Position numbers and translations under genes: made by a program | In this document: positions 1-64,000 of the stretch, one piece after another | Layout: the number at the start of each line of letters is the position of its first letter | Numbering within the stretch: position 1 is the stretch's first letter | The notes under the pieces: model-generated | Database searches by the model: none | Told to the model about the DNA's origin: nothing | What the model saw: only the letters and a program-made list of their open reading frames with translations | Assembly (NCBI GenBank): GCA_016699105.1 | Contig: CP064960.1 | Span: forward strand, 593,034-657,033 | Origin: a bacterium | Lineage (GTDB): Bacteria > Patescibacteriota > Saccharimonadia > UBA4664 | Length of the DNA stretch: 64,000 bases | Reading direction: 5' to 3'

Positions 1-53
1 CAGCTTATGGAGCGTGTGGCGCGGTCGCTGGACTCGTTACAACCGGGGCCAGT

Positions 54-845
54 TTGAGTGCCCAGTCGGGAGAAACTGGTTTTTCTATCGTCAATGGCGC
101 CAATGGTGCTCCATATCTGACCCGGGCTAGTACCAGCGTCACAGCACTGACACCGGTGAGCTATACCTTGAGTGGTATCACCAATCCAAGTGCCAATAAC
201 ACCCAATATTGGACGCGAATTTATACCTATGCCAGCACTGATACCACAGGCGGTAGCACCGATGATGGGGTAGTAGCATGGAGTACAGCCCAGGCGATTA
301 CGGTTAGTGGCGTCATGCCGGAATCGCTTGTTTTCTGTGTCGGAACCGGCGGTACGAATTGTACTAATATGGTGGGCAGTACGGTGGATTTGGGGACATT
401 TTCGCCCATGGCTACTAATTCTGGTTTTAGCCTCATGAGTGCCAGTACCAATGCGGCCAGTGGGTATGTGATTACCCTGACTGGAACGGTGCCCACCAGT
501 GGGTTAAGTAATATTGCAGCCATGGGTACTCAGGCGTTGAATTCCAGTGGTTGTACGCCGACCTGTGCATCAAGTATTGGAAGTCCGCAATTTGGCACCA
601 ATGTCCGGTCAAACTCAGCTCCAAGCATTGGAAATGACGTAACGGGAACGGGCACTGGTACCGGTGTCGGAGGTTATAATACTGTGAATGCATTTCGATT
701 TTTTAGTGGTGACACGGTAGCTTCAGCAGGCGGTGTTACTCCCAGTAATCTGTATACCAATTCCTATATTGTGAACGTGGGTGGCGATCAGGCGGCTGGC
801 ACTTATACGGCCACTATGACCTATATTTGTACGGCGACATTTTAG
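54..845 (+). CDS. Secreted repeat-containing cell-surface protein, paralog 1 of a tandem pair (WxL-like/csc-type surface protein?)
   Basis: 263-aa ORF rich in Thr/Ser/Gly/Asn. Shares blocks with the next ORF (GANGxPYLTR, SYTL..ITNP..NT.Y..RI.TY, FCVGT..NCT, identical C-terminus GxYTATMTYICTA[ST]F). No catalytic motifs. Family assignment is inference. Confidence 0.55.
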   Translation: MSAQSGETGFSIVNGANGAPYLTRASTSVTALTPVSYTLSGITNPSANNTQYWTRIYTYASTDTTGGSTDDGVVAWSTAQAITVSGVMPESLVFCVGTGGTNCTNMVGSTVDLGTFSPMATNSGFSLMSASTNAASGYVITLTGTVPTSGLSNIAAMGTQALNSSGCTPTCASSIGSPQFGTNVRSNSAPSIGNDVTGTGTGTGVGGYNTVNAFRFFSGDTVASAGGVTPSNLYTNSYIVNVGGDQAAGTYTATMTYICTATF

Positions 846-851
846 GTTGTT

Positions 852-1886
852 ATGACTAGGAGTCGTACTCTGACACGCTGGCAGCGGGCACGTTGGGTGT
901 TGGCGACGGTTTTTTTGATGGGCTCAACTCCAGTGAGTGCGGCTGGTCTGGCACCGCGAAATGTACAAGTGGGATCAAGCGGACCGGGCGTAACTACAAG
1001 TTATGTGATCAATGCCACGACGGCAACCAGCGACCTGGTGGGTTCGATTAGCTTTGAATTTTGTGTTGATGCGGTGGGTTCGTGTGTCTTGCCATCCGGA
1101 GTTGTGACGACGGGAGCAACTTTGGGCACACAATCCGGCGCCACCGGATTTACATTGATGGCAGGTGCCAACGGTCGACCATATCTCACGCGGGTTGCCG
1201 CCAGTGTGAACGATAATGAGCCGCTATCATATACCTTGAATAACATCACCAATCCCACTGCTACCAACACGAGCTATTTTGTGCGAATTACAACGTATAC
1301 GGCTAGTGATGGCGTCACTGGACCGGTTGATAATGGGACGGTTGCACTGAGTACCGCCGAACCGGTACAACTGACTGGTGTGACGCCGGAGATATTGGTG
1401 TTTTGTGTGGGCACGACGATTGTGGGAAATTGTACAACCATCGCCGGAGATACGATCGACTTTGGAGATTTCTCGCCAACCTCAACCCGAACGGGTACCA
1501 GTGTGATGCAAGCGCAAACCAATGCGGCCGGTGGTTACGTGATCACGGTCAATGGTTCGACTTTGGCATCGGGTATAAACACCATACCAGCACTGGCTAC
1601 GCAAACGACAAGTATTATTGGAACGAGTCAGTTTGGCATGAATCTGCGGGCGAATGGGACGCCAGTTGTCGGTACCAACCCTACAGGCGTTGGTATTGGC
1701 GGAGTAGTCGCCAATTATAATACGCCCAATTTGTGGCGCTATGGCAGTGGCGAGGCGGTGGCCAGTGCGCCGTCACCGACCAACGAAAATACCTATACAT
1801 CGAGTTACATTGTAAATATTGGAGGGGCACAAGCTGCTGGTGTTTATACCGCGACGATGACGTACATTTGCACTGCAAGCTTCTAA
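852..1886 (+). CDS. Secreted repeat-containing cell-surface protein, paralog 2 (tandem duplicate of 54..845)
   Basis: 344 aa. N-terminal signal peptide (MTRSRTLTRWQRARWVLATVFLMGSTPVSAAG). Same conserved blocks and C-terminal motif as paralog 1. Confidence 0.6.
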   Translation: MTRSRTLTRWQRARWVLATVFLMGSTPVSAAGLAPRNVQVGSSGPGVTTSYVINATTATSDLVGSISFEFCVDAVGSCVLPSGVVTTGATLGTQSGATGFTLMAGANGRPYLTRVAASVNDNEPLSYTLNNITNPTATNTSYFVRITTYTASDGVTGPVDNGTVALSTAEPVQLTGVTPEILVFCVGTTIVGNCTTIAGDTIDFGDFSPTSTRTGTSVMQAQTNAAGGYVITVNGSTLASGINTIPALATQTTSIIGTSQFGMNLRANGTPVVGTNPTGVGIGGVVANYNTPNLWRYGSGEAVASAPSPTNENTYTSSYIVNIGGAQAAGVYTATMTYICTASF

Positions 1887-1898
1887 TGCTATAAAATA

Positions 1899-2907
1899 AT
1901 GATAATGAACCAATTGAGGCATGGGTTTGGCAGGAAAGTGGTGGTCGTATGGGCTGCCGTGTTGATGTTGGGTGCGCCTGCACCAGTATTGGGTGTAGCA
2001 GCAACCAACCCGGCCAATAGCGGACAAGGCTTGGAAATTTCGCCACCCGTTGTCGAATTGCAGGCTGATCCTGGTCAGACCGTGACAACAGCCATATCTA
2101 TTCGTAATGTCACTAAAGGTGCTTTGCTTGTGAAGGCCAAAACTGACGATTTTGGGGCGGGTGATGACGAATCAGGACAACCGCAGCTACTCTTAGATAC
2201 CGAAGGTCAAAGCCGATTTTCGCTGAAATATTGGGTGAGTTCGGTGACTGATTTGACGCTGGCAGCCGGTGAACTCAAGAAGAACCAGATTACGATCAAA
2301 GTGCCTAAAAATGCTGAACCGGGTGGGCACTTTGGAGTGGTGCGCTTTACGGCAGTTCCGCCTGAGCTTGAAGGCACCGGTGTGGCATTATCAGCTAGTG
2401 TGGGCACATTGATACTGGTGCGGGTCGGTGGAAATATCACAGACAAATTATCACTCGAAGAATTTTCCACCGGACGATGGAAAGGTGAGGGTCGGTCGTG
2501 ACTAAAACCGGATTCTTTGAGTACGGTCCTGTAGCTTTTGTAGTGAGACTCAAGAATGAAGGCTCAGTTCACGAGAAGCCTAAAGGTACTATCACGGTTA
2601 GCAATACGTTTGGTAAGCAAAGTAGGAAGTATCAACGTCAACGATAAAGGGCGGCAATGTATTGCCTGATAGTGTGCGACGATTTGAACAAGAACTGGCC
2701 AGCAAGCGTCTGTTTGGACGCTATGTGGCCAAGCTTGATTTGAGCTATGCGACTGATCAAAAACTGACGGCTACCAAGACGTTTTGGGTGATTCCGTGGA
2801 AACTGATTGCACTTGGTCTGATTGGTCTTGTGGCAATGGTGTGGATCGCGCGCCTGGCGATCAAACGATACAACCGGCATATTATCAATCAAGCCCGCCG
2901 CCGTTAG
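1899..2907 (+). pseudogene. DUF916-like cell-surface protein (signal peptide, N-terminal beta-rich domain, C-terminal TM anchor), split over three reading frames by two frameshifts (~2470-2505 and ~2626-2644; the second lies at a tcaacgtcaacg tandem hexamer, not a homopolymer)
   Basis: Piece 1 (1899..2501): signal peptide plus ISPPVVELQADPGQTVTTAISIRNVTKGALLVKAKTDDF, resembling the DUF916 N-terminal pattern. Piece 2 (frame +2, 2501..2647): GFFEYGPVAFVVRLKNEGSVHEKPKGTITVSN. Piece 3 (2662..2907, TTG start): C-terminal TM helix IPWKLIALGLIGLVAMVWIARLAIKRYNRH. The combined ~336 aa length fits CscA/DUF916 proteins. The frameshifts are probably sequencing artifacts. Confidence 0.45.
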
Positions 2908-2908
2908 G

Positions 2909-3850
2909 ATGCCGGTTATGGCTTTCTTAGCTCATCACCACAGTGGCCGGGTGAGGCCTCATCATCATACATCGTACGCTGCATTGACGTTTATGATTAT
3001 CTTGACTGGTGTGCTCGTGGCAGCTTCAGGATGGGCGGCGCAAGCGGCGACACCGGCAGTTAACCCGCAGAGTGGATCGGTCGGGTTATCGGGCGTCGTG
3101 CGCGGTCCAGCTCCCAGCACAGCCGCATTGATCTTGGTACCTACAAGCGGAACGAGTACGAGTGTAGTCCCAATTACCGTACGCGGAACCTGTCCGGCAA
3201 ATACCTTTGTGAGTGTTATGAAAAATGGGGTTTTTGGTGGAGCCACGACGTGCCAAGAAGATGGCACATTTAGCCTGTTGGTGGACTTGTTTGCCGGCCG
3301 TAATGAGTTGGTCGCCAAAGTGAGCGATGCACTTGGTCAGTATGGCCCCGATTCGGCGACGGTTGTGATTACCTACAATGCGCCAAATGTGGGAGCGGGT
3401 AGTAGCGCGTCGCAGCGACAATTATTTTTGAATATGGCGGTGACAGTTGTTGGTGGTAATCCGGAAGAAGTTATCCGGCGGACAATTTCAATAGTAGGCG
3501 GATCGGCTCCGTATGCAGTTAGTTGGGACTACGGCGATGGAGAAACGGGCTTGGTGACAGCGACAAGTGAAGGTGATGTCACTAATGGTCATGCCTACGA
3601 TCGGCCTGGTTATTACACTGTGGTCGTAAAGGTGACTGATAGCCGGGGAAACTCAGCTTACTTACAGTTCATCACAATCGTTAACGGCGCGTTAACGACA
3701 GCAGGAGGGGCTTCTGCGACTAATACGGACACAGCAGGTTATGTACAATTAGCTTGGCCGCTTTTGGGATTTGCATTGTTGTTGGTTTTAGCATTCTGGC
3801 TGGGGGAGTGGCGGGAATCACGTAAGTTGGCTGCCGCGGCAGCTGTATAA
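2909..3850 (+). CDS. PKD-domain surface protein with C-terminal transmembrane anchor
   Basis: PKD signature VSWDYGDGETG...VTNGHAYDRPGYYTVVVKVTDSRGNSA. Hydrophobic C-terminus AWPLLGFALLLVLAFWLGEW. The ATG at 2909 lies right after the previous gene's stop; the ORF-track start at 2822 overlaps that gene. Confidence 0.6.
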   Translation: MPVMAFLAHHHSGRVRPHHHTSYAALTFMIILTGVLVAASGWAAQAATPAVNPQSGSVGLSGVVRGPAPSTAALILVPTSGTSTSVVPITVRGTCPANTFVSVMKNGVFGGATTCQEDGTFSLLVDLFAGRNELVAKVSDALGQYGPDSATVVITYNAPNVGAGSSASQRQLFLNMAVTVVGGNPEEVIRRTISIVGGSAPYAVSWDYGDGETGLVTATSEGDVTNGHAYDRPGYYTVVVKVTDSRGNSAYLQFITIVNGALTTAGGASATNTDTAGYVQLAWPLLGFALLLVLAFWLGEWRESRKLAAAAAV

Positions 3851-3954
3851 CCGTTAATACGTGTATGTAGACAAATACATACAAGGCGAAAAAATCATTT
3901 AACTACGCATGCTTCCAGTATAGGTAGGACTTAATTTGGTGGCAATAAATCTGG

Positions 3955-3960
3955 TATAAT
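3955..3960 (+). promoter_or_regulatory. Extended -10 promoter element (TGgTATAAT) for parA, only ~11 nt from the start codon (leaderless-type)
   Basis: Sequence ctgGTATAATgagtgctagatATG. The TGn extension is directly upstream of a perfect TATAAT. There is no SD sequence between the -10 and the ATG at 3972. Confidence 0.35.
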
Positions 3961-3971
3961 GAGTGCTAGAT

Positions 3972-4781
3972 ATGAGGGAAAAGGTGGCTCAGCAGACGAA
4001 AGTGTTGGCGTTAGCTAACCAGAAGGGTGGTGTGGGTAAAACCACAACCACAATTAATCTGGGTGCTTATTTGGCAGCTGCCGGACAGCGGGTGCTGATT
4101 GTCGATTTAGATCCTCAGGGCAATACTTCGAGCGGTTTGGGGCTTGTGACGAGTAAACTGCATGGTGACTTGTATGATGTGTTGATGGAAGATGTGGCGA
4201 TTGCGGCTGTAGTACAGGAGACCATCACTAAAGGATTGGCGGTAGTGCCAGCAAGTCCAATACTAGCAGCGGCAGAGGTGGAGATGGTGGCAGTACCTCA
4301 GCGTGAGTTTAAGCTTAAAAAAGCACTCGAAAACATAAAAGGAGAGTATGACTACATACTGATCGACTGTCCACCAAGTTTGGGGATACTCACTGTCAAT
4401 GGTTTGGTGGCAGCTGATGAAATTATTATTCCGGTTCAAGCTGAATTTTATGCGCTGGAAGGCTTGGGTCATTTGGTACAGACCGTGCAGCGCGTGCGGC
4501 GGGGCTTGAATCCGAAGCTCGGGCTTTTGGGAGTATTACTTACCATGCACAATGGCCGGACGACTTTGAGCACCCAGGTTCATGAGGAAGTCCGGCGGCA
4601 TTTCCCAGATAAACTATTTGAGACAGTTATACCGCGTAATGTGCGGCTGGCTGAAGCGCCTAGTCACGGCGTAAGCATAATGCAGTATGATGGGTGGAGT
4701 AAGGGTGCGCGCAGTTATAAAGCGCTGGCCAAAGAAGTGCAAAAAAGGGTGAAACAAGCAGAAAGGGTGACAACAACATGA
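3972..4781 (+). CDS. parA: Chromosome partitioning ATPase ParA/Soj
   Basis: Deviant Walker A NQKGGVGKTTT, LIVDLDPQGN, CPPSLG motifs. ATG at 3972 preferred over the GTG at 3963 of the ORF track. Confidence 0.9.
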   Translation: MREKVAQQTKVLALANQKGGVGKTTTTINLGAYLAAAGQRVLIVDLDPQGNTSSGLGLVTSKLHGDLYDVLMEDVAIAAVVQETITKGLAVVPASPILAAAEVEMVAVPQREFKLKKALENIKGEYDYILIDCPPSLGILTVNGLVAADEIIIPVQAEFYALEGLGHLVQTVQRVRRGLNPKLGLLGVLLTMHNGRTTLSTQVHEEVRRHFPDKLFETVIPRNVRLAEAPSHGVSIMQYDGWSKGARSYKALAKEVQKRVKQAERVTTT

Positions 4782-5728
4782 GTGAAATACGCAAACGCGG
4801 TTTAGGACGAGGTTTTGATTCGCTTATTCCTGAAGGAATGGTTGAAACTGAGTTTGACGTGACGGCACCGGTAGACGAGAGTGGTGCCAGAGTTAGTGGC
4901 GATACCATTCAACAACTTGACCCCTTTTTACTCGATCCGAATCCGCATCAGCCGCGTAAAAATTTCGAAGAAGCGGCTCTCGAAGCTTTGGCTGCAAGTA
5001 TTCGAGTACACGGGATATTGCAGCCGTTAGTTGCTACGCGGAAAGGTGACCGGTTCGAGCTGATTGCGGGTGAGCGCCGGTTGCGAGCCGCTCGACTAGC
5101 AGGTCTGACACGTGTTCCAGTGATTTTGCGGACGTTTGATGAACAGGAAAAACTCGAGCTAGCCTTAATTGAGAATATTCAGCGGGCTGAACTTAACCCC
5201 ATCGAATTGGCGACAGCTTATCGCAAACTAGCCGACGAATTTAATCAAACTTATGATGATATCGGTCAAAAAATTGGTAAGAGTTCATCGGCTATCGCTA
5301 ATACAGTGCGCCTACTCAACCTGAGCGCCGATGCTAAGCGCGCGATTGTTGACGGTATCATTTCAGAGGCACACGGGCGTGTGATCTTGTCGTTGGAGGA
5401 CGAGGATAAACGGGCCGAAATTTTGCGACTGATTCTCAAGTATAAATGGACCCAAAAACAAGCTGACGAATTTGCGCGAGGTTACCGCGGTCCCAGAGGA
5501 TCGAAGATGCTGGCGCAAGCTCGATTGAATGAGATAGAGGCTTGGCAGACTGATTTGGAAAAGTATCTTAATGCTTCGGTCAAACAAACAAGATTAGCTC
5601 GCGGTAAAGGCAAAATCATTATTGAGTACAATTCCGCTCAGGAACTTGACCGGATTTACCGGCTCATCCGTCACAATAGTGTAGCGTCAAAGCACCACGG
5701 CAGCGACGGTATCGTCAAACAGACGTGA
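4778..5728 (+). CDS. parB: Chromosome partitioning protein ParB/Spo0J
   Basis: ParB box GILQPLVATRKGDRFELIAGERRLRAARLAGLTRVPV with HTH. ATGA overlap with the parA stop. Confidence 0.9.
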   Translation: MSEIRKRGLGRGFDSLIPEGMVETEFDVTAPVDESGARVSGDTIQQLDPFLLDPNPHQPRKNFEEAALEALAASIRVHGILQPLVATRKGDRFELIAGERRLRAARLAGLTRVPVILRTFDEQEKLELALIENIQRAELNPIELATAYRKLADEFNQTYDDIGQKIGKSSSAIANTVRLLNLSADAKRAIVDGIISEAHGRVILSLEDEDKRAEILRLILKYKWTQKQADEFARGYRGPRGSKMLAQARLNEIEAWQTDLEKYLNASVKQTRLARGKGKIIIEYNSAQELDRIYRLIRHNSVASKHHGSDGIVKQT

Positions 5729-5744
5729 ATCTATAGATTTCAGT

Positions 5745-6538
5745 TTATAAAACTTTAACTTGATCGAGTGGCAAGAGTCGCAATACGGCATTGCCGATAA
5801 TGTAGCTTGAAGGTAGTTGACCCCATTCGCGGGAGTCAAATGAGGCGCCGGGTATGCGGTTGTCTCCGACCACGAAGACATTGCCTTTTTGGACGGTTTC
5901 ATCAACATTTCCCTGAGTACTTGTATCAGTACTTTCGTAGCTCGTATCGGGATCATAACCATCGGGGTGCTTGTCGTTGTAGACGGTTATTTTACCTTCT
6001 TTGACAACTACTCGGTCGCCAGGGACACCAATAACGCGTTTGACAAAAACTTCACTGGGTTTCTTGGGATAATGGAAGACGATTATCTGCCCAGCTTTGG
6101 GGATGTATGCGCTATCTTTATTGAAAGTTCTTTGGATCAAAGATGAAGTGTAGCCAATCTTGGAAACAATTAAATAATCGGCGTCGTGCAAGGTAGTGGA
6201 CATGCTACTTCCCATGACGTGATAGGCTTGAAAGACAAAAAATGAAGGACAAACACGACAGCCATCGGGAACAAGAACCATGAGGCGATAATGCCCATGA
6301 CATGCCAAAATTTACCAGCAACGTTGGTTAGTGTCCCAGACGCCGTTTCGACATCGGTGGTAGCCTGAATACCAGGACCTTGTACATCAGAAAGCGTTTG
6401 AGCCAGCATTGGTGACATGTCACTCGATGACGGAGTGGGTGGCGCCGGACGGACGGGTGCTGGGCTACCCTGGGCCGGTATAATTAAGCCGTCAGGACCG
6501 ACAACAGGCTTGCGAGATGGGTTAGTAGGTGAATCCAT
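5745..6538 (-). CDS. lepB: Signal peptidase I (LepB) with a 1-nt frameshift at an A6/T6 homopolymer (~6236-6241) separating the N-terminal TM segment from the catalytic domain
   Basis: Catalytic frame has FFVFQAYHVMGSSMSTTLHD (S box), VIGVPGDRV, GDNRIPGASFDSREWG (box E). The upstream TM helix GIIASWFLFPMAVVFVLHF sits in the adjacent frame (the 3' end of ORF 6170..6943). Adding one T restores ...VLHFFVFQAYHVMGSSM, matching B. subtilis SipS topology. The N-terminal Pro-rich extension and exact start are uncertain. Confidence 0.75.
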
Positions 6539-6597
6539 ATACAGTATGAGTATAGGGGGGTAGCCGGGGAGCACAAGGGTGGTTATACTAGTAGGTA

Positions 6598-8139
6598 ATG
6601 GATACGTTTCATGTGAATCGGCGGCGGCAGCTCGATGGCCCCCAACCAAGAAACCGCCTGGTACGACCTGTACCCGACGCGCCTGCCCCTGATAGAGTGG
6701 TGGCTTCGACGGTTGAGCTATCTGAAAATGAATCAACTTTGCCGGTTGTTGACGACAAGCTGTTTGAGTATCGCCGCCGACATAAGCCAAAGAAGCTCCA
6801 AGGCAAAGGCTGGAAAATCGCCAAATGGGTAGTGCTTGTGTTGCTTGTCGGAGGCTTGGTGGCTGGTGGTTGGTTTGGTTGGCGCGCCTGGCAAGCGACC
6901 AAAAACATCTTCGGAAATGGCGGCGGTTCAGGAGCTTTGGCATTACAAGACTCCTTTGATCTGACCCAACTCAAAGGTGAGGGGGACGGTCGCGTCAATA
7001 TTTTGCTTTTGGGCATTGGTGGTGAAGGCCACGAAGGGCCAAACTTATCCGATACCATCATGGTTGTTAGTATTGATCCCAAAACGAAAAATACAGCAAT
7101 GTTGTCGATCCCGCGTGACTTGTATGTGAAATTACCCGGTGTCGGTCAATATGGCACTCAATATGGCAAAGTAAATGCAGCGAACGTTTATGGCGGTGCC
7201 GAATATGCGGCCAAAGTAATTCAGACCGTTATTGGAGTGCCACTACACTACTACGTCGTGATGGACTTTTCCGGATTTAAACAAGCGGTTGACGCGGTCG
7301 GCGGCATTGATATTGATGTTCCTGAGGCTATTAATGATCCCGATTATCCATGTGACAATGGACGATCGGTCTGCGGGTTTAAGTTGGCAGCCGGAAAACA
7401 ACATATGAATGGCACGATCGCGCTCAAGTATGCCCGATCTCGCAAGAGCACCAGTGATTTTGACCGGGCAGCCCGGCAACAGCAGGTGATTGGGGCGCTG
7501 CGCGATAAGAGTTTGCAGCTATCAACACTCACGAATCCCGTTAAATTGATCGGCTTGATTGAAGCTCTTGGTACCCATGTGAAATCAAATTTGCAGACCA
7601 ATGAGATTAAAAAATTGGCGGCTATTGCAAAAGATGTCGATATGTCGAAAGTCAGCAAAGAAGTGCTCGATACAGATAGGCCGGAATCCTTGCTTCAGGG
7701 GGGAGTAAATATCATACCTGAGGCAGGTTATATCGAGGTACCAAAGTTGGGCACATTTAGCTACGGTGATATTCATGACTACGTTAAAAATATTTTTGCT
7801 GACGGATATATCCTGGAAGAAAATGCAATTGTTGAAGTCCAAAATGGATCTGGAATTCCAGGTTTGGCGGGGGCTGTCACGAAAAGCTTAAAAAGTGCAC
7901 ATTATAATCTGACAAATGCTTCGAATGCTAATGACTATTTCGCTAAAACGGTGATATATGATTACTCTGGTGGCAAGATGCCTTATACGCTAAACTATCT
8001 CGAGAATCGATTTAATGTAAAAGCGCAGAGTGCATCGGTTCCGGTAATGTCACCGGCTGCTGACGGCTCGATTCCGTCGGCACCTCAAATAAGGATTATA
8101 CTTGGCAGTGACTATTCTACAAACGCGTCTACAAATTAG
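6598..8139 (+). CDS. LCP family (LytR-CpsA-Psr) cell-envelope polymer transferase with C-terminal LytR_C domain
   Basis: N-terminal TM (WVVLVLLVGGLVAGGWFGW). Core RVNILLLGIGGEG...SDTIMVVSIDPKTKNTAMLSIPRDLYV...VIGVPLHYYVVMDFSGFKQAVDAVGGIDIDV. Confidence 0.8.
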   Translation: MDTFHVNRRRQLDGPQPRNRLVRPVPDAPAPDRVVASTVELSENESTLPVVDDKLFEYRRRHKPKKLQGKGWKIAKWVVLVLLVGGLVAGGWFGWRAWQATKNIFGNGGGSGALALQDSFDLTQLKGEGDGRVNILLLGIGGEGHEGPNLSDTIMVVSIDPKTKNTAMLSIPRDLYVKLPGVGQYGTQYGKVNAANVYGGAEYAAKVIQTVIGVPLHYYVVMDFSGFKQAVDAVGGIDIDVPEAINDPDYPCDNGRSVCGFKLAAGKQHMNGTIALKYARSRKSTSDFDRAARQQQVIGALRDKSLQLSTLTNPVKLIGLIEALGTHVKSNLQTNEIKKLAAIAKDVDMSKVSKEVLDTDRPESLLQGGVNIIPEAGYIEVPKLGTFSYGDIHDYVKNIFADGYILEENAIVEVQNGSGIPGLAGAVTKSLKSAHYNLTNASNANDYFAKTVIYDYSGGKMPYTLNYLENRFNVKAQSASVPVMSPAADGSIPSAPQIRIILGSDYSTNASTN

Positions 8140-8152
8140 GAACCAACATATT

Positions 8153-8689
8153 GTGCAGATTGCATGGGCGTTGGCTGTCGGTGGTGTTGTCTTGGTACTT
8201 GCTCCCAAACAAGGATGGTGGTGGTTAGCGTTAGCCATAGTAACGGGAATTGAACTATTAGCCGCTTGGGGTAGAAGACAGATAGTATCGCAGTTAATGA
8301 TACCGGTGGTAATGGCCGCGTGTGTCGTCCTTGTGATGACACTTGTACCGCGATTAGCTAGTCAGATATCGTTAGCGTTAGTATATATTGTTTGGCGATG
8401 GTGGTGGTCAACAGGTGAAGCTGGTCGGGCAAATTTACCAAATTTGTTAGTGTTACAGACTATGATTAGTTTAGCTGTTTTTTTAATGGCAGTAGTATGG
8501 CGTGTTCCTTCATGGTTTGCAGAATTGCTAATGTGGGGACTTTCATACACTACGGTACTAACAGTTATGAGTACTCGAAGGGAACAAAGTGCAAGATTGC
8601 TAGCAGCTAGTTGGGCACTTATTGTTACTCAGCTGACTTGGTTGCTCCAGATATGGTTGTTTACCTACACTGTTCAAGGGGGTATGTGA
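8153..8689 (+). CDS. Polytopic membrane protein, unknown function
   Basis: Four or five hydrophobic helices, Trp-rich. GTG start at 8153 preceded by AGGAA (10-nt spacing). The ORF-track start at 8102 overlaps the LCP gene. Confidence 0.45.
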   Translation: MQIAWALAVGGVVLVLAPKQGWWWLALAIVTGIELLAAWGRRQIVSQLMIPVVMAACVVLVMTLVPRLASQISLALVYIVWRWWWSTGEAGRANLPNLLVLQTMISLAVFLMAVVWRVPSWFAELLMWGLSYTTVLTVMSTRREQSARLLAASWALIVTQLTWLLQIWLFTYTVQGGM

Positions 8690-8862
8690 TGATACCTCAA
8701 GGAGTATTGGTTATAACGGCAATGGGATATTGTTTTGGCTCAATTTACATGTCGGCTCGAGCAGGCAGCTTGAGTCGCGGACGGTTGATGGAATTTCTCG
8801 CAATTGGGATCGTTATAATTATCATGGTTGTCTCAGGTACTTCTTGGAAAGGTGCCATATAA
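8689..8862 (+). CDS. Small (57-aa) membrane protein, unknown function
   Basis: ATG overlaps the upstream stop (ATGTGATG). AGGGGG RBS. Two hydrophobic helices. Confidence 0.35.
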   Translation: MIPQGVLVITAMGYCFGSIYMSARAGSLSRGRLMEFLAIGIVIIIMVVSGTSWKGAI

Positions 8863-8905
8863 TAGAATTGGTTAAGGATAACAGCTATTACTATAGTGAG
8901 GACGT

Positions 8906-10117
8906 ATGACAGATCGATTTGAACCATGGGAACATGAAAAGCGTGATCAATCGCCTCGTGCGGTTGATGTGGATACTGAAAAACCGGTTCAGCAGCAACG
9001 ATGGCATTTCCGAGCCATTCGCAATGCAGGCGTCATGGTGCTGGTGGGTGCATTGGCCGGAGCTGGCGGTGCTTATGGATATACTCATTATTTGGCAGCT
9101 TCGATTCCGGTAGATCGCAAACAATTGATTATTGAAGAGAGCTCGGCGGTGATTGATGTTGCTACGCAGCTTTCACCCAGCGTGGTAAGTATTACCTCCA
9201 AAACTGTCGCCCGGGGATTTTTTGGATACTCGCAGGAAGTTGAAGGGGCCGGTACGGGTATGGTTCTGACGGCCGATGGACTCATACTGACGAATCGGCA
9301 TGTGGTTGATGATACGACGGCTACTTATACTGTCGTCATGAACGACGGTAAAACGTACCCGGCGACGGTGGTCTCGCGTGACACCAAAAATGATGTAGCG
9401 TTCGTGCGCGTTGAAGCCAAAGATCTGACGCCTGTGAATATCGGAGATTCCGGTAAATTGAAAGTGGGACAACAAGTGGTGGCAATCGGAAACGCCTTGG
9501 GGCAATTCCAAAACTCTGTCACCGAAGGTATTATTTCGGGCGTATCGCGAGGAATTACCGCTGGTTCGGGGTCGGCTTATAGTGGCATGACCGAAGAACT
9601 ATCCAATCTACTGCAGACCGATGCGGCGATCAACTCCGGCAATTCCGGTGGTCCGCTGGTCGATCTGGAAGGTCAAGTGATCGGCATGAATACGGCGGTG
9701 GCGGGATCGGGAGCGCAGAATATTGGATTTGCCATACCGATCAATGACATTAAACCGTTAATTGAAAGTGTGAAATCAAAGGGACGGATCGTACGGCCGT
9801 ATCTGGGAGTGCGCTATGTTGCTTTGACGCGCCAAGTGGCTACCTTAAATAACCTAACAGTGTCTGATGGCGCTTGGATTCAAGCTTCAGGAGACGCTAA
9901 CCCAGGGGTTGTAAGTGGTTCACCGGCCGAAAAAGCCGGAGTCAAAGAGGGCGACATCATAACCAAGATTGGCGATGATACGGTTGATGCAACGCATAGT
10001 TTGCAGTCTCTCATCGGTAAATACAAAACTGGTGATAAGGTGAAGCTGACTATAATTCGCGATAGTGCGACAGTTACGGTTGAAGCAACATTGGAAGATG
10101 CGCCCGCCGGGAGCTAA
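8906..10117 (+). CDS. htrA: HtrA/DegP-family trypsin-like serine protease with C-terminal PDZ domain
   Basis: Catalytic triad context GLILTNRHVV, NDVAFVRV, NSGNSGGPLVD. N-terminal TM. PDZ domain near the C-terminus. GAGGA RBS. Confidence 0.85.
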   Translation: MTDRFEPWEHEKRDQSPRAVDVDTEKPVQQQRWHFRAIRNAGVMVLVGALAGAGGAYGYTHYLAASIPVDRKQLIIEESSAVIDVATQLSPSVVSITSKTVARGFFGYSQEVEGAGTGMVLTADGLILTNRHVVDDTTATYTVVMNDGKTYPATVVSRDTKNDVAFVRVEAKDLTPVNIGDSGKLKVGQQVVAIGNALGQFQNSVTEGIISGVSRGITAGSGSAYSGMTEELSNLLQTDAAINSGNSGGPLVDLEGQVIGMNTAVAGSGAQNIGFAIPINDIKPLIESVKSKGRIVRPYLGVRYVALTRQVATLNNLTVSDGAWIQASGDANPGVVSGSPAEKAGVKEGDIITKIGDDTVDATHSLQSLIGKYKTGDKVKLTIIRDSATVTVEATLEDAPAGS

Positions 10118-10122
10118 TTATT

Positions 10123-10941
10123 TTAGCGAAATCCGAGGATGAAATAGCCTTGTTCGAAAGCTTTGAGTCGAGATTTGGCGGCTAGTGCCATGAGGTGGTC
10201 GTGTTGCCATGGGTCACATTCGGTAAAAACATGGCCATGAGGAGCCAAATGCTGCGGCAATTCGTTTAAAAACCGGCGGTAGAGATCGAGACCATCGGTG
10301 CCGCCAAAGAGCGCGATTGCTGGTTCTTTGGTGACTTCCAACATGAGATCGGCGTCGGTCTGAAGATAGGGTAAATTGGTGACGACGGTATCAAATTTGC
10401 CGGTGACTTCATGCCATAAGTCTGACTCAATAAAGCAGATATCAACACCATGTTTGCGCGCATTTTGACGAGCTACAGCTAGCTCAGTATGAGTGATGTC
10501 GGTGGCAGTTATATGGAGATCTGGCCGATTTTTGGCGATGGCGATGGCGATGGCGCCAGAACCGGTGCCAATATCTATGAGGCGGCCATTTTGGGGAGTG
10601 TATTTGATAGCCCATTCAACCATTTGCTCGGTTTCAACGCGGGGAGTCAGTACATCTGGGGTGATAATAAAATCGAGACCATAAAATTCGCGGGTGCCAG
10701 TCAAGTGGACGACGGGTGTATGGTTGAGCCTTTGATCAATGAGATGTTGGAATTGTGATAGTTGGTCGGGAGTAAGGACGTAGTCGTCATGGGCATGGAT
10801 CCAGGTACGCGGTTGAGCTAAGACATGAGCCAAGAGTAATTCGGCATCGAGGCGGGCACCAGCGATCGGTTTAGCTTCGAGCTGGATAATGGCTTCAGCT
10901 AAGCTGTGCTTGAGTGAGTTTTGAGCAGTTGGTAAAGGCAT
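10123..10941 (-). CDS. prmC: Release-factor glutamine N5-methyltransferase PrmC/HemK
   Basis: SAM motif IDIGTGSGAIAIA and catalytic NLPY (NPPY variant). Sits downstream of prfA. The Met at 10941 gives an 11-nt gap to the SpoU gene; the longer ORF start at 11076 overlaps it. Confidence 0.8.
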   Translation of the reverse strand: MPLPTAQNSLKHSLAEAIIQLEAKPIAGARLDAELLLAHVLAQPRTWIHAHDDYVLTPDQLSQFQHLIDQRLNHTPVVHLTGTREFYGLDFIITPDVLTPRVETEQMVEWAIKYTPQNGRLIDIGTGSGAIAIAIAKNRPDLHITATDITHTELAVARQNARKHGVDICFIESDLWHEVTGKFDTVVTNLPYLQTDADLMLEVTKEPAIALFGGTDGLDLYRRFLNELPQHLAPHGHVFTECDPWQHDHLMALAAKSRLKAFEQGYFILGFR

Positions 10942-10952
10942 AAGATAAAGAA

Positions 10953-11771
10953 TTAATTTAAAGTTTGTTGCGATTGTCGTTGACGTACCACTTCGTACGC
11001 CAGAACGACGGTAGCAGCGGCTACGTTGAGCGAATCGGCAAGTCCGAGCATAGGCAAGCGAACCGGTTGGTCGCAAGCATCTTGCCAGGTGTCGGATAGC
11101 CCGTATTGTTCACTGCCCAAAATGATAGCGGTGGGTTTCGTGAGGTCAGGTGTGGTGTACGATTGTTTGGCTTGGACAATGGCGGCTACAGTTTGAACAT
11201 GGTTTTTCTTCAAGAATGTGATGACTTCGCCGGTAGCGGCAATCACAGTAGGTACTTTAAACATAACACCAGTAGAGGCGCGTACCACATTGGGGTTAAA
11301 CAAATCGGTTACGGGGTCACACACGATGACAGCGTCGGCGCCGGTGGCATCTGCAGACCTGAGAATTGTGCCAAGGTTGCCAGGTTTTTCAATTGATTCG
11401 GCGACAATGATAAAGGGATTGGCAGAAAGTACTAGCTTATCTAAGCTCGTGTGCCATTGGCGACCGACGGCTAAGAGTCCCTCGGGCTTGTCGCGATAGG
11501 CAGCTTTGATGAGGGCGGTGGAACTGAGCTGGATGACTTGGGCGCCAGTCGCGGCAGCTCGAGCAACTAAGGCCGGTTCATTGGTGCCCAGATACAATTC
11601 GGGACAATAGTACAACGTTAGTAGCGGAAAATCACTATCGAGCGCGCGGGTAATTGCGCGGTAGCCTTCAATTAAAAATAATTCCTGGTCGTCGCGTTCG
11701 GAGCGTTTGCGCAAGGCATACAAATTTTTTATAACCGGATTGGCGGTACTGGTGATGACGGGAGTATTCAT
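10953..11771 (-). CDS. SpoU/TrmH-family RNA 2'-O-methyltransferase
   Basis: SPOUT motifs: ...[28 protein letters not shown]..., [14 protein letters not shown]. Start overlaps the prfA stop by 4 nt. Confidence 0.8.
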
Positions 11772-12847
11772 TGGCCGGCTTGTTCGAGTTTGAGTCGTAA
11801 GTCTTCAGCCTGTAAAGCATCGAGCATGTCCGCAATATTGCCGAGCATATAACCGGGCAAACCGTGTTGGGTACGGCCGATACGATGGTCTGTGACCCGG
11901 TCTTGAGGGTAGTTGTAGGTGCGGATTTTTTCACTGCGGTCACCGGTGCCAATTTGTGACAAGCGGGCTTCGCGGCCAGCGCGCTCGGCTTCTTCACGTT
12001 GGATAGCCAGTAGCCGGGAGCGTAAGACATTCATGGCTTTGAGCTTATTTTTGAGCTGTGACTTTTCGTCTTGGCAGGTGACTACAAGACCCGAGGGGAG
12101 GTGAGTGATGCGGACCGCAGAATCGGTGGTGTTAACGCTTTGACCGCCGTGTCCGGAGCTACGATAGACGTCAATGCGCAAGTCGGCATCATTGATCTCG
12201 ATATCGGTTTCTTCGGCTTCGGCTAACACGGCCATTGTCACAGTCGAGGTGTGGATGCGACCGCCGGATTCGGTTTCGGGGACACGTTGCACGCGATGAA
12301 CACCGGATTCATATTTGAGCAGACCGTAGGCGCCCGCACCTTTGACTTCAAAAATAATTTCTTTGTAACCACCTACATCACTGGGTGATTCGCTGATAAG
12401 TTCGATACGCCAGCCGGGTTTGGTCTCGACAAACCGGTTATACATGCGATAGAGTTCACCAGCAAACAATGAAGCTTCGTCGCCGCCCGCACCAGCGCGG
12501 ATTTCAATAATGGCGGTTTTGGCGTCGGCGGGATCTTTGGGGACCAAGGCAATGCGCAGTAAATCGTTGATACGATTCAACTCTTCTTCAAATTCCGGTA
12601 TTTCGGCTTTAGCCAGTTCACCAAGTTCTGGATCGGTGGCCATTTCGTGAGACTGGGCTAAATGATCAGCTGTCTGGGCGCGTTGGTCATAAAGGGCCAA
12701 GAGGGGAGCTATTTCGGCCTGGCGTTTTGCCAATGTAATCATCTGAGGAGTACCCAAAATCGCCGGCTCGGTCAGCTGGGTGGCTAGACTGGCGGCTTCG
12801 GCTCGAAATTTAGCTTCGGTGGGATCGGTTGATGGATTCATAACCAT
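11768..12847 (-). CDS. prfA: Peptide chain release factor 1
   Basis: GGQ motif ([23 protein letters not shown]) and RF1-type P-x-T tripeptide region ([14 protein letters not shown]). Confidence 0.9.
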
Positions 12848-12909
12848 ATATTTATATCATAATTTGGTGGTAATGCCGAGGTTTTGGCAGGAGGTATTAA
12901 GGGTTGGGT

Positions 12910-12943
12910 GGAGCTGGCTGGACTTGGTAGTCCAGCCAGCTCC
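12910..12943. repeat. Perfect 15-bp inverted repeat / stem-loop (ggagctggctggact-tggt-agtccagccagctcc), probable terminator/insulator at the left edge of the GC-rich cassette
   Basis: Seen directly. Lies immediately 3' of the stop of the 12950..14071 gene on the minus strand. No U-tract on either side. Confidence 0.6.
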
Positions 12944-12949
12944 GGATCG

Positions 12950-14071
12950 TTACTTCTTGATGCGCTGGCGGATCTCGATGATTCTGGCGAATTTATCCGA
13001 AATGGTGAAACGGAGATCACCAATCTCGATGGTGCGCCTGAAGAAGAACTGCAGGTTAGTGCTCGTTCCCCAGCTACCACTATTGGGATCAGCCATGGGT
13101 CGTCCGGCATATCCGCGCCGTTCCTGCCAGGTGCTAATCAACGGTGATCGCATTTCGGCACCATCTGACTTGAAGCGAATGCCGAGACTGGGCACGATTG
13201 CGTAGCGGTCGACTTCCAGCTCGATCAACATGGGCTCGACAGTCCAGCCTTCGGCGTCAACCTCAGGTTCTGGCGCATCAGCTAGCTGGATGCTGGCTTG
13301 GATGTGGTCTTGGTTGATCTCAGTCGCCTGGAAGGTACCTCGGATACCGGGCGCTAGCTCGTAAGCGACGCCAGGATCGAACCTGATGTAGCTATGCTGC
13401 CAGCCCTGGTTGGGTGACAGCTGCTCCATCTCGATGAGGTTCCGGTTTTCCCTTCCGCAACTCCTGATCCGCACGTCAGAGGTTACATATACCCACTCAG
13501 TGCCGATAGCTATCGACTGCGGCGGCTGCCACTTGGTGATCGGAATCGGTGCTTCGAACGTGCCTCGCCAGAATGTGAAACCACCACCTTGCGACGAAAT
13601 TCGAAGCTTGAGCGTCGGATCTGCCAGAGTGAACTCCATTTCGTTGACTTCCGGGTATTTCACGCAGTTTTGGCAGCTGTATCCGTGATGCGGGTTGGCA
13701 CAGACTGTGAATCCTTGGAGAGTTGTACCGCAATTGTAGGTGTTATTGACGATGTGCCGTTTGTACGTGACACCGTCGCGAACGACAGTGTTGTGGTAGC
13801 CATGTTCGTACTTGCCCCAAACTGGTTCAACAGCCATGGCAAACCGGTAGTCGGCGCGGCAACGGAATTCCCACCGGTGGTAGGTAGCGCCCGGCACCGT
13901 GTAGGTTCGCGCCTGGACGCCAGGAGCGATGTCGATCCATGCACCCTGCGAATCGGTGAAGAGTCGCGGGGTGTTCCACTCACGCTGTGGATGCAACTGA
14001 GTGGCGCGGCGAACGAGCAGGCCGAAGCCGAACGAAAATACTTCATCTTGCATCTCAACGCCGTCTACCAC
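12950..14071 (-). CDS. Hypothetical protein (373 aa), no recognisable domain; part of a GC-rich two-gene cassette
   Basis: Long ORF with strong GC3 bias (codon usage distinct from flanking core genes). No signal peptide or TM. Contains HHGYSCQNC and several Cys/His residues. Overlapping opposite-strand ORFs are attributed to high GC. Confidence 0.55.
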   Translation of the reverse strand: MVDGVEMQDEVFSFGFGLLVRRATQLHPQREWNTPRLFTDSQGAWIDIAPGVQARTYTVPGATYHRWEFRCRADYRFAMAVEPVWGKYEHGYHNTVVRDGVTYKRHIVNNTYNCGTTLQGFTVCANPHHGYSCQNCVKYPEVNEMEFTLADPTLKLRISSQGGGFTFWRGTFEAPIPITKWQPPQSIAIGTEWVYVTSDVRIRSCGRENRNLIEMEQLSPNQGWQHSYIRFDPGVAYELAPGIRGTFQATEINQDHIQASIQLADAPEPEVDAEGWTVEPMLIELEVDRYAIVPSLGIRFKSDGAEMRSPLISTWQERRGYAGRPMADPNSGSWGTSTNLQFFFRRTIEIGDLRFTISDKFARIIEIRQRIKK

Positions 14072-14138
14072 AATTTGCCAGTGGTGATCAGCTCCAGGGA
14101 AGTAGACACAGCTTCGTTCGGTGGGCGCTGGCTTGCGC

Positions 14139-14633
14139 CTAGCCTTTGAATGGTTCGCCCCAACTCAGCTCTTCGCTGGGCTGGTTGTCTTCCGGCCGGC
14201 GCCACTGGATGTACACCTGGCGCTGAGAGCCGTCGACAGCATCGGTGACGATAATGCGAACGTCTCGGTCGATGGCCTGCCAGTTGTCACTCGGCATGAA
14301 TGTGCGGGGCGAGTGATACCGGCAGTCGTAGGTGTGCTGGTGAGTGCGGTTGCACTGACGAGCGGTGCGCACTTCGACGTTGCCGTCGGGAGTGGTGCGC
14401 AACACAGCACTGGCGGAGTAGTTGGCGTCCAGCGGACGCCAAGGTCGTCCGAACCAGCGGGCGAAGGGGTCGTCCCAGTCGGTGGTGGGCTCGATGAGCG
14501 CACGCAGGGCGGGCACGACCAGATCTTGGGTGCCAGGCACGTTAAGGGCAGAAATTTCACGTGGTGACAAGCCACTCATTCCTCGCAGCAGTTCTAGTAA
14601 GGATCCGAATCTGGCGTCGAAGAGTCCGGTCAT
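14139..14633 (-). CDS. Hypothetical protein (164 aa), first gene of the GC-rich cassette
   Basis: ATG at 14633 with AAAGGG about 10 nt upstream. GC3-rich. No recognisable motifs. Lies 67 nt upstream of the 373-aa gene on the same strand. Confidence 0.5.
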   Translation of the reverse strand: MTGLFDARFGSLLELLRGMSGLSPREISALNVPGTQDLVVPALRALIEPTTDWDDPFARWFGRPWRPLDANYSASAVLRTTPDGNVEVRTARQCNRTHQHTYDCRYHSPRTFMPSDNWQAIDRDVRIIVTDAVDGSQRQVYIQWRRPEDNQPSEELSWGEPFKG

Positions 14634-14689
14634 GATGACGGAACCCTTTCTTGAGTCTACCGTCGGCTGGCCACATTGGCTGACCTTTA

Positions 14690-14740
14690 GGAAACGGCTG
14701 GCTGGCTATTTGCAATGCAAATTACCAATCAGCCGTTTCC
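14690..14740 (-). promoter_or_regulatory. Nested palindrome (11-bp arms ggaaacggctg/cagccgtttcc enclosing the 7-1-7 palindrome ATTTGCAaTGCAAAT) in the 5' region of the cassette operon; candidate operator or 5'-UTR structure
   Basis: Seen in sequence. Lies between the predicted promoter (14780-14808) and the cassette start codon at 14633. Confidence 0.45.
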
Positions 14741-14779
14741 TATATACGCATATCTAACATATCAAGAAACAACTGCTAT

Positions 14780-14808
14780 ACCATATCATATTGTGACTAA
14801 TAAGTCAA
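14780..14808 (-). promoter_or_regulatory. Sigma70-type promoter for the cassette: TTGACT-N17-TATGGT on the minus strand
   Basis: Minus-strand read: TTGACTtattagtcacaatatgaTATGGT. -35 is at 14803-14808, -10 at 14780-14785, with a 17-nt spacer. Confidence 0.45.
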
Positions 14809-14840
14809 TTTTGATGTGGGTGTTTGCAGGCTGAACAATC

Positions 14841-14868
14841 AAAAAAGCCCTGGCGGGCTTTTTAAGAT
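14841..14868 (-). terminator. Rho-independent terminator downstream of rpmE (bidirectional: AAAAAAGCCCtggcGGGCTTTTT)
   Basis: GC stem flanked by an A-run and a T-run, immediately 3' of the rpmE stop at 14882. Confidence 0.7.
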
Positions 14869-14881
14869 GATAATTTGGAGA

Positions 14882-15175
14882 TTAAGCTTCTGGTGTGTCG
14901 GTTGTGACGTCGCTTTTAGCTTTGCGGGCAGCCACTTTGGCGGCTTTGGCAGTTTTGGCATGCGTACGGTCAGCGGCTGCAGCTTGCAGGGCCTTGAATC
15001 GATCGACGCGGCCGGCGGTGTCGACCAGTTTTTGCTTACCCGTGTAGAAGGGGTGGCAATTGGAGCAAATTTCCACGGTAATGGCTTCGACGGTTGATAT
15101 CGTCGTAAATGCGGTATTGCAACCGTTGCAATTAACCTTGGTCTCGAATGTCTTGGGGTGAATGCCAGATTTCAT
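14882..15175 (-). CDS. rpmE: 50S ribosomal protein L31 with Lys/Ala-rich C-terminal extension
   Basis: [48 protein letters not shown], the L31 Zn-ribbon (CxxC...CxxH). Internal Met chosen; the ORF-track start lies 31 codons upstream. Confidence 0.85.
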
Positions 15176-15258
15176 AACTTGATGATTGTATCTAATAAAT
15201 GTGTATAAGTCAATGGGTTGCCCCCGGGATGTCACGAGGGACATCCCGGGGGAGGGGA

Positions 15259-15933
15259 CTAGCCGCAAATAGCCTTCAGGCGGTTGAGATACTCGCTTTC
15301 GGCCAGGAAGCGATTGGCAGCCTCGACTACACCAATGTCGCGGATTGCCCGTGAATGGTGGGTAATGCCAGTTTTGTCACCGGGTCGACTCAGTGCGGCT
15401 TTGTACCACATCTTCACCAACGAGGAACCCTTACCGTACTTGGCGAGGGCTTCATCACTGGTGATGGTCGCGTGAGTCTTACCCTGTAGGTCTGCACGAC
15501 AGGCTGTGGCGTCAGCTGGGATACCAATCAGATAATGACGCGGCGCAGCCTTGCGGTCTTGGCTGGTTCCAGGATCGTCATTGATTGATCGCTTGTGGGT
15601 CTCCCAGAACACCCGGCGCAGCTCCAGCTGTGGTTTCGTCAGTGTTACAGCTGCCGGCGGAGAACTAGCTGGAACCGAACTCGTGGATGTAGTGTCGGCC
15701 GGAGCTGCTGCAGCAGCTGGATCGGTAGTAGACGGTTCGACCTTGCTGGTTTCGATGGGGGCAGCCTCCGTAGTACTGGCAGCAGCGACTGTGGGAACGA
15801 CGCTCTCCTCGGCAGCAAACGCAGCTGCCGTGGTGCCATTGACCGGCACCGGATCGTTGCCGGAAGTACAGCCGCTTGTTATGAAAACGACGGCGATGGC
15901 GGCGGGTACTACGAGGTATCGCATGCGACGCAT
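15259..15933 (-). CDS. Lipoprotein with Ala/Pro/Thr-rich linker and ~120-aa C-terminal domain of unknown function
   Basis: Signal peptide plus lipobox (AVVFITSGC). Low-complexity linker (AAAFAAEE...[15 protein letters not shown]). GC-rich. Confidence 0.6.
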
Positions 15934-16045
15934 GTCGAGTCCTTTCTCAAGGATAGTTGAAGGATTTGCATGTCAATTGAACGGCTAGATCGACGTTATA
16001 ATAGTATTAGTATCTTACAAATATTAAATTCTGGCCGTTAATTAC

Positions 16046-16074
16046 TTGTCAATTAATGGTGAATCAGGTATGAT
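16046..16074 (+). promoter_or_regulatory. rpsB promoter TTGTCA-N17-TATGAT followed by an ~80-nt structured leader (possible S2 autoregulatory element)
   Basis: Hexamers seen in sequence. The leader contains hairpin CACTGCC...GGCAGTG (16110-16140) and AAAAGGAGA RBS before the ATG at 16162. Confidence 0.45.
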
Positions 16075-16161
16075 TTGGGACGTTTAGTACTTTATTGAAG
16101 CAGCACTGCCGTAATCCTCCCGCTCGGGTGGCAGTGTGAAGTATCCAAAAGGAGACAATTA

Positions 16162-16884
16162 ATGTCCGAGGTTAACCTCAAAGAATTATTGGAGGCTGGT
16201 GCGCATTTTGGCCATCAGACTCGTCGGTGGAACCCCAAGATGAAGCCATATATATATGGTGCGCGGGGTGGTGTGCATATTATTGACTTGACCAAGACAG
16301 CACCAATGCTTGAGGCAGCTATCAAGTTTGCCAAGCAGGTGACGTCTGAGGGTGGCAGTGTGTTGTTTGTGGGCACCAAGCGTCAAGCAGCGCCGGTTGT
16401 CAAAGAAGCCGCCGAAAATGCTGGCATGCCATACGTCACTGAACGTTGGTTAGGTGGTATGTTGACCAATTTCCGGACCATCCGCTCGCGGGTAACCCGG
16501 CTCAAAAAACTAGAAGCCGGTTTGGAAAGTGGCGATTACGCGACCAAATACAATAAGAAAGAGCTGTTGGACTTCACCAATGAAGTTGCTGCTTTGAATC
16601 GAATTTTCAGCGGCATCAAGAATATGGACGGGGTGCCCGGTGCAATGTTTGTAATTGATGCTCCGCAAGAAGGCATCGCCATTGCTGAGGCTCGAAAACT
16701 CCACATTCCCGTGATTGCCATCGCCGATTCAAACTCTAATCCTGATGTCATGGACTACCCGATTCCGGGCAACGACGACGCTATCAAGTCGATCAAGGTG
16801 CTCGCCGGAGCCATCGGTGCCGCGGCCGCAGAAGGCGCCAAGCTCTATGCTTCCCGCGCCAAAGAGACGTCCGAAAAAGAATAA
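16162..16884 (+). CDS. rpsB: 30S ribosomal protein S2
   Basis: LLEAGAHFGHQTRRWNPKMKPYIYGARGGVHIIDL. Confidence 0.95.
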   Translation: MSEVNLKELLEAGAHFGHQTRRWNPKMKPYIYGARGGVHIIDLTKTAPMLEAAIKFAKQVTSEGGSVLFVGTKRQAAPVVKEAAENAGMPYVTERWLGGMLTNFRTIRSRVTRLKKLEAGLESGDYATKYNKKELLDFTNEVAALNRIFSGIKNMDGVPGAMFVIDAPQEGIAIAEARKLHIPVIAIADSNSNPDVMDYPIPGNDDAIKSIKVLAGAIGAAAAEGAKLYASRAKETSEKE

Positions 16885-16937
16885 TATTGTTATTCAATAC
16901 AGTTGTTCAATATACGTAAATTGGAGGATTACCAGAT

Positions 16938-17525
16938 ATGGCAGTGAACATTAAAGATATTCAAAAATTGCGTCAACAAACTGGCGCCGGCATGATGAAG
17001 GCCAAAGAAGCCTTAGAAAGCACCGATGGTGATTTTGACAAAGCCATCATTTACCTACGCGAAAAAGGTGAGGCCACCGCAGCCAAAAAAAGTGAACGCG
17101 AAGCCCGGGCTGGTTTGATTGAAACTTATGTCCACGGTGGTCGCATTGGTGTGATTGTCGAAATCAACTGTGAAACCGATTTTGTGGCGCGAACGGTAGA
17201 ATTCAAGGAATTTGCTCGCGATGTGGCAATGCATATTGCTGCGACCAACCCAGAATACTTGTCGCTCGAAGCAGTTCCGGCCGAAGTTGTGGAACAAGAA
17301 CGCTCAATATATCGGAAAGAAGTCGCGGGTAAGCCAGAGCAAATTGTAGACAAAATTGTCGAGGGCAAGTTGGCTAAGTTTTATGAAAATTCTTGCCTGA
17401 TGCAGCAAGTCTTCATTAAAGATCCAGACATGACTGTGACAAAGCTGACATCCAATTTGGTGGCAAAGTTAGGTGAAAACATTGTGATTAGGCGGTATGA
17501 TAGGTTTGAATTAGGAGCAAATTGA
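16938..17525 (+). CDS. tsf: Elongation factor Ts
   Basis: LRQQTGAGMMKAKEAL UBA-like N-terminus. The dimerisation core is truncated (195 aa). Confidence 0.9.
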   Translation: MAVNIKDIQKLRQQTGAGMMKAKEALESTDGDFDKAIIYLREKGEATAAKKSEREARAGLIETYVHGGRIGVIVEINCETDFVARTVEFKEFARDVAMHIAATNPEYLSLEAVPAEVVEQERSIYRKEVAGKPEQIVDKIVEGKLAKFYENSCLMQQVFIKDPDMTVTKLTSNLVAKLGENIVIRRYDRFELGAN

Positions 17526-18082
17526 TGCGCGAACTGGCTCAAAAAGTCACCCCTAAACTAGATAAGGCGATCGCTCATTTCGAAGGCGAGCTGTCATCTA
17601 TTCGAACCGGCCGGGCGCACGTGGGCATGCTCGACGGGGTAATGGTCGAAAGCTATGGCACCATACAGCCGTTGAAAGCGGTCGCTAGCATTACGGTGCC
17701 AGATGGTCATAGTTTGGCCGTGACACCATGGGATAAGGGTATGTTGTCGGTAGTGGAAAAGGCTATCCGTGATAACCAAGCCTTAGGCTTAAACCCGATG
17801 AATGATGGCGCAGTCGTACGTATGAACGTACCATCATTGACCGAAGAGCGCCGTCGCGACATGGTGAAATTGTTGGGGACGAAAGTTGAAGACTGCCGGG
17901 TCGCCATGCGCAATGCCCGTCATGAGGTATTGGGTGAGGCCAAACGCATGGTCCAGGCAAAAGAGGCTACCCAAGACGATGTTAAATCTTTGGAGCAAGA
18001 TTTAAGCAAATTGCTCGATAAATATCAGGCCAAACTCGAAGAGCTTGAGACTGCAAAAACCAAGGAGTTGATGGCCGTCTAA
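17522..18082 (+). CDS. frr: Ribosome recycling factor
   Basis: SIRTGRAHVGMLDGVMVESYG...ITVPDGHSLAVTPWDK. Directly coupled to tsf, with no pyrH in between. Confidence 0.9.
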   Translation: MMRELAQKVTPKLDKAIAHFEGELSSIRTGRAHVGMLDGVMVESYGTIQPLKAVASITVPDGHSLAVTPWDKGMLSVVEKAIRDNQALGLNPMNDGAVVRMNVPSLTEERRRDMVKLLGTKVEDCRVAMRNARHEVLGEAKRMVQAKEATQDDVKSLEQDLSKLLDKYQAKLEELETAKTKELMAV

Positions 18083-18783
18083 TGCACGATTCGGCCACCG
18101 CGGCATTACCAAGCCACGTGGGTTTTATTGTCGATGGCAATCGACGGTGGGCGACTGCTCAGGGTATACCGAAGCTTCAAGGCCATAAACGAGGCATGGA
18201 AAATTTGCGTGCCCGCGTGAGCCAAGCTCGTAAATTGGGCATCCAATATGTGTCTGCGTTTATTTTTTCTACCGAAAATTGGCAACGTTCAGCCGAAGAA
18301 GTGGCATACCTCATGGATTTGTTCGTCTGGTACGCCGACAAAGAATTGAAGCAGCTGTCTGAAGAAAATATAAAAATTGTATTTCTGGGAACAAGTGATC
18401 GGTTACCCGCCAAAGTTCTGGCAGCTATGGACCGGGCCGAAGCTCGGACGAAACAATTTGACGGCATGACGTTGGCATTGTGTTTAAACTATGGTGGCCA
18501 ACAAGAATTAGCTGATGCTATGTCACGGCTTGTGAGTGATGGTGTGGCTGCCAGCGAAATAAATTCGACAACGTTGGCGAACTATCTCTATCATCCTGAA
18601 ATCCCTCCAGTTGATTTGATTATTCGGACTTCGGGAGAGCAGCGATTGAGTAACTTTATGCTGTGGCGAGCAGCTTATGCTGAATTGTATTTCACGACGA
18701 AAGCCTGGCCAGATTTCGCAGAAGCAGACTTACTCGTCGCATTGGCTGACTATGCAAATCGTCACCGACGACACGGTAAATAG
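18082..18783 (+). CDS. uppS: Undecaprenyl-diphosphate synthase (cis-isoprenyl transferase)
   Basis: GFIVDGNRRWA, FSTENWQRSAEEV, RTSGEQRLSNFMLWRAAYAELYF. Confidence 0.9.
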   Translation: MHDSATAALPSHVGFIVDGNRRWATAQGIPKLQGHKRGMENLRARVSQARKLGIQYVSAFIFSTENWQRSAEEVAYLMDLFVWYADKELKQLSEENIKIVFLGTSDRLPAKVLAAMDRAEARTKQFDGMTLALCLNYGGQQELADAMSRLVSDGVAASEINSTTLANYLYHPEIPPVDLIIRTSGEQRLSNFMLWRAAYAELYFTTKAWPDFAEADLLVALADYANRHRRHGK

Positions 18784-18798
18784 GGTACAATAGTATCT

Positions 18799-19902
18799 AT
18801 GATGATTTATATTGCTGTTATCCTCCTATTTTCGTTACTGGTAATTATTCATGAGTGGGGTCACTTTATGGCGGCCCGACGCGGTGGCGTGACGGTCGAA
18901 GAATTTGGAGTAGGCTTTCCGCCAAAAGTTTGGGGAAAAGTGCGCCGTGGGGTGCTGTATTCGATAAATCTACTGCCTTTGGGTGGGTTTGTACGTCTCA
19001 AGGGCGAAGACGGCGATGATACTTCAAAAGGATCATTTGGCGCCGCTAAAACTTGGACTAAAACCAAGATCTTGCTGGCTGGTGTGGTCATGAATTTGAT
19101 CACTGCGGTTGTGCTGTTTTATGGCTTGGCTGTCACAGGCATGCCGGGATTGGGTAGCTTGGAGCCCGGTTTTTTGGCGCATACGTATTCGCAAGCACCG
19201 AAGCTGGTGGTGGCGGATGTTGCCAAGGATTCGCCAGCCGCCCAAGCTGGTATCAAGAACGGCGAATATATTGTGTCGGCCAACGACAAAGCGATGGCAA
19301 CTAATGACGATTTGCGGACATTCACCAAAGACAACGCTGGCCAGACAGTCAAACTGATCATTGAAAAAGGTGGTGAAGGTACCCGTGAAGTCATGGTCAA
19401 ATTGCGGGATCCCGGCTCGACACAAGGTTATTTGGGAGTTGTAGGTCAACAAGATTACAAGCTGAAGTACGACCCTATTACGGCCGTTGCGGCAGCTGTT
19501 TGGGTCACCGGTGCCTTGTTCTTTGCCACCATTGTGGGTGTATTCAAACTCTTGGTTGGGATACCGATGTTGGTGATTGGACTCTTCTCGAGTTCGGTGC
19601 CGGCTGCAGCCGCCGAAGCCGCTGGACCGTTGGGTATCTTGTTCATTTTCAAGAGTATTTCGACGTTGGGTATTAGTTATGTCACGTTGCTGCTAGCTAA
19701 CATTGCGGTGGCTCTAGCGGCATTCAACGTTTTGCCGTTGCCGGCGCTTGATGGTGGTCGATTGGCACTTATTTGGTGGCAGCGATTGACTGGACGTAAA
19801 ATTAGCGCCGACACTGAAGCACAAATTCATGGCATCGGCTTTATGGTTTTGCTCGGATTGATGGCATTGATTACGGTGTATGACTTCCGCAAGTTCTTCT
19901 AA
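18799..19902 (+). CDS. rseP: RIP site-2 zinc metalloprotease RseP (M50 family) with PDZ domain
   Basis: HEWGHFMAAR (HExxH), LPLGGFVRL, a PDZ segment, then C-terminal TMs. Confidence 0.85.
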   Translation: MMIYIAVILLFSLLVIIHEWGHFMAARRGGVTVEEFGVGFPPKVWGKVRRGVLYSINLLPLGGFVRLKGEDGDDTSKGSFGAAKTWTKTKILLAGVVMNLITAVVLFYGLAVTGMPGLGSLEPGFLAHTYSQAPKLVVADVAKDSPAAQAGIKNGEYIVSANDKAMATNDDLRTFTKDNAGQTVKLIIEKGGEGTREVMVKLRDPGSTQGYLGVVGQQDYKLKYDPITAVAAAVWVTGALFFATIVGVFKLLVGIPMLVIGLFSSSVPAAAAEAAGPLGILFIFKSISTLGISYVTLLLANIAVALAAFNVLPLPALDGGRLALIWWQRLTGRKISADTEAQIHGIGFMVLLGLMALITVYDFRKFF

Positions 19903-20638
19903 GGCTCTAGCTTGGAGCGCTTATATTGAGCGATTGCCTTGGCAAGCTCGGGATGTCTTATATTTTGGCCTCGTATGGTTAAGCGCCCAGTACATCGTAA
20001 TGAAGGTACTGGTTTGGTCCGGGTCGGTGTGGCTAGCACCGGGTCGACTGATACAGTCGGCCTACAACGGTGAAGTAGCATCGCTGTTTGTCTTGGCAGC
20101 TGTGCAAGCGTCAATCAGCGGCTTGCTATTGTGGTGGTGGTTGAGACGGTATCGGGTTGGCATACAAGCATTGGGCTGGCGACCGGTACCGGTCTGGCGC
20201 ACGATCAAGTTTGTCTTGGTTGTATTGGTTGGGTTTATCGTACTCGCGTCGACAGCTATTTGGCTGATATCACAGCTTGTCCCAGCATTTGACGCCAACC
20301 AAGCACAGATGAATCAGTTCTCGGCGGTCCAGACGTCGAGCGATTGGATTTTGGCAATACTGGCGATGGTAGTATTGCCGCCAATAATGGAAGAGAGTAT
20401 TTTTCGAGGATTAGCTTATACGGCCTTGGCTAAACGATGGGGGAGCGTGATGGGCGCAGTCGGTTCGTCGGCATTGTTTGCGCTGGCTCATGGTCAGGCC
20501 AATGTGGGGGTCTACACGTTTGTTTTGGGCTTATTGCTGTGCTGGCTATACCGACGGTTTGATAGTATTGTACCGGGGGTTATGGTACATATGGTTAATA
20601 ATGCCTTAGCCTATTGGGCGTTGATGTCGACTGGTTAG
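19880..20638 (+). CDS. CPBP family intramembrane glutamic endopeptidase (CAAX protease/Abi-like)
   Basis: Motifs EESIFRG (EExxxR) and FALAHG (FxxxH). Polytopic. Start uncertain; the ORF-track start overlaps rseP by 23 nt. Confidence 0.7.
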   Translation: MTSASSSKALAWSAYIERLPWQARDVLYFGLVWLSAQYIVMKVLVWSGSVWLAPGRLIQSAYNGEVASLFVLAAVQASISGLLLWWWLRRYRVGIQALGWRPVPVWRTIKFVLVVLVGFIVLASTAIWLISQLVPAFDANQAQMNQFSAVQTSSDWILAILAMVVLPPIMEESIFRGLAYTALAKRWGSVMGAVGSSALFALAHGQANVGVYTFVLGLLLCWLYRRFDSIVPGVMVHMVNNALAYWALMSTG

Positions 20639-20654
20639 TTGGCTTTTTGACAAA

Positions 20655-20880
20655 TGCCGTTAAAACTCGGTATTCTTATGACACAAAGCAATGAAAGGGT
20701 ATCCCGCCCTGGAGCTGACGGCGACGAGCCGTTCCGGGTTCCGCCCGTTACTGCGGGAATTAAGGTCTAGGCTTTGTCCAGACAAAGACAAGATGGTACC
20801 ACGAGAAACGCCTCGTTCTTGTCCCAAAGTGTCCTATTTAATCGTAGGCGCGGAGTGGGTGAGAACGTTTTTTAATTCAA
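20655..20880 (+). promoter_or_regulatory. Candidate T-box riboswitch leader of proS
   Basis: ~230-nt untranslated leader before an aminoacyl-tRNA synthetase gene. Contains F-box-like CCGUUA (20745-20750). T-box-like AGAUGGUACCACGAG (20791-20805; consensus GGGUGGUACCGCG, UGGU bulge complementary to the ACCA end of tRNA-Pro). A possible antiterminator-strand hairpin CTTTGTCcagACAAAG. A short terminator-like hairpin ACGAGaaacgcCTCGT plus U-rich tail. Not folded or aligned computationally. Confidence 0.4.
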
Positions 20881-20895
20881 TTGGAGAAAAAGTTT

Positions 20896-22611
20896 ATGCG
20901 CATGACACAACTATTTGGTCGGCCGAGTAAAACTGAAGGAACTGATTATGAAATTGCTTCACATAAGCTTTTAGTTCAGGCTGGTTTTATCAGGGAAAGT
21001 ACGGCTGGACGTTACTTTATGTTGCCCCTGGGTATGGCAGTACATCACAAAGTAGCCGACATTGTCCGGCGCCAGATGAATAAAACTGGAGCTCAAGAAA
21101 TTGTGACCCCGGTGCTGCACCCCCTCGAGCTGTGGGCAGAGACGAACCGGACAACCACCGCCGGGTTTGAATTGATGAAAGTTCGAGATCGCCGAGGTGC
21201 CGATTTTGCCTTGGGTGGCACGGCAGAAGAAATGGCCGTCGATCTCGTGCGCAAGTTCAACTTGAGCTACAAAGACTTACCGTTTCAGGTGTATCAGTTT
21301 TCGATGAAGTTTCGTGATGAAATGCGGGCTCGAGGAGGCCTACTACGAGTACGCGAATTTGTGATGAAAGATGGGTATAGTTTTTCGACCAAAGAGCAAT
21401 TTACGGCTATTTATGACCGAATGCGGGACTGCTATACCGATATTTTTACTGAACTGGGATTAAAAACTGATGTGGTGGCCGCAGACAATGGTTATATTGG
21501 CGGAGAATACTGCCACGAATTTGTAGCGCCGGCCGAGAGCGGTGAGAGCCGGTATTTTGTGGATGAAAAAAGTGGCTACGCGGCCCATGAAGATGTGGCG
21601 ACATTTGTGCAGGAATCGCCAAACGATCATGAAACGCTGCGACCAATGAAGCCAATTGAGGCTAAACGCGGCCGAACTATGAAGGATGGTATTGCCCATC
21701 ACGGCTTGGAAGACTGGCGCCAAATCAAAGATGTTTTGTTTGTGGATGAACCAAGTGACCGCTATATTCTGGCAGTCATAAGGGGAGATCTGGATGTCAA
21801 TGAAACGAAATTGATGCAACTAGCGAAAGCTTGGGGTATGCGATTGGCTACCGATGACGAAGTCCGCCATGACGTCGGTAGTGAGCCGGGCTTCTTGTCA
21901 CCGGTTGGTATTGCTAAAAAAGGCATCAAAACTGGTCGCCGCATCGTTGTAGTAGCCGATGACAGCCTTAAACTTATCCATAATATGTATGGCGGTGCCA
22001 ATGCTAAGCACCAAGATCTGGTGGACATCAACTATGCCCGAGATTGGGAGCCGGATATTACTGGTGACATTGCCATGGCTAAAGCGGGCATGATGAGTAA
22101 TGAAGGCGGCAAATTGATCGAGCGGCGAGGTATCGAAGTGGGCAACATATTCCAACTTGGTTATCACTACACCAAGCTTATGAGCGGTGCTGAATATACC
22201 GATGCGTCCGGTGTCCGGCAGCCCTACTATATGGGTTGTTATGGGATCGGTATTGGCCGAACGATGGCTGCCATCGTTGAAGCCCATCATGATGAACGAG
22301 GCATCGTCTGGCCAGCGGCGGTCGCGCCATATGCGGCGACAGTGGTGAGGCTTGGCAATGATGAATCAATTGTAAAAGCGGCTGATGAGCTGGTAGTCAA
22401 AATGGAAGCCTCTGGAATAGATGTCTTATACGATGACCGTGATGTTTCGGCTGGGATTAAATTTGCCGACGCCGATTTGATTGGTTTGCCTTGGCGCATT
22501 ACGGTCAGTGCAAAAACCATAGCCGCCGGGAATAAGGCTGAACTGAAGCGTCGAACCGCTAGTGAAACGAACTTGGTAGACTTGGCAGCAGTGACGGCAG
22601 CTATCTCATAG
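20896..22611 (+). CDS. proS: Prolyl-tRNA synthetase (bacterial-type class II)
   Basis: N-terminus MRMTQLFGRPSK...SHKLLVQAGFIRESTAGRYFMLPLG with class II motifs. GGAG RBS 9 nt upstream of the ATG at 20896. Confidence 0.9.
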   Translation: MRMTQLFGRPSKTEGTDYEIASHKLLVQAGFIRESTAGRYFMLPLGMAVHHKVADIVRRQMNKTGAQEIVTPVLHPLELWAETNRTTTAGFELMKVRDRRGADFALGGTAEEMAVDLVRKFNLSYKDLPFQVYQFSMKFRDEMRARGGLLRVREFVMKDGYSFSTKEQFTAIYDRMRDCYTDIFTELGLKTDVVAADNGYIGGEYCHEFVAPAESGESRYFVDEKSGYAAHEDVATFVQESPNDHETLRPMKPIEAKRGRTMKDGIAHHGLEDWRQIKDVLFVDEPSDRYILAVIRGDLDVNETKLMQLAKAWGMRLATDDEVRHDVGSEPGFLSPVGIAKKGIKTGRRIVVVADDSLKLIHNMYGGANAKHQDLVDINYARDWEPDITGDIAMAKAGMMSNEGGKLIERRGIEVGNIFQLGYHYTKLMSGAEYTDASGVRQPYYMGCYGIGIGRTMAAIVEAHHDERGIVWPAAVAPYAATVVRLGNDESIVKAADELVVKMEASGIDVLYDDRDVSAGIKFADADLIGLPWRITVSAKTIAAGNKAELKRRTASETNLVDLAAVTAAIS

Positions 22612-22616
22612 CGGAA

Positions 22617-23357
22617 TTATGAGCTACTGCGTACGATAACGCTCAACAAAGCGACGTAAGATTTTCTCGGCTCAGTAATCGTGGCCGAGTGGGCGATGGC
22701 GACGAGCCGGTTAAGCTCGGCCGGCTCAAAGTAACCAGCGTGTTTATAGATGTTGACTCGAAGTTCAAGACCATGGGCATCAAGTTCGGGGTGGAACTGG
22801 GTGGCATAGACATTGCGACCGACCCGAAACATTTGGATGGGGCAAGCCGCTGAGCTAGCTAACAGTATCGCTGACGGCGGCAAAACTTCGCAAGCTTCTT
22901 TGTGCCCCACAAAAGCCAAAAAGATGGAATCTAGATCGGCAAGTATCGGATCAGATTGGCCGGCAGGTGTCAGGGTGATGGTCACTGGAGCGACAGATTC
23001 TGCGTAGCGACGGCTTACAGTACCGCCAAGTGCTGCAGTCAACAAGCCTACGCCTAAGCAAGCGCCTAAAAACGGAAAATCTCTTTGGACAATCTCGGCT
23101 AATAGCTTGTACAGTTTGGGTTCGAACGCTATTTCAGCCGGAGACTTGGCAGAGGGAGGGTCAGTCACGTTTCCGGGGCCGCCACCCAAAATAATGCCGG
23201 AATATTCGTCAAGATCAAGGTCTTTGAGCTCACCTTTATCGAGGGCTAGCCGCATGAGCTGATGTGGCTGGAGGTGGCCGAAATGACAAAAAGCCTCATA
23301 TTCATTATCGGCTGCGGCTGCTTCGGGACGGCTTTGCAAAAGTAAAAACGGCTTCAT
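22617..23357 (-). CDS. Class I glutamine amidotransferase-like protein (GATase1)
   Basis: Nucleophile elbow GACLGVGLL and HPE (QFHPELD) catalytic triad context. Confidence 0.65.
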   Translation of the reverse strand: MKPFLLLQSRPEAAAADNEYEAFCHFGHLQPHQLMRLALDKGELKDLDLDEYSGIILGGGPGNVTDPPSAKSPAEIAFEPKLYKLLAEIVQRDFPFLGACLGVGLLTAALGGTVSRRYAESVAPVTITLTPAGQSDPILADLDSIFLAFVGHKEACEVLPPSAILLASSAACPIQMFRVGRNVYATQFHPELDAHGLELRVNIYKHAGYFEPAELNRLVAIAHSATITEPRKSYVALLSVIVRSSS

Positions 23358-24490
23358 ATCTTAGCCCATTCTTCTATAAATCGTCGCAAAATCTGGTAGT
23401 AGATAGTCAGATCATCAAGATCGATCCATTCCTGGTCTGAGTGATGATCGCCGCCAGTTGACCGGGTGGTGATGACCTGGATGCCAGCGGCAACGAAATG
23501 TCGGGCATCAGAACTGGCATGCGATAACGTAGATGAAAGCTTATGGCCCGTGATTTGCGCGGCAATATCGGCAAACAGTTGGAGTGCGCCGTCAGAGCGC
23601 AATTCAAATGCGGGTTCGGCCACTAGTCGCGTGATCTCAATCCCAGGGAAGGCGTTTGCCAAATCAGTTATTTCTTGGTGTCTGGTGCTGATGAGTTCGC
23701 CGGGAACTAACCTAATATCGATGTGAGCGATAGCGCGTTCGGCTACCTGATTGGCGGCAGTCCCACCAGCGATCGTACCAATATTCATGGTGCTATGAGC
23801 ATGATCTGGATCGGAGCAGGGTTCGGCTGGATAGAGGTCGGCAACTGCGGCCAAAAACTGGGTAAGTTTGCCAATAGCATTGTCGCCCAGCCATAAACGG
23901 GAAGCGTGAGCCGATGTACCGGTAGCAGTAATTTGATACCAGATGATGCCTTTGGCTTTGAGTTCGATGTCCCAATTGGTGCCACCGTCAGGTAAGATCA
24001 TGGCTTGTCCGCGATATCCACTTTCGACCAGCCAGCGGGCGCCATCAAAACCGCCAACCTCTTCGTCGCTGGTTATCATCAAGCCAAGATCGTACTGGTG
24101 CAGGCTTGAACCGAGTTGTTGAAGGGTATAAATAAAGACCGCCAAGGCAGACTTCATGTCGGATGTACCGCGGCCATACAACCGATTGCCGTTTAGCTTG
24201 GGATTAAAGACGTCAGGATCACCGGGAACTACATCCATATGACCAGCTAGCCAGAGCCGGGGAGCTTTTGGGTTGGTGACAGCTATGGTGGTAGCAATCA
24301 GAGTAGGTACCCCATTATATTCGAGTCGCTTGATCTGAAGCGGTAAGTTAGTTAGTTGAGCCTCGACCCAATCGAGAGCAGCTGAATTTGTGGCCAGATC
24401 TCCAGAAATAGTGGGCATACGCACCAGATGCTCTAATAGCGTAGTGATGGCGGATTTGTCAGATTGGTGAGATTGGTGTTTTTGATGCAT
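23354..24490 (-). CDS. M20-family metallopeptidase (ArgE/DapE/acetylornithine deacetylase-like)
   Basis: GHMDVVPGD, LYGRGTSDMK, SDEEVGG metal-binding motifs. Overlaps the GATase1 start by 4 nt. Confidence 0.8.
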   Translation of the reverse strand: MHQKHQSHQSDKSAITTLLEHLVRMPTISGDLATNSAALDWVEAQLTNLPLQIKRLEYNGVPTLIATTIAVTNPKAPRLWLAGHMDVVPGDPDVFNPKLNGNRLYGRGTSDMKSALAVFIYTLQQLGSSLHQYDLGLMITSDEEVGGFDGARWLVESGYRGQAMILPDGGTNWDIELKAKGIIWYQITATGTSAHASRLWLGDNAIGKLTQFLAAVADLYPAEPCSDPDHAHSTMNIGTIAGGTAANQVAERAIAHIDIRLVPGELISTRHQEITDLANAFPGIEITRLVAEPAFELRSDGALQLFADIAAQITGHKLSSTLSHASSDARHFVAAGIQVITTRSTGGDHHSDQEWIDLDDLTIYYQILRRFIEEWAKI

Positions 24491-24529
24491 AGAAATATCA
24501 GATAATTATAACAATTGAGACAAAGTTTT

Positions 24530-24612
24530 GGCACCGGAATTGACTGTTGCCTTGTGGGCTGTAGTCAACTCCGGTGCCGGGTGCCGCCTCGTGCCTTGTG
24601 GGCGTCGGCGGC
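24530..24612. repeat. Two tandem GC-rich stem-loops sharing the loop motif GCCTTGTGGGC, between the ATP-grasp gene and the M20 peptidase gene
   Basis: Hairpin 1 has 15-bp arms (ggcaccggaattgac / gtcaactccggtgcc, one mismatch) with a loop containing gccttgtgggc (24549-24559). Hairpin 2 is GCCGCC...GGCGGC with a loop containing the same 11-mer (24593-24603). Confidence 0.5.
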
Positions 24613-24624
24613 GCGCAAGTAGTG

Positions 24625-25788
24625 TTAGTGAGAGGGACTTAAAAGTACTCCGGACAGAATCGAACGGGCTTGAGCCATCAAATGCTCGACATCGGCTTCG
24701 GTGATGCCTATGGCATAGGTTATGGCTTTGCCAGTGCCCAACAGACGTGGTCCAACGGGCAGGATTCCGGTATACCCATCAAACAGGATGCCTGCCGCCC
24801 GATATAGGTCGTGTATTCTCGGCCACGTGAGATCTGTCGCACAAGGTAAATTGTCACTCATGATGACTAGTGGTGCACCATGATGGCGTAATACCTGGGC
24901 CAAGACCGCCAGCGGGTACATAGCTCCAGTTACACGTCCATTGGCCTCAAGGACAAACAATTGACTTCGGTGTTCACCAGTATCTGGTCGTATGAAGTCA
25001 AAACCGATATACCCACGGTAGCCGAGTCGGTGCAATTCACCAGCGGCAATTAGCGCGCGTTGGACAAGGGCATCGATGGTTGATGGATTCAAGCCTGTCG
25101 TAGCTGATGTTGAAATGACGTTGCCATTATGGGTACTTTGATTACCGATGATTTGCCGGGTGATGGCTAGAAACTGCGGTCCACCTTCGGTAATTTCCAG
25201 TTGCACCGAAAATGACGAATGTGGCATGTAAGCACGTTCGACGATAATTTCATCGGTATATCCCGAGTCGGTCAACCGACTAAGCAGTTGAGACAACACA
25301 ACAGGCCAATTCTTCTGGTTGACGATTTCAATACCTTCACCGGTTGCCAGGTTGGCGGCTTTGACGGCGGCCGACTGGTAGCGCTTGGTGTAGGCTTCAC
25401 CCGACTGCGCAATGGCGATACGTTGCTGGAAATCGTGTGTGGAGTGAGCCGGAAAGGAGATTTGTCCCCACCCTTCAAAATGCCGTCTAAGCCAGCCTTT
25501 GTGGTTGACTTGGGCTGCAAGTTTAGGTGATGGTCCCCAAACCACATTTTGGTATTGGTGATTCAAGCTATCCACCAAGTGCCGGACGCTGGCCGTCGGC
25601 AGGAAAAACTCGAAGAGTTGGCCGTGTTTGAGATCGCGCAGCATAGCAGCTGGACAACTAGCCAATAGCGTACCCGTCACCGGTACTTGGATTACCCGGC
25701 CATGGGCTGGCGCACCGATGTCGACTCGTGCTAGAAATTGCAGATATCCGGGGTCGATGCCATCGGCAATGACGACGGTGCCGGGCAT
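24625..25788 (-). CDS. ATP-grasp superfamily ligase, unknown substrate (start uncertain; the ORF extends to 26127)
   Basis: C-terminal ATP-grasp signatures GYRGYIGFDFIRPDTGE and FVLEANGRVTG (E-x-N Mg-binding motif). The Met at 25788 was chosen because the 26127 start overlaps mreB. Confidence 0.55.
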   Translation of the reverse strand: MPGTVVIADGIDPGYLQFLARVDIGAPAHGRVIQVPVTGTLLASCPAAMLRDLKHGQLFEFFLPTASVRHLVDSLNHQYQNVVWGPSPKLAAQVNHKGWLRRHFEGWGQISFPAHSTHDFQQRIAIAQSGEAYTKRYQSAAVKAANLATGEGIEIVNQKNWPVVLSQLLSRLTDSGYTDEIIVERAYMPHSSFSVQLEITEGGPQFLAITRQIIGNQSTHNGNVISTSATTGLNPSTIDALVQRALIAAGELHRLGYRGYIGFDFIRPDTGEHRSQLFVLEANGRVTGAMYPLAVLAQVLRHHGAPLVIMSDNLPCATDLTWPRIHDLYRAAGILFDGYTGILPVGPRLLGTGKAITYAIGITEADVEHLMAQARSILSGVLLSPSH

Positions 25789-26199
25789 AAGTAACGCCCG
25801 GTCGGCATAATGGCCCAAACCGGCATTCTCTAAACTCGGGTATGGATCCCGCACGTCGTGGACGCGAAACAGGTTAGAACTGAGAAATTGGGCGCTGTTG
25901 AGGTCAGTACTCAGGGGCAGCACGTGAGCTCCTCTCGCTAAATTTGCAAGGTACGAGTCCAAACGAAAACCGCTCCGGTAAGGGAGCGGCGGCGGTGAAG
26001 CGTTGGTTTGGTTTAGACTAAACGCGACCAGCCACCACACGGCAGCAAAATAATCTCGACCAAACGAGCTTGGCGGTTGATTAAGCTGATAGTGGTTGCG
26101 GTCATGGGGACAGTTTACTGGCAGCATGGGGTCAACGTCAAGCTAAACGGAACGTACTTACCTTGCTCCTATCTGCAGGCGACTGGTACACTGGAGGGT

Positions 26200-27252
26200 A
26201 TGATTAACCGTTTACTCGGTCGGGTATCGCACGACATCGGCATTGATTTGGGCACCGCTAACACCTTGGTATATGTGCGGGGTAAAGGCATTGTGATTAA
26301 TGAACCGAGCGTAGTGGCGATCAACGTCAAGACGAAGCAAATATTGGCAATCGGTGATGAAGCCAAAAAAATGGTCGGCAAAACACCCGCGAATATTGTG
26401 GCGACCCGGCCCTTGGTCGATGGAGTCGTCAGCGACTTCGAAGTCACCGAGCAAATGTTGCGATACTTTATCAATAAGGTCCACAAAGAAACCTATAGTT
26501 TGTGGCCGCGGCCCCGGGTCGTTGTTGGTATACCTTCGGGCGTTACCGAAGTGGAAAAGCGAGCGGTCGAAGATGCCTCGACGAATGCTGGTGCCCGTCA
26601 AACATTTTTGATCGAAGAACCAATGGCGGCAGCAATTGGTAGCCGATTGCCCATTCAAGATGCCGCCGGCAGTATGATCGTAGACATTGGCGGGGGTACG
26701 ACGGAAGTGGCTATCATTAGCCTGGGCGGAATTGTGGCGAGTAGGAGTTTGCGTATTGCCGGAGATGAATTGAGCGAAGATATTATTTTGTATGCGCGTG
26801 AAGAATTCAATTTGCAGATCGGTGAACGAACTGCCGAAAACATTAAGATTGCCATTGGTACAACTTCGCCGGTAGCTGGATTGAAGGATGTGCCGATGCG
26901 CGGGCGCGATCTGGTGACTGGTCTGCCCAAAGAAATCATGATAACTCCAGATCAAGTGCGAGCGGCATTGGCTAGGAGTGTTCGCGAAATAGTTGACGCG
27001 GTCAAACTAACGATTGAAGAAACACCACCAGAACTGGTGGCAGATATTATGGAGCGGGGAATTTATTTAGCTGGAGGTGGTGCGCTGCTCAAAGGACTGG
27101 ATGCTACACTCCATCGCGAAACCAAGATGCCCGTGAAAATTGCCGAAGATCCGTTAACGGCTGTTGCTCGAGGAACTGGGTTAGTTCTAGAAGACATTGA
27201 TGCGCTCAAGGACGTACTGGTTCCGACCCAGTTTGGCAAAATTCCACGATGA
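26200..27252 (+). CDS. mreB: Rod shape-determining protein MreB
   Basis: Actin fold motifs DIGIDLGTANTLVYV, VVGIPSGVTEVEKRAV, MIVDIGGGTTEVAIIS. Internal Met at 26200 preferred over 26077. Confidence 0.9.
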   Translation: MINRLLGRVSHDIGIDLGTANTLVYVRGKGIVINEPSVVAINVKTKQILAIGDEAKKMVGKTPANIVATRPLVDGVVSDFEVTEQMLRYFINKVHKETYSLWPRPRVVVGIPSGVTEVEKRAVEDASTNAGARQTFLIEEPMAAAIGSRLPIQDAAGSMIVDIGGGTTEVAIISLGGIVASRSLRIAGDELSEDIILYAREEFNLQIGERTAENIKIAIGTTSPVAGLKDVPMRGRDLVTGLPKEIMITPDQVRAALARSVREIVDAVKLTIEETPPELVADIMERGIYLAGGGALLKGLDATLHRETKMPVKIAEDPLTAVARGTGLVLEDIDALKDVLVPTQFGKIPR

Positions 27253-28043
27253 GGCGAGGAAGCTGGCGCAACCGGATAGTAGTTTTGGTGGCAACAGTAG
27301 CTTGCATCGTCGGTTTGGAGCGATTGGGGGCTTTATGGCCGGTGCATTGGTTATGGGGGCATACTGTAGCTCCAATTGGTGGATTGATAGCAGGAGGCGG
27401 TCAGGATGTCGGTAAGACGTTGACGAATTGGACTCGTATCAAAGACTTGGCGGTTGAGAATAGCCGTCTGGAATTGGAAAATGCTAACTTGCGGCAGCGA
27501 CTAGCGGCCGATGCCGAAACTCAACGAGATAACGAAATATTGCGTCGTGAACTGGGTCTGGCTGCAGCTTCCGTGATACGGCAAGTCAATGCCGAAGTAG
27601 TGGCAGCAGCACCAGATTCATATCGCCAATATGTCTGGATTAATAAAGGTAGTAGCGAGAATTTGAAGAATGGTTATGCGGTGATGAGTGCTGGAAGCTT
27701 AATTGGAGTTTTGAGTGAAGTTCAGACGCACGCGGCGCGAGTAACGTTGGTGAGTGACCCTGATTTTCGCTTGGCCGCCAAAGATCAGGACACCAATGCT
27801 GCCGGCATATTGATTGGACAGCTTGGCGGTGGTTTGGTTTTGGAAAAAATCGGTCAGTCTGATAGCGTCAAGCCGGGAGACACCGTAACAACGAGTGGCT
27901 TGGGTGGCGAAGTACCGGCTGGGTTATATATCGGCCAGATCGAATCGGTTGATGCCAAGTCTGACGTTGTCTTTCAATCGGCTCGGTTAGTGTCGATGGT
28001 GCGACCGCGTGACTTGAGGTTTGTGGCGGTAGTACTACCATGA
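27249..28043 (+). CDS. mreC: Rod shape-determining protein MreC
   Basis: N-terminal TM, a coiled-coil (LENANLRQRLAADAETQRDNEILRREL), and a C-terminal beta domain. Coupled to mreB. Confidence 0.8.
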   Translation: MRRGSWRNRIVVLVATVACIVGLERLGALWPVHWLWGHTVAPIGGLIAGGGQDVGKTLTNWTRIKDLAVENSRLELENANLRQRLAADAETQRDNEILRRELGLAAASVIRQVNAEVVAAAPDSYRQYVWINKGSSENLKNGYAVMSAGSLIGVLSEVQTHAARVTLVSDPDFRLAAKDQDTNAAGILIGQLGGGLVLEKIGQSDSVKPGDTVTTSGLGGEVPAGLYIGQIESVDAKSDVVFQSARLVSMVRPRDLRFVAVVLP

Positions 28044-28522
28044 AGTGGTGGCTGGCAGTATTGCTGGCAGCCTGGTTACAGGCAGCTTGGTTGCCATTTA
28101 TCCGACCATTTGATGTAGTGCCAAACCTCGTCTTGGCTGTGATAGTGTTGGGGACTTTGCGCTTGTCGGTGAGTGCAGGATTGGGGATAGCAATTGTTGG
28201 CGGATTGCTCCTTGATTTGGCTGGTGGAGGTTGGTTCGGTTGGTCTATGCTGGTATTAACGGCGGTAGTGTTGGTGATCGGTTTTGTAAATATTCAAGTC
28301 GGATGGGAGGTCGACGGTTGGTGGGTGCCAGTTTTGGTGACGGTAGTTGCGACGGCAGTCATAGCTTGCGGGATTTGGTTATCAGTGTTGGCACAAGGTG
28401 GTCAGATTGAGTGGTCAGTGGTTTTGAAAAGTTTGTTGCTTGAATTGGTTACCAATATTGTAGTGGTACTGTTTGGCCGGATGCTTATCGATAGGCGGTG
28501 GTCGGTCAAAGGGGGGATGTAA
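28040..28522 (+). CDS. mreD: Rod shape-determining protein MreD
   Basis: 160-aa polytopic membrane protein immediately after mreC. Confidence 0.7.
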   Translation: MKWWLAVLLAAWLQAAWLPFIRPFDVVPNLVLAVIVLGTLRLSVSAGLGIAIVGGLLLDLAGGGWFGWSMLVLTAVVLVIGFVNIQVGWEVDGWWVPVLVTVVATAVIACGIWLSVLAQGGQIEWSVVLKSLLLELVTNIVVVLFGRMLIDRRWSVKGGM

Positions 28523-28523
28523 T

Positions 28524-30554
28524 ATGGCTGGCCGTTCACTATTTGGATATTTGGAAGACAGGAGCCGAAGTATGCTGCGAGGGGGCCGGGATTTGTCGGT
28601 GCATGAACGATGGACCGAAAGTATTTTACCAGCCGATGCCGATGCCGGTTTGCCGGAAGGCGAGACCAGCCGGCGACCGTTGGCAGGACTTGGTCTGGTA
28701 ATAGTAGCGGCACTTGTGATTCTCATCGTCAGATTATTTGTATTGCAAGTTATCCAGGGCGAACGCAATTTGGCGGTTGCAGAAGGTAATCGAGTACATG
28801 AGCGGGTGGCACGGGCGCCGCGCGGTGTGATCTACGATCGTAACCGTCGGGAATTGGTGCGTAATCAAGCAAGTTTTGATATTACGGCTATACCACAAAA
28901 TTTGCCTCGTGATGATGCTGCCCGACAACAAGTTTATGACAAGGTCGCTCGTATGATCGGTATAGCGCCGGCAGACGTCCAAACGAAAGCCGAGGAATTG
29001 TGCCTCACATCGCCACGACCCCAGTGCTTGCGGAGCCCGTTGCCGGTATTGGTGGCGGCTGGAGTGACGAAGGATCAGGCTTTGTTGATAGAACAAGCAG
29101 GCGTTGAATTGCCTGGTATTGCACTCGATGTAAACCCCGTTCGTCAGTACCTTGACGAAGGATTGTTATCGGTATTTCTCGGCTATACTGGTCGTGTCAA
29201 TGCTCAAGAAGCAGCTACCCATGCCAATTACGGTTCAACAGATCTCATTGGAAAACTCGGCGTTGAACTGCAGTATGAGCAAGATCTGGGGGGCCAAAAC
29301 GGTGGCGAGCGGACGGAAGTCGACGCCACTGGAAAACCAGTGCGCTTATTGGCCAGCAAGGACCCACAGTCTGGCAATAGTTTGTTTTGTCGATAGATTT
29401 TGAATTGCAGAAGAAATTGGCGGCGGCCATAAATAGTCAGATGGTAGCGTCGGGAGCAAAGCGCGCAACTGGAGTGGCAATCCAGCCGCAGACAGGGGAG
29501 GTGTTAGCGGCTGTTAGTTTGCCGAGCTATGACAACAATTTGTTTAGTGTCGGTATTTCACAAGCTGACTATGACCGATTGCGTGACGATCCGGGACAAC
29601 CATTATTCAACAAGGTAGTATCAGGCGGATTTGCGCCTGGCTCGACGATCAAGCCGTTTGGGGCAGCCGCCGCACTGCAGGAAGGAATTATTTCGACAGC
29701 CACAACTATAAACGACACAGGATTGCTAGTGGTACCAAATCAATATGACCCAGCCAAGCCGGCACTATATTATGGCTGGGAACGAACCAATGGTCTAGGG
29801 CCAGTTAATGTGTTGTCGGCAATTGCGCGTAGTTCTGACATTTTCTTTTATGAAGTGATGGGTGGATTTACTGATTTTCTCAAGTATCTGGGTATTGATA
29901 AATTAGCTGAGTATTATCAAAAATTTGGACTCGGTGAACGATCGGGAATTGATATACCAGGCGAAATTTGGAAGAGTTCCCACACGGGAATGGAAAAAGC
30001 AATTATCTGGTGAAGCATGGTATCAAGGTGACACGTACAATGTGTCAGTCGGACAAGGAGATCTACTGGTTTCGCCTTTTCAAATGGTGCTAGCAACCGC
30101 AGCCGTGGCCAATGGCGGTAAATTGATGCAACCCTATGTTGTTAGCCATGTACTTGATGCCGTTACGGGTAAATCTGAAGCCACCAAGCCGGTTGTGCGT
30201 CGCGAGGGATTTATCAGTAACACAAACTTAGATATCGTGAGACGCGGAATGTGGATGGCTGTTAATGACCCGTTTGGTACAGCTTGTTGCAAGATAAAAG
30301 AAGAAGTACCTGTGTCAGTAGCTGCCAAAACTGGTACAGCCGAAACAGTTATTCATGATGCCGGTAAAGATGCCAGTGATCAATCAAAACCAAATGCATG
30401 GTTTGAGGCTTTTGCGCCCTTCGAGAATCCACAAATTGCAATAGTTGTACTTGTGGAAAACTCTGGTGAAGGTTCACAATATGCAGTACCTGCAGTGCGT
30501 GAAACCCTACGATGGTATTTCACTGAAGGCGGCGGAAAAGGTGTGGCCAGATAG
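28524..30554 (+). CDS. mrdA: Penicillin-binding protein 2 (elongasome transpeptidase), split into three ORFs by two single-base deletions (T-run ~29380-29390; A-run ~29963-29969)
   Basis: N-terminal TM plus dimerisation domain. The transpeptidase motifs continue across the frames (...SGNS|FVLSIDFELQ...; ...GIDIPGE|FGRVPTREWKK...; ...SVGQGD...KTGTAE). A KTG box is present. Confidence 0.8.
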
Positions 30555-30671
30555 AACACTAAAGGTTTGCAATGTTTGACAACAGTAACTCTTGACGTGA
30601 GCGCCGACATGCGCGAACATTGGTAAGCATCAGCTTGTCCGCTGATACACAATTTTCAAATTTAGCTAACT

Positions 30672-30696
30672 CGGGGCAACCCCGGGGATTTTTTTC
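30672..30696 (+). terminator. Rho-independent terminator after mrdA (GGGGcaaCCCCgggga + T7)
   Basis: GC hairpin followed by a 7-T run. Confidence 0.7.
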
Positions 30697-30739
30697 GCTC
30701 AAAATTTGGCACATTTGCCACTGATAAGGAGGTACCACA

Positions 30740-31204
30740 ATGGGTACAACAAACGAATTTCATTTAACCGCCGACGGATTGGCAGCACTCAAAGTAGAGC
30801 TGGCAGAATTGGTTGGCTCGAAGCGCAGCGAGATAGCAGAACGGCTCAAAGAAGCCAAAGCCGATGGTGATCTCAGTGAAAACGCGATGTATGACGCCGC
30901 CCGTGATGAGCAGAGCTTCGTCGAAGGCCGGATAGCCGAAATCGAGCACATTCTCAAGCATGCTACGGTAATTGCTCACAAGAGCAAAGGTATTGTTGCT
31001 CTAGGTTCTAAAGTGCATGTAGAAATTGAAGATGGTGAACAGCATTATGTAATTGTCGGCTCGACTGAAGCCAATCCTGATGAAGGTAAAATCTCCGATC
31101 AATCTCCGATTGGCCAAGCGCTCATTGGAAAAAAAGCTGGAGAAGAAGTAACGGTAGATGTACCATCAGGCACCATTACCTACGTTATCCGAGGAATAGA
31201 GTAG
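30740..31204 (+). CDS. greA: Transcription elongation factor GreA
   Basis: N-terminal coiled-coil with DLSENAMYDAARDEQ. C-terminal FKBP-like domain. AAGGAGG RBS. Confidence 0.9.
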   Translation: MGTTNEFHLTADGLAALKVELAELVGSKRSEIAERLKEAKADGDLSENAMYDAARDEQSFVEGRIAEIEHILKHATVIAHKSKGIVALGSKVHVEIEDGEQHYVIVGSTEANPDEGKISDQSPIGQALIGKKAGEEVTVDVPSGTITYVIRGIE

Positions 31205-31229
31205 CTTCAGATTGTAGTTAAATGGTAGA

Positions 31230-32807
31230 ATGTTCGCCATGACGGAATCAACTAGCCAATATTGGCTTGATCAATTTACAACTGAAGTGGTGGCTCAGCA
31301 TCCGGTTGGGGAGATCCTGGTATCGAGCGGTATTTCGCCGTCCGCTTCATATCATATTGGGCATTTTCGTGAAGCCCTGACAGCTGACGCTATAGCTTGG
31401 TCGTTGCGCCAAAATGGTCGTCAGGCGAAACATATACACATAGTAGATAATTTTGATCCCTTGCGTAAGCGGTATCATTTTTTACCAGAACGCTTTGAAC
31501 AATTCGTCGGATGGCCAATCTGCCTGGTTCCAGATCCATTTGATTGCCATCCATCATATGCTCAACACTACGCAGCCGAGTTCAAATCAGCGGCAGCCCA
31601 GATGGGCGTAGAAATGGATGTCATCTATTCGTATGAAGAATTTTATGCAAATGGCAAAATGGCACCTTTTATCGAGCAGGCAATGGCGGGGTTGGACAAA
31701 ATTCGGCACATTTTTGCTGAAGTTTCTCAGCGCGAGTTAGCTCCAGATTGGGTACCTTTGCAAATATTAAGTGATGCCAAAAACTTCAATGAATGGCGAT
31801 TTGAGAGTATAGATACAAAAACTAAAACGCTCGATTACCGAGATAGTCACGGTAAGATTGGTTCGATGCGCTATGATGACGGTCGCGTAAAACTCAACTG
31901 GCGACTGGATTGGCCCGCTCGTTGGGCACTGCTTGGCGTTGATGTCGAGCCTTATGGCAAAGAGCACGCTACAAAGGGCGGATCATATGATACGGGTGCG
32001 CGGTTTGTCCAAGAGGTATTTGCCGCTAAGGCGCCGACACCTTTGCCGTACGATACTATCAATATGGTGGGTGATACCAAAAAAATGAGTTCAAGTTTGG
32101 GTAATCTGGTGACGCCCGCTCAAGCTCTCGAAATTATGCCAGCTGAAATATTGCGGTATTTTATCTTGAAATCATTACCGAAACGAGTAGTTTATTTCGA
32201 TCCAGGCATTGGTTTATACAATTTAGTCGACGAATATGCCAAATTGGATGAGGCCGTTCAAGCTGGTCACCACCCTGAATTTGAGCAAGCCTATCAAGTG
32301 GCTGCGGCTCATGCCGGTGAACGTGTCATATCGACCATCCCTTTTAATCATTTAGTGAGTGTCTATCAAGCAGCCCGCAGCGATATTCATGTGGTGCAGG
32401 CAATATTAGAGCGAGGTGGTTACGCGGAGCAAGTCAAACGTGAATGGCCAGTCATTAAACGTGAGCTAGCGTTTGTGGCTCATTGGCTAGCAAATCATGC
32501 GCCTGACAGTGTCAAATTTGCTATCCAGGAGGAATTGCCGAAGTTAAATTTATCAACCCATCAACAAACATTTTTGGCGCGATTAGCTGATACAATTGCT
32601 GTTGAACATAATCTCAATGGGCAAGGGATGCATGATGCAATATATGCCGCCAGTGTGAGTGCGGAATTGAAGCCAGCCCAAGCTTTTCTGACCTTATATC
32701 AAGTTATACTGGGGCAAGATAAAGGCCCCAAAGCCGGCTGGTTTTTGGCGACACTTGACCAAAATTGGTTAGTTTTGCGGTTGCAAACGGCGGCTGCCAT
32801 ACGCTAG
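31230..32807 (+). CDS. lysS: Class I (archaeal-type) lysyl-tRNA synthetase
   Basis: HIGH motif (SASYHIGHFREA) and KMSSS motif with class-I LysRS architecture. Not the class II LysS. Confidence 0.8.
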   Translation: MFAMTESTSQYWLDQFTTEVVAQHPVGEILVSSGISPSASYHIGHFREALTADAIAWSLRQNGRQAKHIHIVDNFDPLRKRYHFLPERFEQFVGWPICLVPDPFDCHPSYAQHYAAEFKSAAAQMGVEMDVIYSYEEFYANGKMAPFIEQAMAGLDKIRHIFAEVSQRELAPDWVPLQILSDAKNFNEWRFESIDTKTKTLDYRDSHGKIGSMRYDDGRVKLNWRLDWPARWALLGVDVEPYGKEHATKGGSYDTGARFVQEVFAAKAPTPLPYDTINMVGDTKKMSSSLGNLVTPAQALEIMPAEILRYFILKSLPKRVVYFDPGIGLYNLVDEYAKLDEAVQAGHHPEFEQAYQVAAAHAGERVISTIPFNHLVSVYQAARSDIHVVQAILERGGYAEQVKREWPVIKRELAFVAHWLANHAPDSVKFAIQEELPKLNLSTHQQTFLARLADTIAVEHNLNGQGMHDAIYAASVSAELKPAQAFLTLYQVILGQDKGPKAGWFLATLDQNWLVLRLQTAAAIR

Positions 32808-32869
32808 ACTAGTCGTCTGGATCGACACAATCCGAATCTGCCGATCTTGATCCCGATCAGCGAAAATAG

Positions 32870-33526
32870 GTGACGGTCATGTTGCAGCTAGACCATGTTG
32901 CGGCAACTGAATTTTGGCGTGACGCTCGGGAACGACCAGCAGTAACCGGAATGACCTACAAGGGTTGGACTGATGGAAGTTCGAACCGGGGCGACATCAA
33001 GTATGTTCTGGCTGCCGGTGGCGATATCAAGCCGGGTGAAATCGTCAGTCTGCCTGATCCACGTTTGTACCATTATTGTTTTTGGTGCGGAATGCTGACA
33101 TACAATCGTCAATTGATGTATGAACGCATGGGTGCACGGGACTTTGTGACCGCAGTTTGGCCAATGTGTACGATGTGTAATGATGCCGCCCGCCAGGTGG
33201 GTAGGAGTTTGTTAGCGAAAGAAGTATTGCGACAGTACTTACTCTGTTGTCAAATTGAAATGAAGTCGCAACGTCTTGGTCGTCGCGATATGGACAGACA
33301 ATTGCGCCTGCGTGCAGCAATGTTTTTGCGGCAACGCAACCAACGCCAAACCGACCAACAGGCTTTGGCTGACCTATTGGCTCAGCAATACGGGCCAGTT
33401 GTTCAAGGATATCTACAAGATATCGTCAGTAACTCTGAGGCCCAACCTCAAATACAGCCACCTCGACCCGAAAGTATTATCACTGAGATTGACGATGTTT
33501 TGGCACAGCATTTCCGGCAGCAGTAA
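32870..33526 (+). CDS. Hypothetical protein with a CxxC...CxxC zinc-ribbon-like motif and basic, Gln-rich C-terminus
   Basis: Motif YHYCFWCGM...WPMCTMCND. No other motif recognised. Followed by a terminator. Confidence 0.45.
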   Translation: MTVMLQLDHVAATEFWRDARERPAVTGMTYKGWTDGSSNRGDIKYVLAAGGDIKPGEIVSLPDPRLYHYCFWCGMLTYNRQLMYERMGARDFVTAVWPMCTMCNDAARQVGRSLLAKEVLRQYLLCCQIEMKSQRLGRRDMDRQLRLRAAMFLRQRNQRQTDQQALADLLAQQYGPVVQGYLQDIVSNSEAQPQIQPPRPESIITEIDDVLAQHFRQQ

Positions 33527-33554
33527 AGGCGACAAACGTGTATCGCTGATGGAG

Positions 33555-33600
33555 CTGGAAGACCTGGCGTTTCTCGGGTCTTCCAGCCGTTTATTATCTG
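33555..33600 (+). terminator. Rho-independent terminator (CTGGAAGACC-12 nt-GGTCTTCCAG followed by a U-rich tract)
   Basis: 10-bp perfect stem, then ccgtttattatctgtt. Confidence 0.7.
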
Positions 33601-33623
33601 TTAGATTGGAGTATAATAATTAC

Positions 33624-34925
33624 ATGATTGACGTTCGACTACTACGCGACCAACTTGATGCCGTCAAGGCTGCTGCCCAGCATAAAAATGCTGAAATTAG
33701 TGCGGCCCAAATTGATGAAGTATTGGGACTTGATGGTCGCCGGCGCGAGCTACTGACTCAAATCGAGGAATTGCGTCGGCAACGAAATGGGCTGACAAAT
33801 GCTATGTCTGGTGCCAAGCCAACATCAGAACAAGTGACACAAGGCCGGGCTCTCAAAGAAGAGCTAAGTGTGTTGGATGAAGAATTTGGCAAGGTCGATG
33901 AACAGTATATGAGACTGATGAAGCTCATACCAAATCTGCCGACGGGTGACGTACCAATTGGAGCTACCGAGGACGAGAATGTCGTAGCTAAAACCGTGGG
34001 TAAGCCGCGTGAGTTTGATTTCGAAATATTGAATCATTGGCAAATAGGTGAGCGTCGAGGATGGATAGACAAAGAGCGAGCTGCCAAGGTATCCGGTTCC
34101 CGCTTTGCGTACCTAAAGGGTGAGCTGGTGCGCCTGCATATGGCAATGATTGCATTTGCCATGGACGTTTTGACTGATGAATCTGTTTTGCAGCGGATTG
34201 CTGCAGACGCCGGGTTGAAAGTTAGTACGAAACCGTTTGTACCGGTATTACCGCCGCTCCTCATCAAGACTGAACCTTATGACGCTATGGATCGTCTCGA
34301 ACCACGCGAAGACCGCTATAAGATCGAAGGCGATGAATTGTGGCTGCAGGGTAGTGCTGAGCACGTCTTGGGTTCAATGCACGCCAACGAAATAGTGCCG
34401 GAAACAGAATTGCCAATTCGCTATGCCGGTTATGCCACCAGTTTTCGCAAAGAGGCAGGTACATACGGCAAAGATATGGAAGGTATCTTGCGATTGCATC
34501 AGTTCGACAAGCTGGAAATGGAGTCATTGACGACCGCTGAAGTCTCGCGCGATGAACATCTGTTTTTGATAGCAATTCAAGAATACTTAGTGCAGCAACT
34601 GGAAATCCCATATCAAGTAGTCATGAAATGTACCGCCGATATTGGCAAACCTAATGCCCGTGGCGTGGACATCGATTGTTGGCTACCAGGTCAAGGAAAG
34701 TATCGTGAAACCCATACCGCCGATTACATGACCGACTATCAAGCTCGGCGACTACAGACCCGAGTGCGCCGCACCAGTGGAGAAGTGGAGTTAGTGCACA
34801 CCAACGATGCCACTGCCTTGTCGCAACGACCTTTGATTGCATTATTGGAGAACCATCAGCAAGCCGATGGCACCATCAAAGTGCCAAAAGCGCTCGTGAA
34901 ATATTACGGTAAGGAGGTAGTGTAA
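33624..34925 (+). CDS. serS: Seryl-tRNA synthetase
   Basis: N-terminal coiled-coil arm (MIDVRLLRDQLDAV...) and class II core. A TATAAT box lies 7 nt upstream of the ATG, so the mRNA may be leaderless. Confidence 0.85.
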   Translation: MIDVRLLRDQLDAVKAAAQHKNAEISAAQIDEVLGLDGRRRELLTQIEELRRQRNGLTNAMSGAKPTSEQVTQGRALKEELSVLDEEFGKVDEQYMRLMKLIPNLPTGDVPIGATEDENVVAKTVGKPREFDFEILNHWQIGERRGWIDKERAAKVSGSRFAYLKGELVRLHMAMIAFAMDVLTDESVLQRIAADAGLKVSTKPFVPVLPPLLIKTEPYDAMDRLEPREDRYKIEGDELWLQGSAEHVLGSMHANEIVPETELPIRYAGYATSFRKEAGTYGKDMEGILRLHQFDKLEMESLTTAEVSRDEHLFLIAIQEYLVQQLEIPYQVVMKCTADIGKPNARGVDIDCWLPGQGKYRETHTADYMTDYQARRLQTRVRRTSGEVELVHTNDATALSQRPLIALLENHQQADGTIKVPKALVKYYGKEVV

Positions 34926-35285
34926 ATGAAAGTTGACATAACCGGCCGCAATTTTGAAGTAGAGGCCAAACTTCAAGCGTATGTCCAAGAAAAAATTGGT
35001 GGATTAGATAAATTCATCGCCCGCAATGACCAATCAGTAGCCCGAGCAACTGTTGTTCTCGAAGAAGACGCCAGTGGTCGCGAAGACAACCGGTTTGTCT
35101 GTGACGCCGTTGTCAGTCTGCCCAAACAGCAACTCGTGGCCCGAGAGGGGACAGTCAATATGTTTGCGGCTGTCGACATTGTCGAAGCCAAGTTGACTAG
35201 TCAACTGGGTAAATATAAGGCTAAGCATCATGAAGCCGTCCGGCGGGGGAAGCTCTTGAGTAAGTGGATGGGACAATCTGAATAA
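34926..35285 (+). CDS. hpf: Ribosome hibernation-promoting factor (short HPF/RaiA)
   Basis: MKVDITGRNFEVEAKLQAYVQEKI...; the hpf-secA order matches Firmicutes-like synteny. Confidence 0.85.
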   Translation: MKVDITGRNFEVEAKLQAYVQEKIGGLDKFIARNDQSVARATVVLEEDASGREDNRFVCDAVVSLPKQQLVAREGTVNMFAAVDIVEAKLTSQLGKYKAKHHEAVRRGKLLSKWMGQSE

Positions 35286-37902
35286 GTGAAGGCATTTATC
35301 GATAAGTTACTGGGAGATCGTAACGCCCGGGAAGTCAAACGCGCACTCGCTGCCATTGGTAAAGTCAGTGATTTTGATGAGCAATTCCGCAAGCTCAGCG
35401 ATGATGCTTTGCGCGCTAAAACTGATGAATTTCGGGAACGACTGAAGACGGGCATCAAGCTTGAACAGATCTTACCAGAAGCCTTTGCGGCGGTGCGGGA
35501 AGCAGCTAGCCGCAGCATCGGACAGCGGCATTATGATGTGCAGCTGGTGGGTGCTTTGGTGTTACACCAAGGAAAATCGCCGAAATGCGCACCGGTGAAG
35601 GTAAAACGTTGGTGGCGACAGCACCATCGTATCTGAATGCCTTAAGTGGCAAAGGGTGCATGTGGTAACGGTAAACGATTATCTGGCCAGTTTGCATGGC
35701 GGTTGGATGGGTCGGGTTTATTATGCCCTAGGACTATCGACCGGTGTGATCGTTCATGACACAGCCTACATTTATGACCCGGATTTTGTCAGCGAATCCC
35801 ACGACGACGAGCGACTCAATCATTTGCGACCAGTGACGCGAGCCGAAGCCTATCGGGCCGACATCACATATGGTACGAACAATGAATTTGGTTTTGATTA
35901 TTTGCGCGACAATATGGTGGATGACTTAGCTAAAATGGTCCAACGACCGCTGCATTATGCCATCGTTGATGAAGTTGACTCTATCTTGATCGATGAAGCG
36001 CGCACGCCGCTGATTATATCGGCTCCAGCCAATGAAGCTACCGACAAGTATTACGAGTTTGCGCGCTTGGCGGCAGGTTTGAAACCAGAGGATCATTATA
36101 CGGTTGATGAAAAGCTCAAAGCTGTCAGTTTGACCGATGATGGTGTCGAACAAATTGAACGAGCGCTGGGTGTGGACAATGTCTACGAAGCAGGCCGCAT
36201 CGATGACGTTCATCACATCGAGCAAGCTGTGCGGGCGCGGGGCTTGTATCAGCGAGATCGCGATTATGTCGTCCGTGACGGCGAGATTATTATTGTCGAT
36301 GAGTTTACAGGCCGATTGATGCCTGGCCGACGTTGGAGTGAGGGACTGCATCAAGCAGTTGAAGCCAAAGAGGGAGTTCAGATCCAACAGGAATCATTGA
36401 CGCTGGCGACGATTACGTTCCAAAATTATTTCCGATTGTATGAAAAGTTATCGGGTATGACCGGTACTGCTATGACCGAAGCCGAAGAGTTCGGTAAAAT
36501 TTATCAGCTTGATGTGGTCATAATTCCGACTAACCAACCGATGGTGCGCCAAGATTTGCCTGACCGTATTTATAAATCTGAAGACGGCAAATTCCGAGCA
36601 GTAGCGGCAGCCGTGGCAGAGCGCCATGCGGCTGGCGAGCCAGTCTTAATTGGTACTGTTTCCATCGCCAAGAATGAACGATTAAGCCAATATTTGACCG
36701 ATTTAAATGTGCCTCACAAAGTCTTAAATGCCAAGAACAATGAAGCTGAAGCCGCTATTGTGGCGGCGGCAGGTCAGCGCGGCGCTGTTACTCTGGCCAC
36801 AAACATTGCTGGCCGCGGTACCGATATTATGTTGGAAGCAGGCGTTGCCGACCTTGGTGGATTGCACGTCCTGGGTACCGAGCGTCATGAGAGCCGCCGT
36901 ATCGACAATCAGCTGCGTGGTCGCAGTGGTCGCCAAGGTGATCCGGGATCAAGTCAGTTTTATGTTTCCCTCGAAGACGATCTCATGCGAATCTTTGGTT
37001 CCGAGCGTTTGGCTGGACTCATGGATACTTTGGGTTTGGACGATACGATTCCAATTGAAAACAAGCTTGTCAGTCGTAGCCTGGAGAGTGCACAAAAGAA
37101 AGTCGAAGGTCACAACTTCGACACTCGTAAACAGCTGGTTGAGTATGACGATGTCATGAATCGGCATCGTGAAGTCATATATAGCCGCAGGCGGAAAGCA
37201 TTGGCGGCGGATTCGATCAAAGATGACATCTTAACCATGATTGAAAGTCAGGTCAAAGCGCTGGTGACGGTGCATACCAACGAGCGGACGGGGGAGATGG
37301 ATGAAGTGGCTTTACGCGAAGCTATCACTAATCTAGTACCAATGGACGATGATTTGGCTCAAGCAATAGCGGCTGCCCACCCAACGGAAATCAGCGCGCT
37401 CGTGCAAGAGCGGGCGGAGACTACTTATACGAGCAGACAAGAACAATACGGCCCCGAAGTAATGCGGATGCTGGAACGGTATGTCTATGTGTCGGCACTG
37501 GATCGGTTATGGATTGATCATTTGGACGCCATGGAGAACTTGCGGGGCGGTATTGGTCTGCGAGCGATTGGTCAGCGCGATCCGCTGGTGGAGTACAAGC
37601 GTGAAGGTTATCGGATGTTTAAGCAGCTATTAAATCTACTTGATGCTGAGATTGCCAGTACTATTTTCAAAATGGTCGTGCGGCAAGAAGCGCCGCCAGT
37701 AGATGCACCAATTGAAACGGCGCTGACCAAAGCGGCCGAGCAAGCGGTTGGGCGGGGCGGTGCGACCGATCCTGAAAGTTTGGCGGCAGAAGGATCGGCT
37801 CAGTCGCGAGGCTCGAGAGCACAACGACGACTGAAATCCCCCGGTGCTTTACCGGTGTCGGCCACCAAAGCGACCAATAAAAAACGCAAAAAAAGGCGGT
37901 AA
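35286..37902 (+). CDS. secA: Preprotein translocase ATPase SecA, interrupted by two single-base homopolymer deletions (A-run 35573-35576; G-run 35654-35656)
   Basis: The N-terminal ORF ends in garbage after HQGK. Restoring one A gives [31 protein letters not shown] (Walker A). Restoring one G joins it to [11 protein letters not shown]... (ORF 35656..37902) carrying the [18 protein letters not shown] motor motifs. Confidence 0.9.
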
Positions 37903-37904
37903 CA

Positions 37905-39242
37905 ATGACACGTTCCAAACGCTACGAGGGTAAGCGAGTTGGTATCGTCGGATATGGCGTGGAAGGGCGGGTTTCAGCGCAATACTGGCGCCGCCAAGGG
38001 GCTCACGTAACCATATTTGATGGCAATGACCAGTTAGAAGTACCGACAGGCATGTCGGCGGTAGTGGGCGACAACTATCTAGATAATTTTGATGGTTTTG
38101 ATGTACTGGTACATTCACCGGGTATCCGACCTGACCGACTGGTAACATCGACGCATCAACATCAAATTGTCACAAGTGCGACGGCCGAGTTTTTTCGGCA
38201 TTGCCCGGCACCCATTATTGGTGTGACCGGTACCAAAGGCAAAGGAACGACCAGTACTTTAGTTACGAAACTACTGGAAGCAGCAGGTTATAAAGTGTGG
38301 TTGGGTGGTAATATTGGCCAACCGGCGCTGGAATTTATTGATGATATCACCGCACAAGACAAAGTTGTGTTGGAATTATCAAGTTTTCAATTGATGGATC
38401 TACCGCAAAGTCCGCAAACAGCGGTCTGTTTGATGATGGTGCCAGAGCATTTGGATTGGCATACTGATATCGAGGAGTATATTGCAGCCAAGGGCAATAT
38501 AACGCGCTATCAGACGGCGCAAGATATGGTTATTTACCATGGGAGCAATGACTGGAGCCGACAGGTAGCTGAGTTGTCTATAGGTCACAAAACGACATAC
38601 ATGAAGCAGCCAGGTGCCTACATTGATAATGATGCAGTGATGATGGCTGGTCAGCGTATTTGTGGCACGAATGATGTTGGGCTGGTGGGGGCACACATGC
38701 TGGAAAACATCTGTGCTGCTGTGACGGCGGTTTGGGATATGGTGCATCACGATGCTTGTTTGATCGCCAAAGTCATTAAAGATTTCAAAGGGCTGCCGAT
38801 GCGGCTTGAACCTATGGAACGAGTTGATGGGGTAGTGTACGTCAATGATTCATATTCAACGAACCAATACGCCACTATGGCGGCACTGACAAGTTTTGAG
38901 CAAGCGCCCATTGTGATATTGGGTGGATTCGATCGCGGTATCGATCTAACACCCATGATAACCGCGGTGGCTGAATATGCGCCTAGAGGCGTGGTGACTA
39001 TTGGCCAGACGGCAACCATTATCAGAGATGGCTTGCATCAACGTGGACATGACTTGGTAGTAAATGGCGGTTCAACCATGACCGAGATTGTGGCGGCAGC
39101 AGCCAAAATGGCGCAATCAGGTGATGTGGTAATTTTGTCGCCAGGTTGCGCATCATTCGACATGTTTAAGAATTTTAAAGATAGAGGAGAACAGTTCCGG
39201 CGCGCTGTGGCTGGACTGCCTGGAAAACATGAAGCAATATAA
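37905..39242 (+). CDS. murD: UDP-N-acetylmuramoyl-L-alanine--glutamate ligase MurD
   Basis: Rossmann N-terminus VGIVGYGVEGR and Mur ligase P-loop GVTGTKGKGTT. Confidence 0.85.
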   Translation: MTRSKRYEGKRVGIVGYGVEGRVSAQYWRRQGAHVTIFDGNDQLEVPTGMSAVVGDNYLDNFDGFDVLVHSPGIRPDRLVTSTHQHQIVTSATAEFFRHCPAPIIGVTGTKGKGTTSTLVTKLLEAAGYKVWLGGNIGQPALEFIDDITAQDKVVLELSSFQLMDLPQSPQTAVCLMMVPEHLDWHTDIEEYIAAKGNITRYQTAQDMVIYHGSNDWSRQVAELSIGHKTTYMKQPGAYIDNDAVMMAGQRICGTNDVGLVGAHMLENICAAVTAVWDMVHHDACLIAKVIKDFKGLPMRLEPMERVDGVVYVNDSYSTNQYATMAALTSFEQAPIVILGGFDRGIDLTPMITAVAEYAPRGVVTIGQTATIIRDGLHQRGHDLVVNGGSTMTEIVAAAAKMAQSGDVVILSPGCASFDMFKNFKDRGEQFRRAVAGLPGKHEAI

Positions 39243-40467
39243 AACGTTTCGCTTTATTGATGTAGTTTGGCAAGAATCGACAAGATCCGTCGTCATGCGC
39301 TATGGGTTGGATGATGAGATCATATTTAAGGATACCGTTGTATTCGAGTTTGATCTCAGTTCAAAATTCAACCGTGAATTGCTCGAGCGCGCCATGCGCA
39401 GCTTATGGCTGGTCAATGGAGTTTCATACTACAAAGCGGCTCTGACTCCGAAGATTGATGCGCAAGCGGCTCATTTGACCGCGGCAGAAGCCGAGTTTTT
39501 GTCGACTACCTACCGGCTGGGGCTGGGGCAACTGTGCTATGAACACAAACTTCCTCTCGATAGAGTTGCAGTTTTTAAGCCGATTATAGGCGCAGTTGCA
39601 ACTCCAGTGGCGGCAACTGGGTTGAGCGGAAGTGTCGTGGGATTGGGCGGTGGCAAAGATTCGCTCGTGACGACCACCATACTCGAAAAAATGGGGGAGG
39701 AGTTTGTCACATTTAGTGCCACCTACATGCCGGAAGAAAATGGAGCTTTAGCTCAGTTGGCAGAAGTCATTGGCAAGCCCCATCTGGTGATTCGGCGGCG
39801 ATTCGACCCGCAGTTGGCGCAGCTCAACCGCGATGGCGCCTACAATGGTCATGTGCCAGTGACGGCGATCATTACGCTGATCGGCTTAGTCGCTGCCATC
39901 TTGACTGGGCGGAGGCAAGTAATCATGAGCAATGAGGCTTCTGCGGGAGAAGGCAATGTCGAATGGGATGGTGTCATGGTTAACCATCAGTATTCCAAAA
40001 CACTGGCCTATGAACGACTTTTGAGTGAGCATATAACGAGCAGTGTTTCGCCCGACTTGCAGGTATTCTCATTATTGAGGCCACTCGGTGAGTTGCAAAT
40101 CGCCAAATTATTTGCGGCTGGACCAATGCAGCGTTACCAGGGACTATATTCGTCGTGTAATCGTAATTTCAAAGCGGATGCCGGCGCATTTGGTTGGTGC
40201 GGTGAGTGCTCGAAATGTGCATTTGTGTATTTGATCTTGTCTCCATTTGTATCAAAGAAAGATTTGCGAATGGTCTTTGGTGCCGATTTATTGACTCTGC
40301 CCGCCTTGCAAACTACATTTCGTGAGCTATTTGGTATTAGTGGTCACAAACCTTTCGAATGCGTGGGTGAGATTGCGAATGCCGCGCGGCAGCAACGCAA
40401 GCATTTAAGTCGGGCGATTATCCGGAACTCGCCGATTTTCAAGTACCGGCTACTGATTTCGACATGA
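39229..40467 (+). CDS. PP-loop (adenine-nucleotide alpha-hydrolase superfamily) ATP pyrophosphatase-like protein with C-terminal Cys cluster; translationally coupled to murD
   Basis: PP-loop VVGLGGGKDS at about residue 140. C-terminal GWCGECSKCAFVYL (QueC-like Cys motif). 130-aa N-terminal domain of unknown type. Overlaps murD by 14 nt. Confidence 0.5.
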   Translation: MKQYKTFRFIDVVWQESTRSVVMRYGLDDEIIFKDTVVFEFDLSSKFNRELLERAMRSLWLVNGVSYYKAALTPKIDAQAAHLTAAEAEFLSTTYRLGLGQLCYEHKLPLDRVAVFKPIIGAVATPVAATGLSGSVVGLGGGKDSLVTTTILEKMGEEFVTFSATYMPEENGALAQLAEVIGKPHLVIRRRFDPQLAQLNRDGAYNGHVPVTAIITLIGLVAAILTGRRQVIMSNEASAGEGNVEWDGVMVNHQYSKTLAYERLLSEHITSSVSPDLQVFSLLRPLGELQIAKLFAAGPMQRYQGLYSSCNRNFKADAGAFGWCGECSKCAFVYLILSPFVSKKDLRMVFGADLLTLPALQTTFRELFGISGHKPFECVGEIANAARQQRKHLSRAIIRNSPIFKYRLLIST

Positions 40468-40528
40468 AGCAATGGCACGATCATCTATTACCAGAACGCT
40501 ATGAAGCTGCCCTAAAAGTAGCGTTTGC

Positions 40529-41812
40529 ATGAAACATACAATTAGCCAACACAACTTATCTTCAGGAGCCAAAGGCTTATTGGTCGAGGTGCCCGGCAGC
40601 CAGGTTATTGATCTAGAGGTACGATTTAACTCGGGTTATGTTTTTGGCGGTAGAGATCGGTATGAAACGCCGCATGTGTTAGAGCACTTGCTAGCTACAA
40701 CCAGTGCCAAATATCCGAAATCGAACCAATTTATGATTGAGGCATCGAAAAACGGGGCTTATGTAAATGCCTATACGACGGCCAGGTCAAACGGTTACAC
40801 CTATGAATTGGCCGAGTTTGAACTCGACCGCATGCTTGATTTGGTCGAAGAACAACTGGCTCGACCCCTGTTTACCCGAGAACATTTAACGGCAGAACTT
40901 GGCAATGTCAAAGAAGAACTGTCACGAAACACAACACAACCGGCGGCTGTGTGTGCCTTGTCGTTGGCCGCTGCAACTCAACCTGACCAATATCAGTATT
41001 ATGACGATCGCATCGATCAATTGGCCGATATTAGCTTGGTTGACATTCAGAAGCACTTTAGTGCGACACATGCGGCGGCAAACGCGCGTTTTTTTGTCGG
41101 TGGGGCTTTGCGCGGACGGTCAAACGAAATACTCGAGCGATTAGAGAAGCTGTTTCGTGAGGTCCCAGAAGGCCAGCGGTTACAACACAAAGCAAGTCCA
41201 GTGAAACCAGGTCTATCGGTGGTACAAGTTCAGCGCGATATCAACCAGCTGTATTACCGGCTTGAGCGGCAATTACCAGAGCAGTCATGGCAGAATCGTC
41301 GTGCCTTGGCGGTATTGCGGTCTATTTTGGTTGGGACCATGGGTTCACGCATTTTAGGAGCTGCTCGAACTCGAGGTTTGGCCTATACGGTGGGAGCTGC
41401 TAATCAAACCGAACCTGGTTTGAGTGTATTTAGTTTCCAGGGTTTCGTGACTGTTGATAACTCTGTAGCACTGTTTGAATTGATTGCTGATCAGATACAA
41501 CGAGTGGCTCATAATGGCGTGACGGCTGATGAAGTGGCGGTGGCAACCCAATTTATGATCGGTAGTGTCCTGCGTAGTACGCAAACGGTCGGTGATGTCC
41601 TTGGATGGTATGTGGATAACTATGACGGCTGGGAAGAAATCAAAGACATGCAACAAGAAATTGTGGCTCTGCGGGCGGTTTCACCAGATGAAGTTCAGGA
41701 AGCAGCTCGGACATTATTAGCAGATGGTAACTTTGCCTGGAGCTTAGTGGGGCCAACAAAAAATACCTTAACAAGCACCCTACAGCAGGCATTAGGGGAG
41801 TGGGCAATCTAG
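40529..41812 (+). CDS. M16-family (insulinase/pitrilysin-like) zinc peptidase
   Basis: Inverted zinc motif HVLEHLL (HxxEH). Confidence 0.7.
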   Translation: MKHTISQHNLSSGAKGLLVEVPGSQVIDLEVRFNSGYVFGGRDRYETPHVLEHLLATTSAKYPKSNQFMIEASKNGAYVNAYTTARSNGYTYELAEFELDRMLDLVEEQLARPLFTREHLTAELGNVKEELSRNTTQPAAVCALSLAAATQPDQYQYYDDRIDQLADISLVDIQKHFSATHAAANARFFVGGALRGRSNEILERLEKLFREVPEGQRLQHKASPVKPGLSVVQVQRDINQLYYRLERQLPEQSWQNRRALAVLRSILVGTMGSRILGAARTRGLAYTVGAANQTEPGLSVFSFQGFVTVDNSVALFELIADQIQRVAHNGVTADEVAVATQFMIGSVLRSTQTVGDVLGWYVDNYDGWEEIKDMQQEIVALRAVSPDEVQEAARTLLADGNFAWSLVGPTKNTLTSTLQQALGEWAI

Positions 41813-41984
41813 TTACATGTGTTAGAAATTATTGACACAATCATTCATCTGTGTTAACTTGTTTAATGTAACTTGGCACTCGGATAGGTATTGATAACGT
41901 GTCGGTGGTTGATATGTGCCGCCCATGTATCGCCGCCGGCACGGTATTCGTACCCGTCCGAATTGTGTAATTGACGCCATAGTT

Positions 41985-42016
41985 TACAAGACTCCCTCTT
42001 ACGAGGGAGTCTTGTA
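41985..42016 (+). terminator. Strong stem-loop (14-bp perfect stem TACAAGACTCCCTC-ttac-GAGGGAGTCTTGTA) downstream of the M16 peptidase gene and upstream of mraZ
   Basis: Seen in sequence. The downstream tract cgUUgUacgggUcgUgUUUgUgg is only moderately U-rich. Confidence 0.5.
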
Positions 42017-42056
42017 CGTTGTACGGGTCGTGTTTGTGGATAAGATAATGCTAGAC

Positions 42057-42104
42057 AGTGGGTAAGTAGCCAGCATATACTGAATCCAGTGGGTTGCAGT
42101 GGGT
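42057..42104 (+). promoter_or_regulatory. Putative MraZ operator: three direct repeats AGTGGGT (42057, 42088, 42098), the last two exactly 10 bp apart, about 30-70 bp upstream of mraZ
   Basis: Repeats seen in sequence. MraZ proteins are known to bind direct (T)GGGN-type repeats in the mraZ/dcw promoter region. A perfect DnaA-box-like TGTGGATAA also sits at about 42033-42041. Confidence 0.5.
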
Positions 42105-42131
42105 AGCGAACCTGACGGTAAATATCACAAT

Positions 42132-42490
42132 ATGGATTATTTTGAACGCAAACTCGACGACAAAAACCGCCTGACTATTCCGGCAGAATTGCGACACGAG
42201 TTTGAAGCGGGCAATGTGATAATTACTCGAGGCTTCGCCAACTACCTGCATCTGTACACTGAAAAACTTGGAATGAGGCAATGGAACCGGCGCTCAAAGG
42301 CAATATACTCGACGAGCGTACGGCCGATCTGAACGTCCAGTTTCGGACGGGTAAAACAGCTAGCCATCTCGACGCCAAACAAGGGCGGATTGTGGTGGAA
42401 CAGCACTTGCTCGACTATGCCGGCATTGACCGCGACATCGTGGCGGTGCGGGCAGGCAGCTACTGGCGCCTCATGGCCAAAACCCACTAA
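42132..42490 (+). CDS. mraZ: Transcriptional regulator MraZ, split by a single-base deletion in an A-run (42263-42267)
   Basis: First repeat MDYFERKLDDKNRLTIPAELRHEF...NVIITRG, second repeat DAKQGRIVVEQHLLDYAGIDRDIVAVRAGSYWRL. Adding one A joins LHLYTEK|TWNEAMEPALKG. Confidence 0.8.
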
Positions 42491-42847
42491 TTTCTTTGGT
42501 TTATTTATCAAAATAAAGAACCTTCAAAACCAAAACAAACATTTCAAGAGCAGCTACTTGGCAGTCAACAAATCGGACCCAAAGGCGGCCGATCCCAAAA
42601 CAGCCTGGTACCTTTCGTCTCGTAAAAACTCCACCTCACAACACACTCTTTTGAAAGGAATTATTTTACCTGCAAAATGCTTATGCATTACGGTAGGCGA
42701 GTAATTCCTTATCTCACATGCGTATGCCTCACTCGCACAGTTAGGCATACTGCGAACTCAAATCACTCACTGGTTTACCAGTGACGAAAACCAAAAAAAC
42801 CAAAAAACAAAACGTTGACTGCTAAGTAGTTGAGCTCGAAAATAAAA

Positions 42848-42874
42848 AATAACCCGCATAACATGCGGGTTATT
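42848..42874 (+). other. Perfect 12-bp hairpin AATAACCCGCAT-aac-ATGCGGGTTATT in the rsmH 5' region, at the end of a 400-nt A-rich mraZ-rsmH intergenic region
   Basis: Seen in sequence. No U-tract. It lies inside the N-terminal extension of the ORF-track rsmH ORF, which argues the real start is the downstream Met. Confidence 0.45.
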
Positions 42875-42901
42875 GAGTATGTAACGTATATAATGATTTC
42901 G

Positions 42902-43828
42902 ATGACGAATCTGCATACGCCCGTATTACTCAATCAAGTCTTAGAAATATTAGATCCACAAGTGGGTCAGAAATATTTGGATGCAACGGCTGGACTGGGT
43001 GGACACGCCCAGGCAATCCTCGAACGGACTCAATCGCCACAAGAGGCAGTGCTGGTTGATCAAGACGCCACGGCCATAGCGGTATTGGAGGAGAAATTTC
43101 CACAGGCGACAGTTGTACAGACGGATTTTGCTTCGGCGGCACAGTCGTTGCTCGATGAAGGTCGACAGTTTGATTTGATACTCATGGACTTGGGGGTATC
43201 GTCGCCGCAACTAGATCGGGCGGAGAGGGGATTTAGCTTCCGGTACGAGGGACCACTTGATATGCGCATGGACCAGACAGCAGAACTGTCGGCCGATCAA
43301 GTGGTTAATACTTATACACAGGTAGAACTCGAGCGGATACTGTATGAATTTGGCGAAGAGCCACGGGCTCGGGCGGTCGCGGCCGCAATTGTAGCAGCGC
43401 GACCCCTGCGGACAACTCAAGAGTTGGCTGCGGTTGTACGCCGAGCCGCGTTTCGACCCAAAGAAATTGATGCAGCCACCAAGACTTTTCAGGCGATTAG
43501 ACTTGCTGTAAATAATGAACTAGACACGCTTGCACAAACTGTGCCGCTTATGGTAGAGTTGCTAGTACCAGGCGGAAAGCTGGTTATCATAAGCTTTCAC
43601 TCCCTGGAGGATCGAATCGTTAAACTGTACTTTGACCGAGAAACGAAATCCTGCATCTGCCCACCGAAACAGCCGATCTGTACGTGTGAGCACCAACCAA
43701 CACTGGAAAAAATTACCAGGAAACCATTGGTAGCGGATGCATCTGAAATAGCTTTCAATCCACGAGCCCGTAGCGCAAAGCTGCGAGCCGTCGAAAAAAT
43801 AAACAAAAACAAAAGGAGGGACAGCTAA
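42902..43828 (+). CDS. rsmH: 16S rRNA (cytosine1402-N4)-methyltransferase RsmH/MraW
   Basis: HTPVLLNQVLEILDP...YLDATAGLGGHAQAIL SAM motif. A TATATAAT box sits 7 nt upstream of the ATG at 42902. Confidence 0.85.
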   Translation: MTNLHTPVLLNQVLEILDPQVGQKYLDATAGLGGHAQAILERTQSPQEAVLVDQDATAIAVLEEKFPQATVVQTDFASAAQSLLDEGRQFDLILMDLGVSSPQLDRAERGFSFRYEGPLDMRMDQTAELSADQVVNTYTQVELERILYEFGEEPRARAVAAAIVAARPLRTTQELAAVVRRAAFRPKEIDAATKTFQAIRLAVNNELDTLAQTVPLMVELLVPGGKLVIISFHSLEDRIVKLYFDRETKSCICPPKQPICTCEHQPTLEKITRKPLVADASEIAFNPRARSAKLRAVEKINKNKRRDS

Positions 43829-44027
43829 TGTCTGTCACCATTCGCCAGCTTGGAAAGAAACAAGCTCAAAAAGTGCTAGTACGCGTACGGGTTTCGTAAA
43901 CCTGTTGCGCTATTTGGTGTGTGGCCGTCAAGAACTGATTAATACAAAAAATTATTAATCGATTCATTCGGCGGCCACCACCGGCTCTATATTAAAATAA
44001 ATAAAAACAAAATAAAGGAGACGCGCT

Positions 44028-44348
44028 TTGTCATCTGCGGTTGTAACAGCGCGGCGAAACCAGAATTTGTACCGGCAACCGGCGACGGTGGTACTGGGTC
44101 CGACATCGGCTACTTTTGTCGTAGTAGCGATAGTTGGGGTGTTGGCTTTGCTTTACTTACATCAAATTACTAAGACAGGAGCCCTGGGATATAAAGTTAC
44201 CGATTTGGCAAGAACTCGTGACGCTGTGGCTGCTCAGAAACAAGACTTGAGTGTCGAAGCTGCCAGGTTGCAGTCAATCGCCGCAACCAAGTCGTCACCA
44301 GTGGCAGCTGGAATGGTGCCTCAAGCTCAGGTATCGTATGCCAAGTGA
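44028..44348 (+). CDS. ftsL: Cell division protein FtsL (bitopic, coiled-coil)
   Basis: 106 aa with a single TM (FVVVAIVGVLALLYL) followed by a coiled-coil. TTG start with AAGGAG RBS. Sits between rsmH and ftsI. Confidence 0.65.
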   Translation: MSSAVVTARRNQNLYRQPATVVLGPTSATFVVVAIVGVLALLYLHQITKTGALGYKVTDLARTRDAVAAQKQDLSVEAARLQSIAATKSSPVAAGMVPQAQVSYAK

Positions 44349-46091
44349 CACCCATTCGTGAAGGACTAATTTGGAGAGGGCGCTTACGGTACCTGCAATT
44401 TGGCACCGTGGTACTAGCGGGCGTACTCATTGGCCGGTTGGGTTATTTGCAAATTGTGCAGCATGATAAATATCAAGCACAAGCGGCTGAAGAGCATACC
44501 CGTAAGTACCAAATTCCTTCAACGAGGGGTGAAATCTATGCCTATGATGGCTCCACAGTCGTGCCGCTGGTTTTAAACCAGACCATGCATTTATTGTATG
44601 TTGATCCTCGTTACGTGGATGACCGCGATGGTGTGGCCGCAAAATTGGCTGAAGTTACCGGAGCTAAGGCCGCTGATTATCGCTCGCGTATTGATAAGGG
44701 TATCGAATACGCTATCTTGGAGCGTCGCATTAGCAATGATATTGCGACCAAGGTTCGAGAGCTGGGTATAAAGGCGTTGGATTGACGCCGACTGCTTACC
44801 GGACCTATCCCGAAAGCAGCTTGGCAGCTCAAGTGTTGGGATTTGTAAACGCTGATGGTATCGGTCAATACGGTATTGAAGGCTTTTAAACGAACAATTA
44901 GCTGGACAGCCGGGACAATTGGCGGCTAAGACTGATACGAGAGGCATACCAATAGCTACTGCTGATAACATAGTCAAACCGCCGCAAAACGGTATCAATT
45001 ATGCACTGACTATCGATCGCAATATTCAAGCCATGGCTGAGCAACGCTTAGCTGAACAGATAACTGCGGTCAAAGCTAAATCCGGAAGCATTATTATTAT
45101 GGATACCGATGGGGCCGTGCGGGCGATGGCTAATTTCCCGACATTTGATCCCAACGCATATTCGTCGGTTACTGATTACAGTGTTTTTATGAATCAAACG
45201 GTGAGCAGCCAATTTGAACCTGGTTCGGGCATGAAAGCCTTTGCTATGGCTATTGGTCTGGATCAGCAAAAGATTACGCCCGATACGACCTATGATGACA
45301 CGGGATCGGTTAAAGTGGCTGATAAAGTGATTAATAACGCCGAAGGCGACAAGCCTGGTGCTGGTAAGTCGATGACGGTCGTACTGCGAGACTCGCTCAA
45401 TACCGGAATGGTATTCGTGCTCAAGATGATTGGTGGCAATGCTGATGCAATTACATCGACTGGTAAGAAATTAGTCTACGAGTATTACACCAAGCATTTT
45501 GGATTTGGGGAGCGCACTGGTATTGAACAAGCAGCTGAGGCTGCTGGATCGCTGCCACCAGCCAATCGTGATGATGTGACCTATGCCAACATGGTATTTG
45601 GGCAAGGTTTGAGTGTCACCATGATTCAAATGACCACAGCTATGGCTGCCATTGCCAATGGGGGCACGTTATATCAACCCCGGTTGGTAGCGGGCGAGGT
45701 CAAAGCTGACGGATCGGTGCTGCCGACTTCATCCAAAATCTTACGGTCCTCGGTCATCAGCCAAAAAACGGCTCAAGATCTAGGTACAATGCTCCAAGTA
45801 GTAGTGCAACGCGGAAGTGGTTACCGGGCTGGGCAAATGAATCCTGGGTATAAGATTGCCGGTAAAACCGGTACGGCGCAAATTCCCCGGCCAGACGGCA
45901 AAGGCTACATTGACGGCGCCAATATTGGATCATTTGTCGGCTATGCGCCAGCTGATAACCCCCGATTTGTCGTCATGGTGCGGATTAACGAGCCGGGTGT
46001 GCCCGGATTTGCCGAGACCACTACCGTGCCCGTTTTTGGCGATGTCTGTAAGTGGTTGTTTAAGTATTACGCCATTGCGCCGACAAGCTAG
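44345..46091 (+). CDS. ftsI: Septal peptidoglycan transpeptidase (class B PBP, FtsI-like), split into three ORFs by two single-base deletions (G-run ~44773; T-run ~44884-44887)
   Basis: Continuous reading VRELGIK|GVGLTPTAYRTYPESSLAAQVLGF...GIEG|FLNEQLAGQPGQLAAKTDTRG... Transpeptidase boxes SxN (SLN) and KTGTA are present. Confidence 0.8.
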
Positions 46092-46122
46092 TGAATATTT
46101 TGTTAAAATACCAAGGTAACCT

Positions 46123-47184
46123 ATGAACTTTTCTGATTTTTGGCCGACCAATTTCATCCACGCTCAAGAAGTGACCTCGTTGTCGCGCCTGGGTATGATG
46201 GCGTTTGGCGCATTCGTGTTGTCGATGCTCCTGGTCCCGGTCTATACCAAGCTAGCGTTCAAATACAAATTGTGGAAACAGCCTCGATCAACAGCTATCA
46301 CGGGTGAGGCGGCTCCGGTGTATCAACGACTCCATGCCGCAAAGCACCAACGCAATATTCCAACCATGGGTGGCGCAGTGCTGATATTAGCCGTTGCGGT
46401 GATAACGTTGTTACTTAACCTATCGCGTAATCAAACCTATCTGCCGTTGGCTGTGTTTGTGGCCGCAGGTCTTGTAGGGTTGTTTGACGACTATCTCAAT
46501 ATTCGGTCGGAAGGGCTGGGTATTGCCGGCATGCGCGGCAAAATTAAATTTAGCTTGATATTTGGTATCGCCTTATTGGGCGCATTGTATTTTTACTACA
46601 AATTGGGCTACAACATGATTCATGTGCCGGCAGTTGGTGACTTTACTATCGGCTGGCTCTATATTCCGCTCTTTATTGCCGTGGTGGTATCGACAGCCAA
46701 TGCCGTCAATATAACCGATGGATTGGACGGTCTGTCGGGTGGATTGTTGTCTACGGCATTCTCGATATTTGCGGTCATCGCTTATTTTCAGGGAAGCTAT
46801 GGAATCGCGGGATTTTGTATGGCAATCGTAGGTGTACTGCTGACCTATACGTGGTTTAGTATTTATCCAATTCGTTTTTTCATGGGTGATAGTGGGGCGT
46901 TTGCCTTTGGTACGACGCTTGGTGTGATAGCAATGCTGACTAATAGTGTGTTTGTGTTACCGATTGTAGCGGCTGTATTTGTAGCCGAAGCCGGGTCGAG
47001 TGTGATCCAGATACTTTCGAAACGATTCTGGGGACGAAAAGTCTTTATATCGGCGCCGCTTCACCATCATTTGGAGGCTATCGGCTGGCCAGAAACCAAA
47101 GTGACAATGCGACTATGGGTGATTGGTCAGGTCGTAGGTGCACTTGGCTTAATTCTAGCGTTATTGGGCAATAGAGTACCATGA
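46123..47184 (+). CDS. mraY: Phospho-N-acetylmuramoyl-pentapeptide transferase MraY
   Basis: NAVNITDGLDGLSGG and the polytopic architecture. Confidence 0.9.
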   Translation: MNFSDFWPTNFIHAQEVTSLSRLGMMAFGAFVLSMLLVPVYTKLAFKYKLWKQPRSTAITGEAAPVYQRLHAAKHQRNIPTMGGAVLILAVAVITLLLNLSRNQTYLPLAVFVAAGLVGLFDDYLNIRSEGLGIAGMRGKIKFSLIFGIALLGALYFYYKLGYNMIHVPAVGDFTIGWLYIPLFIAVVVSTANAVNITDGLDGLSGGLLSTAFSIFAVIAYFQGSYGIAGFCMAIVGVLLTYTWFSIYPIRFFMGDSGAFAFGTTLGVIAMLTNSVFVLPIVAAVFVAEAGSSVIQILSKRFWGRKVFISAPLHHHLEAIGWPETKVTMRLWVIGQVVGALGLILALLGNRVP

Positions 47185-48412
47185 ACCAGTCTGAACAATT
47201 GCCAGCCCGGACGCATAAGCCTGATTATATTTTGGCGATTGCTGTCATAGTGCTATTGGTAGTTGGTTTGGTTGTCATGTACTCTATTAGCCCGATATTG
47301 AGCTATAAGCAGTTGGGCGACGTCGAAAGTAACCGCTTTTTCGGCAAGCAAGCCTTGGTGGCGTTAGGCGGTATCAGCGCATTGGTGCTAATGTCATATA
47401 TCCGCTATGATCGCTGGCGGCGCTGGGGTCAATGGGTTCTGTTGGCGGCTGGGGTTATGACTGTGGCTCTGCTAGTGCCCGGGTTGTCGCAACATACGAA
47501 TGGTGCCACACGCTGGCTCAATTTGGGACCGTTATCGATACAGCCAGCTGAGGTGTTGAAACTGGGAATTGTCTTATATTTGGCGTTGTGGCTGGAACGG
47601 CGTAAAGATGAACTCAAATCACTCGCCGACGGCATTATGCCTTTTTTGATTATGACTGGTGTAATTGGTTTTGCGGTGGTGGTGATGCAACGCGATATGG
47701 GTACTATGCTAGTACTTGGAGCAGTGATGTTGGGCATGTATTACGTCGCGGGTATGCGTCGGCGCCATTTACTCGCAGTTGTGGCGACTGCTGGTGTAGC
47801 GGGTTGGTTGGCTATTACTATGTTTCCCCATCGGATGGAACGAGTAGTGACATTTTTGAATCCTCGATGTGATGACCCTACATATGCCCTCAACGATTCA
47901 CATCATATTTGCCAAGCACTGCTTGGGGTGGGAAGTGGTGGATTCTTTGGCGTTGGGCTTGGGCACAGTATTCAGGTATATGGTTACCTACCCGAAGCGG
48001 CCAACGACTCGATATTTTCAGTGGTAGCGGAAGAGTTTGGATTAGTTGGGGCATCGCTCATTGTGGTGTTATTTATGGTGGTAGCATGGCGAAGTTTTGC
48101 GATTGCCCGGTGGGCGCCAGATATTTTGGAAGGCTAGTGTCGGTTGGTATTGGCTTGTGGCTAGTTACTCAAGCAGTTGTTAATATTGGCGCAATGCTAG
48201 CTTTGGTGCCATTGACCGGCATTCCATTACCTTTTATTTCATTTGGTGGGACCAACTTATTGGTATCATTAGTAGCAGTAGGCATTTTGCTGAATATTTC
48301 TAAATACACCGTTAGAGAGGGTAGTCATGAAAGTGGCTCTGAGCGGCGGCGGGTCGGCCGGGCACATAATGCCAGCGCTGGCCGTGTGCGACGCCTTACA
48401 ATCGCTCCATAA
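47181..48412 (+). CDS. ftsW: SEDS-family peptidoglycan glycosyltransferase FtsW, split by a single-base deletion in a T-run (48124-48127)
   Basis: C-terminal GIPLPFISFGGTNLL lies in the second frame. Adding one T joins ...APDIFGRLVSVGIGLWL. The end is uncertain; the current frame overlaps murG by ~85 nt. Confidence 0.75.
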
Positions 48413-49493
48413 AGGAGTAGAACTGCTCTATATCGGTCAAGCCGATAGTATGGAAGAGCGGATTGTGCGGGCTAAAGGCCTAGCATTTGCGCCCGTGCGC
48501 GCTGGAAAGTTTCGGCGCCGGCATTTCGATTCGGGTGTGGCTAAACTACTCAATCACCAGACACTTGGCCCAAATAGTCGTGACGCTTTCCGAACTGTCG
48601 CTGGTGTACATGACGCCTGGAATGTCATACGACGTTTTAAACCAGATGTAACTTTTATCAAAGGCGGTTTTGTGGGAGTACCAGTGGGACTGGCGGCTCG
48701 TATGTTGGGAGTTCCATATATTATTCATGAATCCGATGTATCACCAGGGTTGGCAAATCGGTTGCTTGGTCGTTGGGCGGCGGCTATCGCCACTGGCTTC
48801 CCAGCTAAATATTATAGTCAATGGCAGGACAAACACGTGGAATTTGTGGGAAACCCGGTGCGACCGGAAATTATGGCGGCTCATCGACTCGCTGGTCTAG
48901 CCAAATTCAAACTTGATGAGAGTCAGCCAGTACTATTGATCACTGGTGGCTCGCAAGGTTCTCGGGAAATCAACGAGGCGGTTTTAGCCGGGCTCGATGA
49001 ATTACTTGAATTGGCACAGATCATTCACGTGACCGGCGAATCGGAATTTGAACGGGTGCAATTTAATCTGAACCGCCAAGCAAGTCAGCCCGATCCGGCA
49101 CGTTATAAAGTATCAGCCTTCTTAAATGCTGAGATGCCGCTGGCACTGGCAGCAGCAGATGTGGTAGTCTGTCGGGCTGGCATGAATACCGTGGCCGAAC
49201 TTGCAGTACTGGAGAAACCGACCATACTAATACCGAACACAGATATGGCAGCGCATCAAATGGCCAACGCGCGGGTGTTGGCGCGGGCAGGGGCAGCCAG
49301 AGTATTGTCAGGCGATTCGGTGACAGCCGCCAAGCTGGTAGGGGAGGTAAGACTCATTCTAAGTGACGAAGCTGAGCAACAGCGTTTAGCCAAGGCCATT
49401 GGTAGCTTCGCCAGTCGACAGGCAGCCGAGGATTTAGCTCAACTTATCCTTAAAATTGGTGCAGCTTCGACCAAAGAGGGGAGTGGGGTATGA
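48327..49493 (+). CDS. murG: UDP-GlcNAc:lipid I N-acetylglucosaminyltransferase MurG
   Basis: N-terminus MKVALSGGGSAGHIMPALAV and C-terminal GT-B domain. GAGAGGG RBS. Confidence 0.9.
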   Translation: MKVALSGGGSAGHIMPALAVCDALQSLHKGVELLYIGQADSMEERIVRAKGLAFAPVRAGKFRRRHFDSGVAKLLNHQTLGPNSRDAFRTVAGVHDAWNVIRRFKPDVTFIKGGFVGVPVGLAARMLGVPYIIHESDVSPGLANRLLGRWAAAIATGFPAKYYSQWQDKHVEFVGNPVRPEIMAAHRLAGLAKFKLDESQPVLLITGGSQGSREINEAVLAGLDELLELAQIIHVTGESEFERVQFNLNRQASQPDPARYKVSAFLNAEMPLALAAADVVVCRAGMNTVAELAVLEKPTILIPNTDMAAHQMANARVLARAGAARVLSGDSVTAAKLVGEVRLILSDEAEQQRLAKAIGSFASRQAAEDLAQLILKIGAASTKEGSGV

Positions 49494-50307
49494 ACGGTCA
49501 ACGCCGGGTCGTGCGTACTGCTCGCGGTGTCTATGGCCGGTCGGTGCCGCTTGCGTCTCCATCCAAACGTCGGGTGCGGTTCGAGTTTGGCTGGACAGTC
49601 AGCCAACGCTTGCGCCGGTTAGCAATTTTACTGGTCGTGGCTGGAGTCTTAGCTGGTGCTGGTATCTGGCTGGTATCGGTACGATCAGTCCAGGTGCGAG
49701 CCGCTGATCAGCAGGATACAATTACCAAGGACATTTGGCAGCATTTAAATGACGGTTGGTGGCCAGCCAATCTCGTGACATTGGATGAAGCGGCATTGGA
49801 ATCAGCTATTCGCGAAGTCCATCCTGTGGTGAAGGATCTCCAATTTAAGCGCCAATGGCCCAGTACCTTGGTGGTAACGGCTGAGCTAAAATCACCGCAA
49901 CTTGTCTGGTATTCGGAAGTCAACTAGCAGTACTCGATGCTGATGGCACAGCCATTGGCGGAATGAGCGCGGCTGATGCCAAATTGCCTGTCGTCTATGA
50001 TGGCAGCAATCTGCCAGTTGAGCCAGGACAGCAAGTAGTGCGGGCCCAGTTTGTGACCTATATTCATGAACTGACGGCAGGGTTAGCTAGTAGGGGAGTT
50101 GGTATTAACAAATTGCGGGTAGGCCAGACGACACTGGATTTGACGGTTGAAACCAATAAGACGTACCAACTCGTTTTCGATACGTCACGTCTAGCAGGGG
50201 AGGGGCTTAGGGATTATGATGCCGTAATTAAATCAGCGACCAACTTGAAGAAACCTATCAATGAATACATTGATTTACGCATTAGTGGTAAGGCGTACTA
50301 TAAGTAG
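49490..50307 (+). CDS. ftsQ: Cell division protein FtsQ/DivIB (POTRA domain), split by a single-base deletion (~49922)
   Basis: N-terminal TM (LAILLVVAGVLAGAGIWLV), POTRA-like region, then C-terminal beta domain in the second ORF. Adding one A joins WYSEV|KLAVLDADGTAIGG. Confidence 0.65.
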
Positions 50308-50689
50308 TAGGCGACCAAAAAGAGTACTCCTCTCTCCCCTTGTCCAGTTCGGTTTTTGTACTTATGAAAATGGAGGTTTAGGCACATAAGTGCGCATTAA
50401 TTCGCTCATCACTGACTAAAAGTTAAGCGAAACTAGATAAAAGACGCCAAAAATGACTAAAAAAGTTCGTAAATAATCAACAGATATTTAAGTGATTAAA
50501 CGGTACTTTTGAGCGCTTTGTAAGCGAGTTGTCGCAAAATATACATTGTGCGACGTTATGCTATCTCACGTTTTCGGGTACGAGTATTGGTCTTTTACCA
50601 TTATTAGACCTGAACTAACCCTCATTTAAGCTTATGTTGGCGTTCTGTTGTGGTGATTCTACCTACTTTGGTGTGGTGGGTATTTGACC

Positions 50690-53400
50690 CTATCGTCGGA
50701 AACTAACTGCCTCACCTGCGGCTAGCTGGGACTTGTCGGTGGTGTTTCCGGAATGGGGGAGTCTGGCTGGTCGGGCGTCGGGTCGTTGACGAGGACGCGC
50801 GGCGTTGGCGTTGGTGTATGAGTTATCTCCCCTGCTCTGGTTTGATCTCGGGGCGTAACTTGGTCGGTTTGACGATGAGGGGGCATTGCTCGTACTGGGA
50901 TTGCGGAGTGACCCGATAAATTCTTTGTTCGTATTTTGTTCCCGAGCTTCGGCTGCTAATTCTTCGGGATCAGCAGTTCGTTGTCTGATATCCTGTTCGA
51001 CTTCAAGCCGTGGTGTAGCTATGAGCTGGCGGTTACCATCAATTATTTGAGCTGTTAAGTCAGCTTCAGGATCGGGCATGCGGAGCGTTGTTGCTGAGAA
51101 TGCTACTGCTTTTTCGCCATTGATAATCATATTAATGAAGATGCTTTGATTATGTAGCCGAGTTAAGTCAGCTGCTTCAAAAACGGGCTCGAAATACTTA
51201 CCCAAAATCGCTGAATCACCAGGCCCAACACGGAAGCTAATCATGGTACCAACGTTTCCGAAGACCGCGTCACGGACGACTTCTGGCATTTGAGCTACAT
51301 ATTGATTGGCTACCGTTAAGTTGAGTCCATACTTGCGAGCTTCAGATAAAATGACGGCAAATGAATCGGTGGCAAAGTTTTGGAATTCGTCGACGTAGAG
51401 ATAGAAGGGTCGCCGGTCTTCCATGGGGACATCGGCCCGGCTCATGGCTGCAAGCTGTATCTTAGTAACCATGAGGGCGCCCAAAATGGCGGCGTTATCC
51501 TCCCTACTTGCCCACGCGAGAGGTTTACAAGCAAGATCTTGCCTTCATCCATGATGTCTGATATTGAAGGCACTTTTTGCTGGCCGATGATGTTACGTAC
51601 CAAGGGGTTCGCCACAAAGGCACCGACTTTGTTTAAGATAGGTGCGACTGCTTCTGAGGCAAATTTTTCATTCCAGGACGCAAATTCGATGGTCCAAAAG
51701 TTCTTGACGATAGGGTCTTTGATCTCTCGGATGACGCGTTTGCGGAAGGTTTTTCGGTAAGCATTCGCGGGATATCGAGCATGGTGGCACCGTCGTAATC
51801 AATGAGCGCCAACAAGGTGTACCGGAGGATGTATTCAAGCCGCGGTCCCCAAGAATCAAACATTCGTTTGAGTACGCCGACTAATTCGGACGATACGTGA
51901 TCGCGCATAGCGGGATCGGTAACTTCCATTGGGTTAAAGGCTATAGGAAAGTCGCGGTCAGCGGGATTGAGATAAACCACATCTTTGACGCGATGAGCAG
52001 GAATATAACGCATGATGTCTGTAACAAAATCACCGTGTGGATCGACAATGGCAAAGCCAACATCGTGATAGATATCAGACAGTGTCAACAATTGAAGTAG
52101 GAATGATTTTCCTGCGCCCGTTTGACCAACAATATACATATGCCGTCCGCGGTCGCGGCGTTTGATGCCAAATTTGAGTCGTTGACCGCGGAAATTGGTC
52201 ATCCCAAATAGACTTATTTCTAGGGCTTCGGCAGATCCTTCCACAGGAACACTCGACGGCGGCTCACTAGTCTTAGCGGTTGTCCAGACGATATTGGGGT
52301 AGCCACAGTTTTGTGAGGTAGATGGTATAACGATGCTAATTCTTCGATATTGAGGATATAGCCGGGATCATAAAACAATCGCGACCGAAAGTCTTCCAGA
52401 AAATCGAGCGAATCATAGGTCTTGGCTACGGCAAAACCATTGAGGTTTGTGGTATTAAACTGTTTGAAGCCACCAACGATGGCTTGGAGTCGCTGCCGGG
52501 CAACAATTTCGTCAGGACCTAAGATGGCGATCCGAATCTTGACTTGATAACCAAGCTTGGTTATTTTTCTTCAATAGCCTTGATGACGCCTTGTTGACCT
52601 GGGCTGAGTTCAACCTTGGCTTCGGCGGTTTTAGTATCGGAGGTAGGAGGTTCATATAAGGCTCGGATGAAGTTGGATAGCACATAAATGGGTACTTGTA
52701 ACAAGCCATCGGTGAGTTTGGACAGCCAATCTTTTTTGGGTCCACCTTTGATAGTTTCAATGTAGTCTTTGCCCTGATCTTGCCAAGAGTCGTCGATGGG
52801 ACGGGCGAGAATCTGAATCCAAACCTCTTCACCGCTCGCTTCCAACTTGGCTAGTACGCCCGTAATGCCGGCTAGCGGGTCAACTTCAAACGACGCAAAC
52901 GTTTTAACGGGTAGTACCGTGTCTTTAGTTAATCCAAGCTCGGCGCCGTAAATAGCCCGTTCCCCTACTTCGGTTAGCGAGTAGTCATCAGCGTTTTCCT
53001 TGATTTGGACTGTCGGGTATTGGGCATAAATCTGACTTTCTAGGAAATCTTTAAGGTGGCGTGGTACCCACACGTAAAACTGGATTGAACTATAATGAGC
53101 AACAATTTCGAAACTGACGTGTTCTTGGGCTTGACTCCCCTTCAGATCACTATCTGGTCGCAAAATACCGTGTAGTGATGCAAACATCTGCTCAGCTGAT
53201 AATTCTTTCTTCTCATTGTCTTTAGGGACATCAATACGCAAGAGGATACTATCGTAAAGGTCTGGCTTGGCGGCAGATGTGGTACTTGACGAAACGCGAT
53301 TTCTATTTTGAAGTATTAGATAACCAAAAACGGCCACGACTATAACCCAGCCGTAGAACTTGAATAATAATAATCCAATCACCTGAAAAATCAGGGTCAA
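50690..53400 (-). CDS. Type IV secretion coupling protein-like ATPase (VirD4/TraG/TraD family, with TraG-D_C-type C-terminal region) carrying an N-terminal membrane domain; fragmented by about four single-base frameshifts (~51502-51504, ~51750-51754, ~52270-52300, ~52564-52568)
   Basis: Walker A MYIVGQTGAGKS and VDPHGDF. Walker B / TraG-D_C block PFYLYVDEFQNF...SEARKYGLNLTVANQ. Homopolymer corrections give a continuous reading (MLTEK|TFRKRVIREIKDPIVKNF...; ...NLSRGQVG|EDNAAILGALMV...). The upstream 279-aa TM-containing ORF (52561..53400) joins in frame if an A5 run is A6, and the downstream frame has no start codon of its own. Family assignment is moderate; the fused architecture is inference. 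Confidence 0.6.
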
Positions 53401-53490
53401 TGGTCCTAATATAAGTGAGGTTATATTTTCGATAGCGCTTACCCTCTCCCCTATCCTACACTGTTTTGCGGGTTATTTGGGTGTTTTACG

Positions 53491-54507
53491 TCAGCTTTTG
53501 AGCTTGTAGGTAGCTTTGGCAGTACGTTCAAACTGCTCTTTTTCTTGGAGATTGAGGATAATGGTCGTTGTTTTGACCTGACGCTTGAGTAGGACTCGGC
53601 GGACAATTTCATCTTTGTGCAGTGGTTGTTCTTCGCGCAAAACACTGGCAATGATCTCGGCAACCGTACCTGGTGTATAGCCCCATTCTGCTAAAGCGTA
53701 GATACCCCGGCCAATGAGAATAAAGCGTTCATCTTTGATGAGCTCGTTGTGGACAGCTTGAACTGTGACATCACGCTTGGATACGCCCAATTGACGGACG
53801 TGTTTTGCTATCTCAGAAAAGTGTAATGGTCGTCCATGACGACCCAATACCAAGTAGGTCTTATCGCGAATACTTTTCGGGTTTACCTCAGGCCAACTTA
53901 TAAGTCCCCATTTGGTATCGAAATTGGCAAGTTTTTTACTAACCGATAAAAGCATCTCAAGCGTTTGATTCTCTAACTGCGATGGCATTTTATTGTTGAC
54001 CTTAGACAATGTCATAGGCTTGCCATAATCCTTTATGACCTTAACTGCTTCGGCAATAAGGGCAATGACTTGAGGTCGTGCATAAATGGGCTTTAGGGTG
54101 ATAGCTTGGCGTAGATCATCATCTTCTGGTATGAGTTCAACACCACTAGATAGTATGGCTAAGAATACAATGTACGGGATATCTAGATCATTGGCACCAA
54201 GCTGTATGGCGACATCATCGGCAAGCGCTATACCACCAGCATTTGCTACTATTTCTTGGAGTATATCACCAGCCTGGGCTACTTCGGATGATCCGACATT
54301 ACTCATTTTGACAATAGCGGCTTTTTCAATTTGGCGGACACGTTCACGGGTGATGCCAAAATCTGAACCAATCTTCTCGAGAGTTTGGCGACGATTCATG
54401 CCGAAACCAAACCGGCGAGAAATTATCTGTCGGTCACGGTCACGGCGCAATTCCTGAAGAATGCGTTCGACGGCGGTCTTGTAGTCGTAGGTTACTGTTG
54501 TGATCAT
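53491..54507 (-). CDS. DNA-binding protein with N-terminal sigma-70 region-4-like HTH and C-terminal winged-helix-like domain
   Basis: QTLEKIGSDFGITRERVRQIEKAAIVKM matches sigma70 region 4.2. C-terminal LHFSEIAKHVRQLGVSKRDVTVQAVHNELI resembles a wHTH. Confidence 0.5.
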   Translation of the reverse strand: MITTVTYDYKTAVERILQELRRDRDRQIISRRFGFGMNRRQTLEKIGSDFGITRERVRQIEKAAIVKMSNVGSSEVAQAGDILQEIVANAGGIALADDVAIQLGANDLDIPYIVFLAILSSGVELIPEDDDLRQAITLKPIYARPQVIALIAEAVKVIKDYGKPMTLSKVNNKMPSQLENQTLEMLLSVSKKLANFDTKWGLISWPEVNPKSIRDKTYLVLGRHGRPLHFSEIAKHVRQLGVSKRDVTVQAVHNELIKDERFILIGRGIYALAEWGYTPGTVAEIIASVLREEQPLHKDEIVRRVLLKRQVKTTTIILNLQEKEQFERTAKATYKLKS

Positions 54508-54562
54508 AATTACTCAGAATTATAAAATATCAGACGACGCGTGTCAACGATTTTACGGAAGT

Positions 54563-55438
54563 CTATAAATCTTCAGCAAAATCACGAATAATCTGCCTCA
54601 ATTCACTATTTGCTGCAGCGACTTCCAGATTGGCACGAAGCCAGTTAGCAGTATTGCCTGAGTCGAGGTAGGTGCCTTTCGTTTGGTGAACTACAATCGG
54701 TAGTTTCGAAGCTGCCATCTGAATGACATCGGTAATGTAGAGCTCTCCCGATTTGGGGTCAGGCTTAACTTTTTTAAGGAAAGGCAAAACTTGTGGGCTG
54801 ATAATGTATTTAGAAATGTTTATCAGATTTGAAGGCGCCTCACCTGGCTCGGGTTTTTCGACTATTTGCTCGAGGTATTCAAAAGAGCCTTGACGCTTGG
54901 TAGCTAATACACCGTAGCGATGCAACTGGTCGGCTGGACACTGGAGAGCGGTTACTGCCGCGTTGGCGCCACTTTGAACAAAGGTGTCAATGAGCTCGGC
55001 TGCTTCAAAGCGACCATCTGTTCGCCAGATAAAATCGTCGCCTCCGGCCACAAAAACAGCTTCATTTTTGGGCAAGTGTGGTTTGGCAACGATGAGTGGT
55101 ACAGCTGTACCATAACCAGCATTTTCGGGCTGCTCCACAAAACTAAACACTGCCTTTTGATGAATTTCTTGCAACTCACGCAAGGCCGACAATTTGCCGA
55201 GTCGGTCAAGTTGTCGCTCGAGTGCGGGATTGCCGGTGTAGTAGTCTTGCATACCATGAGAGTCGGGTCGGATGACAAAAATAATGTGAGTGATGCCACT
55301 GGCGACTAAGTCTGATACCAGGTAATCGATGACGGGCCGGTTTAAGATCGGTAATAATTCTTTTTGGATGGCAGACGTTGCTGGTAGCATGCGCGTACCA
55401 CCACCGGAGGCAAAAATGACTGCTGTTGTGACGTTCAT
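54563..55438 (-). CDS. galU: UTP--glucose-1-phosphate uridylyltransferase (GalU-like sugar nucleotidyltransferase)
   Basis: AVIFASGGGTRMLPATSAIQKELLPIL nucleotidyltransferase signature. Confidence 0.8.
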   Translation of the reverse strand: MNVTTAVIFASGGGTRMLPATSAIQKELLPILNRPVIDYLVSDLVASGITHIIFVIRPDSHGMQDYYTGNPALERQLDRLGKLSALRELQEIHQKAVFSFVEQPENAGYGTAVPLIVAKPHLPKNEAVFVAGGDDFIWRTDGRFEAAELIDTFVQSGANAAVTALQCPADQLHRYGVLATKRQGSFEYLEQIVEKPEPGEAPSNLINISKYIISPQVLPFLKKVKPDPKSGELYITDVIQMAASKLPIVVHQTKGTYLDSGNTANWLRANLEVAAANSELRQIIRDFAEDL

Positions 55439-55452
55439 AATTGATAAACTCC

Positions 55453-56451
55453 TTAACTAAAATAAGCTTGCATAATCAAGCGGGCAGTTTTGTCGGGATG
55501 ATGGCGGATGAGGGTTCGCGGAATAATCTGGTCGGCGGCAGTCAGTTTGGGGATGCTATCGGCGATGATATCACCACCAATGGGTGTAAAGTGTTGTTTG
55601 GCGAGGGTAGTTTGGTCAAAACCAACAGCATATTCCCCTGCTCGAGCATACTTATCAAGTAATTTTTGGCTCGGTTGATGTTGGTTGTAAATGACAAAGT
55701 CGAGGACCGGTTTACCGATAAAACGTTCAATTTCTGTGGCGTAGTCTTGTACCTGAAAATCGTCGGTTTGGCCAGGTTTAGTGACGAGGTTTGAAACGTA
55801 GACAATGCGAGCATTACTATTTGACAACACATCTCCTAACCCAGGTACTACTAGTGTTGGAGCCAAAGAAGCATATAAATTGCCAGGGGCTATGACGACT
55901 AAATCTGCTGTCTCAATAGCGGTTTTGGCTTCAGGATTCAACCGCGAGGTGGGCTCGAGGCTCAGTTGCGGAGGTTGACTACGGTCTATCTTGGCACTTT
56001 CGACTGTATGTTGGCCAATCACGGTAGAACCATCGGGCTGGGTCAAAACGAGCTTGCTATTAGTCAGTGTGACCGGAACGACCCGGCCGGTGATATTGAG
56101 TACCTTACTCGCAGTCCGAACTGCCTGAGCGAAATTGCCAGTTGTTTTTTCGAGAGCAGTCAAAAAGAGGTTGCCAAACGAATGACCGCCAAACGTGCCT
56201 TCGGCGAAGCGGTAGTTGAATAGGTCACGCATGATTTGATCAGACTCAGACAATGCCACTAAACATTGTCGGATATCGCCAGGCGGTAATACGCCTAGCT
56301 CATCCCTGAGACTTCCAGTTGAGCCGCCATCGTCAGACATATTGACGATGGCCGTGATGTCTCGGACATAGTTTTTAAGGCCGGTGAGTACCGTGAAGCT
56401 CCCGGTACCTCCGCCGATAACAACAACTTTGGGACCTTGGTTATGAGTCAT
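55453..56451 (-). CDS. YvcK/CofD-like gluconeogenesis factor family protein (UPF0052)
   Basis: VVIGGGTGSFTVL and GSLRDELGVLPPGDIRQCLVAL. Confidence 0.75.
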   Translation of the reverse strand: MTHNQGPKVVVIGGGTGSFTVLTGLKNYVRDITAIVNMSDDGGSTGSLRDELGVLPPGDIRQCLVALSESDQIMRDLFNYRFAEGTFGGHSFGNLFLTALEKTTGNFAQAVRTASKVLNITGRVVPVTLTNSKLVLTQPDGSTVIGQHTVESAKIDRSQPPQLSLEPTSRLNPEAKTAIETADLVVIAPGNLYASLAPTLVVPGLGDVLSNSNARIVYVSNLVTKPGQTDDFQVQDYATEIERFIGKPVLDFVIYNQHQPSQKLLDKYARAGEYAVGFDQTTLAKQHFTPIGGDIIADSIPKLTAADQIIPRTLIRHHPDKTARLIMQAYFS

Positions 56452-57843
56452 GCAGTAAGTTCCTTTTGACAGAGGTCGGCAAGATTTTTAATACTAATGC
56501 GTTGTTGTTCCATGGTGTCACGGTGGCGTACGGTGACAGTGTGGTCGGTAAGCGTATCAAAATCAATAACCCACACAAGGGGTGCCAATTTCATCTTGAC
56601 GGCGATAGCGTTTGCCAATATTACCGTTATCGTCGTAAACGACATGGCCAAATTGTTGTTTTAATTGTCGATAGACAGTTTGAGCTTGCTCAACCAGCTC
56701 GGATTTGTTACGTAGGAGAGGTGATACAGCGATTTTGATTGGTGCAAGTTCCGGTTTAAACTTGAGGACTACCCTGGTATCTCCCTCCCCGATGGTTTCC
56801 TCATGGTAAGCAGCAGCTAATACAGCGAGAAAATGTCGGTCGAGGCCAAATGTTGGCTCGAGGACGTGCGGAATATACTTTTCGCCAGAGGTTGGGTCAG
56901 TATAGGACAAATCGACTCCGGAGGCTTTGGTGTGATTGGATAAATCAAAATCGGTGCGATAAGCGATAGCGCCAAGTTCTTTGACGCCAAAGGGAAAAGC
57001 ATACTCAAGATCGATGCTTTTCTTGGAATAATGAGCCCTGTCGGCGGCGGGAACATCAAGTTCATGGATATCGGCTTTAGCCAGACCAAGCCGCTCAAAC
57101 CAGGTGTAATACAGTTCCATGAGTCGTTTAAACTCCCCTTCCCATGAGTCGGGCTTAATGAAATATTCAAATTCCATAATTTCGAGTTCACGGACGCGAA
57201 AAATGAAGTCTTTGGCGGTTATTTCATTGCGGAAGTTCTTGCCTATTTGGGCTAACCCAAATGGTAGCCTGGGGTGAAGGCTATCGAGGACATTTTTGAA
57301 GTTTACGAACATTCCTTGAGCAGTCTCAGGTCGTAAATAGACGCGAGCGGAGGTGTCGTCGACCGGTCCGATCTGCGTTTTGAACATCATATTAAACGTG
57401 CGCACATTGCTTAAGGCATTTCCATCAGGGCTTTTAAGCTTCAATTCCTTAATTTTGGCATCCATTTGAGGCACTGTTAAGCTAGCGGCGTCATCAACGC
57501 CGTTATCTTCAAGTAAATGGTCGGCGCGGAAGCGTTTATTGGTAACTAAATCTTCCACTAATGGATCTTCGAATCCAGCGCCGGTATGGCCACTGGCTTC
57601 CCAGACGCGCGCGTTCATCAGGATGGCTGTATCTAGACCGAACATATTGTCTTGTTCAGTCACGAAATGCTTCCACCATAAGTCTTTGATATTGTTTTTG
57701 AGCAGGACACCATATGGGCCATAGTCCCAGGTGCCGCCCAAGCCACCATAAATCTCTGAACCTTGGAATATAAATCCTCGCCGCTTGGTTAGTGCTACAA
57801 GGGTTTCGAGGGTGACATGTGAGGTCTGTTTCATGGTGTGCAT
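56448..57843 (-). CDS. glyQS: Glycyl-tRNA synthetase (alpha2, eukaryote/archaeal-like GlyQS), split by a frameshift at a G/C homopolymer (~56579-56582)
   Basis: Class II core in ORF 56563..57843. The C-terminal anticodon-binding part (IDFDTLTDHTVTVRHRDTMEQQRI) is in ORF 56448..56651. The junction DEIGTP|LVWVIDFD parallels human DEIGVAFGVTIDFD. Confidence 0.85.
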
Positions 57844-57882
57844 TGTATCACGATGGGCGTGCGGTGAAAGGTTTTTTTGGTA

Positions 57883-58590
57883 TTAGGTAGCTCGGACATG
57901 CTCAGCAAAGAATTGCCGAGCATGGGGCAAGGTCAAAGTGGCAAGTGTTTCGGCTCCAACAATATGAGACACTATCTGATATGGTTGGTGGCTCATGAGG
58001 CGCCAAAGTTTGATGCTTGCAGTTGATATGTCGGCTGCACCGGGTAATGCGCAATATTGGCAGACTAAGCCTCCGCGATGAGGGTCGAAATGATACTGAC
58101 GGTCAGCTGTATCATGCCCACACAACAAACAGCCACTCAGTTCGGGTTGGTAACCTAAACTCGATGCTACTTGTAACCGATACCATAATTCGACGAGTGC
58201 GGGAGGGCTGCCGGCATCGAGCTCACTAATAAGTGTTTTGAGTGCTAAGTAAGCGGGTGCCTGAGGCTGACCAGTTTCAAGTAAGCGTTCGAGTAGAACC
58301 GCCAGCGTTAACGCTGGATCGAGCAGTTGCCAATTTTTTGCTAGTTGGTGCGGATAATATAGCAAGCGGGCACCAGTAATGACATCTATGTTACTACGGC
58401 CAGTAGTGAGGCTGAGCATCACGGTACCAAGCGGCTCTAGATGACCAGCCAGTCGGCTTTTTATCTTGCGGACGCCGCGCGCGACAGCGCTGATTTTACC
58501 GTAATCAGGAGTGATAAATCGAATAATTCGATCCGACTCACCAAAATTAGTACGCCCAATAACCAAACCGGTTGTTTGGTAGCTCGGCAT
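57883..58590 (-). CDS. recO: DNA repair protein RecO
   Basis: N-terminal OB fold and Zn finger CLLCGHD...CQYC. Confidence 0.8.
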   Translation of the reverse strand: MPSYQTTGLVIGRTNFGESDRIIRFITPDYGKISAVARGVRKIKSRLAGHLEPLGTVMLSLTTGRSNIDVITGARLLYYPHQLAKNWQLLDPALTLAVLLERLLETGQPQAPAYLALKTLISELDAGSPPALVELWYRLQVASSLGYQPELSGCLLCGHDTADRQYHFDPHRGGLVCQYCALPGAADISTASIKLWRLMSHQPYQIVSHIVGAETLATLTLPHARQFFAEHVRAT

Positions 58591-58608
58591 GCTAATGTTG
58601 ACTCCTAA

Positions 58609-59022
58609 TTATTTATTGGTTGACGGCGGTTGGTTCTGCTGCCGGTGGTTGCCCATCACTTTCACGGCTTTGGCAACGACTTCATCGGGTGTGTGATGAC
58701 TCTTAATTAGGTAATCATTGACGCCGAGAGCTTTGGCTAGCTCTTGATTCATGTCTACCTCGGCCTGGCCCAAGTTGGTTAGCAGAATGACGGGAATCTG
58801 GCGTAAATTAGGTTGCTTCTTGATCTCTTTGAGTACATGAAAACCGTTGAGTTTGGGCATAAGAATATCGAGTAAGATGAGATCCGGTTCAAACTCTTCG
58901 AGCACTTTAAGGCAGTCTTCACCGTTAGTGGCTACCTTGACGTCGTGTCCTTCGAGTTCAAATTTAGCTTGGTACATTTCTACCAGGATTGTATCGTCTT
59001 CTACTAGCAAAATCTTGGCCAT
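58609..59022 (-). CDS. Single-domain response regulator (CheY-like receiver only)
   Basis: MAKILLVEDD...LLDILMPKLNG...LLTNLGQ (phospho-acceptor Asp context), K (LIKSH). No output domain. Confidence 0.8.
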   Translation of the reverse strand: MAKILLVEDDTILVEMYQAKFELEGHDVKVATNGEDCLKVLEEFEPDLILLDILMPKLNGFHVLKEIKKQPNLRQIPVILLTNLGQAEVDMNQELAKALGVNDYLIKSHHTPDEVVAKAVKVMGNHRQQNQPPSTNK

Positions 59023-59065
59023 GAATCCTCCTAAAGCGTCCCTGTGCACTTCTAGTGTAGCGGAC

Positions 59066-61356
59066 TTAGCCTATCAAGGGAAGTTGTTTTGCAATCGGTA
59101 TCGTAAACGAGAATTTGCTTCCCTTACCTTCTGCTGATGTTGCCCAAATGCGTCCATTATGACTCTCGACTAAGCTTTTGACGATATACAATCCTAAACC
59201 CGTTCCGCCAGCCTGGACACTCAAAGGGTTGTAGATTCGGCCAAATTTTGTAAATAGACGATTGATTTGAGATTTGTTGATTCCCACACCGTGGTCAGAA
59301 ATAGTTGTAAGGAGATTATCCCCTGGACTTTGCACGTAATATCAACTTCAGTACCGTTGGGTGAATATTTGATGGCGTTGTCAATGAGATTGAGTATTAT
59401 TTGATGAAGTCTGGTTTCATCTGCTAAAACGAGTGGTAATCGGCTACGTCGACGAATATTGATGAGTACTTGCTTAGCAGCGCCTTTGGCTGCAAGTTCG
59501 GCGACAACTTCATTGACGACAGCGTCCATTGAGATTGGCGCAATGGTGAGGCTGATTTTGCCAGATTCGATATATGTTGCATCCATAAGATCTTCGACCA
59601 AATCGATCATACGTTGATTGCTTTGGTAGACTCGGCTCAAATAATGAAATTGTTTGGCACTGAGTTCGCCGAAGTCTTGCTTAAGCGTCATTGATAGAAA
59701 TCCTTTGATCGCAGTGAGCGGCGTGCGTAGCTCGTGAGATACTATTGAAATAAAATCTGATTTAATTTCTTCTACTTCACGGTCTTTGGTGGTATCACGG
59801 ATAATAGCTATGCCGGAGGTGACTACATCCGAATCGTCAAAAATGGGCGAATAGCTAATTTCAGTCCAAATGCGGTTACCAAGTCGATTTTCGATAAGCT
59901 GTTCACTATTTGTGATAGTCGTGCCTGTTTTTAGTACTTGCTCAAGGGTTGGTATGCCGGCGTTGGCTGTTTCTGGGCCGACTGTTTTGATCACCTTTCC
60001 GAATGCCTTGCCAATGGCATCGGTTGCTTGATATCCAGTAATAGTTGTCGATGCCGGGTTGAAGCCAACAATGGTCCCCTTCTGGTCGAAAATAACTATA
60101 CCTTCTTCGGTAAATCGAAAGACTGCTTCCCAGCGTTCACGACGGGCATTGACGTCGTTGTACAGGGTGGCATTCTCGCAAATGACGGCTAAACGTGTGG
60201 CTGCTAAACGTAATAGCCGTAAGTCATGGTCATCATAGGTATGCTCACGACTAACGATAATTACACCTAAGCTTTTGGAATGATGAATAATTGGCAGCGC
60301 AAGACTTGCTTTTGAAGTATCGATGGTTATGATCGGTTTACGACCAGCGAAAGCTTGAGTAACTACATGGTGCTGGTTCAACGAAAATGTACTTGGTAAA
60401 TGTGAAGTTTGATTGTGGTTTGACGCTAGCTGTAGTAGTTGTTGGTTTGGCTCATAAATGTAAATTCCGACTGATGTTGAATCAAGTAAATTGGCGATTT
60501 TTTGGACATACTTTTGATAGATACTATCTAGATTGAAACCTACTATAGCTGAAAGTTCGGCCAGCTGTGACAACTCACGCAAGTGTCGTTGCGCTTTCGT
60601 AGCCATTGCTCCCGCTTCGATGGTTTTGTCGGTGAGGGCAGTGACATCTCTAGCGGCTGCCATCGCGCCAATAACTTCATTATTTATGACGACTGGGCCA
60701 AATGACACTTGGATATGGCGTCCGGTGTCGATTATATCCAGATACAGAACTGATCGTTGTCCGAGCATGACTCGTTCTAGTATTTCCCGAACTTCAGTGT
60801 CAAAGGCAACTTGATGTGCCGAAGTTGTTCGCGTAAAAATAGGTAATCCTACAGGTGACTGATTGATGTCAAATACAATTTGCCATTCTGTATTCGCCTC
60901 GACGACTATACCTTGTTTATCAACCATAACTACGCCATCTTGGAGGTGGTTTATCATTGTTGTCAGTTTTAACTTTTCCAAGTAAAGCGGCGTAATATCG
61001 TGAACAGCAATGACTACAGTTTTTTGTTGCTCATCAGAACTCATGTATTGGCTCATTTGGGCTTCATAGTGTAAACCTGGTGATTGTGTTTGAGAAAAAG
61101 AACAACTACTTACTTGGCCCTTGAACGCTAGGTCTATACATTTTTCGGCCGCTTTGATATCGATTTTTAGATCGGCATTTTGCGAGATACTAGCGAAATC
61201 TGGGTGTTTTCTTAGTCCAGAAGTAGTTAGATCCCATATCTGGCAGGCAGCTGGATTGGCATAAACAACTTGTTTGTGAACATCAACGATCAGTATGCCG
61301 TCGCGAAGCGTACTGGCAAGGGATTGATCGGACAAATTAAGCTTGTTTTTAGCCAT
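59066..61356 (-). CDS. Sensor histidine kinase with PAS/GAF-type sensory domains, split by a single-base deletion in a G/C-run (59310-59313)
   Basis: H-box SHELRTPLTAIKGF and N-box LNLIDNAIKYSP. The G1/G2 boxes (DHGVGI, GGTGLGLYIVKSLVESHNG) are in the downstream ORF. Adding one G gives KVQGDNLLTTISDHGVGI. Confidence 0.8.
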
Positions 61357-61412
61357 TAGCCACCTTCCTCCTCTTACCCTAGCATCTGGCGGCTGCTTAA
61401 CTCAAGATTCGA

Positions 61413-62102
61413 CTATGGAATAATGCGGGATTGCGTCAGGATTTCATTAAATTGGCTGGCGTAGTTTTTATTTTCGGAATTGAATAAAATCACTTTGTCA
61501 CGAACTGGCACGATGACCTGTCGGATCGTTTTCTTGTCGCTAAAGGTACCGGTAACGTCAAAAGCCGGCAATCCAGATACTGTGGTGACCGATTTTTTGA
61601 GCTTGCCATTTTTGACCTGGGAATCAATAGTGCCCATAAATTGGTTTTGAGTTTGTTCGAGTAGAATAATGCGGGCAGCATTTGGTTCGGCGGCCGAGTT
61701 GGTGGTTTTGACAAACTCGGGATTAAGTTGCAAGTTTACTTGGGTACCAGATGATTTTTCTTCGACAAAGCTCGCCCAGCTTTTGGGAAACTTGACTTCA
61801 AATGAGCCAAAAGATACGGGGGCGGTGTACGAGCGATAGGGGTTTTCAGCTTGCAGAGTGTAGGCTGCATCATCGGCTTCTTTTTGCTCGGCTTTAGCGG
61901 CGGTGACGGCGTCGGTGACTTTACTGATTAAAGTTTTTTTGGCTTCGGTGGCTTGGCTATAAAACAGGGCAGCCATGATGCCAAATACCATGGTTCCTAG
62001 ACCAAACAGGATTGCTACGATCAAGGTAACCGGCGGTCCCGACTTTTTGGGTGCCATGGCTTGAAATAAAGGGCTTGGTGGTGGTGCTTGGGTAGGAGGC
62101 AT
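61413..62102 (-). CDS. Membrane-anchored hypothetical protein (Pro-rich N-terminus, single TM, extracytoplasmic domain)
   Basis: TM PVTLIVAILFGLGTMVFGIMAALF. No recognised motif. Confidence 0.45.
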   Translation of the reverse strand: MPPTQAPPPSPLFQAMAPKKSGPPVTLIVAILFGLGTMVFGIMAALFYSQATEAKKTLISKVTDAVTAAKAEQKEADDAAYTLQAENPYRSYTAPVSFGSFEVKFPKSWASFVEEKSSGTQVNLQLNPEFVKTTNSAAEPNAARIILLEQTQNQFMGTIDSQVKNGKLKKSVTTVSGLPAFDVTGTFSDKKTIRQVIVPVRDKVILFNSENKNYASQFNEILTQSRIIP

Positions 62103-62148
62103 ATAATAACTGTTTAAAACAGACCTTATTACTGCTTATGCTACTAGA

Positions 62149-62652
62149 CTACCTGGACTTTGGCAATTGGGCTGGAAATTGGTAGACGGCTGATGTGGCA
62201 TTTTGCCTGATTGGTTTTGACTCTGGTAGTGCAAACACATATGAGACAACCAACGTTGGTTGGGTAATGTCACGGCGTAGTTTTTGTTCGAGTTTGGGCA
62301 TATAGCGAGCAATGAGAAAGACGTATATGGCGTCGGCCGGTGGCAACTTGATCTGCCAAAAGTTAGCCAGATGGATGGTGACGAGCGTACGGTAACGCCA
62401 GCAGACTATTCTCGAAATAATGACCAGTAATGGGTTAATCTCATACCCGATTCCGCGAATACCCTGCTTGGCAGCAGCAAATAATAACCGGCCGTCACCG
62501 GAACCAAGATCAATAATGGTTTGGCCGGGTTTTAGATTGGCGAGGGCAAGTAATTGGCGACGGTCACTTGCCAGAATTGGAAGGTATGGTGCCCCGAGCC
62601 AGGCTCCAAGACCGAAACTAGCAACTAAGGCCAAAATGATAAACGGCCACAT
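62149..62652 (-). CDS. Class I SAM-dependent methyltransferase with N-terminal TM helix
   Basis: Motif I IIDLGSGDGRLL and post-I acidic residue (GYEIN). Confidence 0.6.
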   Translation of the reverse strand: MWPFIILALVASFGLGAWLGAPYLPILASDRRQLLALANLKPGQTIIDLGSGDGRLLFAAAKQGIRGIGYEINPLLVIISRIVCWRYRTLVTIHLANFWQIKLPPADAIYVFLIARYMPKLEQKLRRDITQPTLVVSYVFALPESKPIRQNATSAVYQFPAQLPKSR

Positions 62653-62669
62653 ATCGTTAATAAATCTAC

Positions 62670-62933
62670 CTAAAATAGGTTAGTTTGGTCATCGGTATCA
62701 CTGTCGGACGGTTCGACTACAGTTTCGTTGGGTTCAGTAGTGTAGCGAGCGCGAATCTTTTCGACCCGGTTTTCGACTAACTGCAGATGTTGACGCAATT
62801 CTTGAGCCAGCTCCATCCCCCGTTCAAATTTGGCAATGCCTTGATCGAGGTCGGCGTCACTGGATTCAAACCACGAAGTTATTGATTCGAGTTCGGCGAG
62901 ATGTTTGCTAAATTCGTAGGGTTTGGGACTCAT
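62670..62933 (-). CDS. xseB: Exodeoxyribonuclease VII small subunit
   Basis: 87 aa, helical, FESSDADLDQGIAKFERGMELAQELRQHL. Overlaps xseA by 4 nt. Confidence 0.8.
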   Translation of the reverse strand: MSPKPYEFSKHLAELESITSWFESSDADLDQGIAKFERGMELAQELRQHLQLVENRVEKIRARYTTEPNETVVEPSDSDTDDQTNLF

Positions 62934-64000
62934 GTGGTAACCTCGGCTGATAGCTGATCTTCGGCTAATTGTATCATGATTGCATCGCCAGGCTTGAGAT
63001 TACGGGCCGATGTGAGGATTTTGTTGTGATGTCGAACAATAGCATAGCCGCGCTTGAGGACTGCTTGGGGATTGTAGCCGGCTAACAGTTGGGTTTTGTG
63101 ATCGAGCTGCCGTCGATAATCGGTAATGAGTCTATCAATTGTAGACAAACGGGCCGCCTGCATGTTGAGCTGCATGAGTCTGGACTGACGTTGACGGTTG
63201 AGTATATCCAAACTGTGCCAAAGCCTGACTTCGGCGGTTTGAACGCGTTGACGCGGCAGTTTGAGGTAATGTTCTAGCCGAAGTAATGACTGATCGAGCT
63301 GATGGCGCTTAAGATTAATCAGGCTGTGTAAGCTGTGTGTATTCCTGGTTGCCAAGCTCGAAATTTGAGCCAGAACTTCATGGCGGTCCGGTACTACAAT
63401 GCGCGCGGCATCAGTAGGCGTGGCCGCCCGGACATCGGCCGCATAGTCGGCCAGCGAGAAATCAATCTCATGACCCACGCCCACAATGGTCGGTGTGCGG
63501 CTGGCAGCTACGGCTCGGGTGACGGGCTCAGTCGAGAAAGCCATGAGGTCTTCTAGGGAACCACCGCCTCTGATAATGACTAAAACATCGGGCGGGTTGG
63601 GTGAATGATTGAATGTTTCGATAGCCGTCACAATCTGGTCGGGTGCCGTTTGACCTTGGACCGTAACGTCTACTAGCTGTATGGTCAACCCGCCCCAACG
63701 GGTCGCCAAAATTTTGCAAAAATCAGCGTAAGCAGCGCTCGTTGAGCTGGTAATGAGCCCAATTGTTTGAGGGAATTGGGGTAATGGTCGTTTGCGGGCT
63801 GGATCAAATAAGCCTTCAGTGGTTAATTTGGCTTTGAGCAGCTCCATAGCTCGTCGTAAATGGCCTTCACCTGCCAGCTCATAGCTTTTGACGGTTAAGG
63901 AAAACTTCGAGAATTTGCCTAGTTTAGGTGTGCCGGTTAGGCGGACTTTCATGCCATCCTCTAATGGCAGTTTCAGTGCATAGACCATCATGAAACAATT
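62930..64000 (-). CDS. xseA: Exodeoxyribonuclease VII large subunit (5' end beyond the window)
   Basis: Catalytic and coiled-coil regions present. The first visible residues (VYALKLPLEDGMKVRLTG) are the end of the N-terminal OB fold, so the gene continues past 64000. Confidence 0.8.
   Translation of the reverse strand, partial: NCFMMVYALKLPLEDGMKVRLTGTPKLGKFSKFSLTVKSYELAGEGHLRRAMELLKAKLTTEGLFDPARKRPLPQFPQTIGLITSSTSAAYADFCKILATRWGGLTIQLVDVTVQGQTAPDQIVTAIETFNHSPNPPDVLVIIRGGGSLEDLMAFSTEPVTRAVAASRTPTIVGVGHEIDFSLADYAADVRAATPTDAARIVVPDRHEVLAQISSLATRNTHSLHSLINLKRHQLDQSLLRLEHYLKLPRQRVQTAEVRLWHSLDILNRQRQSRLMQLNMQAARLSTIDRLITDYRRQLDHKTQLLAGYNPQAVLKRGYAIVRHHNKILTSARNLKPGDAIMIQLAEDQLSAEVTT

Follow-up and report, generated by a model that had tools for sequence, protein, structure and literature searches.

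The locus analyzed here raises the question of why a large ATPase resembling type IV coupling proteins (T4CPs) is encoded beside the dcw cluster of a member of the Saccharimonadia, and what it does there. We analyzed this locus within a 64-kb stretch of DNA (64,000 nt; hereafter the window) and found two gene units that face each other tail-to-tail. The plus-strand unit is the dcw block (42099..50307), consisting of mraZ (42099-42490), rsmH (42830-43828), ftsL (44028-44348), ftsI/PBP (44345-46091), mraY (46123-47184), ftsW (47181-48412), murG (48327-49493), and ftsQ (49490-50307; POTRA_1), as called from ORFs and named by Pfam via their unbroken orthologs in L001 and L107. The mraZ, ftsI/PBP, ftsW, and ftsQ genes are split in the window, the last by a frameshift at about 49930, and these splits coincide with homopolymer deletions relative to the short-read contig L001. 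As originally predicted, the cluster ends at ftsQ: mur ligases, ftsA, and ftsZ were not found within 42099..50307, the whole window contains neither an FtsZ signature nor a tblastn match to FtsZ, and its sole actin-like DIGGGT motif belongs to MreB (~26.7 kb). The expectation that ftsA and ftsZ lie elsewhere agrees with the gene table of Southlakia epibionticum ML1, where they (SEML1_0174/0175) are ~100 genes away from ftsQ (SEML1_0275) (PMC10633639). The AT-rich gap that had been noted after ftsQ measures 382 nt (50308..50689; GC 0.39 compared to 0.49 for the window) and contains no Rfam family, tRNA, consensus promoter, terminator, or ORF of at least 50 aa. Beyond it lies the minus-strand unit, in which an HTH gene (53491..54507, 338 aa) is followed by the ATPase gene (50690..53400). 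The HTH protein carries the predicted Sigma70_r4 domain (aa 23-68) and a HARE-HTH domain (aa 214-275) of the RNA polymerase delta-like type according to Pfam. A sigma-70 consensus match on the minus strand (54519..54547; TTGACA-17-TATAAT, 12/12), which is a pattern match only, ends 12 nt ahead of the HTH start codon, so that the leader of the mRNA would be very short or absent. The 90-nt spacer between the two genes contains no promoter match, and they are probably co-transcribed.

In the window, the ATPase gene is broken into five minus-strand ORF pieces (53400 to 50690) that join to a protein of ~904 aa, close to the ~900 aa first estimated, with an ambiguous start codon at roughly 53382-53427. 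When comparing the window to L001 (98.5% identical), we observed 18 indels over 20 kb, 17 of which are bases that the window lacks, for the most part in runs of one base (typically 4-6 long). Six deletions fall within the ATPase (52568, 52299, 51754, 51578, 51557, and 51504), all of them in single-base or dinucleotide repeat runs, consistent with the claim that nothing but such indels breaks the gene. The ATPase, FtsQ, FtsW, PBP, and HisK are intact in L001 and L107-L111, and the ATPase ORF (899-908 aa) is unbroken in five independent, near-identical short-read assemblies. The gene is truly intact despite its splits in the window and, given its unbroken ORF in each of these assemblies, its product is very probably functional, as had been assumed. 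The protein has a Walker A motif (GQTGAGKS) and a Walker B motif (LYVDEF) in a core that spans ~aa 400-760 and includes a helical insert (~aa 490-600). The predicted N-terminal membrane domain is confirmed only in part: we found one hydrophobic transmembrane helix (aa 1-24 of protein P0001), followed up to ~aa 400 by a ~370-residue region annotated as PF26449/DUF8128 without any further hydrophobic segment. The tail is disordered, rich in Ser, Asn, Pro, and Arg, and ends in a conserved peptide of the GExVSLR type.

The original prediction had asked whether this ATPase might belong with FtsK or HerA rather than with T4CPs. Pfam models for TrwB_AAD_bind (37.4 bits, cut-off 20.5), DUF87 (33 bits), and the expected TraG-D_C (21.6-24.3 bits, cut-off 22) matched the protein, with FtsK_SpoIIIE under its cut-off (17 bits) and the TraG P-loop likewise (11.8 bits, E 0.09, cut-off 25.8). 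A search of PDB profiles returned TrwB (E=4e-6) and DotL (E=0.008), with HerA-type chains at E>0.1 and FtsK absent from the matches. Foldseek was led by TrwK/VirB4, DotL, TrwB, and Cag-beta, with HerA behind and FtsK absent, in a ranking that is soft owing to the low quality of the AF2 model (mean pLDDT 59.5). These results support the idea that the ATPase is closest to T4CPs, not to FtsK or HerA. Judged by sequence, this likeness is weak: the NCBIfam T4CP models all stayed far under their cut-offs (35.6 bits against 366), and the PADLOC mad8 ATPase model scored 60 bits, above any T4CP model, alongside matches to HerA and DndH. Like TrwB (R388), VirD4, DotL, and Cag-beta, which include its best profile and fold matches, the ATPase combines a Walker A/B RecA-like core and helical insert with an N-terminal membrane anchor; unlike them, it has one transmembrane helix plus DUF8128 instead of two helices, lacks a linked relaxase or T4SS genes, and scores far under the family cut-offs. 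In Foldseek, VirB4 ranks as high as the T4CPs on this low-confidence model. VirB4/TrwK proteins also pair a large N-terminal domain with a C-terminal ATPase at a similar total size, and they gave the top E-values with full-length alignments. However, TM-scores on the low-confidence model were only 0.2-0.27 and no VirB4-type (CagE/TrbE) N-terminal model matched in the Pfam scan; the resemblance is a putative one. Homologues of the ATPase number more than 6000; the best 120 share 59-99% identity, all 120 contain PF26449 and PF01935, and 119 contain PF10412. The Walker motifs are invariant among homologues, and the DUF8128 region matched 1702 cluster representatives (50% identity clusters), with one named example from Woesebacteria.

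We then compared gene order across 80 ATPase-anchored Saccharimonadia species loci, and found the HTH gene upstream of the ATPase in every locus that reaches that far and the dcw block downstream in almost all loci with enough downstream sequence. The same order is visible in the Southlakia gene table (PMC10633639), where the ATPase ortholog SEML1_0293 (~920 aa; PF10412, PF12696, and PF01935 from ~aa 400) shares with the window's ATPase its architecture, its HTH neighbour (SEML1_0294), and the side of ftsQ on which it lies, and is remote from virB4; its distance from ftsQ is ~15 kb (small ORFs, a type II CRISPR-Cas9, and a GNAT gene) compared to 382 nt in the window. Contrary to the original claim, the arrangement is therefore not unusual: an HTH-ATPase pair converging on ftsQ...mraZ is, by gene order, the usual layout of the class rather than an oddity. 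This comparison marks the layout as ancestral for the class and not as a local rearrangement or the boundary of a mobile element. Neither the linkage to dcw nor the dif-like site described below is mentioned in the available parts of PMC10633639 and PMC12102498. In some motif-anchored loci, the HTH gene ends less than 1.5 kb from the dif-like site, which leaves no room for the ATPase; these loci show the same divergence as ATPase-bearing ones, and the HTH gene holds its position in them. In the Southlakia Tn-seq data, the HTH ortholog SEML1_0294 is essential (PMC10633639). Because of this essentiality and its retained position without the ATPase, the HTH protein, described at first as an HTH regulator, is not simply the regulator of the ATPase. 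SEML1_0293 itself was scored non-essential (NE) at all time points (PMC10633639), and its reads fell ~4-fold from T0 to T2 (5817 to 2940 to 1372) while those of its neighbours stayed flat, indicating that the gene is not neutral. Most simply, the adjacency of ATPase and ftsQ reflects inherited synteny around the site without functional coupling to division.

We propose, with a probability of roughly 60%, that this locus is a conserved dcw/HTH-ATPase junction that contains an exapted, accessory coupling-protein homologue and, in the gap, a dif-like attachment site for IMEXs. The two-gene unit would comprise an essential sigma-region-4/HARE-HTH protein followed by an ATPase that is tethered to the membrane, has a family-specific DUF8128 N-terminus, and belongs to the coupling-protein (TrwB/VirD4/VirB4) branch within the FtsK-HerA superfamily. 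The ATPase would form a hexameric translocase that is powered by NTP and anchored in the membrane through its one helix, and the conserved peptide at the end of its tail may dock a partner. Its dispensability in culture in Southlakia and its absence from the site in some lineages suggest an accessory role, outside the core of the essential T4SS and outside the divisome. A host Xer-type tyrosine recombinase may act on the 28-bp site, which would serve as the integration site for integrase-less, inovirus-like elements (IMEX-type). Such integration would account for the invariable position of extra DNA in relatives, between the ATPase and the site.

A serious, if doubtful, alternative is that the ATPase is a genuine, remotely encoded coupling protein that feeds protein or DNA substrates to the VirB4/VirB6 channel of a dnaA-proximal T4SS. 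In sequence and in fold it matches T4CPs best, and the Southlakia T4SS cluster (SEML1_0006-0019; PMC10633639) contains no recognizable coupling or relaxase proteins as described by Wang et al. The remoteness of the gene fits as well: Quinonero-Coronel et al. (2025) report thousands of T4CP homologues far from virB4, with only 148 of 5713 patescibacterial homologues near it, and suggest exaptation (PMC12102498). The ~4-fold fall of SEML1_0293 mutant reads in co-culture and the long tail with its conserved terminal peptide point in the same direction. TraD and DotL have tails of a similar kind, which bind adaptors. However, the Southlakia T4SS is described as essential machinery (Wang et al.), yet SEML1_0293 is not required at any time point; the ATPase is missing from the conserved site in some lineages, carries one helix plus DUF8128 instead of a two-helix anchor, and approaches no NCBIfam T4CP cut-off. 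The large ORFs of the window that were tested include no T4SS gene, and we found no evidence for the original view of the ATPase as a working T4SS component.

Within the gap, we identified a 28-bp near-palindrome on the minus strand (50529..50556; ACGTCGCACAA-TGTATA-TTTTGCGACAA), composed of an 11-bp arm, a 6-bp centre, and an 11-bp arm, that has a single copy in the window. With six or fewer mismatches, 68 species loci carry it in this orientation, and a relaxed search added four more; among loci with enough downstream DNA, only L068 lacks it. Its 24-bp core is nearly invariant in the 68 species while the flanking DNA is unalignable, genes converge on it in nearly all loci, and in 40 of 58 motif-anchored loci it adjoins the 3' end of the dcw cluster, its most stable neighbour. 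We know of no such linkage for other dif sites. This element looks like a putative chromosomal Xer (dif-type) recombination site: E. coli dif, XerH/difH, XerS/difSL, and archaeal XerA/dif share its 28-bp length and 11+6+11 build, and dif sites are directional and single-copy, as is this one in the data examined. E. coli dif has the same TGTATA centre, and the near-identical arms of the element would fit a single recombinase, as in XerH/difH and XerS/difSL. The window showed no Xer gene; Southlakia is reported to have one Xer-like recombinase, and mutants in it have a growth defect. Unlike dif sites, the element is not at an inversion of strand skew. At synonymous sites, minus-strand genes to its right have skews of +0.34 to +0.70 (plus-strand sense), and those at 10-16 and 22-26 kb have skews in an overlapping range and the same direction (+0.12 to +0.72); in 66 of 72 loci, the two sides of the site differ in coding-sense GC3 skew (~-0.3 towards the ATPase, ~0 towards dcw). 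Because the asymmetry does not flip there, the replication terminus probably lies elsewhere. In Southlakia it lies ~31% round the chromosome from dnaA (PMC10633639), off the antipode of dnaA, and archaeal dif, at 122-144 degrees, is likewise off the antipode.

The absence of a skew inversion would also suit an unlikely explanation, namely that the element closes the dcw operon as a terminator hairpin working in both directions, or is an operator for a transcription factor there. Its palindromic form between converging genes, its steady dcw neighbour, and the symmetric arm changes in L030 and L031 (GTCGTA...TACGAC) are in line with this. On the other hand, the 'loop' is no more variable than the stem, the RNA fold is no better than that of shuffled sequences (z=-0.75), no T-tract terminator was matched, and the direct arm-plus-centre repeats around the integrase-less elements described next would be left unexplained.

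These elements, of ~5-5.5 kb, adjoin the dif-like site in relatives (oral contigs and the environmental locus L083) and have genes for a Zot-like ATPase and for a Rep of the rolling-circle type (PF23343, phrog_3419); most of their genes belong to no known family and no integrase family was detected in them. They are bounded by the full site on one side and a copy with one arm plus the centre on the other, the pattern described for the gonococcal genetic island (GGI) and VGJphi, which suggests that they are integrase-less, inovirus-like elements with an IMEX signature, integration being read from their sequence. CTXphi, VGJphi, TLCphi (Vibrio), and the GGI similarly lack an integrase and leave hybrid arm-plus-centre copies, and Rep with a Zot-like morphogenesis ATPase beside the site is common to IMEXs and these elements, whereas the hosts here are ultrasmall epibiotic Patescibacteria. 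Inserted DNA between the ATPase and the site or ftsQ reaches 15 kb in relatives, including Southlakia. T4CP-type genes are typically found in mobile elements, and the GGI is an IMEX carrying T4SS genes. It is quite unlikely, though conceivable, that the ATPase, possibly with the HTH gene, is itself the domesticated relic of an ancient integrative element comparable to the GGI. Its patchy presence at the site and its position on exactly that side of it at which elements integrate today would fit, but the 59-99% identity among the best homologues and the fixed synteny look vertical and under purifying selection, the HTH partner is essential in Southlakia, and no degenerate second site was found on the far side of the ATPase in the loci examined.

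It is very unlikely that the ATPase is a division or segregation DNA translocase, either an FtsK-like pump or an Xer activator at the dif-like site, possibly guided by the HTH protein. The protein is membrane-anchored and of the FtsK-HerA superfamily, it is encoded class-wide beside ftsQ and a few hundred bp from the site with the HTH gene likewise always adjacent, and off-terminus, FtsK-independent dif has an archaeal precedent. However, Southlakia has an essential, canonical four-domain FtsK with a gamma domain (SEML1_0096; PMC10633639), the FtsK_SpoIIIE score is under its cut-off, the ATPase is dispensable and absent in some lineages that retain the site and the HTH gene, and insertions of as much as 15 kb of foreign DNA between gene and site are tolerated. 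Least credible of all are a defence-system motor of the HerA/mad8 type, as the PADLOC mad8, HerA, and DndH matches might suggest, given that no partner defence genes are adjacent in L001 and L107-L111 and that a single fixed locus with high conservation is atypical of defence islands, and a decaying pseudogene, as the five ORF fragments might suggest, given that the frameshifts are sequencing-type deletions also seen in essential genes of the window and that the ORF is intact elsewhere in the species.

The locus at which the division operon ends is conserved and already partly documented, and its most informative new element is a dif-like site in the gap behind ftsQ, together with the integrase-less, phage-like passengers found at it. 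The dcw cluster occupies 42099-50307 on the plus strand and comprises mraZ, rsmH, ftsL, a penicillin-binding protein gene (PBP/ftsI), mraY, ftsW, murG and ftsQ (49490-50307), of which mraZ, PBP/ftsI, ftsW and ftsQ are split. Behind it lie an intergenic gap of 382 nt (50308-50689; GC 0.39 vs 0.49 for the window) and, on the minus strand, the ATPase gene (53400 to 50690), which is read as five ORF fragments that join to ~904 aa, and upstream of this a 338-aa ORF for a helix-turn-helix (HTH) protein (53491-54507). When we compared the gap by blastn with all fetched loci, a stretch of ~25-30 nt was 80-100% identical (mostly at least 88%) across dozens of species, and the intergenic DNA around it was otherwise unalignable between species. 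This stretch corresponds to a 28-bp near-palindrome at 50529-50556, the minus-strand reading of which is ACGTCGCACAA-TGTATA-TTTTGCGACAA. A dif site spans ~28 bp and consists of a central region of 6-8 bp flanked by two 11-bp arms, which are partly dyad-symmetric. The near-palindrome has this architecture, with 11-bp arms that differ at one conserved position, a 6-bp centre, and a dyad axis in the middle of the centre. TGTATA is also the centre of E. coli dif. Allowing up to six mismatches, we found exactly one copy in the window and one in each of 68 species loci, with constant orientation to the ATPase; a relaxed search added four further loci, and the others mostly stop short of the site. 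The 64-kb window and each 20-kb locus thus hold a single full copy, and the 24-bp core is nearly invariant and fixed in orientation across ~70 Saccharimonadia species loci, the chief variants having a second centre, TATATC, with a G/A change in one arm.

Rfam gave no matches over the whole window at gathering thresholds, ARAGORN found no tRNA or tmRNA, and scans of the gap found no promoter, no terminator and only ORFs shorter than 45 aa. A structured RNA or terminator was dropped as a reading of the site because the RNA fold of the motif region was no better than that of shuffled sequence. Judged by its architecture, we regard the site as a candidate Xer recombination site. Tblastn with an approximate E. 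coli XerD query gave no Xer recombinase, either in the window or in the flanks of the loci. For Southlakia epibionticum ML1 (hereafter Southlakia), the published gene table lists a single Xer-like tyrosine recombinase (SEML1_0117), mutants of which are growth-defective (Wang et al., 2023, PMC10633639), and a single recombinase fits the nearly identical arms of the site. A literature search for dif or Xer in Patescibacteria or Saccharibacteria gave nothing relevant; the gap contains a candidate Xer site in a phylum without, in the literature searched, a description of chromosome dimer resolution.

We scanned IMG/VR for the 24-bp core, and of the 23 contigs returned many have the site flanked by ftsQ or murG on one side. 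Where inserts could be delimited, an element of ~5-5.5 kb lies on the side of the site away from ftsQ/murG. Specifically, eight loci of relatives carry a second copy of the site ~5-5.5 kb off and in the same orientation, in which one arm and the centre are kept (GTCGCACAATATATC) and the other arm is unrelated (full/partial site positions: L097, 2211/7734; L099, 2195/7608; L102, 2062/7494; L104, 8489/2621; L105, 8657/3549; L106, 7667/2420; L091, 1327/6836; L083, 19208/14257). Two of these elements were annotated for Rep, Zot-like and integrase genes, namely those at 2211-7757 in L097 and at 14257-19231 in L083, the latter a metagenomic scaffold of ~900 kb. Both encode a Zot-like ATPase and a rolling-circle Rep of the G2P type known from filamentous phages, in addition to several small ORFs and one large ORF matching no family, and no integrase family was detected in either. 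Integrative mobile elements exploiting Xer (IMEX) are recognized as integrase-less elements between a dif site and a hybrid site with one arm and the centre, which is what we observe, and the same footprint has been described for the Xer-exploiting VGJphi and gonococcal genetic island. By sequence, this is an IMEX-like footprint in Saccharibacteria, and it suggests that small filamentous-phage-like elements integrate at the site without a detectable integrase. In relatives whose ATPase and ftsQ genes are separated by extra DNA, the intact site lies on the ftsQ side in every case. The site offers a defined, conserved integration point for genetics in the one tractable model, Southlakia, and a simple means of spotting prophage-like elements when Saccharibacteria genomes are searched. 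Separately, the IMG/VR contig L085 (40.6 kb), which has no dcw genes, carries the 24-bp core at 3338-3361, ~460 nt from a tyrosine recombinase gene (3823-4755), and its neighbours there encode a GH6 protein, a HerA-like ATPase, an S49 peptidase and a PD-(D/E)XK nuclease; this may represent the attP of a phage that brings its own integrase, or else a lineage in which xer lies beside dif.

Classical dif sits at the replication terminus, and the genes here do converge on the site. The strand skew does not invert at it, with four-fold GC3 skew having the same sign on both sides in the window, which leaves a testable puzzle: a dif-like site at the end of the division operon that is not a strand-skew switch. 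Expressed in plus-strand sense, this skew is ~+0.1 for plus-strand genes and +0.12 to +0.82 (mostly +0.2 to +0.8) for minus-strand genes. Since all minus-strand genes measured (10123-15933, 22617-26127 and 50690-63991) are positive, whether left or right of the site, the plus strand behaves as the leading strand over the 64 kb, past the site. Across 54 species, the coding-sense skew was -0.31 for the ATPase and HTH genes and +0.05 for the dcw genes, and with generic ORFs the ATPase side was below the dcw side in 66 out of 72 loci, i.e. the two sides are not mirrored. The idea that the site marks the terminus failed on bulk skew, on four-fold-site skew in the window and on four-fold-site skew across the 54 species and 72 loci. 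In Southlakia, the site lies ~264 kb from dnaA (~31%; genome >813 kb), the genes just past it are of mixed orientation in two parts of the gene table, and the minus strand carries every ribosomal operon listed at 421-484 kb (Wang et al., 2023, PMC10633639). Based on the uninverted skew, the position in Southlakia and the gene orientation beyond it, the site seems to lie well before the terminus. This does not disqualify it as a dif site, because archaeal XerA/dif is likewise off-antipode, at 122-144 degrees from oriC, and works without FtsK.

The original prediction had called a coupling protein beside the dcw cluster unusual, and in this respect it has to be revised, as the junction is the normal layout of the class. 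With the ATPase alignment we retrieved 80 Saccharimonadia loci, each species being represented by one genome, and determined their gene order by tblastn with the proteins of L001, a near-identical short-read contig. The HTH gene is directly upstream of the ATPase gene throughout this set wherever upstream sequence exists, and ftsQ-murG-ftsW-mraY-PBP-ftsL-rsmH-mraZ converges on the ATPase wherever the contig reaches; the order that was to be looked for in relatives thus holds, with one locus, L068, as the single clear exception. In the Southlakia gene table, the dcw cluster ends at ftsQ (SEML1_0275), followed by small ORFs, a type II CRISPR-Cas9, a GNAT gene and, on the opposite strand, the orthologs of the ATPase (SEML1_0293) and of the HTH protein (SEML1_0294), and FtsA and FtsZ (SEML1_0174/0175) are apart from the dcw genes (Wang et al., 2023, PMC10633639). 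The window, where tblastn with an approximate E. coli FtsZ query found nothing, and the one closed relative checked thus share a dcw cluster ending at ftsQ, with ftsA and ftsZ elsewhere.

In addition, metagenome contigs were scanned with the motif as anchor, an approach that does not favour loci with the ATPase and gave at least 120 loci. Among the matches listed, dcw genes flank the site in 40 out of 58 loci with enough sequence, and the ATPase flanks it in only 17 out of 86. For the 40 listed loci that extend 4.2 kb or more on the ATPase side, we found the ATPase in 8, the HTH gene only in 7 and neither in 25. The HTH gene ends at most 1.5 kb from the site in six of the seven HTH-only loci among these matches, leaving no room for the ATPase, and loci in which it ends 0.6-1.5 kb from the site and is followed by ftsQ, again with no ATPase room, are L136, L141, L153, L178, L189, L198, L200, L211, L215 and L228. 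Loci without the ATPase are as diverged from the window as those bearing it (MraY 53-57% identity), and in the five of the 25 loci with neither gene whose left-flank ORFs were read, translations judged by eye resemble housekeeping proteins (peptidyl-tRNA hydrolase, SmpB and glutamate racemase). Part of the group has either lost the ATPase from the site or never had it inserted there. What stays beside the site most constantly is the end of the dcw operon, followed by the HTH gene, with the ATPase being optional.

To place the ATPase itself, we compared it with the families of the FtsK-HerA superfamily. The original description of the sequence was correct, and the gene content and the Pfam domains of the ATPase and the HTH protein were confirmed. 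Walker A (GQTGAGKS) and Walker B (LYVDEF; YVDEFQNF in the alignment) are both invariant in a 26-sequence alignment, as is much of both halves of the protein. The joined ATPase combines this P-loop core with a type IV coupling protein (T4CP) profile above its curated threshold: PF10412 (TrwB_AAD_bind) scored 37.4 bits over aa 416-732 (cut-off 20.5), PF12696 (TraG-D_C) was borderline (21.6-24.3 bits vs 22), and PF01935 (DUF87/HerA central domain) reached 33 bits (cut-off 23.2). A profile search of PDB sequences ranked TrwB (E=4e-6) and DotL (E=0.008) first, with HerA-like chains lower (E>0.1) and FtsK absent, so that the best homology is to T4CPs; a best homology to FtsK/SpoIIIE or HerA was what the original prediction had named as refuting it. 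The ATPase falls outside the NCBIfam T4CP families (best TIGR03743 SXT_TraD, 35.6 bits vs 366) and the CD1115 VirD4-like model (28.8 bits vs 250). None of the features of FtsK was found, as PF01580 (FtsK_SpoIIIE) stayed at 16.9 bits, under its cut-off of 24, the gamma and alpha domain models gave no match, and neither a four-TM N-terminus nor a KOPS-reading gamma domain is present. As for HerA, the DUF87 match of 33 bits comes with no HerA_C domain, 13.7 bits vs 970 for NF040819 and no NurA-like neighbour. The PADLOC mad8 ATPase model scored 60 bits, and this defence-system identity was set aside, the locus being without any hallmark of a defence island. A database search returned >6000 relatives, the best 120 of which are 59-99% identical and 727-1088 aa long and carry PF26449 (DUF8128) and PF01935 in 120/120 and PF10412 in 119/120; the named ones among these 120 are Saccharimonadia, plus one labelled Dormibacteraeota.

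Family-averaged hydropathy gave one hydrophobic segment only (aa 1-24 of the homologue P0001) and none elsewhere in the protein, and not the anchor of two TM helices with a short periplasmic loop that is typical of T4CPs. The N-terminal helix is followed by ~370 residues annotated as DUF8128. An AlphaFold2 model built on the 26 close homologues was poor (mean pLDDT 59.5), and within it seven helices between Walker A and B (aa 491-600) reached pLDDT 80-92; this helical insert was paired by Foldseek, from the same poor overall model, with TrwB, DotL and Cag-beta. Foldseek placed TrwK/VirB4, DotL, TrwB and Cag-beta first, HerA below them and FtsK nowhere, and the full-length alignments of the predicted model to VirB4 (TM 0.2-0.27) may be taken only as a lead. 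The tail of ~130 residues (~50690-51100, minus strand) is disordered or of low complexity, rich in Ser, Asn, Pro and Arg, and ends with a conserved GExVSLR-type peptide, possibly a docking motif by analogy with T4CP tails. Together, these results place the ATPase in the coupling-protein/VirB4 branch of the FtsK-HerA superfamily, as a divergent member with an atypical anchor and a large N-terminal region. Searched alone, the DUF8128 region has 1702 cluster representatives at 50% identity, with one named member from Woesebacteria, and the literature on DUF8128 gave nothing relevant. Distant relatives of ~420-480 aa (P0196, P0233, P0248-P0250 and P0262-P0269) have DUF8128 without the ATPase, so that in other lineages the domain seems to occur as a protein of its own as well.

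Going by family membership, the ATPase is most likely a translocase of the coupling-protein type, hexameric and tethered to the membrane. The original prediction of a type IV secretion system (T4SS) coupling protein stands as far as kinship goes, the T4CPs being nearest, and is weakened by the single TM helix, by the large ORFs tested in the 64-kb window, among which there was no T4SS gene, and by the dispensability of the ortholog. The strict Walker A pattern G..G.GK[ST] occurs in the 64 kb in the ATPase only, and its neighbours are housekeeping genes. Housekeeping genes of the window as a whole include those for SecA (35656-37902) and a class I lysyl-tRNA synthetase (31230-32807; PF01921); SerRS, ProRS, a LytR-CpsA-Psr protein and HtrA were also seen. 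That the ATPase serves a distant T4SS in a non-essential way is unlikely, though it survives best among the alternatives. The Southlakia T4SS (SEML1_0006-0019) is called essential machinery and is described as a cluster without recognizable coupling and relaxase proteins; SEML1_0293 was scored non-essential at all three Tn-seq time points, with normalised reads falling ~4-fold (5817 to 2940 to 1372) and neighbouring genes flat, and SEML1_0294, annotated 'RpoS', was essential (Wang et al., 2023, PMC10633639). In a patescibacterial survey, only 148 of 5713 VirD4-type homologues in 2918 genomes lie near virB4, and exaptation is raised as a possibility for T4CP homologues, citing the Southlakia gene (Quinonero-Coronel et al., PMC12102498). 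Given these published findings, an orphan T4CP homologue in Saccharibacteria is already on record, and with a layout normal for the class the ftsQ/ATPase junction as first noted changes little. The sharper question is the role of a widely conserved yet dispensable coupling-protein homologue.

A division- or Xer-related role of the ATPase is improbable: its optional presence at the site agrees with the Tn-seq non-essentiality and argues against a required cis-relationship with ftsQ or the site. As an FtsK analogue it is weakened by the canonical four-domain, essential FtsK (SEML1_0096) that the Southlakia table lists separately from the ATPase ortholog (Wang et al., 2023, PMC10633639). Finally, the dif-like site might form one functional module with the HTH protein and the DUF8128/T4CP-like ATPase, to which we give a probability of roughly 0.07. 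The HTH protein would recognize the 28-bp site or nearby DNA, where the motor, tethered to the membrane, would next pump or present DNA; Saccharimonadia would thereby have FtsK-independent, off-terminus control of Xer recombination, or DNA processing or export starting there; if true, a coupling-protein homologue would have been recruited to chromosome maintenance.

The ATPase gene was originally held to be broken only by indels and functional, and this is borne out. L001 is 98.5% identical to the window across 20 kb, i.e. essentially the same organism, and its ORFs are all intact (ATPase 899 aa, FtsQ 272, FtsW 410, PBP 582, HisK 763), as are the genes in four further assemblies. A global alignment of 42000-62000 with L001 showed 18 indels in 20 kb, 17 of which are bases absent from the window, mostly within runs of one base, typically 4-6 long, or within a dinucleotide repeat; six fall inside the ATPase, and the genes broken by deletions are mraZ, PBP, ftsW, ftsQ, the ATPase, the tail of a glycyl/class-II aminoacyl-tRNA synthetase and a histidine kinase. 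The frameshifts are assembly errors, and the window looks like an unpolished long-read assembly. Because the ORF is intact in these other assemblies and the breaks are missing bases, mostly in runs, the ATPase is very probably functional in nature. In Pfam, the HTH protein matches sigma-70 region 4 N-terminally and HARE-HTH in its middle part. The 90-nt spacer between the HTH and ATPase genes has no promoter match, and a perfect TTGACA-17-TATAAT match lies on the minus strand (54519-54547) with only 12 nt between its end and the start codon of the HTH gene downstream, which suggests a near-leaderless HTH transcript.
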